In this document: positions 1 through 64,000 of the stretch, piece by piece | How positions within the stretch are numbered: position 1 is the stretch's first letter | Layout of the letters: each line of letters opens with the position of its first letter | Origin: Eledone cirrhosa | Lineage: Eukaryota | Length of the DNA stretch: 64,000 nt | Direction of reading: 5' to 3' | Assembly (NCBI GenBank): GCA_964016885.1 | Contig: OZ024743.1 | Span: 359,476,001 to 359,540,000 of the forward strand | Program-made: the position numbers and the translations under genes | Notes under the pieces: model-generated | What the model was told of the DNA's origin: nothing | Databases searched by the model: none | Seen by the model: the letters and a program-made list of their open reading frames with translations, nothing else

Positions 1-69
1 TTCTGTGTTAGGAATCGGCCCTCACTCTCTATTGATGAAAATCTATAAAATAATAAAAACAGAAGAACA
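1..69 (+). mobile_element. 3' terminus of an RLE-E (R4/Dong-like) LINE followed by (CATA)n
   Basis: Resembles the reverse complement of the RLE-E 3' UTR at 42661-42725 (…aaaccagaagaaca) and is followed by catacataca. Confidence 0.6.
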
Positions 70-253
70 TACATACAAAAGTTGGAAGTCATGGTCGTTT
101 CTTCAATATAGCAGCACAGGCCCCTTACTTTTAATCTTACTTTATATGTGGGTAGAATCAAATAAACAAACATAATATATACCTACCACCTACATACGTT
201 TATACCTTCCAACCTACAGACCTACACACGTACGTACATACGTACATACATAT

Positions 254-831
254 ATGGTGTCTGCCAACTCGTTTTCGAGTACGGCCACTACTTTATATCC
301 ATTTTGGAGAACCCCTACCGATGCGCTGAACGAGTGTGACTTTTTAGTCCAGCCAGCGACTTGAAAACTCTGGTACAAACACTACACTTGTGACAATTAT
401 TGACACAGAGTGCTGGGCCCATGGTACCATGTGACGACAAGTGCAGGATGATCTCCAGATATAAAGCAATGCCTGTGACGTGAAGCTTTTATAGTGAGCA
501 AAGGCACTGCACAAAGCCAGTCCCACTCTCTTAACCAAGATGATATTTACCAAAAATAAGAACAAGTCAACATTATTGGATACCATCAGGTTTGCAGGTG
601 TTATATCAGAGTTTTCCTTCTCCTAGAATTCTGCCTTGACAAAGGCTAAGGGGTCATCTCTCCCGGTGATTTTGGATGGCACTTAAGAGCTCCTTTGCCC
701 TTTGACAGGTTTTGTTTTTAGTCCTGCAGGATGTCGAAAGTCACCCTCCTCACCAAGAAACCTTGGTGTGGTTGCCAGTTTAGTCGCCAACGACCCGACC
801 ATGGGACAGGTTGTACTGGGATACATGTTAC
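254..831 (-). mobile_element. RTE-derived non-autonomous element (RTE-NA), lacking ~25 nt at the 5' end
   Basis: Reverse complement of the ~610-bp repeat at 44727, 46631 and 51002; (CATA)n on both sides. Confidence 0.85.
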
Positions 832-850
832 ATACATACATACATGTATA

Positions 851-1353
851 AAACAAAATTAAAAACAAATGAGGAGGAATATGTTGAGATAGATGGCGCT
901 AAAAATACTGGTGGAACCTGAAAATAAAAACTGCCACCAAATTAAAGCAAAACCGGTTTGATATTGTTGTTTGAGACCACACATTGAAAACGTGTTCTGT
1001 TGTGGAGATGAGCTGCCCACTTGATGTCAACGTTGTACGAAAAATACAAGAGAAGGAGGACATCTACGGACCATTGATGAGGAGTTTGCAGATCGAGTAG
1101 CCAAGATACACCTTCAACTTCATACCCATCATTATTGGAGTTACAGGTTATATACCAACCCACTTGGACCAAAGTTTAACTGAACTTGGATTTGTGGACA
1201 AAGAACGCAGCTCCCTAATTCATAGACTACAAATGGCTGCGATAGCTGGCACCTTCAAAATTTGCAAAACATTCTTGCATTCAAAGGACGACAATTTCTT
1301 TTCTTTTACAACCTTGCCACCAGGAATGTACTCGAAATTAAGAGGAAGTAAGA
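851..1353 (+). mobile_element. 3' fragment of an RLE-D (R4/Dong-like) LINE, degenerate
   Basis: Encodes [39 protein letters not shown], homologous to 45423-45946 and 47270-49146; (CATA)n tail. Confidence 0.85.
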
Positions 1354-2390
1354 CATACATGCATACATATATGCATACATAATAACAAAAGGATTCTACG
1401 ATCACATAGAAAATCCATCTTCAAATGAAAAAATGTATTAACACGAATACGTTTCAGGATTTTCGCATCTTTGTAGCAAAGATCAATATCTGCTACAAGC
1501 ATACAAAAAACAAAGATTGTCCAAACACTTTCTAAACAGCAGACAATTGGTGATGTCAAACAAAAGATGTAATTTAAATAAACTACACGGGAAAGATAAA
1601 TGAAAAATGAAGCGAATTCATGTGGATGAAAGAAAAGTTCAATTATAATTGTGTTAATGGACTACTAATGCTACTACCACCAATTCTCCATTGACCTCAT
1701 GAGCGTAAAGTACTATTAAATTAAACTATTAATAAAGGTGTCATATATCTAGACGTAATATTAGGTCCCTTAACTCATGCTTCAGCTTTACATCCTCAGA
1801 CAGATATTATATAAATAATTCATAAGCCGCTAGGTGTGTATATACATATAATAAATGATAAGATCTTTCTACAATTCTCCTTATATGTAATTGTCTCCAT
1901 AAATCAAGAATCACGATAATCAATAATTGCCATCTCTCCATTTCTTTCTCCATCTCTCCCTATATGAAAAAGTAGAGGGACTTTAACTCATGAAATTCTA
2001 GAGGTATCTTCTTGACACACGACGTATTTTGGTCATTTTAAACGTGACGACATATCTACACATTTACTATAGGAATATATAATGAAAAGTAAGCATTTTT
2101 CAACGTGGCGAGAAATATAGAGAAAAGAAGTTGAAAATGAATTTTGGGGTCTTTTAGATTATTTATCTACATGAACTTAACCAATTTTACAATATCATGA
2201 TTTTTAATTAGGATGGAGGAACACGAAGCCATGTAATAACTGTCTTGAATTTGAACAGAGATTGAAAATTAACTGCATAAAACGAGTCAATTGCGGGATA
2301 GCTGCACGCCTCTCACACGACTTTTGATAATCAGAAAATTATGAAACCGGTAGGTAAAAGTAAATAAATATTCTTTCTATATACATTTGC

Positions 2391-2686
<296 letters not shown>

Positions 2687-2954
2687 TAATAATAATAAAT
2701 CTATATATATATAGATAAAATATTAAAAAAAATTTTTTTATTTTTTAAATTTTTTTAATATTTTATCTTGACTCTGTATTCCGTTTATCTTTCACCGAAA
2801 GTGATATTTCATTGCATCTCTTCTTTCCATGATATCCGGATTACATTGAGTTCTTCATACGGATTGGACACTACCGTAAACTCTTGGTAGATTTATCTAC
2901 ATATATATATATAGATATATATATAAGAACAAAAGATGGTTAAAAGAGTTCCAT

Positions 2955-3027
2955 CTATTTTATTATGCGCATTTCAAAAACAAATATCATCATGCAATAA
3001 TATTTGTGTTTTCATCAGATAAAATAG
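2955..3027 (-). ncRNA. mirror copy of the same hammerhead ribozyme
   Basis: Reverse complement of 3149-3221 within the palindrome. Confidence 0.85.
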
Positions 3028-3148
3028 GAAGACATGATATGAAGGTTAAAAAACACTTGTGGATAGTGCAGTTTTAAATCAACATATCATATGTTGATTT
3101 AAAACTGCACTATCCACAAGTGTTTTTTAACCTTCATATCATGTCTTC

Positions 3149-3221
3149 CTATTTTATCTGATGAAAACACAAATATTATTGCATGATGATATTTGTTTTT
3201 GAAATGCGCATAATAAAATAG
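3149..3221 (+). ncRNA. minimal type I hammerhead ribozyme (Penelope-type)
   Basis: Stem I ctattttat/ataaaatag; CTGATGA 3158-3164; long stem II; GAAA 3201-3204; palindromic stem III tgcgca; AUA cleavage triplet ending at 3212. Confidence 0.85.
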
Positions 3222-3365
3222 ATGGAACTCTTTTAACCATCTTTTGTTCTTATATATATTATGTATACTCCAGTCCTACAAACTGTAGAGTGCTTCTTAT
3301 CCGATATCTGCATTGCTTTATTGTGCTACAATAAAACTCACCTCCTACACACACACATATATATA

Positions 3366-3440
<75 letters not shown>

Positions 3441-3444
3441 AAAG

Positions 3445-3525
3445 AGAAACGACGTTTCAGTCCAACATATTTTATTCGTAATCACGCATGACGCGTGACC
3501 AGCTTGGAGCTTTCATCAGTTGCAT
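3445..3525 (-). ncRNA. degenerate hammerhead ribozyme
   Basis: Minus strand reads CTGATGA-aagctccaa…ttggact-GAAA-cgtcgtt; stem I pairs poorly. Confidence 0.5.
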
Positions 3526-3859
3526 TCAACTCAACTCTACCATCGATGTGCATTGAAGATTAAATCGGATTATGCTCATTGCTGTTTGTGTAAAGAATCA
3601 GATCTGCCTTTATATAGGATATCGATCACGCTCATTGTAAATATCTCATTTGGATAAAAAATAATAATAGAACATTGTTTTATAATTTGAATTTAACACT
3701 TTCATCTTTCAAGATAATAGTGAAGATATGAAATTGGTTGTTATTAAAAGAGTAGACAAACTAAAAGTTCTCTATGTGTATTTTCGCATATCTATCTTTA
3801 AGTAGAGCTGTTGTGGTTTAATCTCATGTTGAATTTTTTAATAAAATATTAAAATATTT

Positions 3860-4110
3860 CTAATAGGAAGTTTGTAACATCATTTGGACATTTATAAAAG
3901 AATGGATATTCTGAATTTGCTCTTTCTGCAAATTTCTAAATGTTCCCTTAGTGGGAATTTCATTAGTTCCAGTTTTCGTATCTGATATTTTATGTTTTCT
4001 GATTTGTTCACATAAAGAGTAACCGGTGTGGTCAATGTAGCTCTCTTTGTAGTCGAGGCAGACCATAGAGTATATCAGATTTTCTGTCATTTCAAAATAT
4101 CCCCTTTGTA
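3860..4110 (-). pseudogene. GIY-YIG endonuclease remnant of a Penelope-like element
   Basis: ENLIYSMVCLDYKESYIDHTGYSLCEQIRKHK fits the PLE pattern NxIYxxxCxxCxxxYIGxTxxxLxxRxxxH; a hammerhead lies downstream on the same strand. Confidence 0.7.
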
Positions 4111-5479
4111 AAATAAATTTTCAAATGATGGTCCAACATACCAAGCAGAAACGGAAAATATTTTAGGAAAACTCTCATTCCGAAAATAACCCATACCAAA
4201 TAAGCCAGATACAATTTCTTTCATGATACTACATACTTTATATGTAGTATACATACACATCAAGTACGTAATGTTGCTTCAAATGCTGTCTATTCATAAT
4301 TTTTTTGTTATTACAGTTATCTGTCAACAGTTGTTTTGCCTTATTAACTTTAGGGAAATGGAGTCCTTGGAGAAGAAATATTAGGAGATTTGTGACATAA
4401 GTGACGTCAAAGAGATGGAAACAATGGAGCAAACAATGGAACTGTGTGGCAGCAGCAATTTATCGGATGATTAACTCAAAATCTTTGGCACGTGTCACAA
4501 TATGAAGATGTCAAGTATTTATTATCGAAAAACAAGCTATACAAAGTAAAAACAATAACAAAACAAAAAAAAAAAACAATGCGAAAATATTTGGATCCAA
4601 CCATTTTTTTGTCTGTAAATGTATGGCATGTATGAGATTTATTGTTTAAATATGGCAAATTGAAAAGAGGAGATACAGTAGATGGTGAAAAACATTCATG
4701 ATTTAGAATTGATGATTTATTTCTATTAGAAACGAAGTTTAGGATCATATCAGTGAAAATATTCTTCTATCACAGATATAAAGTAGTGATAAGGTTCACA
4801 GAATTAACTTAGTAGATGGATATATGATGAGTCTATGCGTAAGAAGGTAAGAGTCTCTGTCTCCTTTAGGATTTCCAAATAAAATATGTTTATATTCCTA
4901 GTGTCGTTTTAGCACATATACAATATCATGCCTGCTTGCGCACGTGTGTGTGCACAGTATGTTTATTGATTTCTCATAAATCATTAAAATGAGATTGTGT
5001 TTCTAGTATACTCACATGCATACAGCTACAGAGGTATGCATAGCTAAACACACAGAGATCATTAATACTAAAATATATATTCTTTTACTTTATCGTTTCA
5101 ATTATCAAAAATGCGATCATGTTCGGGCACGGCTTTCAGTGTTTTTTTAACCGAATTTTTCGGTGTAGGAAAGCCTATGAAGATCATGGGTGATGTTCTT
5201 TCCTCCAATCCACATCCCCTGAGTTGTGATTCACAACCTTCAGCCCCTTCACTAACCACTACATCCAATACCTTTTCATAGGAAGTCTCTGGAATTCGAT
5301 TCTTGTTCTTGTTTTCCTAAAAGGAGCGGATTTGAAAGCTTAAGCGAAGCATCACCGCCGCCAACCTCTTCTGTCATAAAGGAGCTGTGAAGGGCATGGA
5401 CAATTATTATTCATTTCAACAAACTTTCCAGTTAAATAACATCAATGACTGAGACTCAAAGAATAATAATAATAATAAT

Positions 5480-5651
5480 TGTTTCTACTTTTTGGCACAG
5501 GCCAGCAATTACCCAGTACATTACTGGTACTTTATTTTATCGACCCCGTAAGGATGAAAGGCAAAGTAAACCTCGGCAGGATTTGAACTCAGACCACAAA
5601 GGGCCGTAACTCTTTGCTACAAAGCATGGCGTCCGACCCTCTACCGATACT
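5480..5651 (-). mobile_element. tRNA-type SINE (main family) with (ATT)n tail
   Basis: Minus strand: B box gagttcaaatcc, central gcctttcatccttacggggtcgataaaataaagtaccag, 3' end gtagaaacaattattatt. Confidence 0.85.
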
Positions 5652-5817
5652 ATCCCCAAATTATAGTAGAAAAAGTCAATTTTATATCAGTAATTATATA
5701 AAATGGAAGAATTTTAATACATTGTTATTTTAAATGATGTTTTTGATGTTTTTACAGATTTACTCAGAGTTAGTAGAATGTTAATTATTACTTTAAGCTA
5801 TAGAGATGATGCTCTGT

Positions 5818-5823
5818 CATATT

Positions 5824-5862
<39 letters not shown>

Positions 5863-5958
5863 GAACCCTTATCTCCTGAATGAGTCGAGGCGAGGGAGAG
5901 CACTGTTATGGCATAAGGAGTTTCTTGGGCACAGCCGAGTTGTTCTTGTTCTGGTAAC

Positions 5959-6022
<64 letters not shown>

Positions 6023-6080
6023 CTTCTTCTTCTTCTTCTTCTTCTTCTTCTTCTTCTTCTTCTTCTTCTTCTTCTTCTTC
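5818..6080. repeat. compound (CAT)n, (TTG)n, (TTC)n microsatellites
   Basis: Directly visible; source of the polyE/Q/L/F ORFs. Confidence 0.95.
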
Positions 6081-7062
6081 ACTCACTTATTTTTGAGAGG
6101 GTCGAGGGCGCAGAGTCCTCAAACGCTCCTTCCAGCAGGTCCTGCCAGAAACAAAGTAAATATAAAATATGATAAAACTCAATTCCCGCGTCTACATTCT
6201 AAAAATTAAGATCATCTTGCAAATGGATGTTTCCGAGAGATAATTAATACAACAGGCGAAGCCCAGAAAATGTATCAACTACAGAATTTCAGTGATTCTA
6301 GATTGTTGAATATAAACTACTCAGTGAAATAGAAGAAAGTGTTAGGAGAAGAAGGCGTTGATCGAAAAACATACTTCTCTGGTATATTCCTTAAAATGCT
6401 TTGCCATACATATTACTGCTGTTTTTATTTTAGCAATTGAAGTTACTGTCTTTGTTGTGTTGCCACTTGCTCTATATAGCCACATCTTCCTTCCTCCAAG
6501 ATATATTTGGATGCTTCATCATGTAGAGAGCAGATTTTTGGAAGCCAAGATGCGTTGGTTTCCAAACAGCATTTAATACAGCAACTTTTAAAACTAGAAT
6601 ATTTATCAACACCCTGACGCGTGTATGAATATATTGTTGTCAATATACTCATACATACATTCACAAAACTACACATACATTTACACAAACACACATACAC
6701 CCAAACACAGCTTAGTAGATGGAACGCTAGCCACTGTGTTGCTATAGTCTTTTTTGCCATCTCCTACCTTCCTTTCTACATACACATACATTTACACAAA
6801 CACACACATTGTGTGACGGACGGACGGAAGTAGCACACATTTACATATAGATATGTGGACGAGATTTCTTTTATAGTCTGGCAGACGTATTCTAAATTGT
6901 TTTTATAGAAGATGTTCAAGGAAATGTTAGCTATATATATTGAAATTTGTATATTGCGCATATAAATTTATTCATTGATTTATCTAAATTTCAAGTGATA
7001 TACTTATTGAAACAACTAGCTGAGTATGTACATACATACACACAAACACAAACAAACACACG

Positions 7063-7135
<73 letters not shown>

Positions 7136-7140
7136 GACAT

Positions 7141-7182
<42 letters not shown>

Positions 7183-7667
7183 CACACACATACACATACA
7201 CACACATATATATACATTGATTCATAAAACAAACTTACACTTTTATGCATAAATACACATATGCATACAGCGATATAAAAATTAAAATGATTTATATTTT
7301 ACACTGCTACACACACACACACACATACACATACACACACACACAAACACACATACACACACACACATATTCTAAATGTATACATACACACACATATTTC
7401 TTATATAAAGGACTTCTAAAAGACTAGAACTGTTTCATTCGTTTGATTATATATGAATGATGGTAATAAAAAGCTGTACGTAGATATCTCCCTTCAATAA
7501 GGGAATCACAACATGGATGAGCTATCGCTTTCATAGTCGGGTGCGATCGATAGTGATTGTACCTTGAGCTGATCGATCGTAAGACGCGCGTCAGGCATCA
7601 GCAAACATAATGAGACTATCTTAACACCTCCTTCCTACTGCTTATTATTATTATTATTATTATTATT

Positions 7668-10014
7668 TGCATTTATCTTGCTTTATGTTCATACGAGTTA
7701 TCACCAAGTCACAACCAGTGACCTCAAGGGACAACAAGGTCCGCCATGTTCAAGAAAGAACATACATACTCACACATGCATCTTTAGTGTTTAGACTTGT
7801 GATGTACTTATATTGACAGGATCTTCCTTAGTATATGGGCAGTTCCCATTAGTACTATCTTTTTTATTTCTCCTATACGCGGGTTTCCTGGGATTTGCGA
7901 TAAGTAGTCGTTAGACCCCTTAGGTATCATTCCCAGAGCGCCTACAACCACTGGTATTGTTTTAGTTCTCAATTTCCACATTTTTCCAATTTCTATCTCC
8001 AGGTCCTTATACTTGCTCAATTTTTCAAATGTTTTTATAGATACATTCTTGTCTATTGGAACAGACATATCAATTAGCAGGCATACCCTCCTTTGAAAGT
8101 CCTTCAATATTATATCAGGTCTATTTGCATCTATTTTTCGGTCTGTTTGGATGCTAAAGTTCCACAAGATTGAGATGTGATCTTTTTCAAGTATGGGAGG
8201 TGGTTGATGCTCCCACCAATTCTTTTGATGGGGCAGGTCAAAATGCTTACACATTATCCAATGTATGTATTGTGCAGCTCTGTCATGCCTGTTTAGGTAT
8301 TCGGTTGGAGCTATAGGACTGCACATTGAAATTATATGGTCAATGGTCTCTGGTTGTTTTTTGCATACACGGCATAATGGGCTGCACCCATTTTTTATTA
8401 TGTTGGCTTGGTAATTTTTTGTTGACAGACACTGATCTTGTGCCGATATAATCAGTCCTTCAGTCTCCGATTTCAGTCCAGAGGATGCCAACCACTGATG
8501 GGTTAAAGTTTTGTCAACATCAGGATTGTTAGCTCGCTCTGGGTATTTTCCATACAGAGGCTTTTCTTGCCATTTCTTAGCCAGTTTCTGTAGCAGTTCT
8601 TTCTTTGCAGTTACTTTTACCTGCTTTGCTTTTTCTGTGTTTTCCATTTCAGCAGTAAATGGGACTTCTGAAATTTGTAGTCCATTACTGTATCTTTGTG
8701 CATCTTTTGTAATGGAATATGATCTTTTGATGCTTTCGTGTTTCAAAACGAGTTTGATCATCCAATCATGTGATTCCCTTAGATATGTAGATGATCCAAT
8801 TGTTGCAGTTTTCAACGCAATTTCTAACTGGACTAACCCACATCTTCCTTCTTTCCTAGGGAGATATATTCTATCTATATCTGCCATGTCTTCATACTGA
8901 ATGACAAAAACCTCCTGACAACGGGGGATATTTTGAAAATCTCTAAACATTTTTCAATCCAACTGTGTGGCCAACTATCGAATACTTTTTTATAATCTAT
9001 CCAAGCAATCGATAGATTTTTGTGTCTATTATGACAATCTTCCAGTATCATTTTGTTAACCAGAAGCTGATCCTTACAGCCATATGAGCCTCGTTTACAC
9101 CCTTTCTGCTCAATGGGAAATAGGTCATTTGTTATCAGGTGGTCATATGTGTATTCAGTTAGGACTGATGTTAAAATGTTATACATTGTGGTCAAGCAGG
9201 TTATCGGTCTGTAATTTTTGGGATTGTTTGTCTCATCATTCTTCGGTAGCAGGAATGTAATGCCGTTAACTAGCCATGATGGTATCTTTTCTGGCTCCTT
9301 AACTATTTCATTGTAAAGTTGGGCTAACAGCTCATGAGACTCTGTGAAGGGATTTATCCAAACGTTTTGTATTTTGTCTTTTCCTGGGGATTTCCATTTG
9401 CTGGTTTTTCTTAGAGCCAAGCGCAACTGTTCAACTGTTATATTTTCCCATGTTTGTTCTTCAAGGTGAGCTGTTTCTTTCATTTGTCTGTCTATCCATG
9501 GGGCATCTATGTTATGAACTTTTTCTTCGGCCCAGATCTTTTCCCAGAATTCTTGCACTTCCTCCTTGGGTGGTTTTGATTTAGCAGTTATTGTTGACTT
9601 ACCAATTTTTCTGTAGAAGTTTCTTTGGTTGTTTTTGAACATATTATTGTCCTTATAGAATCTAGATCGTTTTTCAAAGCGCCTTATACGAGCAGCTTTG
9701 ACCGACACTTTTTGCTTGATTGTTTCTATCAGCATGTCTATGTCACATGTTGATCTTATACTGTACTTTTTTTTCAATTTTCTAAGTTTAGTTTGTTTAA
9801 CATGTTCACCTATTTTATAGTTTGTTAAAATTTCTATGTCAGATCGGAGAAGGTTTATTTGGCGATTGATGTTATCTTGCCAAGTAGATTTCTTGTGGGA
9901 ATTCCTTTGTTTTTTCATCTTCACTCCACATAAGTGAGTGGTGACTTTAGCCGATGCATAATAGAGATGATTTAAGTCAGTAATGTTTAGTTTGTTTGTG
10001 ATGATAATGTTTTT
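7668..10014 (-). mobile_element. R4/Dong-like RLE non-LTR retrotransposon Dong-A copy 1 (5'-truncated, ~670-bp internal RT deletion near 8885)
   Basis: RT motifs KSPGKD, NYRPITCL, WIDYKK.FDS; CCHC CRVCKKQPETIDHIISMC; RHD; RLE motif RPDI..LIDMSVP..K.SKY; (ATT)n on both sides. Confidence 0.92.
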
Positions 10015-10243
10015 ATTATTATTATTATTATTATTGGCGACCTACGTAGTAAATCGTATCATCGTGAGCTCCGCAAAGGTTTGTTATTTCCGTTTGTTAA
10101 AAATTGTCATTTATGGAAAATTTTATTGTTAACTGTTTATAAGCGCACATACATTGTTTTCCGAAAAGGACACCCAAAAAGATTGGGGCCTTGTGCCCAA
10201 AATTTAAACTTTTATTATTATCAAAAAAATTTCTTTGAAAAAA

Positions 10244-12225
10244 ATGGCTAATTCACCTCTGCACGAAGCAGCTGAAAGCCTTCCTCACAAATTAACACCT
10301 CACACCGACACCACCATTGTAAATGTTACTACGTTTGCCAACACAAAAAAAATATAAGCAGTAGCAATATTTTAAATTTGTCTCAGGCAGACATTCATTT
10401 CCCGCCATTACCAATGACTGCAGGTGTTAAACCCTCCACCACCACCACCACCGCGACAACCACCACCACCACCACCGCGACAACAGAAACAAAAGAAGAA
10501 AAAAATAAATTAACTCGTGATGTCGAAATGAAATCAAGCAAAATGGACTCTTCCGCACCAAAGACGACTGACGTCACCACCACCACAACTGAAACTAAAA
10601 TTAATATTAACGATAGCAACAACAACAACAATGACATTATAAAACCGACCCTCAGTTTCGCCATCGTAGCAAAACAATTCGAAGCGTTCACGGTAACTCA
10701 AGAAGATTTAGAAAATGCCAAACAAATGGTAAAGAAAGATGGGTACAGGGTCAGCCTCACCCCCCCACCTAATAAAAGGGAGCATCGGCGCCTGTGCACC
10801 GTGTCGTATAGAACAATAAATGTAAAATCGCGCCGAGTGGAACGGGCATCCGAGTCCCAAATCCAAAAAGCTTTGGGACATGTGTGGGCAAGAAAAACCC
10901 ACATCAGACGTGGGCAAAAGTATGGAACCGTGGATGTGTTCTTTGAAACACCAGAGGAGGCTAGAGAACACTCCATGGCCCCATTAAAAAGTGACGACCT
11001 CACACTCGTCCCAAGCTATTGTGGCCAGAGACTCGTAAAGATCAGGGTGACCCACGTTCCACCGGCCATCGAAATTCCCTGGCTAATAGCGGCTGTCCTC
11101 GCCGGCATCGAAGCCAACACGAAAATAATAGCAGTAGCAAAAGAAAAGCAGGAAAACTGGTCCGGATCTGGGATGGAGCTCCTGATCCAAGCGGACCAAA
11201 AAAGCATTGAGGAGATCCCAGAGGTAATAGACCTCACTGACGGCAGCCACCTCACGGTAATTGTCGAGGGCAGAAGACCTAGGTGTGTCGTTTGTGGTGA
11301 AGGAACCCACCCAAGGGCTTTCTGCCCTCAGGCTAAAAGGTTGAGGCCACCTCTCCTACCCACCCCAGTGACACAACCATCAACACCACCAGTAGCAGAG
11401 ATGGCAGCAACAACTGTAGCAGAAACAACAGAAGCAACTATAACAGCAACAACCCCAGCAACATTAGCAAAACCAACACCACTACCACCACCAGCAAAAC
11501 CAACACCACCACCACCCAACGCTTCAGAACTAGCACCAGCGCCTACACCATCCACCACACCACAACCAAAACTAACGGCTGTGGAGGATTTTCCACTCCC
11601 CGGCCTATCACAACTGGAGACAGATTGTGACGACGAGGAGTGGGAAACGATATCCGGAAAAAAAAAAAGAAACCAAAAAAGAAAAAATTCTCTTCCTTCC
11701 CCCTCCAAAAACAAAATACAGAGGGAAACAAATAAACTAAGAAACAAAAAAGTTAGGACAGATATGCCACCATCCACACCAGCATCACCAACCCCATCAA
11801 CCCAAACACCAACACCATCACCATCATTATCCCCAGCACCACCATCACCTACACCACAAAAGTCACCAAAATGCGAAACAGAAACAAACCCACAACAAAC
11901 GCAAACAAAACAAAACAACCAAAACGAAACACACTACACAGCATTACATTTGAACAACAAGCAATTATTACACTACATCCAACACAACACCAGCATCACA
12001 GAAAAAGACTACACAACAACCCCAAAATTCACACCACCTCCACACATACAAATCACTCGCATCACACAGAAAACGTACATGACACTAAAACAAAAATTCC
12101 CCAAAGACATCGGAGACTTCCGACAAGCACTCTCCAGGAGGATTTATAAGGACATCCTTCCTGAGGAGGCCACAAGCAGTGAAAAGGATGGAAAAGCCGT
12201 CCTTCCCCTACGAGAAGTAAGGTAA
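10244..12225 (+). pseudogene. Tx1-A ORF1 (gag-like, CCHC knuckle, Pro/Thr-rich), one frameshift in the A-run near 10350
   Basis: Start MANSPLHE as in copy 2; CVVCGEGTHPRAFC = CX2CX4HX4C. Confidence 0.85.
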
Positions 12226-12259
12226 GTGGTCTTTCCCATCTTTTCCACTCCTTTTCAAC

Positions 12260-15200
12260 ATGACCTCACTCAGAATAGGCAGCATAAATGCGCGTGGCTT
12301 GGGGTCGTCATGGAAGCAGGGCCACCTGCTCAACGACCTCAGGTCACTAAACATAGATGTAGTGGCCATCAGCGAGACCAGAATCGTCGAAGCACAATGC
12401 TTTCGCACCGATCTTCGGCGGCTACGATGTGTACGCATCTCCCAGCCGTCCGGGATCGGGGGAAGGAGTTGCTGTGCTTTTTCGGAGAGGTTTGGATCTT
12501 GCCATACGGGCCATCTTCCTGGACCCAGAAGGTAAGTTGGTGGTGCTGGACGTGACCAGCGGAGACGGGCAAGCTTTCAGGTTAGTGGCCGTCTATGCCC
12601 CGACAGGAGCAGGGCGGCCTGATTTCTTCCGGCGTCTGGAGACCTTTCTTGGAACGTCCCGCTCTTTAGTGTTAGTGGGCGACTGGAACAGGATCTTAGA
12701 TGCACGCTGGGATTGTGTGTGATTAGTGGATAGGGAAGGAGGGTGCAAGAGTCTCACCAACCTGCTCAGACGTTTTGAACTGTCTGACAGGTACCGAATG
12801 GATTTCCCGAATGTACCAATGTGGACTTGGACAAATCGTATAGGGTCATCAAGATCATATCTAGATAGAGTATTTTGTAGGGAAATAGATAGGTCTAGCA
12901 TAGGCTGTCCACAATTCAAGATAGTCAGCTACACGGACCACAAATTCGTGATCTGTGTGCTTGACTTAGATAGGCTTCATAGACGAGGACCCGGCTACTG
13001 GAAGTTAAACGCGTCCTTACCAGCGCGCAAGGCCTACAGAGACCGGATTAGCGAACTAGTTAAGCGGGCGTTGACGGGGGCCATCGTCAACAACAAGTGG
13101 TGGTTTGCTCTGAAAAGAGCAATTAGAATAGAGTCCATTAGGTTTAGTAAGACTTTAGCAATAGAGAAAAATAGAGCAGAGGGAGAATTAGTTAGAAAAT
13201 TAGATGAGGCGCTTAGCAAAGGCATCGCGACCGACGTACTTGCGGCGAAATTGGCCCTTGACCAATTCTTCAATGCAAAGCACGAAGGCTGCGTTGTCAG
13301 AGCTAGGGTGCGTGCTCTCAGACACGAGGGGACGAAAGCCGTTCAATGGGCCCGAGTGGCGGAGGCGCGTCGTGGCAACAAAGCCACGATCCGGTCTTTG
13401 GTGGACCACGACGGGCGCATGCTACTCGATCCCGGGCAAATGTGTGAAGCTTTTCAGCGACACTTCGCTCAACTGTTCGGGGGCAGTGGCGGGCCGGATC
13501 GAGGGATGGACTTTAGTGTCTACCTCGACGGACTGCCGCGGCTTTCGGCCACTGAGGCGGAGTGTTGCGAAAAGCCGATAACAACCGCTGAAGTACGGGA
13601 TGCAATGATTAGTTGCACAAGGGGTAAATCGCCTGGTTTGGATGGTCTGCCCTATGAACTTTACGTACAAATGCCAAACTTGTTCGGAGGCCTCTTGGCG
13701 GACGTCTACTGCAACTGGCAACAGAACGGGAGAATTCCCAGCTCTGTGAGCCGAGGAGCGGTGGCGCTGCTGAGAAAGGATCCGAACAAGGGGGATAACA
13801 TAGATAATTTTAGGCCCATAACTCTGCTAAACACAGAGTTCAAGATTTTGGCCAAGGTGCTAGCAAAGAGGTTGGCGCTTGTCGTTGGTGGCCTGGTGGG
13901 AGAGGCACAGACATGCGCCATTCCCGACAGATCCATCCACGACAACCTCCACCTCATGCGATACATCGTAGAGAGGGTAGCTAGGGAACCTGGCACGGGT
14001 GGGTCTTTGATCAATTTAGATCAGTCGAAAGCCTTCGATAGGGTCGACCATCGTTACCTAACGGCAGTCCTGAGGGCGGCTGGCTTTGCGCCCGTCTTCA
14101 GAGGCTGGATCGCTGCCATGCACAGCGACATCTGCTCTGTAGTGAGAGTGAACGGTCACCTTTCGGAACCGTTCAACATCATGCGCTCGGTCCGCCAAGG
14201 ATGTCCCCTCTCGTCCCTATTGTACGTATTGACTCTCGAGCCATTACTGCACAAACTGGAGACGTTGAGGGGGGTCCCGCGCGAACTAGGATGCGGAAGA
14301 TCCGTGTCAGCATATGCCGACGATGTCACCGTAGTGGTGTCGAACGCCAAACACATCGAGGCGATCGGCACTACACTAAGAGAATACGAAGCGGTGACAG
14401 GAGCAATGATCAACCAGGAAAAGTCAGTGGGCCTGCAGCTCGGCACCTGGAGAGGCAGGTCCATGCCGTCCAACAGCGTCGTCGGGCGCTGGACGGACGG
14501 ACCGGTTAAATTGCTAGGGGTCTGGTTCGGTCCAGACCTCCAGACGGACAAAAACTGGGACGAGGTGACGAGCAGGGTGGCTTCTCTCACCCAGAAATGG
14601 GCCGAGAGGAAGCTATCCCTGAAAGGTCGAGCGGAGGTGGCGAATGCGTACATCGCATCCGTCATCTACTACCGCCTGACCGTCGTACCTTGTCCTAAGC
14701 CCCGCCTGACTGCGCTGGAGCGTTTGCTCTTTCGCTTCTTGTGGAAGGGACGCGCTCCGATGGTCAGGCGGTCCATCTGCTGTCAACACCCGCTACGTGG
14801 AGGGCTGGGCATGCCGTGGCTGATGATGCGCAGACACGCGCTCAGGCTACGACATCTCCACCTCTTCCTCGACGGTGATCAGGTGTGGTCGCCGTTTGCA
14901 AGACGCGTTTTTCCCCAGCTCGTCTCCTTGACGGAGCTGCAGTCCTGGGTCAAGCGAAGACCAAGAGGGAGCGCTTGGAGACTGGAATGTCTTCAGGCGC
15001 TCACAGCCCTCGACCAATCGGGCAATGTGATCGGTGGAAACTCCACCTTGGCGTTCTATAGGGGATTAGTGGAGGGGAAGAGCGACGACGCACTTGGAGA
15101 AACTCTAGGCGTCGACGAAAATCAACTAGCCAATCTCTTCGGAAGGACTTTCGGGCCGGGGCCTATGGACAACTTCCAGAAATCCCTGGCCTGGCAGTGC

Positions 15201-15680
15201 TACCGAGGAGCTTTGCCAGTTCGGGATAAACTCTACAGGCATGGAGGTGCCGTCAGCCGGGCATGTCCGAGATGCGCGCAGGGCGACGAAACCGTCCTGC
15301 ACGCACTCGTCCAGTGTCCGAGCATTGCTGACTTGTGGGTTTATGTCGAACACCTGCTGTCACGTGTAGGACGGATCCAGCTATCAGCTGAGTCCATCGT
15401 GAGGATTGCCCCGCCCCCTTCCTTTAGCCTGGAAGGGCAGGCAGTTTTTATCTGTCTGGTGGCCATGGCGAAAGAGATAGTATGGTGGACACGTTTGAAA
15501 GGGCTGAAGACGAGCACTTACCTCTTCGGCGATGCCCTGATTAACTTTTTCAAATTTCATTTGAAAAGGAAAATCAGGGTAGAGAGGGAAGTGCTCTCTT
15601 CCCAGCATTTTGTTGAAAGATGGGTGAGAGAAGCAAGTATGGCCCGAATGAATGGGCCTTCTCTGAGTATGTGTCTGTAA
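12260..15680 (+). pseudogene. Tx1-A ORF2 (APE endonuclease, reverse transcriptase, C-terminal zinc finger), two frameshifts near 12395 and 12720
   Basis: SINARG, ISET, VYAP, GDWN, YLDR, TDH, WKLN, KSPGLDG, QGCPLS, AYADD, CPRC..ETVLHALVQC. Confidence 0.92.
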
Positions 15681-15922
15681 ATTAAAGGTGGAAAACTGGG
15701 AGAGGGCACTTGCCCTGGTGGTCAGGGCCACTGTGGTCTTTTAATGGGCTTTCTCCACAAATGTCCCTTGGAAGTCTGCCCCCTATTGGGGAATTTTTCT
15801 TTGTTATTTTATTTCAACCTCTGTTTTTTTACACGCAGAAATGCCCATTTGTACCGTCCTGTATTGTCCTGTACTGTCCTTAATGTCTACTTTATGTGAA
15901 CCCTTGTGGTTAATAAAGAAAA

Positions 15923-15985
<63 letters not shown>

Positions 15986-15995
15986 TGTTATTACT

Positions 15996-17218
15996 CTTTG
16001 TGTCTCAGTCATTGATGTTAGTTAACTGGAAAGTTTGTTGAGATGAATATCAAGCCACTACCTGCAGCCTCAGACATTCAGGACGTAACGGAGGGTTCCT
16101 GCTGTTCCCAGCAAGCATGCCTTTTGAAGTGTTCCAAAAAGCGGGGCGGGACCAATTTTCTTTAACCATCCATGGAAACTCTTTGAGATAGTGCCTAGTC
16201 CGCCTATGACAATCATGGCAGTTCCAAATCCTTTTTACCTCCCACTTTAAGTCCTGGTATCGGTTAATTCTCTCCCTCTCCTTCTCTTGCACTCTCGTGT
16301 CGAATGGGCAGGCTACATCCACAATCAGGCACGATCTTTTCCCTTGTCCCAAACCACCAGGTCAGGTCTATTGTGTTCCTGTTTCTTGTCGGTCTGTATC
16401 CTAAAATCCCACAGCATCTTCACCTTTCTATCACCAACTCTGGCCTATGCTCATACCACTTCTCAGAATGTGGTAAATTGTTTACTTTGCATAGGTGCCA
16501 GTGGAACACCCTGCCCATCACATCATGTCTCCAGCCTTTATAGTAAGTCTGGGCTAGGTGTTTACACTCGGATACAATGTGAGCCACAATCTCCTCTCTC
16601 TCTCCACAGATCCTACACAGTGGGCTAGCCTCCTCCTTGTAAATATGGTGTTTCAGCCACTTCGTTTTGAGGGCCTGCTCTTGCGCAGCCATTAGCATTC
16701 CTTCTGTAGCATTTTTAAGGTCTCGTCTTTTCAACCAGTTCCATGTCTGTGGATCTCTAAATTCAGTTTTCTCAAAGAAGGTACTATGAAGGGATTTTCC
16801 ATGAAGGTTGCTCTTTCTCATTGTTGTTATTTCCTCCTTGGACATCCCCTGGTCTATTGTCCTCTCCTTCAGTACAATTCTGACCATTGGCTCCCTACTA
16901 TCAGTGACGTATTTGTGTAGGTAGTTTTTCTTCATCTGAACACAGTTCTCTATGCTGAAAAGACCTCTTCCACATTCATATCTCCTTAAGTATAGTCTAT
17001 CGACATCACTCCTCTTGTGGAACATGTTGTAGATATTCAATAGCTTCCTAGTCTTCCTATCCATTTCTTTTTGTTCAGCAAATTCCATCTCAGAATTCCA
17101 TCCCTAGACACAGCTAGGGAATTTACTGCACTTATGACATTCCTACTGTTCAGATGTGACTTTAATACGCTCCTTATTCTCCGATTGTATTCAGACATTA
17201 TCAATTCCTTCATTTTCT
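15996..17218 (-). mobile_element. R4/Dong-like RLE LINE Dong-B, 3' portion
   Basis: DVDRLYL, AAQEQAL, CRICGEREEIVAHIVSEC, RHD, IVDVACPFD..RYQDL; (TTA)n at the 3' end. Confidence 0.88.
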
Positions 17219-17277
17219 ATTATTATATTATCAATTTATTTATTTATTTATTTATTTATTTATTATTATTAATATTG

Positions 17278-20200
17278 AATGCCATGGATGACGGAGGCCC
17301 GGCTCTGTAAGGTATAGTAATTTTTAACCGTTATAACAATTGTAAATTGTTTAAAACTTGAACCAAATTGTAGATAAAGACACCCTCCTCCTCGTGATGG
17401 GTCTTTCTGCCCGTTATTTGGCCCTTCGCGGTTAAATAACCGTTTATTGGGGTTTTGTGCCCAATATTCATTTTAAACCGTAAAAAAAAACATGGCTACA
17501 AAAAAGAATGTTCACAAGTCACTCCCACTGCTTCCGTCTTCTTCCTCAATCGTCATTACCTCAGAGAAAAGATTGTCTCTCTCCATTCCTTCTCTAAATG
17601 TGGTGTCGCCTCTTTCGCAAGCGACGCCATTAAAGAAAAAGAAAAATGTAGTTTCTCGTACTTTTCTTCATCAAGAGAACGCGCATACCGTGGAACATTT
17701 CTCCACGACGACGACAACGACGTAAGACGTGTGCGGTAAATACGGAAAGCCATTTCATTCGTCTGACGTCATGAAGAATAACAGCAGCAGCAGCAACAGT
17801 GGCGAGGAAAATATTAGTAGCAGCCGCAACAACATCAGCAGCAGCATAAACAACAACAACAACAGCAGCAGCAGCAGCAGCAACAACAACAACCACAGCA
17901 ACAGCGGCGGCGGCGGTCGTAGTACCAGCAGCAACAACAAAAGTAACAGCAGCTCTGACGACAACAACAACAACAACAACAACAACAAGAAAGAAAAACC
18001 AATCTCGTCTGTAGGTATCACAAAGAACCTGGAAACCATCCTTATAACAAATGAGGAATTACAGGAAGCAAAGAAGATGGTGACGAAAACCGGACACCGA
18101 GCAATCTGCAAAGCAGCCGAATAATTTTTCGAAACCAAACAGTACTGTACGGTCACGTACCGTACAGTAAGCACAAAATCACGTAGGGTTGAAAGAGCCA
18201 CAGAGGCTCAAATACAAAAAGCCTTAGAGTCTGTGCGGAAAACGCATATCACCCGAGGCAAGAAATATGCTACCGTGGACGTGATTTTTGCCACACCCCA
18301 GGAGGCAAAGGCTCAATCCTTAGTGACCCTAAGGAGCGAGGAAATGGTGTTGGTGCCCTCCTACTGCGGGCAAAAAATTGTGAGGGTCAAACAGAGTCAA
18401 TTCCCCCCCCCCCCCCCAGGGATGGCCTCTTCTTGGCTGGCCGCGTCTGTTCTCGTCGGAATCGAGGACAAAACAACCGTACTGCAAGTACAGAAAAAAG
18501 TACGAGAAGATTGGGTCGGCGCCTCCATTGAGATGTTAATTCAAACCAACCAGGAGTGCATCGAAGCTATCCCGGATGTGATAGACTTCGATAACGGCAC
18601 TCAACTTCCCATAAGTGTTGAGGACAAACGCCCGAAATGCTTTCGCTGTGGGTGGAAGACTCACCTCAGGGCCTTCTGCAATGAGAAGTCCCCGAGAAAT
18701 GAGAAAACCCCCCTCCTTCTGAAACCGGCTCCACTGCTAATAGCAACAGGACAGGTGGCAAGCAGGAAGGATAGGTCCGTGGCACCCATGCCCACGCCAC
18801 GGAAATCAAGAACAGCAGCAGCAGTGGAAGTATTAACAACAACAACAGTAATACCAACTGCAACTGAAACAGAGACTCCACTGCAACCATCACCAACGAG
18901 AACAAGTGAAAGAGTGGAGCTGGTACCCCTCCCCGACCTCACAGAATCGGACATGGAGTGTGTGATGGGAGAGGGATGGCAAAAGGTCGCAAGAAGGCAC
19001 AAACGCAGAAGCAGCGCATCGTTGCCTTCGAAAATGGAGGGAAGAAATGAAAAAAGGGTAAAGGCTACTGGAAAGAGACTTACAGCAGCAACACCACCAA
19101 CACCATCACCACCCACACTAGCACTACCATCACCACCGGCGGCAACCCCACTGCCAACAACAACAACACCTTCAACACCACCACCACAAGCACCATCATC
19201 GCAAACACAACAACAAAACACACACACCCAGCAACAACGAGAAGAAAATAGCAGAACCACACCTCACCTCCAGAAAAAGAAATGCACAGCAATAAATACA
19301 GACAAGAAACTAATGACTTACATAATTGAACACACAGACATTTCAAATCACGACTACATAATACCAGCACCAATCAAAACACCAACGAACATAAGACTGG
19401 TAAGAATATCACAGAAACAATACACAGACATTAAAAATGAAATTCCCCAACGCAGTTGGTGATTTCATAGACCTAGACCCAGAAGGTAAGTTGGTGGTGC
19501 TTTCAGGCTAGTAGCCGTCTATGCCCCGACAGATACAGGACGGCCAGATTTCTTTAGACGTCTAGAGACCTTTCTTGGAACGTCCCGCTCTTTAGTGTTA
19601 GTGGGCGACTGGAACGGTATCCTGGATGCACGCTGGGATAATGTGGGGCTAGTGGATAGGGAAGGAGGGTGCAAGAGCCTCACTAACCTGCTCAGACGTT
19701 CTGAACTGTCTGACAGGTATCGACTGGATCACCCGAATGTGCCAATGTAGACATGGACAAACCGCATCGGGTCATCCAGATCGTATCTCGATAGGGTATT
19801 CTGCAGAGAACTAGATAAGGCTAGTATAAGTTGTCCACAATTTAATATAGTTGACTACACAGACCATAAATTTGTGATCTGTGAGATCGACATAGACAGA
19901 ATCCATAGACAAGGGCCCCCTTACTGGAAGCTGAACGCGTTTTTCCCGGCGCGCAAAGCCTACAGGGATCGGATTAGCGTAGTAGTTAAGCGGGCGTTGA
20001 CGGGAGCGGTCGTCAACAACAGGTGGTGGTTCTCCCTGAAAAGGGCAATTAAAGTAGAGTCGATTAGGTTTAGAAAATGACTAGTGATAGAGGAAAATAG
20101 AGTAGAGGGAGAGCTAGTCAGAAAGCTAGAAGAGGCGTTTAGGACATGCATCGCAACTGACGTGCTTGCGGCGAGATTGGCACTCGACCAATTTTTCAAC

Positions 20201-22819
20201 GCAAAACACGAAGGCTGCGTTGTCAGAGCTAGAGCGCGTGCTCTGAAACACGAGGGGACAAAAGCCGTCCAATGGGCCCGGGTGACAGAGGCGCGACGTG
20301 GAAACAAACCCACAATTCGGTCTTTGTCTAATCAAAACGGGCGTGTGTTGCTTGAACCCGAGCAGATGTGTGAAGCTTTTCAGCATCACTTTGCTGAACT
20401 GTTCGGGAGCAGCGGCGGGCCGGATCGGTGTATGGACTTCAGTGCATACCTCGATGGACTGCCTCGGCTCTCGACGACCGCAGCACAGTGTTGCAAAAAG
20501 CCAATAACAGCCAGTGAAATACGGGAAGCGATGGCTAGCTGCACGAGGGGTAATTCGCCAGGTTTGGATAGTCTGCCCTACGAGCTTTATGCATTTATGC
20601 CAGACTTGTTCCGGCAGCAGAACGGGAGCATTCCTAGTTTTGTGAGCCGGGGAGCGGTGGGGATGCTGAGAAACGACCCGATCAAGGGGGATGTTATCGA
20701 TAACTTCAGGCCCATAACCCTGTTAAACGCAGAGTTCAAGATTTTGGCCAAGGTGTTAGCAACGAGGTTTGCGCTTGTCCCCAAGGGTCTGTGGGAGAGG
20801 TACAGACATGCGCCATTCCGGACAGATCCATACACGACAACTTCTACCTCATGCGATACATCATAGAGAGGGTGGTTAAGGAACCTGGCACGGGTGGGAC
20901 CCTGATCAACTTGGATCAATCCAAAGCATTCAAATAGGGCCGACCATCGGTACCTGGCGGTGTTTCTCGAGGCAGTCGGTTTTGGGCCCGTTTTCAGGGG
21001 TTGGATCCCTGCGATGTACAGCGACATCTGCTCAGTTGTGAGGGTGAACGGTCACCTGTCGCAGCCGATCAGCATCATGCACTCGGTCCCCCAGGGTTGT
21101 CCCCTCTCGTCCATCGTGTACGTATTGGTTCTCAAGCCGTTACTGCACCTACTGGGGGCGATGAGGGGCGTCCCACGCGAACTAGGATGCGGGAAATCCG
21201 AGTCGGCTTGCGCGGACGACATCACCGTCGCGATGTCGAGCACCAGACCGGTCCAGATGCTCGGCACCGCTCTCAAGGAATACGAAGCGGTGACAGGAGC
21301 AAAGATAAACCAGGAAAAGTCGGTGGGCTTGCAGCTCGGCACCTGGAGAGGCAAGTCCATGCCGTCCGACAGCGTCGTGGGGCGATGGACGGACGGACCG
21401 GTTAAATTTCTCGGGGTCTGGTTCGGACCGGACCTCCAGATGGAGAAAAACTGGAACGAGGTGACGAGCAAGGTGGCCTCCATCACCCAGAAATGGGCCG
21501 CGAGGAAGCTGTCCATGAAAGGACGAGCGGAAGTGGCGAATGCGTACATCGCATCCGTCATCTGCTACCGCCTCACCGTCGTCCCTTGGCCCGGCCCAAC
21601 TCTCACCAAAATGGAGCGCCTCCTCTTCCGCTTTTTGTGGAAGGGACGCGCTCCCATGGTCAGACGATCCATCTGCTGTCAACACCCGTTGTGTGGAGGA
21701 CTGGGCATGCCATGGCTGATGATGCGCAAACATGCGCTGAGGCTGCGACATCTCTGGTGCTTCCTTGACGGTGAACAGGTGTGGTCGCCGTTCGCCAGGC
21801 ACGTTTTCCCACAGCTCGTCTCCTTGGCGGAGCTGCAGTCCTGGGTCAGGAAAAGACCGAGGGATAGCGCTTGGAAACTGGAATGTTTCCACCTCGGCGT
21901 TCTATAGAGGACTAGTAGAAGGGAAGAGCGACGACGTTCTCGGAGAGTTCCTGGGCGTCGAAGAAGATCAGCTGTTTGCTCTCTTCCGGAGAACTTTCAG
22001 CCCAGGGCCTATGGATAACTTCCCAAAATCCCTGGCCTGGCAGTGCTACCGGGGAGCGTTGCCGGTTCGAGATAAGCTCTACAGGCACGGAAGTGCCGTC
22101 AGCCGAGACTGTCCGAGATGCGCGCAGAGCGACGAAACCGTCGTGCACGCACTCGTTTAGTACCCGAGCATTGCTGACTTGTGGAGCTATGTCAAACAGT
22201 TGCTGTCGCGTGGAGGACTGACCGGTTATCGACTGAGTCCATTGTGCAGATGGTCTCACCGTCTTCCTCCGAGGAGGAAGGGCCGCGGTTTTCATCTGCC
22301 TGGTGGCCATTGCGAAAGGGACTGTGTGGTGGACAAGGTTGAAAGGGTTAAAGACAGATACTTTCCTCTTCGGCGAATCCCTAATTAACTTTTTCAAGTT
22401 TCAGTTGAAGAGGAAAATCAGGGTGGCGAGGCAAGTGCTGCCTTCTAGCAAGTTTGTTGAAAGGTGGGTGAATGTAGCGAGAATGGTCCGAGTGAACGGG
22501 ACCGCTCTGAATATACGCCTGTAGTTTGAGAAATGGAAACAATTGAGAGAGGGCACTTGCCCTGGTGGTCAGGGGGCCGTGGTCTTTTGTGTGGTTTTCG
22601 CCACGAGTAACCCTCGGAGTTTTCCCCCCTATTGGGGAATTTTTCATTGTTTGAATTTTCATTTTTATTGTTTATATATATATATATGTTTCTATGTCTT
22701 TTTTTTCTTTTCTATATAAATAATAAACATCTTTACACGCACAAAACACACATCGTACCGTCCTGTGCCGTCTGTAATGTTTTTTCTTGATGTCAACCCT
22801 AGTGGCCAATAAAGAAATC
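17278..22819 (+). mobile_element. Tx1-clade LINE Tx1-B, diverged and degenerate (stops, frameshifts, ORF1/APE junction deleted near 19470)
   Basis: ORF1 knuckle CFRCGWKTHLRAFC; ORF2 fragments highly similar to Tx1-A; ends aataaagaaatc then (ATT)n. Confidence 0.9.
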
Positions 22820-22832
22820 ATTATTATTATTA

Positions 22833-22883
22833 TACCAGTAATGCACTGGGATAATTGCTGGCCTTGTGCCAAAAGTAGAAACA
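22833..22883 (+). mobile_element. 5'-truncated SINE 3' fragment inside an (ATT)n array
   Basis: taccagtaatgcactgggataattgctggccttgtgccaaaagtagaaac with ATT on both sides. Confidence 0.85.
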
Positions 22884-22900
22884 ATTATTATTATTATTGT

Positions 22901-24297
22901 TCTTTGAGTCTCAGTCATTGATGTTATTCAACTGGAAAATTTGTTGAAATGAATATCAAACCACTAACTGCAGCCTCAGATATTCAGGACGTATCGGAGG
23001 GTTCTTGCTGTTCCCAGCAAGCATGCATTTTGAAGTGTTCCAAAAGCCTGATCATTATGTTCAACATCCTGCTCCCATATTCCTCATCAGAATGTCTTAG
23101 TCTGTTCCGCCTGCAGGATCAAGTCGTTGCCTCTTTCTTTCCCTTCAAGCTGTCCAAACAACATCTTCTGGTTGTTGTCAAACATGCGGTTCTGTCTATA
23201 CTGGCTGACTCTGCTCTCATGCCGCCTAATCTTTGCACCCTTTGCTACAATGCGTTGCTTCAGTTCCTCTATGATGATATTTAGCTCTTTCCTCCTAGTT
23301 TTATACTTTATTTCCAGACTATTTTGAGTGTCTATGTTTTGTAGTGTCCCATTAAGTAGGGACTCAAGCTTTCCAATGTCATTTCTCACTTCCTTGATTT
23401 GACCATTCAGTCGTTTCTTCCACCAAGGTTCTGATTTTTCTTGTTTGTTGTTTCCTCTCGCTTTTATGCCAAGTAATTTCCTCACCGCATTTGCTGTTGC
23501 TTTGAGGATACTGTGTCACTGGTGAAGGTTCCTCGCCTCAAGGTATGGGATGACGTTGTTTACCTTAGCTGTTGTTTATTTTAACTTTTTCCTTTCTACA
23601 AATCTTAGGTTCATAGGTTTCCCACTATTATTGTTCATTTCATCTACCACTAAGTTTAGGATATCAACCAAATCTTGTCCTAGCCCGTCAGCATTCATTT
23701 TCTCAATGGGCGTATCTTTGTTCCAGGTATTATTTATTTCAGCATTCAGATCATTGTCTGCTTCGGATGGTTCCTCCGTTCCCTCAACCTCTTCCCTTCA
23801 TTTCCCACTGGCTCGTTTGCCTGGCATACTCCACTCTCCATTTCCAACCTAATCTCTCTGCTCAGTTCCTCCAGTTCCAGCTCACTTATCGACCCATTAG
23901 TTCTTATTACCCTAGCCTGCCCGGCCAATTTTTGTTCATCTAATTTAAATAGACCAATCTTGTTCCAGATGTTATGCATCCGTTTCCTTGGGGTTACTCT
24001 TCAGGTAACATTGCATAACAGTTATATTCAATTCTTTCGTCCAGTTGGTTCTGGTCCCTTTCCTTCTTCTTCTTCCTCCGACACCAGCAGTATTTGGTTG
24101 ACAGCCAGGTCCCTGCTGCTGAGCCAGGGAGCACCTGCTGGGTGACAGTCTGTCACATGACATTCCAGTCTCCACTTCACCGTTATTCGAACTGTTTAGG
24201 TTCGACATTTAAACACTCATATCGAGGATTGGTGAATGTATGGTTACATAACCACCGGTGATTTTAGTGTGGCACTATCACTCTGTAGACGAACATA
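22901..24297 (-). mobile_element. Dong-B copy 2: 5' region joined to the 3' terminus by a large internal deletion
   Basis: 22901-23045 matches 15996-16140; upstream part encodes Dong N-terminal motifs RTNWTKELNITVMQCY and EPWWKKRL. Confidence 0.82.
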
Positions 24298-24329
24298 AAT
24301 AAACAAACAAACAAATGGGTACCCCCCCC

Positions 24330-25050
24330 CAAAAAAAAAGCATAAGTTTCATTGTAATGTAATGTTTGAATGTGGGACTTAATTTTTTTTTCTTGTCAAT
24401 CTGTCTTTGTTTTTCTTTTCTTTTTTCTTCTCTTTACGTTTTTCGTTGCTGCTGTGGTGTTTTGATTTTGATTTTTGACTTTTTGATTTTTTGACCAGGT
24501 CATCAAATCAGTCTATTTATATCTTTTGATGCCTTCCTCATTTAGTGGGAATACTACGATGCCTGTCTTAGCAGGAGGTAGTGGGAGAGAATAGCGGTGG
24601 TAGCGATAATGAGGCAGTGGTGGTGGTGGTGATGTGCTAGTGGTACTTAGCAGGAGGTAGTGGGAGAGAATAGCGGCTGTAGCGATAATGAGGCAGCGGT
24701 GGTGGTGATGTGATCGTAGTAGTGTAGTGATGGTGTTGAAGTTGAAGTAGAAATAGAAGTTGAGGTAACTTGACAAGATTTTTTGGTGATGGTGGCGGTG
24801 GTGGTGTTGGTGGTGAAATTATTTGCCTGTCTGTCCACTTAGCCATTTTTCTCATTTTCGACTATAACATTTCTGATCCAAAATTAAATATTAAATATTG
24901 GGGCCCTATGCCGTAATGTGATGCGTTGTCGCTTGCTGAGAGTAAAAAACTGTAATCTTATACTTCATTTATAATAAGAATTAATCTATCACAGTTGTTT
25001 TAAATAAGTCAAAAACTTACGGGAGCGATTCCATAACGATATATATCCAC
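24330..25050 (-). mobile_element. possible 5' fragment (UTR plus ORF1 start) of another Tx1-like family; contains a ~79-bp tandem duplication at ~24567-24720
   Basis: Minus strand gccccaatatttaa…gaaaaATGGCTAAG resembles Tx1-A gcccaaaatttaa…gaaaaaaATGGCTAAT; Pro/Thr-rich translation. Confidence 0.4.
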
Positions 25051-25098
25051 CATGTGCGTTTTCTTCCCTATATTATTATTATTATTATTATTACAGCT

Positions 25099-25116
25099 TT
25101 AAAAAATAAAGAAAAC
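25099..25116 (+). mobile_element. extremely 5'-truncated Tx1-A insertion (18 bp) with an 18-bp TSD
   Basis: Insert ends aataaagaaaac (the Tx1-A 3' end); attattattattacagct is duplicated at 25081-25098 and 25117-25134. Confidence 0.8.
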
Positions 25117-25130
25117 ATTATTATTATTAC

Positions 25131-28100
25131 AGCTGCATTTATCTTGCTTTATGTTCATACGAGTTATCACCAATTCACAACCAGTGACCTCAAGAGACAA
25201 GGTCCGCCATGTTCAAGAAAGAACATACATACACACACATGCATCTTTAGGTGTTTAGACTTGTGATGTACTTATATTGACAGAATCTTCCTTAGTATAT
25301 GGGCAGTTCCCCTTAGTACTATCTTTTGTATTTCTCCTATACGCGGGTTTCCCGGGATTTGCGATAAGTAATCATTAGACCACTTAGGTATCATTCCTAG
25401 AGCGCCTACAACCACTGGTATTGTTTTAGTTCTCAATTTCCACATTTTTCCAATTTCTATCTCCAGGTCCTTATAGTTGCTCAATTTTTCAAATGTTTTT
25501 ATAGATACATTCTTGTCTATTGGAACGGACATATCAATTAGCAGGCATACCCTCTTTTTAAAGTCCTTTAATATTATATCAGGTCTATTTGCATCTATTT
25601 TTCGGTCTGTTTGGATGCTAAAGTTCCACAAGATTGAGATGTGATCTTTTTCAAGTATGGGAGGTGGTTGATGCTCCCACCAATTCTTTTGATGGGGCAG
25701 GTCAAAATGCTTACACATTACCCAATGTATGTATTGTGCAGCTCTGTCATGCCTGTTTAGGTATTCGGTTGGAGCTATAGGACTGCACATTGAAATTATA
25801 TGGTCAATGGTCTCTGGTTGTTTTTTGCAACACGGCATAATGGGCTGCATCCATTTTTTATTATGTTGGCTTGGTAATTTTTTTGTTGGCAGACACTGAT
25901 CTTGTGCTGATATAATCAGTCCTTCAGTCTCCGATTTCAGTCCAGAGGATGCCAACCACTGATGGGTTAAAGTGAAATTTGTAGTCCATTACTGTATCTT
26001 TGTGAATCTTTTGTAATGGAATATGATCTTTTGATGCTTTCGTGTTTCAAAACGAGTTTGATCATCCAATCATGTGATTCCCTTAGATATGTAGATAATC
26101 CAATTGTTGCACTTTTCAACGCAATTTCTAACTGGACTAACCCACGTCTTCCTTCTTTCCTAGGGAGATATATTCTATCTATATCTGCCTTAGGGTGATG
26201 CATTCTGTGCATGGTTAAGAATTTTCTAATTTTTGTATCGAGCCTACGGATCTCTGTGCTTGACCAGTTGATGACATTGTAACTGTAGGTTACTACTGGT
26301 ATGGCAAGCGTGTTTATGGCATCGATCCTATTCCTTGCATTCAATTCCGTTCTTAAGATTGCTCTTACTCTGCGGTAACATTCCTTCCTTATCCTTTCCC
26401 TCATTGTCGAGTGCTTGATTCCGTCTCCTTCACAAACACCTAGATATTTGTAATTTTTTCTTGATCAAGTTCTCTTATCACGTTCCCCCGATCAAGATTA
26501 ATGTCTGAACTCTTCAGCAGCTTTCCTCTGGTGAACGTTGCTTTGGCGCATTTATCCAGTCCAAACTCCATTTTAATGTCATCACTGAACTGCTTCACAG
26601 TGGATAATAGCCCTTGCAATTGTTCATCATTTTTTGCAAATAGTTTCAGGTCATTCATGTAGAACAAGTGATTAATGGTTTTGTCATAGACTCTATATCC
26701 ATGTTTTGTTTCATTGAGCATTTTACTTAATGGTATAAGTGCGATGCAGAATAAAAGCGGTGATAAAGATTCACCATGAAAAATTCCACAATTAATATTA
26801 ACTTCTCCAGCTTCCAGTGATTTTGTTTCACTATTCAAAAGGAGTGTCGTTTTCCATGTCTTCATACTGAATGACAAAAACCTCCTGACAACGGGGGATA
26901 TTTTGAAAATCTCTAAACATTTTTCAATCCAACTGTGTGGCAAACTATCGAATGCTTTTTTATAATCTATCCAAGCAATCGATAGATTTTTGTGTCTATT
27001 ATGACAATCTTCCAGTATCATTTTGTTAACCAAAAGCTGATCCTTACAGCCATATGAACCTCGTTTACACCCTTTCTGCTTAATGGGAAATAGGTCATTT
27101 GTTATCAGGTGGTCATATGTGTATTCAGTTAGGACTGATGTTAAAATTTTATACATTGTGGTCAAGCAAGTTATCGGTCTGTAATTTTTGGGTTTGTTTG
27201 TCTCATCATTCTTCGGAAGCAGGAATGTAATGCCGTTAACTAGCCATGATGGTATCTTTTCTGGCTCCTTAACTATTTCATTGTAAAGTTGGGCTAACAG
27301 CTCATGAGACTCTGTGAAGGCATTTATCCAAACATTTTGTATTTTGTCTTTTCCTGGGGATTTCCATTTGCTGGTTTTTCTTAGAGCCAAGCGCAACTGT
27401 TCAACTGTTATGTTTTCCCATATTTGTTCCTCAAGATGAGCTGTATCTTTCATTTGTCTGTCTATCCATGGGGCATGTATGTTATGAACTTTTTCTTCGG
27501 CCCAGATCTTTTCCCAGAATTCTTGCACTTCCTCCTTGGGTGGTATTGATTTAGCAGTTATTGTTGACTTACCAATTTTTCTGTAGAAGTTTCTTTGGTT
27601 GTTTTTGCACATATTATTTGTCCTTATAGAATCTAGATCGTTTTTCAAAGCCCCTTATACGAGCAGCTTTGGCCGACACTTTTTGCTTGATTATTTCTAT
27701 CAGCATGTATATGTCACTTGTTGATTTTATACTATACTTTCTTTTCAATTTTCTAAGTTTATTTTGTTTAACATGTTCACCTACTTTATAGTTTGTTAAA
27801 ATTTCTATGTCAGATCGGAGAAGGTTTATTTGGCGATTGGTGTTCTCTTGCCAAGTAGATTTCTTGTGGGAATTACTTTGTTTTTTCATCTTCACTCCAC
27901 ATAAGTGAGTGGTGACTTTAGCCGATGCATAATAGAGATGATTTAAATCAGTAATGTTTAGTTTGTTTGTGATGATAATGTTTTTGACCCGGGTGACGGC
28001 CGATCCGGTATGAGGTTTTATCATTAGACATTTACTTTATTTTGTCGGGTTTTATCCTTATCCGCCAAGGGGTAATCATTTCGTGTTACCACTTCTAGAA

Positions 28101-28195
28101 CGAGTGTCAACCAAGACTAGAGGGGTCGTTCTCCCCTAGAGACACGGCTATTCCCCGCTGGCTGCCATCCCGGTATTTCTTGGTCACGGGGTTTT
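25131..28195 (-). mobile_element. Dong-A copy 2 (retains 5' UTR; 160-bp deletion near 25973; N-terminal domain missing at the junction near 27985)
   Basis: ~97% identical to copy 1; RT GIFHGESLSP and LFYMNDLK; RLE domain; (ATT)n flanks. Confidence 0.92.
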
Positions 28196-28424
28196 ATTAT
28201 TATTATTATTATTATTGGCGACCTACGTAGTAAATCGTATCATCGTGAGCTCCGCAAAGGTTTGTTATTTCCGTTTGTTAAAAATTGCCATTTATGGAAA
28301 ATTTTATTGTTAACTGTTTATAAGCACACATACATTGTTTTCCGAAAAGGACACCCCAAAAGATTGGGGCCTTGTGCCCAAAATTTTAACTTTTATTATT
28401 ATCCAAAAATTTCTTTGAAAAAAA

Positions 28425-30413
28425 ATGGCTAATTCCCCTCTGCACGAAGCAGCTGAAAGCCTTCCTCACAAAATAACACCTCACACCGACACCACCATTG
28501 TAAATGTTACTACGTTTGCCAACACAAAAAAAAATATAAGCAGTAGCAATATTTTAAATTTGTCTCAGGCAGACATTCATTTCCCGCCATTACCAATGAC
28601 TGCAGGTGTTAAAGCCTCCACCACCACCACCACCGCGACAACCACCACCCCCACCACCACCGCGACAACAGAAACAAAAGAAGAAAATAATAAATTAACT
28701 CGTGATGTCGAAATGAAATCAAGCAAAATGGACTCTTCCGCACCAAAGACGAATGACGTCACCACCACCACAACTGAAACAAAAATTAAGATGAACACAA
28801 ATAACGATAGCAACAACAACAACAATGACATTATAAAACCGACCCTCAGTTTCGCCATCGTAGCAAAACAATTCGAAGCGTTCACGGTAACTGAAGAAGA
28901 TTTAGAAAATGCCAAACAAATGGTAAAGAAAGATGGGTACAGGGTCAGCCTCACCCCCCACCTAATAAAATGGAGCATCGGCGCCTGTGCACCGTGTCGT
29001 ATAGAACAATAAATGTAAAATCGCGCCGAGTGGAACGGGCATCCGAGTCCCAAATCCAAAAAGCTTTGGGACATGTGTGGGCAAGAAAAACCCACATCAG
29101 ACGTGGGCAAAAGTATGGAACCGTGGATGTGTTCTTTGAAACACCAGAGGAGGCTAGAGAACACTCCATGGCCCCATTAAAAAGTGACGACCTCACACTC
29201 GTCCCAAGCTATTGTGACCAGAGACTCGTAAAGATCAGGGTGACCCACGTTCCACCGGCCATCGAAATTCCATGGCTAATAGCGGCTGTCCTCGCCGGCA
29301 TCGAAGTCAACACGAGAATAATAGCAGTAGCAAAAGAAAAGCAGGAAAACTGGTCCGGATCTGGGATGGAGCTCCTGATCCAAGCGGACCAAAAAAGCAT
29401 TGAGGAGATCCCAGAGGTAATAGACCTCACTGACGGCAGCCACCTCACGGTAATTGTCGAGGGCAGAAGACCTAGGTGTGTCGTTTGTGGTGAAGGAACC
29501 CACCTAAGGGCTTTCTGCCCTCAGGCTAAAAGGTTGAGGCCACCTCTCCTACCCACCCCAGTGACACAACCATCAACACCACCAGTAGCAGAGATGGCAG
29601 CAACAACTGTAGCAGCAACAACAGAAGCAACTATAACAGCAACAACCCCAGCAACAGTAGCAAAACCGACACCACTACCACCACCAGCAAAACCAACACC
29701 ACCACCACCCAACGCTTCAGAACTAGCACCAGCGCCTACACCATCCACCACACCACAACCAAAACTAACGGCTGTGGAGGATTTTCCACTCCCCGGCCTA
29801 TCACAACTGGAGACAGATTGTGACGACGAGGAGTGGGAAACGATATCCGGAAAAAAAAAAAGAAACCAAAAAAGAAAAAATTCTCTTCCTTCTCCCTCCA
29901 AAAACACAGAGGGAAACAAATAAACTAAGAAACAAAAAAGTTAGGACAGATATGCCACCATCCACACCAGCATCACCAACCCCATCAACCCAAACACCAA
30001 CACCATCACCATCATTATCCCCAGCACCACCATCACCTACACCACAAAAGTCACCAAAATGCGAAACAGAAACAAACCCACAACAAACGCAAACAAAACA
30101 AAACAACCAAAACGATACACACTACACAGCATTAAATTTGAATAACAAGCAATTATTACACTACATCGAACACAACACCAGCATCACAGAAAAAGACTAC
30201 ACAACAACCCCAAAATTCACACCACCTCCACACATACAAATCACTCGCATCACACAGAAAACGTACATGACACTAAAACAAAAATTCCCAAAAGACATCG
30301 GAGACTTCCGACAAGCACTCTCCAGGAGGATTTATAGGGACATCCTTCCTGAGGAGGCCACAAGCAGTGAAAAGGATGGAAAAGCCGTCCTTCCCCTACG
30401 AGAAGTAAGGTAA
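28425..30413 (+). pseudogene. Tx1-A ORF1 with two frameshifts (~28958, ~29903)
   Basis: Three overlapping ORFs reconstruct the copy-1 protein; CVVCGEGTHLRAFC. Confidence 0.85.
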
Positions 30414-30447
30414 GTGGTCTTTCCCATCTTTTCCACTCCTTTTCAAC

Positions 30448-33400
30448 ATGACCTCACTCAGAATAGGCAGCATAAATGCGCGTGGCTTGGGGTCGTCATG
30501 GAAGCAGGGTCACCTGCTCAACGACCTCAGGTCACTAAACATAGATGTAGTGGCCATCAGCGAGACCAGAATCTCCGAAGCACAGGCTTTCGCACCGATC
30601 TTCGGCGGCTACGATGTGTACGCATCTCCCAGCCGTCCGGGATCGGGGGGAGGAGTTGCTGTGCTTTTTCGGAGAGGTTTGGATCTTGCCATACGGGCCA
30701 TCTTCCTGGACCCAGAAGGTAAGTTGGTGGTGCTGGACGTGACCAGCGGAGACGGGCAAGCTTTCAGGTTAGTGGCCGTCTATGCCCCGACAGGAGCAGG
30801 GCGGCCTGATTTCTTCCGGCGTCTGGAGACCTTTCTTGGAACGTCCCGCTCTTTAGTGTTAGTGGGCGACTGGAACGGGATCTTAGATGCACGCTGGGAT
30901 TGTATGGCATTAGTGGATAGGGAAGGAGGGTGCAAGAGTCTCACCAACCTGCTCAGACGTTTTGAACTGTCTGACAGGTACCGAATGGATTTCCCGAATG
31001 TACCAATGTGGACTTGGACAAATCGCATAGGGTCATCAAGATCATATCTAGATAGAGTATTTTGTAGGGAAATAGATAGGTCTAGCATAGGCTGTCCACA
31101 ATTCAAGATAGTCAGCTACACGGACCACAAATTCGTGATCTGTGTGCTTGACTTAGATAGGCTTCATAGACGAGGACCCGGCTACTGGAAGCTAAACGCG
31201 TCCTTACCAGCGCGCAAGGCCTACAGAGACCGGATTAGCGAACTAGTTAAGCGGGCGTTGACGGGGGCCATCGTCAACAACAAGTGGTGGTTTGCTCTGA
31301 AAAGAGCAATTAGAATAGAGTCCATTAGGTTTAGTAAGACTTTAGCAATAGAGAAAAATAGAGCAGAGGGAGAATTAGTTAGAAAATTAGATGAGGCGCT
31401 TAGCAAAGGCATCGCGACCGACGTACTTGCGGCAAAATTGGCCCTTGACCAATTCTTCAATGCAAAGCACGAAGGCTGCGTTGTCAGAGCTAGGGTGCAT
31501 GCTCTCAGACACGAGGGGACGAAAGCCGTTCAATGGGCCCGAGTGGCGGAGGCGCGTCGTGGCAACAAAGCCACGATCTGGTCTTTGGTGGACCACGACG
31601 GGCGCATGCTACTCGATCCCGGGCAAATGTGTGAAGCTTTTCAGCGACACTTCGCTCAACTGTTCGGGGGCAGTGGCGGGCCGGATCGAGGGATGGACTT
31701 TAGTGTCTACCTCGACGGACTGCCGCTGCTTTCGGCCACTGAGGCGGAGTGTTGCGAAAAGCCGATAACAACCGCTGAAGTACGGGATGCAATGACTAGT
31801 TGCACAAGGGGTAAATCGCCTGGTTTGGATGGTCTGCCCTATGAACTTTACGTACAAATGCCAAACTTGTTCGGAGGCCTCTTGGCGGACGTCTACTGCA
31901 ACTGGCAACAGAACGGGAGAATTCCCAGCTCTGTGAGCCGAGGAGCGGTGGCGCTGCTGAGAAAGGATCCGAACAAGGGGGATAACATAGATAATTTTAG
32001 GCCCATAACTCTGCTAAACACAGAGTTCAAGATTTTGGCCAAGGTGCTAGCAAAGAGGTTGGCGCTTGTCGTTGGTGGTCTGGTGGGAGAGGCACAGACA
32101 TGCGCCATTCCCGACAGATCCATCCACGACAACCTCCACCTCATGCGATACATCGTAGAGAGGGTAGCTAGGGAACCTGGCACGGGTGGGTCTTTGATCA
32201 ATTTAGATCAGTCGAAAGCCTTCGATAGGGTCGACCATCGTTACCTAGCGGCAGTCCTGAGGGCGGCTGGCTTTGGGCCCGTCTTCAGAGGCTGGATCGC
32301 TGCCATGCACAGCGACATCTGCTCTGTAGTGAGAGTGAACGGTCACCTTTCGGAACCGTTCAACATCATGCGCTCGGTCCGCCAAGGATGTACCCTCTCG
32401 TTCCTATTGTACGTATTGACTCTCGAGCCATTACTGCACAAACTGGAGACGTTGAGGGGGGTCCCGCGCGAACTAGGATGCGGAAGATCCGTGTCAGCAT
32501 ATGCCGACGATGTCACCGTAGTGGTGTCGAACGCCAAACACATCGAGGCGATCGGCACTACACTAAGAGAATACGAAGCGGTGACAGGAGCAATGATCAA
32601 CCAGGAAAAGTCAGTGGGCCTGCAGCTCGGCACCTGGAGAGGCAGGTCCATGCCGTCCAACAGCGTCGTCGGGCGCTGGACGGACGGACCGGTTAAATTG
32701 CTAGGGGTCTGGTTCGGTCCAGACCTCCAGACGGACAAAAACTGGGACGAGGTGACGAGCAGGGTGGCTTCTCTCACCCAGAAATGGGCCGAGAGGAAGC
32801 TATCCCTGAAAGGTCGAGCGGAGGTGGCGAATGCGTACATCGCATCCGTCATCTACTACCGCCTGACCGTCGTACCTTGTCCTAAGCCCCGCCTGACTGC
32901 GCTGGAGCGTTTGCTCTTTCGCTTCTTGTGGAAGGGACGCGCTCCGATGGTCAGGCGGTCCATCTGCTGTCAACACCCGCTACGTGGAGGGCTGGGCATG
33001 CCGTGGCTGATGATGCGCAGACACGCGCTCAGGCTACGACATCTCCACCTCTTCCTCGACGGTGATCAGGTGTGGTCGCCGTTTGCAAGACGCGTTTTTC
33101 CCCAGCTCGTCTCCTTGACGGAGCTGCAGTCCTGGGTCAAGCGAAGACCGAGAGGGAGCGCTTGGAGACTGGAATGTCTTCAGGCGCTCACAGCCCTCGA
33201 CCAATCGGGCAATGTGATCGGTGGAAACTCCACCTTGGCGTTCTATAGGGGATTAGTGGAGGGGAAGAGCGACGACGTACTTGGAGAAACTCTAGGCGTC
33301 GACGAAAATCAACTAGCCAATCTCTTCGGAAGGACTTTCGGGCCGGGGCCTATGGACAACTTCCAGAAATCCCTGGCCTGACAGTGCTACCGAGGAGCTT

Positions 33401-33867
33401 TGCCAGTTCGGGATAAACTCTACAGGCATGGAGGTGCCGTCAGTCGGGCATGTCCGAGATGCGCGCAGGGCGACGAAACCGTCCTGCACGCACTCGTCCA
33501 ATGTCCGAGCATTGCTGACTTGTGGGTTTATGTCGAACACCTGCTGTCACGTGTAGGACGGATCCAGCTATCAGCTGAGTCCATCGTGAGGATTGCCCCG
33601 CCCCCTTCCTTTAGCCTGGAAGGGCAGGCAGTTTTTATCTGTCTGGTGGCCATGGCGAAAGAGATAGTATGGTGGACACGTTTGAAAGGGCTGAAGACGA
33701 GCACTTACCTCTTCGGTGATGCCCTGATTAACTTTTTCAAATTTCATTTGAAAAGGAAAATCAGGGTAGAGAGGGAAGTGCTCTCTTCCCAGCATTTTGT
33801 TGAAAGATGGGTGAGAGAAGCAAGTATGGCCCGAATGAATGGGCCTTCTCTGAGTATGTGTCTGTAA
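30448..33867 (+). pseudogene. Tx1-A ORF2, open for 977 aa (APE+RT), then a premature TGA at 33379-33381 before the zinc finger
   Basis: Copy 1 has TGG at the equivalent codon; the frame continues to 33867. Confidence 0.92.
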
Positions 33868-34109
33868 ATTAAAGGTGGAAAACTGGGAGAGGGCACTTGC
33901 CCTGGTGGTCAGGGCCACTGTGGTCTTTTAATGGGCTTTCTCCACAAATGTCCCTTGGAAGTCTCCCCCCTATTGGGGAATTTTTCTTTGTTATTTTATT
34001 TCAACCTCTGTTTTTTTACACGCAGAAATGCCCATTTGTACCGTCCTGTATTGTCCTGTACTGTCCTTAATGTCTACTTTATGTAAACCCTTGTGGTTAA
34101 TAAAGAAAA

Positions 34110-34160
<51 letters not shown>

Positions 34161-34162
34161 CT

Positions 34163-34193
<31 letters not shown>

Positions 34194-34218
34194 CATCCCC
34201 CATGGTTAGATTGGCTTT

Positions 34219-34293
34219 GTCGATAAAACAAAGCACCAGTAATGTATCGGGTCGATTTAATCGGCCTTCTCATCCGCCTTTCAAATAGAACAA
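34219..34293 (+). mobile_element. degenerate SINE 3' fragment between ATT arrays
   Basis: gtcgataaaacaaagcaccagtaatg…tagaacaaataattattatt. Confidence 0.5.
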
Positions 34294-34305
34294 ATAATTA
34301 TTATT

Positions 34306-36095
34306 ATGATTTGAAACTTTCTTTGACACCCAAATGATTCCACAAGGGCGGAAACAACAGTAAATGTCCTTGTAAAGGACATGGGCAGTACCAGCCAGCA
34401 CTATTTTCTGTATCTCTTGCAGCATTTGCTTTCCAGATATTCCAAATATTTTTAGTACCCGTTTTTGTCATTCCAAATGCGCAGACTATCACTGGCATTG
34501 TACAGGCCTTAACATGCCACCTTTTTTAATTTCAATTGATAGATATTTATACTTACTGAGCTTTCCGAACTCTTTCGAGGAGATGTTACAATCGGATGGA
34601 ATGTTCATGACAATTAAGAAACATGTTTTCTCTTAATGGTCCTTCACAATTATATCAGGTCTGTTGGCCTTGATTGTTTTGTCAGTATTCACAGGGAAAT
34701 CCCAAAGGATTGCTGTGTTCTTGTATCCTGTTACTGCATCTAGGTGATAGCTGTAACATTTCCCTCCGTTTCCAGATCATAAAACCTGCACATTAACCAG
34801 TATAAGTATTACCCCACTCTATCATGGTTCGTTTTATATGTCTAGAGAGCTAATACCTTGCAGCCTGAAACCAGGTGGTCAATGGTCTCAACATGCTCAT
34901 CACAAAATCGATACTTTTGGTCAGTTCCTTTTTTGATCACATTGGTTTGAAAGTTGCGCGTTGGGAAACACTGGTCTTGTGCAGCCAAAATGACGCATTC
35001 ACCCTCTGCCTCTAGCCAAGAACTCCGCAGCCACTGATGGGTGAGAATGGTGGCTTTAATTGCATAATTGCCATTATTATTTTTAATGGCAGTATCGGTA
35101 GAGGGTCGGACGCCATGTTTCCAGCATAGTTACGTCCCTTTACAATCTGAGTTCAAATCCCGCCGAGGTTGACTTTGCCTTTCATCCTTACGGGGTCGAT
35201 AAAATAAAGTACCAGTAATGCACTGGATAATTGCTGGCCTTGTGCCTAAAGTAGAAACAATTATTTTTAAACCGTATTCCCACTTCTTCCGCAAACTTCC
35301 TACTTTTCTTTGTGACTGAACGTAATCTTTTCCTCCCTTCGTGAACTGCGACCCTTTCCATCATCCAGGCATCTATGGTTTTAAGGTACTGAGTCCATGT
35401 ATGAAAGCTCTAGCTGGATCATTCCTCTATTTTGTCTAGGAAGATAGAGGCAATTGACATCTACTGCTAGGTGATGCATTTTATTACAGGTAAAAAGTTT
35501 CCTGATTTTGGTGTTCATTCTCTTAATTTCGTCAACGTTCAAATTCACAATATCGAAACTGAAGGTGACAATAGGGATTGCAAGCTCATTCATGACAGAT
35601 AATTTATTTCTATAGTTAAACTCCGTTTTCATGACTGCACATACACTCCGGTAGCATTCCTTCTTGATTCTTTTTTTCATGCCGGCGTGGTGAATACTTT
35701 GAATTTCATTGATCCCTAGATATCTGTAGGCTTGATCTTCGTTCCCTAATTACTGTATTCACATCTGTTTCCATTAAGTTAGTTCTTGTCATTCTGCCTT
35801 TCTTGAATGTTGCTTTGGCACATTTTTCATCATCGACGAACACCTTAACTGTCTTCAGCAGTCCCTCCAATTCGTTGTCGTTTTTAGCATACAACTAAAA
35901 GTCATCCATATAAAACAGGTGATTTATATTTTGTAGTCATATTTTGTTTTGGCGAGTGCTAAAGACAGCGGTGGGAGTGCAATGTAGAATATCAGAGGAG
36001 AAAACGTATCACCCTGAAAAATAGCACAGTTAATACACATGCTGCTGGAATTTATAATTCCATCACTGTGTGACAATGATAGGTTTGCATTTCAT
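34306..36095 (-). mobile_element. old R4/Dong-like LINE (Dong-C), degenerate
   Basis: KECYRSVCAVMKTE..NKL, YAKNDNELEGLLKTVK, EKCAKATF; GIFQGD-like and RPDI-like motifs in broken frames. Confidence 0.8.
35087..35259 (+). mobile_element. tRNA-type SINE inserted in Dong-C, 11-bp TSD attatttttaa
   Basis: A box tggcagtatcgg, B box gagttcaaatcc; TSD at 35076-35086 and 35260-35270. Confidence 0.9.
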
Positions 36096-36139
36096 TTAGA
36101 CATGTATTTCAGGACGTTTGATATTATGACACTAAAATA

Positions 36140-36325
36140 TCTCGAGATGATTGGTCCATGCGTGATTTGGAGTTCATTTTGCAAATAAAACCGGAACAGC
36201 AAAAACACATCCCGGATCCCGTTCACCTCTTGGATGGGGTTGCGATATAGGTGGCAACTGACGGCAAAAGGCCGCATTGTTTCGTTTGCAGTAAAACAAC
36301 ACATCTGTGAGCCTGCTGCCCTCAG
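36140..36325 (+). pseudogene. Tx1-type ORF1 zinc-knuckle fragment from a third family
   Basis: Hand translation DDWSMRDLEFILQ..IPDPVHLLDG..VATDGKRPHCFVCSKTTHL*ACCPQ aligns to Tx1-A ENWSGSGMELLIQ..IPEVIDLTDG..VEGRRPRCVVCGEGTHLRAFCPQ. Confidence 0.75.
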
Positions 36326-36750
36326 CTAAAAATGTTTTTTACATTCGTTTTGAGAATATTTTGTTTCATGTCGAATGATATTCATGAGTTTATATTTCTC
36401 GTTTGGTGTGGTGAGATTTTGAATTTCCTTAACATTAACGCGTTTCTGTTTGTAAAGTTCGTTAATGATTTTATATGTTATTCTTTTCATATTAATCGTT
36501 CAAGTGCGTTTTAGGCGTTCGGCTTGTTCTATGTTTAGAGGTAAATTATCTACTTGGTTTGTGATATTTGTCGTGTATATTTTGAAGGAAACAGTATTTT
36601 AAACACACATTTGTTCAGCTTGGCATAAGTTAGTGCCGAGACGGCGATGAATTTATTTTGCAGGGTTTTTAATATGAAATCGAGTGTTGAAACAAATATT
36701 GTTATATTTGGGAAGGGTCATATTGTTATAATATTGCCAGAAATAATAAT

Positions 36751-36933
36751 TGTTTCTACTTTTGGCACAAGGCCAGCAATTACCCAGTGCATTACTGGTA
36801 CCTTATTTTACCGACCCTGTAAGGACGAAAGGCAAAGTGAACCACGGCGGGATTTGAACTCAGACCGTAAAGGGACGTAACTATGCTGGAAAGCATGATG
36901 TCCGACTCTCTACCGATACTGCCAATCCACCGC
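36751..36933 (-). mobile_element. tRNA-type SINE, 14-bp TSD (attattatttctgg on the sense strand)
   Basis: ccagaaataataat at 36737-36750 and 36934-36947. Confidence 0.9.
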
Positions 36934-37232
36934 CCAGAAATAATAATAGAACACAGTCACTATTTGGTTTCGATTGGTTTTCTCTTCTGTAACGTTTATA
37001 TCTCCATAGTTAATTTATCTGGCAATCAATGTTTATCATTGATTGACCAACGGTTAAAAATACAGATATAAATATATATATATAGTCTATCAAAGTTCTT
37101 TTATCCCACACCTGTGACATCATCAGTGGTACTATTATGTTTCCCCCGTTGTATTGTAATGTCTACGCTATTTTTATTTGATTTATCTATTTATTCAGTG
37201 CTTGAATTTAATTGTATCAAAGTTTACCGTGA

Positions 37233-37274
<42 letters not shown>

Positions 37275-37766
37275 GGATTAACAAATAATAGTTAAATGCA
37301 GTCCACTTAGGTGAAGTCCAGTTATGGTATTCCAGGTAGTGGTTGATATTAACGCTTGGCTTGGTTTGACTCAACAAGGCGTTTTCATAGTGATGCTGCG
37401 GGTATGCTGTAATTCCTATGTTGTAAACACTTGGAGTAATAATAAATCAGGAAAGAAGGTTTACATGGTTTGCTATACAAAAAGTTTTTAATCACATAGC
37501 TTACATTTGTTTCACTGAACTGGTATGTCTAGAGATCGCTATCCGCTTAATTTTGCGTTACTCGATCGCCAATACAGAATTATAACCAGTCAGATCTTCG
37601 GAGCATGCGAGAATGAAGAAAATACACAGGCAAGAAAAGAAAAGAAAATACGGCTACTATATGGAGTAGTTATGGCATTCAATTAGAACAATAACAACAA
37701 TTACAACAATGCTATCAATAAACTATTTAAGGAGACCCTGGTCATTACTTAGGTGGGGGGTATATA

Positions 37767-37810
<44 letters not shown>

Positions 37811-37940
37811 TACACAAAACGCCACCATCAACAGTTTTCCAAGAGTGATCAACATCAATGGACCTGTTATTTTTATCTAAAGACACATTGTTTTCAATCC
37901 CACCCCGCCCGTCCCTTCAATCTATCTTATTTCCCAATCT

Positions 37941-37977
37941 TTCTTCTGATGAAGGACTAGCGTCCGAAACGTTAAGG
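37941..37977 (+). ncRNA. minimal hammerhead ribozyme (Penelope pLTR type)
   Basis: tctt-CTGATGA-a-ggac tagc gtcc-GAAA-cgtt-aagg; palindromic AACGTT stem III. Confidence 0.7.
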
Positions 37978-40778
37978 CCCTCTCCCTGCTATTTCAAGTG
38001 TTAACCTAATATATTCCTTCCATATATACTGTACCGATCGATTGTGTTGTTATTTCTGTTTGCCTTTTACATTTACCCCCCCCCCCATATATATATATAT
38101 ATATATACCATTTCTGATCAAATACATGCGAAGTAGATGCCCTCCTAGAGCAGTTATATCTAGGCTCAATAATCATGTTATTTCCCAGTTACATTAAATA
38201 ATAAAATAAACAATCAAGCAAATACACAAAACAAATCAATTACTATATATTTAATGAAAATATAGTTTTGGAGTTTCGCTCTATGTTTTCTTTTACTTTT
38301 CATTGTTTTCTCGTTTTTCAGGTTTAATCTTTCATTGTATCTATATTTTCTCTCCCCGACTCTTCTTATTTCTTCTATTTATCTCATCTGTCATTATTTG
38401 TTTTTCTCACATTCTTACATTTGTTCTCTCAAATGTATTCCTGAAAGAAAAACTCAAGCAACCAACGACATTAAATATTTTATGTTTTCTGAAAATAAAA
38501 GAATGTAATGCAAAATACAAAAATATGCATAAATAAATATATAAATTAACAAAACAAGGGAAAGCAAAAACAATAATTATCGAAATAGGAAATGAAAAAA
38601 AAACCCAAAAAACATATATAGAAAGAAAAATACCAATTCTCTTTATGTTTGAACTTTGAAGGAATGACATTTACCTGAACAAAGAGTCTGTCCAAACATA
38701 GCATCTACACGAAACTTAGCGCAGATGTTTAAAAAGGAGATATTGAATTCAAACAAAATGTTGTTTCTCAACGGATATGTCAATAAGAGTGCAGTATGAG
38801 CGTTTACTTTGGAAACGTGTCTCTCCTTCCATGTTAATATACCGCACCATTCCTCTTCCAATTGATGGACAAACATGTTCTTACTCACCAGTGACAGCCG
38901 ATAAATATTTTTGTCAAACATATACATATGGATAGAAGTTTAACTTCTGATTTTCTTGAGATTCAAGAGCACACGCACATACACACAGACAAACAAGCAC
39001 ACAGACACACACACATGTATTTATATGTATATGTGTATGAGAGATAGGGGGAGAGAGAGTTTAAACACATATTCATACGCACACACACACTTAATATATG
39101 CTTTACATGAATATGAATTCTTTATATGCTGTCGTTTCGAATTGCTGTTTTTGATTGAAAAATATAAATATAAAAATACATTTCTACAAGAAATATTACA
39201 AATAAAAAAAAGAAAATTCATAATTTCATAACTTCGTTAATATTTAAAAAAATTAAAAATATTTTTCTTAAGGAAATACAAAAAAAAAAAAAATGATTAT
39301 ATATAACTTCTCAAAATACTAAAATGGAATCTACAATCTTTCTTTCGCATTCACTGTTCTATGGCAATTTTATATTCATCGCTTTACATTTCTTATTCAG
39401 TTATAACTTGTTCGAGTTTAACATGTTAGATTTATGCTAAGCTCCAGTCAAATTGAGAGTTGCTAAATAATCAATGTAACTGTTGTATCCATTTCATTAC
39501 ACCCGTTTAACTAATGCCTTCGATAAAAGTTTAGTTTGTTAAAAGCCTTCAATTTTACCATATTCACCTGGATATTTTGGTTCAGCCTCAAGTCGGCCTT
39601 AATTATGAAGACCTGTAATCTATAATATAATCCTGACATGCGAATTTTGTTTTTCTAAGACAAAATCCTTCTATGTTCTTTCCTTTTCTAAGATGGCCGG
39701 ATGTGATTTGAAGAAGATTTACAAAATATTGCTCGTAGATAATTGACTGTCTTGTAATATTCGCTATAGAAATATAATGTACAAAGCAAAATGACTGAAC
39801 ATTTTTGAATAAGTAGTACAGATTATGTTTAGTTTAAAGTGCGTTTGTACCACTGAAAGAAAATGCTGAAATAATTCCAGATCAGTGAAACAACATTTGC
39901 AGCGTCTCTCGATCGTTTAGAAATAGCAGCGAAGCACAACCATAAAAAGATAAAAAATACACTCTGTAACTTCGATAGAAAAGAAAATAAACACTGGAAA
40001 ATTAGATACCAATTCGAACCCACTGCATGGCATCCAGGCCACGTGCCTTTCGAAATGGAATTGGTAGACGGAATATTTTTGGAAGCTCATCAGACGTACT
40101 GCACCTCTAATATATAGGGTCAACCTTGTCACGCAATGTGTCCACTGAATCTCCCTCAGAATTACGTTAAGGACATACTTGCCCGTGGAAAGTGCAGCCA
40201 CCTATACGTTAATTTTACGAGCAGATTGGAACGCCCGTCGCAGATGTCGACGGATGATCAGTTTATGTATGTATTAACAAAAAGCTGTGTGCATAAATTT
40301 AAATAATTTTGCAATGGCGAAATTTTTCACTTAAATTTGCCTTTAAATTGAGACATTTGTAATTTTTAATTAATGTTCTTGGGAGAAATTAACTTTTAGT
40401 ATTGATTTATATCCTCGTTTACCCCTTCATGGAGAAGAAATTGCTATTAATTATTCATACCTACCGACTGCCAAGAACTCTTTTGCTCCAATGATGAAAA
40501 AACTTTAAATTATATAAATAAAGCATAATAAAACAAGAAAAGTAATTAATGTTGAATAATTATTTTAAAGATTGAAATCACAACAAATAACAAAATTGTC
40601 TTCAAATGTGGTTGATTAAATATTCTTGTTGGGGGTAATCGTCGCAAGTTATATGCCTATGGAAAGATCGTGTGGGAAAATTCTAATGAAAACAACGTGT
40701 TTGCATATATTTGTGTGTATATGTGAATATAGCTAAGAGTGTTTCTGTTTACAACTTGTATATCTGTGTCTCTGTGCA

Positions 40779-40823
<45 letters not shown>

Positions 40824-40849
40824 ATATATTTTTACATATATATTATGTA

Positions 40850-41990
40850 CATTTGGTTTTATTATTTTATAAATTATCTCTAATATACAGTGAGCCGGTT
40901 TCTAACTTAGAAACAAGACTCTTTCATTGGAATTTTGATAGCATCAACTAGGTAAATACGTATGTATGTTTGTATACGTTTGTGTGTGTTTGTGCGTGTG
41001 TGTGTGCAGGTATAGTTATTATTGCATGTATAGATCTGTAGGTTTTTACTTATATCTGTTGATGTGCATTTGTTTTTCTATCTATATCTATTTTCTTTTA
41101 CTATTATTCTCGATAATTTTATTTATGGAACATATCATGTAAATACAGTTTAATAGAAAAAGAAAGAAAGTTTAGATTGAGAAGAGTGGAATGTAAAATA
41201 AGAAAATATAAAGAAAAAAGAGAAAGAAAAACCGAAAAAGAGGAGGGAATGGCAAAGACTCTGGTGCCACAGAAGAATGATGAGGGGGAGGCGAGGATGA
41301 TCGGGCCCTGGGCCTAGGGTGCGGGGGTAATGGGGCTGCTCCGCGCGGATTAGACCACAAAACATTCCCGCGGACAATGGCCAGCGACACCTGCTACAAC
41401 AGCCACCCCACCTCACGAGGCTCCTTCCTCAGACGGGCCGCCGACGTTTCGATCATGCGGAGGACCTCGACAGTACGGGGTCCAAGTACGTCTGAGGTCT
41501 CGATGGTGACGGTGCGAAAAGGAAGCGGCCGGACAATCTCCAGTATTTCTTTATCTTCCTTGTTTATCTTCCTAAATATATTACATGCTGAATTTTTTTA
41601 ATGTTTTACATATTTTTACTGTTCCATTAATGGACTATACTTACATCTTCCTAACCAGCCGTGCCCTTTCTAGTTCTGTGATACCCAGTTTCTCAAGATG
41701 TGTACTGACTCCGTTAGTAACATACCTCAGAGCTCCAATTATCACAGGTACAAATCCAAAGGTATAGTCCGAGTGGAGTATATGCTTATTCCTCATTAGT
41801 TCAGCATAAACTTTCTCCTTTTCGCTAATCTTTAGCACTATATTGATATCTGTTGTGTACTGATTCCTCTACTCTGCATGCTTTCGTTTCTCTGTCCCAT
41901 ATCAATATGTCTGGTCTGTAATGTTTGCATTTTGCTAGGGTTTTGACCGGAACATTCCACTAGTACTCTTTCATATTACAGGGGAGGACT
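40850..41990 (-). mobile_element. degenerate RLE-E-like LINE 3' part, interrupted by the CRE fragment
   Basis: KEKVYAELMR..YTFGFVPVIIGAL; 3' UTR at 40850-41060 similar to 42661-42890. Confidence 0.7.
41149..41568 (-). mobile_element. CRE-clade non-LTR retrotransposon 3' fragment (RLE C-terminus plus pyrimidine-rich 3' UTR)
   Basis: Hand translation KKYWRLSGRFLFAP/VTIETSDVLGP…EPREVGWLL*QVSLAIVRGNV matches the CRE pattern KY..F.P...ET.G..G….Q.lS.A..RGN. Confidence 0.75.
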
Positions 41991-42660
41991 ATATTGTCAC
42001 TGATAGAACAAAATATCGCTGGGGCACATTTCAAGAAGCCAGTCACTTTATGATGCTATTCATACTGTCGTTAGAGACTTTATGATACTATCAGTCACTT
42101 TACGATGCTATTCATACTTAAGTTAGTGACCCAGGGGAAAATAGGCTTTCTATGGCTCTGATTATGGTATCTGGGACTTTAGCAAGTCAAAGGCTTTCTA
42201 GCATCCAATTCTGGGGAGCAGAATAAAATACTTTCTTATAGTTAAGCCAGACTGTAACTAATGTCGTCCTATGTCGCCACTCCTCTGACATCGCGGTTTT
42301 GTTAATTTGTAGTTGCTCAACACACACCAAAACACCTTTCCTTCCAGCTGCCTGCTCATCTGTGATGTAATCCTGGGCGAATAGTTCAAACAGTCTGTAT
42401 TCAACCAGATTGATATATATACATATCCGCTAAGAGCTTATTGGTATAGATTAATATGGTACATTCGATAAAAAGTCAGTTTCTTTGTACCAGTTGCCGA
42501 CAATCAAATATTTCTCACAGTCTCACAGTCTCAAGGGTTTGGTATGTATGTATGCATGTATGTATGCATGTATGCATGTATGCATGTATGTATGCATGTA
42601 TGTATGTATGTATGTATGTATGTATGTATGTATGTATGTATGTATGTATGTATGTATGAA

Positions 42661-44633
42661 TGTTCTTCTGGTTTTATAATTTGACAAAGTTTTACCAATA
42701 GAGAGAGAGTCGGTTTCTAACATAGACAGAAGACTCTCTCATTGGAATTTACACAACATCAACTAGGTAGATATGTATGTATGCATGTGTAGATATGATG
42801 TTATTGTATGTGTGGATGTGTATGTTTTGAGTTGTATGTGTGCATGTGTATATGCTTTGTATCTGTACATGTGTATATGCAGTTATTAGATGCAACATTT
42901 TTAGAATGTTTTACATATTTTTACTGTTCCATTAATGGATTGTACTTGTAATTTCCTAACTAGTTGTGTCCTTTCTGTTCCTGTGAAGCCTAGCTTCTCA
43001 AGATTTGTATTGAGGCAGTTACTAACATACCCCAGTGCCCCAATAATCACAGGCATAAATCTGAAGGTGTATTCAGGGTGGGGTATCTGCAGATTTCTCA
43101 TCAGTTCTGCATAAATATTCCCTTTTTCACTAATCTTTGATATTATATTGGCATCTGCTGGGCAGATGCCAATATAATATCAAATTTCCACTACTGTGCA
43201 TGCTTTCTTCTCCCTGTCCCATATCATAATATCTGGTCTCTTATGCCTGCATTTTATTTGGGTTTTTTAGTGGAACTTTCCACCAGTACTCTTTCATATT
43301 ATATACATGGATGTCTTCCACATTGCTGTAGCTTTTAATGTGTTTATTATCAGGGCTATCTTTTTTACGAACCGCATTGTACAGTGTTTTGGTCACTACA
43401 TCATGCCTCATAGGTAGATAGTACCGCGATGACATCTTTGGACAGCTGCTGATGACATGGGTGATATCCTCGATGTTAGTTCTGCAGAGTCTGCACTTGT
43501 TATCACATCTAGGTGTTTTGCCTGCATCCCTATCTCTTTTGTGAATCAGGTATTTCGTGTTAATCTCCTGTTCCTGGATTGCAAAAGCGTATCCTTCAAA
43601 GTGGGAGCCAATATAGCGGTTGTTGGTCCAAGATAGACTACTTTCCTTATCTATATTACTCTCACTACGCAGCTTCCTGGCAACATATCCATGCATGATT
43701 TTTTGCTGATAAACATGCAGTTTTTCATCCATGGATTCACTGCGATACTGCTGAGCGACATCCCTGGGTGTGAGTTTTTGATTATCACACAGGGAATATC
43801 TCTCGAGGATTTCCTTCCCAACTCTCATGATCTTATCTGTTTCCTGCAGATAAACCTGCTCGAGAAACGGGCTCCTACGTTTCGAGGTTCGTAGATGTTG
43901 TCGGCGAGATATGATGCGACATTCCAAATGTTGTCTGGACTGATGTTAGGCCTCTGTATCTCTGCTTACGTATCAAGTAAAGGCGGTCTATGTCACTGTT
44001 GATGTGGAAGTTTCCGGTGTTGTCCAGTACTTTTCGAGTTCCAACATCAACTGCTCGGATTTCGTCTATCGTCCAATTGAGTATTCCAAACGTTGGTGTT
44101 AGGACAGGCACAGCAAACACATTGTGAGCCACTGTTTTGTTTTGCGCAGAGAGTTCCGATGACCAGATCTTTCTTGATCGGGTGTAGTATTCCCTAGTTA
44201 CGCGTTCTTTATTACAGATACCATTATAGGATAGGCTCTCATCTATCCCCAGGTATCTGTAGCAGTCCTCATCAGATATCGGTGAAACAGTTAGGCCATT
44301 GATGACAATGTTGCTAGATTGGGTTGTTGTTTTTCCCCGCTTTACAGTCATGTATGAGCACTTATCTTTGCCAAACTCCATTCCTATATCCTTTGAGAAC
44401 GTTGTAAAGGGTCAAGATTTTTCTTCATCCCATCCATGTTCTTGGCATAGAGTTTAAGATCGTCCACAAAGAAATTATGGTTTAGGTTAGTATTTTTGTC
44501 CTCCTGTGAGCCAATGATGTATCCCTCATATTTCTTGAGCAGAAAGGACAAGGGGTTTAATGACAAGATGAATCATATCACTGAGAGACTGTCCCGCTGA
44601 AATATACCCCTGCAATATTATATTTTATCAGTG

Positions 44634-44634
<1 letters not shown>
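42661..44634 (-). mobile_element. RLE-E (R4/Dong-like) LINE, 5'-truncated, in (TATG)n
   Basis: FFVDDLKLY, EFGKDKC, DIDRLYL, AIQEQEI, CRLCRTNIEDITHVISSC, RHD; TATG arrays on both sides. Confidence 0.9.
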
Positions 44635-44664
<30 letters not shown>

Positions 44665-44726
44665 TGTATGTATGTATGTATGTATGTATGTATGTATGTA
44701 TGTGTGTATGTATGTATGTATGTATG

Positions 44727-45336
44727 GTCAGGTCACCAGTTGGTGCTACTGGTAACATGTATCCCAGTACAACCTGTCTCATGGTCGGGACGATGGGGAC
44801 TAAACTGGCAACCCCACCAAGGTTTCTTGGTGAGGAGGGTGACTTTGGACATCCTGCAGGACTAAAAACAAAACCTGTCAAAGGGCAAAGGAGCTCTTAA
44901 GAGTCAATGGCCATCCAAAATCACCGGGAGAGATGACCCCTTAGCCTTTGTCAAGGCAGAATTCTAGGAGAAGGAAAGCTCTGATATAACACCTGCAACT
45001 CTGATGGTATCCAATGATGTTGACTTGTTCTTCTTTTTGGTAAATATCATCTTGGTTAAGAGAGTGGGACTGGCTTTGTGCAGTGCCTTTGCTCACTATA
45101 AAAGCTTCACGGCACAGGCATTGCTTTATATCTGGAGATCTCTCTGCACTTGTCGTCACATGGTACCATGGGCCCAGCACTATGTGTCAATAATTGTCAC
45201 AAGTGTAGTCTTTGTACCAGAGTTTTCAAGTTGCTGGCTGGACTAACAAATATCACTCGTTCAGCGGATCGGTGGGGGTTCTCCTACATGGATATAAAGT
45301 AGTGGCCGTACTCGAAACGAGTTGGCAGCCACCACC
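44727..45336 (+). mobile_element. RTE-NA copy in (TATG)n
   Basis: gtcaggtcacc start; RTE-like 5' UTR motif ctaggagaaggaaa.ctctga; 3' hairpin gtggccgtactcgaaacgagttggcagccac. Confidence 0.85.
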
Positions 45337-45422
45337 ATGTATATATGTATGTATATTTATGTGTATGTATATGTGTATGTATATGTGTATGTATGTATGT
45401 ATGTATGTATGTATGTATGTAT

Positions 45423-45946
45423 GTTTTCTCTTTCTCTTAATTTCGAGTATATTTTTTTGACCGGCCACCTTCCTGGTGGCAAGGTTGTAAAAGAAAAGAA
45501 ATTGTCATCCCTTGAATCGCAAGAATGTTTTGCATATTTTGAAGGTACCAGCTATCGCAGCCATTTGTAGACTATGAATTAGGGAGCTGCGCTTTTTGTC
45601 CGCAAATCCAAGTTCGGTCATACTTTGGTCCAAGCGGGTTGGTATATAACCCGTAGCACCAATAATGATGGGTATGAAGCTAAACGTGTATCTTGGATAC
45701 TGGATTTGTAAGCTCCTCATCAATGGTCCGTAGATGTCCTCCTTCTCCTGTATTTTTCTGACAACGTTTACATCAAGTGGGCAGCTGATCTCCACAACAG
45801 AACACGTTTTCAATGTGTGGTCCCAAACTACAATATCAGGCCGGTTGTGCTTTAATTTGGTGGCAGTTTTTATTTTCAGGTTCCACCAGTATTCCTTAGT
45901 GCCATCTGTCTCAATATATTCTTCCTCGTTTGTTGTTAATTTTGTA
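45423..45946 (-). mobile_element. RLE-D 3' fragment in (TATG)n
   Basis: [27 protein letters not shown]. Confidence 0.9.
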
Positions 45947-46010
45947 TGTATGTATGTATGTATGTATGTATGTATGTGTATATGTATATGTATGTATGTA
46001 TGTATATGTG

Positions 46011-46044
<34 letters not shown>

Positions 46045-46630
46045 TGTATGTATATATGTATGTATATGTATATGTATGTATGTGTGTATGTATGTATGTG
46101 TATATGTATGTATATATATATGTATGTATGTGTATATATATGTATGTATATGTGTATGCATGTGTATATGTATGTGTATGTATGTGTGTATGTATGTATA
46201 TGTATGTATATGTGTATGTATATGTGTATGTATATATATATGTATGTATATGTGTATGTATGTGTGTATGTATGTATGTATATATGTATATATATGTATA
46301 TGTGTGTATATGTATATATGTATGTATATATGTATATATGTATATGTATGTATATGTATGTATATGTATGTGTGTGTATATGTGTATATGTATGTATATG
46401 TGTATGTATGTATATATATGTGTATGTATGTGTGTATATGTATGTATATGTGTATGTGTGTATATATATATGTATGTATGTGTATATGTATGTATATGTA
46501 TATATGTATGTATGTGTATATATGTATGTATATATATGTGTGTATGTATATGTATGTATGTATGTATATATGTATGTATGTGTGTGTATGTATGTATATA
46601 TATATGTATGTATATATATATGTATATTAT
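45946..46630. repeat. ~685-bp complex (TATG)/(TA)/(TG) microsatellite
   Basis: Directly visible; source of the MYVC ORFs. Confidence 0.95.
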
Positions 46631-47238
46631 GTCAGGTCACCAGTTGGTGCTACTGGTAACATGTATCCCAGTACAACCTGTCTCATGGTCGGGTCGTTGG
46701 CGACTAAACTGGCAACCCCACCAAGGTTTCTTGGTGAGGAGGGTGACTTTGGACATCCTGCAGGACTAAAAACAAAACCTGTCAAAGGGCAAAGGAGCTC
46801 TTAAGAGTCAATGGCCATCCAAAATCACCGGGAGAGATGACCCCTTAGCCTTTGTCAAGGCAGAATTCTAGGAGAAGGAAAACTCTGATACAAAACCTGC
46901 AACCCTGATGGTATCCAATGATGTTGACTTGTTCTTCTTTTTGGTAAATATCATCTTGGTTAAGAGAGTGGGACTGGCTTTGTGCAGTGCCTTTGCTCAC
47001 TATAAAAGCTTCACGGCACAGGCATTGCTTTATATCTGGAGATCTCTCTGCACTTGTCGTCACATGGTACCATGGGCCCAGCACTATGTGTCAATAATTG
47101 TCACAAGTGTAGTGTTTGTACCAGAGTTTTCAAGTCGCTGGCTGGACTAAAAAGTCACACTCGTTCAGCGCTTCGGTAGGGGTTCTCCTACATGGATATA
47201 AAGTAGTGGCCGTACTCGAAAACGAGTTGGCAGCCACC
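46631..47238 (+). mobile_element. RTE-NA copy
   Basis: Near-identical to 44727-45336. Confidence 0.85.
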
Positions 47239-47269
47239 ATGTATGTATGTATGTTTGTATGTATGTATG

Positions 47270-49146
47270 TTATCTCTTTCTCTTAATTTCGAGCATAATT
47301 TTTTTTGACCGGCCACCTTCCTGGTGGCAAGGTTGTAAAAGAAAAGAAATTGTCATCCCTTGAATCGCAAGAATGTTTTGCAAATTTTGAAGGTGCCAGC
47401 TATCGCAGCCATTTGTAGTGAATTAGGGAGCTGCGCTTTTTGTCCGCAAATCCAAGTTCAGTAATACTTTGGTCCAAGCGGGCTGGTATATAACCCGTAG
47501 CTACAATAATGATGGGTATGAAGCTAAAGGTGTATCTTGGATACTGGATTTGTAAACTCCTCATCAATGGTACGTTGATGTCCTCCTTCTCCTGTATTTT
47601 TCTGACAACGTTTATATCAAGTGGGCAGCTGATCCCCACAACAGAACACGTTTTCAATGTGTGGTCCCAAACAACAATATCAGGCCGGTTGTGCTTTAAT
47701 TTGGTGGCAGTTTTTATTTTCAGGTTCCACCAATATTCCTTAGTGCCATCTGTCTCAATATATTCTTCCTCGTTGGTTGTTAATTTTGTTTTCCGAAGTG
47801 CGTTCCAGATGGTTCTAGCTATCCCATCGTGTCTCATGGGGAGGTAGTAGCGAGATGACATTCTTTCGCAGCTGGCAACAATGTGGCTTACATCCTCGAT
47901 CTTTGTTTTACATAGCCTACATTTATTGTAAGCTGCTGGCCTTCCTCTTTTGTGCAGCAGATATTTGGTAGGGAGTTCTTGCTCCTGTAGTGCATAGAGA
48001 TATCCCTCAAGGTGTGATGTCATAAACTTGTCGGAACTCCATGCCAGGCTTTTTGAGTGGTTTATCCCCTCTATGATCTGTGTTTTACGTCTCAAGTATC
48101 CATGCACTACTTTTTCTGTAAATTGGTCAATTTTTTTAATCTTGTTTGAACATTGAATAGGATCTTCCGATTTCTCTGGGTGAGAGATTTATATCAGGCT
48201 TTATTCCATATCTCTCCTCCAGATCAGTCGCTATTCTAATGATATTTTTTGTTCATGCTCATAAACCTGGGCAAGATGGTTGCCAACCTTTTTCCTCTGT
48301 TGAAGGGGTTGCTTCAGTGTTACTATCCGGGTCTCATATGTTGTTAATATTGATTTTAGACCCCGGCCACCTTCCTTGCGTGAGAAGTATAGCCTATCCA
48401 CATCACGATTGATGTTAAAGTTCCCAGTAACACTGAGAAGTTTGCGAGTTCTAACATCCATCTCACTTAGTTCTTGCAATGACCAGTTCAGCAGGCCAAA
48501 TGTTGGCGTTAGAATTGGCACAGCATAAGTATTGTGGGCAATGTATTTGTTGTACGCTGACAGTTCGGTTGACCATATTTTCTTTACTCTTCTGAGGTAT
48601 TCAGTTCTGGTTCTCTCCTTATTTATGGGTCCATCATATCTGACATTCTCATCCTGTCCAAGATATCTGTAGTTGTCACTTGAGTTGTATTGTCAGGCCG
48701 TTCATCTCTAGATTTCTAGAGGAGGGCACAGCTCTTCCACGTTTTACTGCCAAATATGCACACTTGGACTCACCAAATTTCATTTTGATGTTGGTTGAAA
48801 ATTGTGTAATGAGGTCCAAGTGTTTCTTGATGTCATTGATATTTGGCCCATACAACTTCAGGTCATCAACAAAGAAAAGATGGGAGACACTTCTGGACCC
48901 ACTTCTTTGTCCACCTTGTTTCCTGAGTAGGTAAGATTGTGGATTCAGTGAGAGAACGAAGAGTAGCACTGACAAGCTATCACCCTGAAAGATGCCCTTC
49001 TAGTAATGTATCTTATCAGTCTTAACTTGCTCCTTCTCACCTCTAAGGATCAAATTGGTGTACCAGTTCTTGGTCAGGCGTTCAACAGCAGCTACAAATG
49101 GTTGTGGGACTTTGGCTAACTGTAAAGCCTTAATAATCCACCCATG
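47270..49146 (-). mobile_element. RLE-D LINE, longer 5'-truncated copy in (TATG)n
   Basis: [53 protein letters not shown]. Confidence 0.9.
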
Positions 49147-49269
49147 AGTATGTATGTATGTATGTATGTATGTATGTATGTATGTATGTATGTATGTATG
49201 TATGTATGTATGTATTGTATGTATGTATGTATGTATGTATTTATGTATGTATGCATGTATGTGTATGTA

Positions 49270-49690
49270 TGTTCTTCTGGTTTTATAATTTCACAATTTC
49301 TTTTACCAATAGAGAGAGAGTCGATTTCTAACATAGACATAAGACTCTATCATTGGAATTTACACAACATCAACTAGGTAGATTATGTGTGCATGCCTGC
49401 ATGCCTGCATGTGTAGATATGGATGTTATTGTATGTGTGGATGTGTATATGCTTTGTATCTGTAGATGTGTATATGCAGTTATTAGATGCACAATGTTTG
49501 GAATGTTTTACATATTTTTACTGTAATTTCCTACCTAGTTCTGTTCTTTCTGTTCCCGTGAAGCGTAGGTTCTCAAGATTTATATTGAGGCAGTTATTAA
49601 CATACCCCAGTGCCCCAATAATCACAGGCATACATCTGAAGGGGTAATCAGGGTGGAGTATCTGCAGATTTATCACCAGTTCTGCATAAA
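49270..49690 (-). mobile_element. RLE-E 3' fragment
   Basis: Homologous to 42661-43120. Confidence 0.85.
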
Positions 49691-49697
49691 TATGTAT

Positions 49698-50563
49698 GTA
49701 TGAGGTCTGCATTGCTACAGTCCTGCTATATGGATGCGAAAGATGGACAACTTACAATAATCACATCAGGCAGTTGGGAAGATGTCATGAGCATTGTATA
49801 CGATGCATCAAGTGATCATCTTACACGCCTGATGCTGCGGTACTCGAGAAAGCGGGTGACAGCAGTATTGAGAGGAGAATTATTATGAACTAGATACATT
49901 GGGCTGGTCATGTGGTAAGGATGGAAGATGGAAGGCTTCCTATTTTATTGGGAGCTGACCAGAGGAAAAAGGCCACAGTATAAACCAAAGAAGCGGTTTA
50001 AGGATGTCATAAAAGACAATCTTAAAACTCTGAAGATTGATGTGGAGAACTGGGAGACACTGGCTAAAGGCCGTACATCAGGAGAAAGATCATCAAATAT
50101 GGATGTGATGTCTTTGAGAAAAAGCGAGTGGAGCATGCTGTTTTGAAGCGTTTACTTCGTAAGCGCGACTCAAGTGCATTGCCCGCAAACATTCACCAGG
50201 GATTGAGGTGTAATGTATGTGGACGATTTCTTCTAACACGAGCTGATTTTGTTAACCATCTGAAATAACGTGAGCCAGGGAGCAATCGAGCCAACTGTGA
50301 TCTTGTTCTACAACCTCACACTCATTGATAGATTTACAGTGAGTGTGGCCTAATTTGTAAGTCAGCTGGTTGACAGACCAAACATAGTAGAATGCATGAA
50401 GACACACCACAGCCGGTTTTATCAAGAGGCAGACAGTTCAATTGTCACATCTGTGAACGTACCTTCAAAACAAAAGCTGGTCTGAAAAGACACCTGTGTG
50501 CATATGATCATCCAATGTTCAATGAGGAGATGGCACTCTTCTGACAAGAAGAGTGTCATCATC
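49698..50563 (+). mobile_element. RTE-clade LINE 3' fragment with three degenerate C2H2 fingers, 3' hairpin and (TATG)n tail
   Basis: VLLYGCERWT, WAGHVVRMED, GKRPQYKPKKRFKDVIKDNLK..WETLA; hairpin gatggcactcttc/gaagagtgtcatc at 50529-50560. Confidence 0.85.
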
Positions 50564-50594
50564 ATGTATGTATGTATCTATTTGTATATATATG

Positions 50595-50948
50595 CGCGAG
50601 GACATAGAAATAAACGGGCAGAATACCCGATCACGCGGTTAAACAACTGGGAATGAAGGACCCTAGCCTTTCTCAGGGCATTCTTCTAGGAGAAGGCAAC
50701 TCAGGAATTTGGTATAACTCCGACATAAAACCTGCAGCTCAGTAGTTACCGATGATATTAATCTTTTCTTCTTTTCGGGTTATAGCTACTTTTGCTGAGA
50801 GAGTGGGATTGGCCCAGTGGACAGTCTTTCCACACTTTAAAAAACATCTTCACGCACAGGAATTGCACGATAGAGTTAATTGATAATTATTAATAATGTT
50901 ATATCGTGCAATGGACATACTCGATATCGAGGGGGGCAGCCATCACCA
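50595..50948 (+). mobile_element. diverged RTE-NA subfamily copy
   Basis: Shares ccc.tagccttt, ctaggagaagg, acctgca, gagagtggga.tggc and cacagg.attgc blocks, and a 3' hairpin ending gcagccatcaccatgtatg. Confidence 0.7.
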
Positions 50949-51001
50949 TGTATGTATGTATGTATGTATGTATGTATGTATGTATGTATGTATGTATGTA
51001 T

Positions 51002-51608
51002 GTCAGGTCACCAGTTGGTGCTACTGGTAACATGTATCCCAGTACAACCTGTCCCATGGTCGGGTCATTGGCGACTAAACTGGCAACCCCACCAAGGTTT
51101 CTTGGTGAGGAGGGTGACTTTGAACATCCTGCAGGACTAAAAACAAAACCTGTCAAAGGGCAAAGGAGCTCTTAAGAGTCAATGGCCATCTAAAATCACT
51201 GGGAGAGATGACCCCTTAGCCTTTGTCAAGGCAGAATTCTAGGAGAAGGAAAACTCTGATATAACACCTGCAACCCTGATGGTATCCAATGATGTTGACT
51301 TGTTCTTCTTTTTGGTAAATATCATCTTGGTTAAGAGAGTGGGACTGGCTTTGTGCAGTGCCTTTGCTCACTATAAAAGCTTCACGGCACAGGCATTGCT
51401 TTATATCTGGAGATCTCTCTGCACTTGTCATCACATGGTACCATGGGCCCAGCACTATGTGTCAATAATTGTCACAAGTGTAGTGTTTGTACCAGAGTTT
51501 TCAAGTCGCTGGCTGGACTAAAAAGTCACACTCGTTCAGCGCATCGGTAGGGGTTCTCCTACATGGATATAAAGTAGTGCCGTACTCGAAAACGAGTTGG
51601 CAGCCACC
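51002..51608 (+). mobile_element. RTE-NA copy in (TATG)n
   Basis: Near-identical to the other copies. Confidence 0.85.
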
Positions 51609-51726
51609 ATGTATGTATGTATGTATGTATGTATGTATGTATGTATGTATGTATGTATGTATGTGTGTATATATATATATATATACGTATGTGAGTATAT
51701 ATGTGTGCATATGTATATATACATCT

Positions 51727-51860
51727 GAAGGCGCGTGACTTAGTGGTCAGTATGTTCGGCTTACGATCTTAAGGTTGTGAATTCGACTTCCAGCGGTCAA
51801 TTCTGTCCTTACGCAAAACACACTATCCGCACGCTACAGTTCAATCAGCTTCCCAAACAA
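51727..51860 (+). mobile_element. degenerate tRNA-type SINE, second family
   Basis: A box-like gtgacttagtggt, B box-like gaattcgacttcc, followed by tgtcctt..gcaa.acac. Confidence 0.55.
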
Positions 51861-51960
51861 GTTGAGCCTGTACTTATATAATTGGCATAGTGTGAAACAT
51901 TATGGACATATACACACAGACATACACACACAAACACACAAACACACAATCACACAAACA

Positions 51961-51999
<39 letters not shown>

Positions 52000-52155
52000 T
52001 TCACTGAAAACAGAAAGCCGGACTCCAAATATTCCTTTAACTTTGCAAAATCACAGCCTTTGTAAAGGCTTCCTGAACACACAAGCCGAAGCCGCTTGGT
52101 GTCGCTGTCGGGTTCATTCCCCCCTCTCTATCTCTTTCTCTCTCTATCACTCTCT

Positions 52156-52212
<57 letters not shown>

Positions 52213-52213
52213 A

Positions 52214-52397
52214 TTGTTTCTACTTTTGGCACAAGGCCAGCAATTACCCAGTAGATTACTGGTACTTTATTTTATCAACCCCGTAAGGATGAAAGGCAAA
52301 GTTAACCTCGGCGGGATTTGAACTCAGAATGGCAAGGGCCATAACTCTATACATCAAAGCATGGCGTCGGACCCTCTACCGATACTGCCAATTCACC
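52214..52397 (-). mobile_element. tRNA-type SINE (main family) in (AT)n
   Basis: Homologous to 36751-36933. Confidence 0.88.
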
Positions 52398-52651
52398 AAT
52401 ATATATATATATATAAATATTAAAACAATGAAATTAAACAAAAAACGATCGTAAAATAATGAGTTTTACTATGAATTAACCGTTTTTTGTTTAATTTCAT
52501 TGTTTTCACTATTTGTATTTTTGACTCTGTATCCAATGAATTATATCGTTGAAAATTTTGTATTTTAAACTTTGCTTCACGACATCTTCTACATACGTAT
52601 TACATTGAGTTTTCCATACGGTTTAGACCCTACCATTGATTGGTAGATTTA

Positions 52652-52730
<79 letters not shown>

Positions 52731-52776
52731 GAATAAATATGGTTTTATAAATATAGTTTCCATTTATTTAATATCA

Positions 52777-52830
<54 letters not shown>

Positions 52831-53099
52831 TGCCTCAGCATGGCCTCAGCCGGATGGATGGAACACGTAAAGGAGTAAAAGAGTAAATATATATATATAA
52901 AAGTGTGTGTGTGTGAGGCTCATGTTAATTCACAGCCTACGATAATTATTTATAGGTTGAGTCTAAATAACATATTTATACTGCATCATTCGAGTTAAAA
53001 CTTGGAAGAGAAATCAAAAACTGCCATGTTTAGTGAGATTGAAGCGACTCCCCAAAAAAATAATGAAAAGAAAGAGCGAGATTAACACAATGAAAGAAA

Positions 53100-53150
53100 A
53101 GTGTGTGTGTGTATGTGTGTGTGTAAGAGAGAGAGAAAGAGAGAAAAAAG

Positions 53151-53235
<85 letters not shown>

Positions 53236-53270
53236 AAAGAGAGAGGGGAGCAGAAGGAGGAGGAAGAAGC
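53100..53270. repeat. (GT)n/(GA)n microsatellite
   Basis: Directly visible. Confidence 0.95.
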
Positions 53271-53650
53271 ATAACTGTTTAAACGGAACGAGTTGACCAA
53301 TTACAAGCCTCAGCAACATCGCTATTTTTTATATTAGTTATTTATTTGTAGAAGGGGAAAAGTTATGTATTTACCAAGATCTGAAACATTTTTACTGTTA
53401 CTGTACTTATCGTCTCACTGTATGCTTTGTATTTTGTTCGAAAATTATATTTAAAATTTTATATGTCTTCACATCATTAGTAATATGATTGTTCTTTTCC
53501 CCCACCAGGCACAAATAGTGGAAACATTCATGAAATATTCAACCAATCATCTATTTATATTAATTGAAAATTCCCATGCAAACACACACATACACACATA
53601 TACTAACACACACACATACATATGCACGCACACACACACAAACACACGCG

Positions 53651-53698
<48 letters not shown>

Positions 53699-54790
53699 TT
53701 TTTGTCACTCAGTTTATCTCTTTGTTTGTCTCTCTCTCTTTTTGTGCGAGTGTGTGTGGCGAAAATATCTACAGGAAGAAATATCGTTTTATATATAAAC
53801 AGAGCTAATCTGTTTATGATTCGTACACAGTTTTTATTGTCTAACACTCTTAAAGAAGTGCATTCTATGTTTGCTTGTGACAATGTCAGGTGAATGTGTT
53901 ACAAAATGGACGAACAAGCTGGGTAAAATGCGTCGTGGGAAAGAGTGAGGTGATGTGAGGAACATACGAAAGGTTTTAAGTGGAATAGGGACATCTTTTG
54001 AAAAATAGCTGGAAAATTAAGTCAATATATAAAACCTGGAGCTACGTCAAACGTGGTGAGAAGGAAAACATTACGAAATGAGAAAGCTGGCATGAGGTTA
54101 TATTGGTGGTATGTTCGTGGCTAGAGAGATAATGTATGTCAAACTAGTTTTGAGTATGTAGAGGTAGATGCATAATCAGCTGAGAGAGGGATAGGTGAGA
54201 ATATTGTAATAACAAACTGTGAGGGATTGTGAGGTAGTAGGACATTTTAAATGGAAATTGTGTATCTTTATCTCTGTAGGTTGTAGATTTGGGGACTGGA
54301 TTTCCCATGAAGAAACAAAGTGCATTTTTAAAATGCAAACATCTGAAAATCTCACTTTTCGAGTTGTAATATTCTATATATTTTAAACCCTGGAATATTC
54401 AGTTTTTCTCGTTCGTAAAAATATATAATAAAGACAATTGAGGATTCATTCTACTGTTACTGCAAATTCCCTGCCATGTGCAGTATTTCAGACAAACTTC
54501 AGCTGAGTGTATGCTGCTGGTGAAACATGGGTTGAGTCAATTTCCAAAGTTCGCGAGGTGTTTGGAAGAAAGTTCATAAAATAGTTGATCAAGTGTGCTG
54601 CGTGAAGGTGAGATCTTGGATTTTCTGATCAACGAATTTGGTGTATGATTCAGACTCTGTAATGTTTCAGATAAAGGTATTCGGGAATTCTTAGATCCAT
54701 TTGTGTATAGGGAACTCCACCCATTTTGTTGCGGGGGAACGTTCAATTTCGGGATTCCTTAATTTATAAACGACCTATATCAAATAAATA

Positions 54791-54930
54791 GGCGGCGAAT
54801 TGGCAGTCGTTAGAATGTCGGATAGAGTGATTTATGGTATTCGTTCCGGCGCTCTGCTCTCTGAGTTCAAATCCCGCCAAGATCAACTGTGCCTTTCGGG
54901 GTCGATAAAAGTACCAGTCTATTACTGGGG
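54791..54930 (+). mobile_element. related degenerate SINE
   Basis: ggcggcgaattggcag…ctgagttcaaatcccgcc…gtcgataaaagtaccag. Confidence 0.7.
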
Positions 54931-55812
54931 TGGATTCTTCCTCTATATCTCTTTCTCATTTCCTCTCTCTCACTTTCTATCTTTCTCTGGAAGAAATCTG
55001 CTGACTCAGACCTGGAGAAGGGTGGGCCAAGAAACGCCGTTTGTCAATATGGTGCCCCTACTCCTCTATCAAGAGTTACGGGACCATGCATACATATCAA
55101 ATAGGCAGTATTTTTCCGTCACTTAACCAGAAGTCGTGTATGTGTTGGTGTTACTAGTTGTTAACTGTAATCAAGCTGTTCTGTTCAATTTATTGTGATA
55201 GACTATATTGGTGATATCCCTGTGCCTTATATCACTTCCTTAGAGGGCCAGGACTATCTACGTGGTGAGAGCTCTTCGGCTACAAGCTGAATGATAGTTT
55301 GATGGTTACATAATCTAGGAAGCGATGATATTCGAACAAGAGTAGTTCACATTCAGATTATTGGTTTTAAAGAGGTTATGACATTTGTAGTTGGGAAAGG
55401 AGATCACAATACACACAATGTTACTGGCTTTTTGTCACGTTCGTGGATTGAACAAATTTATTTTTTCTTCTTTTTTTCTATATTCAGTAGTGGTTCTTAT
55501 TTCTATGTTAGTTGCTCAACAAAACCAAATCTTATACGTGCCTCGCAGTAATAGAGGTCGGCATACTTCAAATCGATTCTGTCAGAAAATACTTTGGAAA
55601 TTCTGTAATATCTTCTTATAGGTTTGGTCTGTAGGAAGGGATTGGCAGATGTTTTACAGGCTCTTCGACATCGGTGAGATCAGTGTAAAATTGTGATTCG
55701 AGTAGTTAAAAGTTGACGTCTGGGGGGAAAACATTAACTTACCAGTGATTTATTTATGTATATATCCACATTTATATATCATCTATCTATGTATTATTAA
55801 TATTTAATGTAA

Positions 55813-55992
55813 GGATTGGCAGTATCGATAGAGAGTCGGACACAATATTTTGAAGCATAGAGTTACGTCCCTTTACGATCTGAGTTCAAAACCCGCCGGG
55901 GTTAACTTTGCCTTTCATCGTTACGGGGTCGATCAAATAAAGTACCACTAATGTACTGGGTAATTGCTGGCCTTGTGCCAAATCTAGAAACA
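55813..55992 (+). mobile_element. tRNA-type SINE, 17-bp TSD attaatatttaatgtaa
   Basis: TSD at 55796-55812 and 55993-56009. Confidence 0.9.
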
Positions 55993-56175
55993 ATTAATAT
56001 TTAATGTAATGTTAAGACTAAAGCCATTATATGCCTTCATAATATAAAGTTAAGATGATACATGTGCGTTATAGCTATCGGGTTATGCTACTGATTGTGA
56101 TGCACCGTATATGAACTCATAAATGCAAATTCCTATAAATTCTAACATCAACGCCTAAGGAAAAGCATATAATTG

Positions 56176-56206
<31 letters not shown>

Positions 56207-57714
56207 TAACACACACACATATATATATACTCAAATACGCATACAATGAAACACGTGCTCCCCAATACTAAACAGAAATGAAATAGTAACTTCGTGTCAG
56301 GTGGCTAAAATGTTACGAAACAAAAATGGACACACATAGAAATGGAGTGACAAGTGTAGTGATATGAATGAGTGTATAATTATGCACGCTGATAAACCCA
56401 TCATTGATATACATAATAAACGTAACAGCACTCTCTCCTTTCCTATAGCTAAGGTTGATTACTTTAAGCCAAGACAACTGAGGTTAATATACTTCATTGA
56501 TGGGATCTAAAAAGAATTGAAACCTGTCTTTTTCTTTCATCTATTTGCTATCAGGAAACAACTACGCGTTACTGCATTATTCTTATTTTCTGAAATTTGG
56601 ATTAATTCTTATTGTTGGAAGTATCTCCCCTTTTGATTTAGATTTTTTACACTTTTAAAACGAGTGTGAGCCTGTAAATTGGAAGGATGATCTCAGTTTT
56701 ACTGAATTCTTTTTCAGCACACTATGTAATTATATGAGACTCTATCAGCCTCCTTCTCTCTCCCCACACATATATATATATATATGAACTAGCTGAGCTA
56801 CCCGCTGATACTCGGGTATTTTATGCAAGTTACAATCCATTTGGCACACATTACAAAATATTTGACCATTCAAATATGATTGCTGAGTTTAACCAAAGTA
56901 GGAATTATAGCAGAATATTTATTGCCGTTTGGTCTAAGTAAATCATCTAGATAAAAATATTATTTTTTTCCAGTGGTGATTTTTTGAATACTCTTCCCTA
57001 TTATAGTCAGCATATATAATGCTTTACTCATAGATAAATTATGAAGTATGTTGTCAGTGAACAGGGCATGACCAAAAACATACATTTAGATTTTTTTTAT
57101 TTATCCTTTTCTTTCTTTTTTTTTTTTGCTCAATCTGAACCTCTGAAATTCAAACATGTAAAGACTATTTTAAAAACCATAAATAAAATAAGAAAATAAA
57201 TTTAGCCTTGGTTTATGATTGAATGAAGCATTTACTTACTCATTTCTCTAATTCGGGGAAAGCGTATTTAAATTTGTACACTGTAGCTTTCACCAATCTT
57301 TGCCTCTATGGCAGTAGGATCTTGTTTGAGGGAGATTTGTTTTCTATTTCTATTAGCTATACCAACAGTTATAGTGGCTCACATGACATACATAGATACA
57401 TACACACATGAAATGGATTTTGCTAATATTTCTAGTAGATCGAGTTATCACATAGAACCATTCCTTTTTGCTTCATACATATATACATACCTGAGAAAGT
57501 GAGGTGGGATTTGAAGGAAAATTGGCTGCTATTTCTACCCAACAAAGTCCTCACTTATACTACATTATATAGCAGAAGTACCCGGGAATGTCTGCATATT
57601 CTTCCAAAGTAACACCATGCAGTAAATTTGCGGCTTCAGAATTCCTTGCAAACTACATGACTAAGGAATTAGGATCTGTGTGTATTGTCATTGAATGAGG
57701 AATTACGACATTGC

Positions 57715-60700
57715 TCATTCCAAAGGCTCTGGATAAACAACATTCTTGGTTTTTCCCTGTGGTGCCACAATGAAGAGACAATCAGTGTTCCCAACCCTTG
57801 TTGTGCCAACATAGAGTTGACCATGTGAAAAGACAGGATCTGCTAGATTCAACCCAATGACTTTCAATGATTCCCCTTGAGATTTATTAATGGTCATGGC
57901 AAAACTGAGCCTGATCGGAAATTGAAGTCTTTGAAATTTAAATGGCTTCAGAAGTATTCTGGGAATGAAACAATTGTCACCAGCAAATTCTCTTGTCATG
58001 ATTGCAACTTCTAGAACATTGGACATCATATTTTTGATGATGAGTATTGTGCCATTACAAAGTTTTGAAGAATCCAGACTACGAAGTAGCATAACCGATG
58101 CTCCAAGCTTCAGTATCAGGTTGTGTGGAGGAATTCCCGCTTGTTCAAGACTGTTCAAAAATTCAGTTGGATAGTTTACAACGTGGTCTTGAGAAGTGAT
58201 TGTGTCAACTGATTTGTAGCATATTTTCTGTCCCGGTAACATCTCCAGCAGCCTTCTGTTGATTTCTTTCACAGCCACATTTTTAGGTGCTAAGATTGCT
58301 CGTTCACAGAGCCATTTCAAATCACATTGCGTGGTCTGAATGTTTGGAAACACTCTGGCAATCAGTTCTTGTTGTGTCAATGATATGGTCAAATGACAAC
58401 TGAATATGGTCATTGGAGTCCTTTTGCAGAAGTCAATTTCCCAATTTAAGTAGTTGGATGGCAAACTCACTGACACCTTCGTCACAAGTTAAGTGTACTC
58501 GCATCTTGGTTGTAAGGTTCAGCAGCTGAATGTGGGGACAGAGATGGGATGTTTTCAAACAGGCATTGGCCTGATCAGCTCGAGTCCCTCGAAGAATTAC
58601 AGGCAGAGTTTGTCTGAAATCACCAGCAAGAACCATTGTCACTCCTCCCATTATGCAACTATTTTCTCTCAGATCTTTAATGGTCCGGTCCAAAGCTTCA
58701 ATTGCTCCTTTATGGCTCATAGTCATCTTGCATGTTTGCAGAAGCTTGCCCTTGGGTGAGTTCTTCTTGATGTTGCAAAAAGATTGTTCATGCTGTGTGA
58801 GATCTATGTGCAGCTTAAACATGGAGTATGCTGTTCTTCCTCCACCCAGAAGTGTTGCTGCAATGCCACTTGAAGCCACAGCAAGGGCAATATGTTGCTT
58901 TTGGCGAACATTTGCAAGCAGGAGGTATATTAGGAATGTTTTGCCTGTGCCAGCAGGAGCATCAATGAAGAAAAGTCCTCCACTGTCATTTTGAATGTTT
59001 TAGATGATGTTGTGGTAGACATATTTCTGGTCATCCATCAATCGAGGTTCATTTTCATCCACAAACTTACGCAATGCTTGAATATCGTAGTTTGTCTCCT
59101 GAAAAATGTCTTGTGCTACCTCCATTTCTTCATCTGGCTCTGGCATCTCGCAGTTAGCTAATGTGCTATTCATTGCCTGAACTGGATGGGACAGGTCACA
59201 GAGAGCTTGATTGTAAATCATGGGGGTATATTCCATATACATATTGCCATGATATCTTCGGGCTAGGTGTAGATAGTCGTCCGACATATTGTTTTTGTAC
59301 TCCTGCCAGAGTAGATGAGCTTCATCAATTCCACATGCTGTGAGCATAATAGCAAATGATTGTCTTGTTTGACTGGCTACTTGAGTGATTGCTGCTTCTT
59401 CTAGGCACTTGTTCCAGTGTCCATTGTCATGCAGGAGTCCATGCTGTTTACATGCTTCTTGGTATGTTGTGCACTCCCTTCCTCTGAAGCACCTAAGATC
59501 TTCAATTGACGTTGGTCCTCGAACAGTATGCAGAAGTAGCCGTAAATAAAAACATTCTCTGTTGTTGGGATGGACATTGTAAACACGCCCAATAGCATCA
59601 CTTGACTTGACTTCATGACCTTCCACTAAATTACCCTGCTTTCTTCGATTCCAGGTCTTGCAATTGGTCCAGGTGTAGTATGTCGGGACTTCAGCATATA
59701 GGAGGGATCGAGCAAATTCATCATTCTGGCAGAGTTTGAAGAAAGCAGTTAATGTAGTGTCATGTGATGCTTGTGCCAACTGATGAGCAGTGATCTCAGT
59801 GAAGTAGACTTTTTGTCCATTTTCCAGATGGACTACGAGGTTTACCACTGTTGGCTGGCGTTGGTGGATATCAAATCCAAAGATCTGCCAGATATTTCTG
59901 ACCAGTTTGAATTGCATGTAAATGTAATGAAGAGATCTGGCCGACCAAATTTTCTGACATAGGCCATTACATCTTGCGTACGTTCATGCATGTAACGTAG
60001 TTTTCCCGTTAATCTTGATGGTTGTATGACTGGCTGGCCAATATTTCTTGGGTCAACATCAGAATTGATGGCATCTCTAAGGTGGATGTAGTTATCTGCC
60101 CCCAAGTTAGTTTGATTCCTTCGCAGAAAACCCAATCTTTCTGTTTCAATTTTGGCATACATGTCCGCCATGAACGGGCTGGTTACTTCTTTGAATCGCA
60201 GAACTTGGTTGAAGTGATCACGTACCATGAACTGATAAGCATAGAATTCTTTGCAGCTGATTGATCGGCCAGTTTCTTGTCCCGTTCCTGGACTGATATG
60301 CCGTAGCTGAAAATGATATCCATCTTGACCATTCCAAAAGATGAGCGGATATTGTAGTGAATCATAGGCTCTATGAGTTTCACAAATTCGCTCCAAATGT
60401 CCACTTCGTTTTTGCAAAACAATGTCACGTCGTTCATGCTGTTCATCAACCATTATGATTGCAACTTCATCAGTGACAGGTGCATTGAATCTGCGTTCAT
60501 GTTCTGAAGCTGGGCGTTTGTCTGCCCTAATGATGATTTTACGAACTCTGGTGTTGTTCATATGCTCCAGTGCATATTTAAATACACTGACGTACATGTG
60601 ATACTGGTGAAGCATTTCTTGTAACTGTATGACTATGAAGAACTGCAATCCACCATGGACATTGGTACATCTTCGTTGTGCCTGTGTTTCATTTCCACCC

Positions 60701-61405
60701 ATGAAGTAAACCTGCACAAATTTGTGAGGCTCCTGTGAAAGTGGCAGAAGGCCACCCATTAAGTGGTAACACTGTCTCTGAATTTCATAAGTTGTACAGA
60801 ATCTAAAGTCAGTCATATTCCTGTCAGCCCCAAAAGATGTCATTTGAAAGGCAGAATTATATTTTATGATGTATTTATTGAAGTGTCATGCTTTTGGTGT
60901 ATGCTGAAGGAGCAGATTCTTCAGAAATTCAGGAGGTTCTTGTATTGTTTTAAGGCTCACTTTGCCTTTTGAGCAGCATAGACTTGGTGTTTCTGCTGCC
61001 CACTTCTTGGCATCACTATACTGGCGGCATTTGTTCATTTTTCCAATGTTGATTTGTGGATTACTGCTGTGGGGGGGGGGGGGGGGGGGGGGCGGGCATA
61101 AGAAAAAGCACCCATCAGTCGGTTCATTTTACTTGTGGCTTGTTCTCCTGCTCGGGAAGTAAAACGATGTGCTTGATTAGCATTTCGTCTGATTTGCTGC
61201 TGTTCCTTAATTTGTTGTTCTCGTGTAGCAGCAGTCCTTTGTTCCCTTTCATCCAAACGGCGCGGTCGTGCTAAAGCTGTTTGGGCTCTGTTAGCAGCTG
61301 GACGGGCATGCCGAACTTCTTCACTTTCTTCAGATCGCTGTGTATTATTTCTCTTAGCCTCTGAAGATACCTTCCATATAATGATGTCGAACGTTTTCTA
61401 GGCAT
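57715..61405 (-). pseudogene. Helitron Rep/PIF1-helicase, multiply disrupted
   Basis: MPRKRS start; RRFNAP, YDSLQYPL, PDLFITFTCN; Walker A DAPAGTGKT, GDFRQTLPV, QFPIRLSFAMTINKSQG, FSHGQLYV. Confidence 0.93.
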
Positions 61406-61432
61406 TTGAAGTGATATGACTACACACCACGC

Positions 61433-61495
61433 GATAAAATAAAGTACCAGTAATGCACTGGGATAATTGCTGGCCTTGTGCCAAAAGTAGAAACA
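61433..61495 (+). mobile_element. SINE 3' fragment inside the Helitron 5' region
   Basis: gataaaataaagtaccag…gtagaaacaattatt. Confidence 0.85.
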
Positions 61496-62941
61496 ATTAT
61501 TACACACAACACTCTTTCCGAAATAGAAACAACTATAGAATGTATTGTTCACTCAGTAAAGTTGTTTTAAATTGTCTCTTTATATGAATGTATATTAGAT
61601 GTAATTAATTTTAGACATATGTAGAAAATATTGGGATTTCAGATTGTATCCAAAAAAAAACGACAAACACTACAAAAAAATATTTTCAGTGTTAATTCAA
61701 ATAACAGCGGAAAATAATATATTCAAATAATATCTTTTAAAAATACCGTTTTTTTTTTATTCTCTGTTAAAAACATACATATATACAACTTCTATAAAAG
61801 CATCTGTGATTTCTTTAGACTTATGTAGAAAATAAGCTTTGATGGTAACTAATATCGTCTGCTAACACACACATATGTGTGTGTAAATATATATATAAAT
61901 GTGGACACACGTAAAGAATCCCTCCAATCACCCTCCCTCTTTCCTGCCTCTTTACTTTTTTTCACTCTCCCATCTTTTCTCTTTTCTTATTATCTTTCTC
62001 TCCCGAGTCGCCTCACTCCCTTTTTCTTTCTCATCTCCACTCTTTCTTTCTCTCTCTCATCCTCTACAGAATAGCGAACAAAAAATAAATAAAAGATAAA
62101 TAACATTGGGAGAGTTAAGAAGTGTTTAAAAATAATAAATAAATAAAAGTTAATGAACGCTAGCTGCTTTCCCTCTCTCTCTCCCATCCCATTACTCTCT
62201 CTCTCTCTTTTTCTCTCCCACATCCTCCCTCTCTCTACGGAATAGAGAACAAAACATAAAGAAAAGATAAATAACGTTAAGGAAGTGAGAGAGTTACAAA
62301 GTGTGTAAAAATAATAAATAAATAAAAGTTAAGAACGCTGGTTACTTTCCTCCTCTCTCTTTCATCGTCTTTCTCTCTCATCCCCTTACTCTTTTTCTTT
62401 CTCTCTCACGTCCCCTTACTCTGTCTCTCCCATCTCCCACTCTCTTTCTCATCCTTTATTCTCTTTCTTTCTTTCTCACATCCCCTTACTCTCTCTCCCC
62501 AATCCACCCACTCTCTCTCTCTTTCTCTCTCACCCCTTACTCTCTCTCCCATCTCCCAATCTCTCTCTTTCTATCTCATCCCTTACTCTCTCTCTCTTTC
62601 TCTCTCCCATCCCCCACTCTCTTATCTATAGACTGGAGAACATAAAAAAACAAAATGGATGATCTCTTTTGATATTCATTAGAAAATAAGATAAATTGAA
62701 TTTAAATGAATTCCTTGCTTTGCAAAGTAAAACCTTTTCGACCGTTACCTGTCCGAGTGTATAGTGAATATGTACATGTAATCTTGAGGAGTTTGGTCCG
62801 GTAGTTTTCTAGTTTTAGGCGGACACACAGAATCGTAAACTTGCATTTATATACAGTATATACAGATAGATATCCATCACTACGTTTGGGTATACAAATA
62901 CGAGGAAAAGTTCTAAATGCCAAATTAGAAAATATTGTATA

Positions 62942-62975
62942 CTAGCAGCTGAGCTCGCTTGCACCCGGGGCCACT
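62942..62975 (-). mobile_element. 3' terminus of a second Helitron-like element extending rightwards
   Basis: Minus strand: GC-rich imperfect hairpin then CTAG|T, similar layout to 56789. Confidence 0.5.
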
Positions 62976-63236
62976 TTTTATTAAGTTAATAATTTGAAAA
63001 ATATTATTGAAAGTTTATTATAAATAAGCAGTTTCAGGAAAAAAAAATAGAAATATGCATTTGGGGCTGGAGGGCGTACAATGAGAAGTGGAGCGACGTG
63101 AAAAGCGTTGTTTATTAACAGCGAAATAGCAATGTCGAAGATATGAAATTTGAAAAATACTACTTACTGTTAGTGGTGGTTAACATGTATTAGAATTAAA
63201 ATAAAAACACGCGTCCCTTCTTCGCAATTTAAGGGT

Positions 63237-63755
63237 TTGGCGATACTTGGTTTTAGTGTCCTAAATTATCATCATCGACATTCAATTATTAGCTCCACCC
63301 ACTACACGATACGTCACGGCACGTCATCAGTTGCTGCTGCGGCTTGGCTTTTACATGTTCATTTTCTTACATGCTTCATTTTTACACGAAAAAACATTGA
63401 ATTTTTAGAAAAAATATTTATTAAAATATTAACAGAGAAAATTAGATTTTTGATTTATTTTTTGAACAAAATAAATATTTATTTATAGTTTTTCACAGAA
63501 AAACTATGCTTCATTTTTACATGAATATTTATTTACAGTTTTTAACAGAAAAAAAATTTGCTGCGAAATACATTTTTTTTTAACAGATTTAGTTTTTAAC
63601 AACAGAAAAAAATTTCTTTAAACATTATATTGTTGCGATATACAGTTTAAAATTCTTTCGAAACATTTACTTTCCTGACGTATCGTGTAGTGGGTGGAGC
63701 TAATAATTGAATGTCGATGATGATAATTTAGGAGACTAAAACCAAGTATCGCCAA
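63237..63755. mobile_element. MITE-like element with 80-bp terminal inverted repeats
   Basis: 63237-63316 and 63676-63755 are reverse complements with one mismatch; AT-rich non-coding interior. Confidence 0.85.
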
Positions 63756-64000
63756 GGGTTTTATTTCTTTTGATGGAAAACAGTGACCGTACTGCAGAAT
63801 CGATTTCATATAACGGTACTGTATGATCGTTAAATGTAGAAGGATGATGAAATTGTATATAAGACAAAGGTATTAGAACAGGGGGAAATAACTCACCGAA
63901 CGCGATAGTTTTGGGGCCACAGGGACGATATTTTTCAAGTTAGAGATTTGAAACCTCGTATATTTGCTTCCTTGTCACCTTTTACATAGGTGTGTAAATT

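Follow-up and report, generated by a model that had tools for sequence, protein, structure and literature searches.

The window analysed here, a stretch of 64,000 nucleotides of Eledone cirrhosa DNA, carries a SINE at positions 35087–35259, and the question raised by this locus is which LINE provides the enzyme that copies it. SINEs recruit LINE machinery via the LINE tail (PMC3747384), and the initial annotation had proposed a partnership with Tx1-like LINEs combined with relaxed targeting of ATT. The element is short, non-coding and high in copy number, carries TSDs and occurs in 5'-truncated form, all as expected of a SINE. Judged from its sequence it is likely of the Pol III type: its B box fits the pattern used, while the A-box pattern is unmatched and a similar motif is visible by eye. 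Neither ARAGORN nor Rfam returned a tRNA match for the head of the element, and failure of tRNA models on diverged SINE heads is common. Furthermore, in a search for a MetaSINE or CORE-SINE domain, the SINE motifs found no match in the portions of the PMC4824008 and PMC4758252 supplements that were covered.

The window contains nested non-LTR retrotransposons, comprising two copies of one Tx1-like LINE family (Tx1-A), one copy of another (Tx1-B), several antisense R2-like elements and the SINE (Table 1). An intact 3' end is found in six SINE copies or fragments, and weaker matches occur besides. Both repeats of the TSDs of 11, 14 and 17 bp described at 35076, 36737 and 55796 are present in the sequence, and all three start with ATT on the sense strand, as the initial annotation had it; the SINE fragment at 22833 indeed lies inside an ATT array in Tx1 orientation. 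The annotation had also listed an 18-bp Tx1 TSD at 25081: this duplication is real, but its assignment to Tx1 depends on 12 nt of Tx1-A tail. The R2-like LINE at 25135–27985 is one that we take to be of the Dong/R4 type. Between 7650 and 34200, antisense Dong-like elements and Tx1 copies form a nested chain in which they share ATT/TAA arrays. Elsewhere in the window, R2-like elements occupy (ATGT)n arrays at 42540–51700, one 3' region being present three times with inverted copies at 160–1381; a broken Helitron Rep/Pif1 helicase gene lies on the minus strand at 57715–60885, and a perfect 171-bp inverted repeat with arms 1 nt apart at 2917–3259.

Table 1. Positions in the window of the SINE copies, the Tx1-like LINEs and the associated R2-like element
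Feature	Position	Strand	Remarks
SINE copy	35087..35259	+	About 10 nt of the 5' end missing relative to other copies; B box GTTCAAATC; A-box-like motif by eye only
TSD of this SINE copy, 11 bp	35076..35086 (5' repeat) = 35260..35270 (3' repeat)	+	3' repeat begins at the base after the element
Tx1-type tail of this SINE copy	35236..35259	+	Predicted 3-bp stem, CUUGU loop, 13-nt spacer
SINE copy, near full-length	36737..36947	-	TSD 14 bp: 36737-36750 = 36934-36947
SINE copy	55796..56009	+	TSD 17 bp: 55796-55812 = 55993-56009
SINE, 5'-truncated, 54-nt fragment	about 22833..22883	+	In ATT array between Tx1-B end (22819) and antisense Dong-like tail; Tx1-B orientation
SINE copy	52215..52391	-	At TA run; TSD imperfect
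SINE copy	5480..about 5656	-	Followed by ATT array and antisense Dong-like tail; no TSD found
SINE copy, 5'-truncated	61432..61495	+	TSD imperfect
Tx1-A copy 1, full-length	10036..15923	+	ORF1-like frame 10276-12225; ORF2 broken close to its beginning; flanked on either side by ATT arrays
Tx1-A copy 2, full-length	28217..34110	+	98.6% to copy 1; APE and RT in 30409-33381; stop ahead of zinc-binding part
Tx1-B, older copy	17923..22819 (5' boundary approximate)	+	About 80% to Tx1-A over ORF2
12-nt Tx1-A tail and 6 extra nt	25081..25134	+	Flanked by 18-bp TSD
R2-like LINE, presumably Dong/R4-type	25135..27985	-	(TAA)n tail supplies plus-strand ATT array

The Tx1-like LINEs have the make-up of the L1/Tx1 group, with two ORFs and an ORF2 containing APE, RT and a C-terminal zinc-binding motif. 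In the uninterrupted copy L150, which holds APE, RT and zf-RVT and has a stop-free frame of 1204 residues at 6079-9690, the closest solved relative of the protein is human L1 ORF2 (E 2e-52; R2, E 1e-21), and the sole named match among 13 for the LINE protein is to Tx1 from a coral. The Tx1-like families form one clade (100/100) of an RT tree, within a 19-row group holding the named Tx1 protein (94/94), a grouping that cannot separate the Tx1 clade from the L1 clade, as the tree contained no L1 reference. Two branches appear in the tree, one for ATT (89/83) and one for ATCT/minisatellite (100/98). A target-sequence preference, a trait that distinguishes the Tx1 clade from the L1 clade, is displayed by Tx1-A: an ATT array of 17–125 nt lies on the 5' side of 20/20 full-length copies, and ATT follows the 3' end in all 19 whose end was seen. 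These arrays could partly have been carried on the RNA. Arrays also surround those truncated Tx1 copies whose TSD can be read. The TSDs measure about 12–22 bp in some 5'-truncated copies, a rough range given many uncertain 5' ends and lengths that are hardly readable inside arrays, and none was found in 20 of 33 rows. The ATCT sister branch (L094, L096, L103, L150, L162, L355–L371) has the same tail and resides in (ATCT)n arrays, often as head-to-tail stacks, and L165 and L170 of the Tx1-like group terminate in a minisatellite in which SINE copies are also inserted (L163).

For a comparison of 3' ends, the last 30 nt of the SINE copies at 35076 and 36737 were scored, anchored at the 3' end, against 45-nt tails of LINEs. 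The set comprised 11 Tx1 and 9 other tails, leaving out Penelope-like elements and L331 and L338, presumably RNase H-like LINEs. Tx1 tails scored 9–26 against the 35076 copy and 7–26 against the 36737 copy, compared with −6 to 8 for the other LINEs in both cases, and overall none of the nine non-Tx1 tails, a sample of LINEs, matched the SINE better. The alignment with Tx1-A and Tx1-B described in the initial annotation has to be read at the level of the group: Tx1-A, the young family of the window, is among the weakest Tx1 matches (11 and 7), is surpassed by one CR1-like tail (8) in the case of the 36737 copy and is by itself marginal against shuffled sequences (p 0.046 and 0.072; Tx1-B 0.032 and 0.012). 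The 3' sequence shared by SINE and LINE is short and strongest across families, and the tail signal appears clear only for the Tx1 families taken together. ATCT-type Tx1 tails score 11–24, equal to or above the ATT type, so that the tail does not name the partner family. The top-scoring tail, L065, occurs once in the genome, for which reason part of its score reflects private mutation and L065 was rejected as a tail subfamily.

The feature that the SINE and Tx1 tails have in common is a predicted stem of 3–4 bp with a CUUGU loop, located 16 nt ahead of the target. The core aligns gap-free, with G-G-C, CUUGU, G-C-C in the SINE and G-C-C, CUUGU, G-G-C in Tx1, each followed by 13 nt to the target. 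At stem pair 2, Tx1 has C-G, whereas the SINE has G-C, a combination found in no Tx1 variant; pair 3 is either G-C or A-U among Tx1 families. The motif is missing in 8 of 108 ORF2 C-terminal matches. Of 49 distinct Tx1 tails, five have an altered loop and the rest represent 28 stem-loop variants, in which the stem pairs are formed in 25, 24, 22 and 15 cases. Changes on both sides of the stem occur in three of the four pairs, although the events are few (19 Tx1 and 3 SINE rows); the covariation score was reached by 0/500 shuffles and is 0.37, compared with at most 0.10 in slid controls. In the same rows 86% of cells pair, an inflated figure, since 9 of the 28 Tx1 variants, most with broken stems, had been left out. 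Each of the four tails that were folded is predicted to form the hairpin, and no stability above that of shuffled sequences was found for it (z −0.54 to 0.24). The same stem is carried by a longer relative of the SINE, several copies of which terminate in GAAATC or GAAACC in the manner of older Tx1 families. The LINE RNA carries AAUAAA 5–7 nt from its end, whereas the SINE is without AATAAA.

A match this short with a marginal folding energy may be regarded as chance or as a relic, in which case a Tx1-type or other enzyme would move the SINE without reading the hairpin. This is quite improbable in view of the identical spacing, the compensatory nature of the G-C pair and the conservation of the tail among Tx1 families that are 43–98% alike to Tx1-A in the ORF2 C-terminus.

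Insertion sites provide a second line of evidence. In 80 evenly spaced 10-kb stretches, 800 kb in total, of the 3.0-Gb genome, 112 matches to the approximately 185-nt SINE make up 1.9% of bases, and the 73 copies with a complete 3' end extrapolate to about 270,000 genomic copies. A TSD of at least 9 bp was found for 43 of these 73, compared with 30 of 359 mismatched-pair controls; 35 of these TSDs are not simple repeats, and 31 of the latter begin at the base after the element. When offset 0 alone was permitted, 39/73 copies and 26/718 controls gave a TSD, leaving 34/73 copies with none. The unique TSDs start with ATTAT in 27 of 31 cases and have TAT at +3 to +5 in all 31, and ATTAT directly follows 58/73 copies. 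Four SINE TSDs instead start with GTTAT or ACTAT, identically in both repeats, which indicates that the starting bases belong to the target and that the SINE end is precise. TSD length has a median of 16 bp and a range of 9–23 bp (n=34), which suits the range reported for the L1 clade (7–18 bp) better than that for RTE (7–15 bp) (PMC6007223). SINE copies lie 2.2–22.5% away from the majority sequence and Tx1-A copies are 97.3% alike, so that the ages of the two overlap.

The targets of the SINE are mostly single ATTAT sites, not arrays. An ATT run of at least 12 nt is present in only 2 of 34 SINE targets (5.3% of 4069 background sites), compared with the arrays flanking every full-length Tx1-A copy, and the relaxed targeting postulated at the outset is borne out by this difference. 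The SINE and Tx1 thus have an insertion footprint in common, consisting of the ATT start, the orientation and a similar TSD range, but differ strongly in stringency. SINE tandems were observed at L018:1958-2785, L151, L161 and L163, among them five partial copies arranged head to tail every 173 bp; at these loci the ATTAT behind an older copy is often the place where a new one has inserted.

A second abundant LINE of the genome, overlooked by the initial annotation, also ends in (ATT)n; from a motif in it we take its C-terminus to be CR1-like. With 31,103 first-look candidates and copies about 98.5% alike, this LINE might be thought to move the SINE, the ATT start of the TSDs then reflecting the pairing of tail and target, as in RTE-related elements, where the first TSD base follows the 3' repeat (PMC6007223). 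Its tail scores against the SINE, however, are −4 and 0, and 9 of 69 truncated rows gave a TSD call, with 0 at offset 0 (control 10/341), in a set that counts four elements twice and consists mostly of copies from similarity searches. Likewise, ATTA is present in the 5' flank of 13/69 rows, compared with 59/73 SINE copies and a background of 11.9%. The absence of SINE-like TSDs from this other ATT-tailed LINE, within the sample, does not refute the partnership proposed in the initial annotation; it contradicts the CR1-like LINE as the mobiliser, which is left with a very slight probability. Copies of this LINE (L101:1249-3492, L171–L230, L251–L300) contain frames some 957 residues long, carry an inverted repeat close to the end and show no TSDs, and their last ~115 nt are frequently duplicated.

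The Dong/R4-like elements share the microsatellite of the SINE as well: 18 of 48 Tx1-A 3' flanks adjoin an antisense Dong-like tail, and two SINE copies of the window run into such tails. That these elements move the SINE is nevertheless hardly credible, as they lie in the opposite orientation with a sense strand ending in (TAA)n, and the scores of their four tails against the SINE range from −6 to 1. Within this genome, a separate pair of the SINE-LINE type is exemplified by a (GAT)n-tailed LINE, about 55 nt of whose tail are shared by short elements. Found at L104:8724-9998 and many sample loci, this LINE has a PHD finger right behind the RT and almost no 3' UTR, and its last ~55 nt are common to several short element families; judging by its motifs, its C-terminus is presumably RTE-like, not CR1-like.

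The Tx1-like group is indicated as the partner of the SINE by tail match, orientation and both the length and the start of the TSDs, and at this level the sequence evidence supports the partnership. Within the group, another lineage, low in copy number or extinct and with relaxed ATTAT targeting, could be the actual partner, the array families merely sharing its tail ancestry. Such a lineage would fit the deviating pair 2 of the SINE stem, the absence of AATAAA from the SINE, its use of mostly single ATTAT sites and the position of Tx1-A among the weakest tail matches. Yet a search for the SINE stem combined with AATAAA gave 13 genomic matches, the 10 fetched being all SINE-type copies (a floor). 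A distant L1-like protein query gave matches at 36 places with 25–27% identity; of the 20 long-frame L1/Tx1 matches fetched, again a floor, 16 showed a tail, and all of these were of the Tx1 type (1 ATT, 14 ATCT-like, 1 TA). In addition, ATT runs of at least 9 nt are slightly more frequent in SINE targets (7/34) than in the background (8.7% of 4069 sites, p 0.027). A separate Tx1-group lineage is accordingly an unlikely partner.

The SINE, the last 24 nt of which match the tail common to the Tx1-like LINEs of this genome, is instead probably copied by the ATT-targeting Tx1 branch, whose ORF2 protein would read the hairpin and insert the element at single ATTAT sites. Target-primed reverse transcription is an established mechanism. 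The ORF2 protein would bind the short CUUGU hairpin in the SINE or LINE RNA and nick the bottom strand at ATTAT; reverse transcription would then begin 13 nt behind the stem, and a second nick would follow about 16 bp away. The ATT branch is put forward as the enzyme source because of its target. A LINE RNA with AAUAAA would carry several AUU units by read-through from the array, by which arrays would be favoured. The SINE, which has no polyadenylation signal, would offer merely a short AUUAU, and its use of single sites is proposed to result from this. Taken one step further, an animal Tx1/L1-group LINE may read a CUUGU hairpin and drive a SINE of about 270,000 copies, being array-specific itself while inserting the SINE at single ATTAT sites, if the length of the pairing between RNA and primer, and not the endonuclease alone, sets microsatellite specificity; this wider reading is tentative, with a little less than an even chance of being correct.

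Ohshima and Okada reportedly described the octopus SINEs OK, OR1 and OR2 in 1994 (cited in PMC4758252 and PMC4824008). These and the MetaSINEs are abundant tRNA-type SINEs in cephalopods, with which the present SINE was compared by description; the partner LINEs of MetaSINEs are given as unknown (PMC4824008). The repeat list of Octopus vulgaris, which the repeat make-up of the present genome resembles, contains L1-Tx1 and mostly unclassified SINEs that are not paired (PMC13282606). No octopod SINE-Tx1 pairing was found in the PMC and bioRxiv literature searched, and the part of PMC3812793 covered added nothing on Tx1.

Assignment of a SINE to Tx1 has a precedent in crocodilians, where SINEU was assigned to Tx1-Mar by shared target and 5' ends (Kojima 2015, PMC4494074). 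As here, the target preference is of variable strictness, being 13–23% in some SINE families and 90% in others. SINEU elements differ in having snRNA heads and poly(A) tails, and the 3' half of SINEU-1 matched no LINE (PMC4494074), whereas the present link consists of a shared predicted hairpin tail and a microsatellite target. Kibi, Koshi and the crocodilian (TTCC)n and (TTTC)n Tx1 families also insert into microsatellites, but the targets of the present LINEs are (ATT)n and (ATCT)n, and the covered sections of PMC4494074 name no SINE partner for those families. In the L1 clade, stringent pairs are formed by LINE1-1_ZM with ZmSINE2/3 in maize and by L1-1_CR with SINEX-3_CR in Chlamydomonas, and also occur in sorghum (PMC3747384). 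A short 3' hairpin with compensatory changes, as may also be present here, is common to LINE and SINE in maize and Chlamydomonas; these hairpin pairs are of plant or algal origin, however, and Table 1 of PMC3747384 contains no animal L1/Tx1 pair. Stringent recognition of a stem-loop tail, as proposed here, is also known for UnaSINE/UnaL2 and bivalve SINEs, with CR1/L2 partners (PMC3747384; PMC4824008), and the eel case was tested by experiment, while the present pair is proposed from sequence. No tail-sharing Tx1-SINE pair was found in the PMC and bioRxiv literature, a search short of Repbase Reports, Ohshima and Okada 1994, Akasaki 2010 and Kojima's 2018 SINE-body paper. Taken together, the proposed partnership between the Tx1 group and the SINE appears real and is well-supported by the sequence data.

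PMC3747384 treats as open whether RNA recognition in the ancestral L1 clade depended on poly(A) or on a specific tail, and an animal Tx1-group pair with a shared tail would be an extra test case. Here, a single LINE radiation combines one tail with different targets (ATT, ATCT and minisatellite) and with a SINE that is less strict, so that RNA recognition and target choice could be separable in tests. If the partnership is true, it would identify what drives a repeat accounting for about 2% of the DNA sampled.
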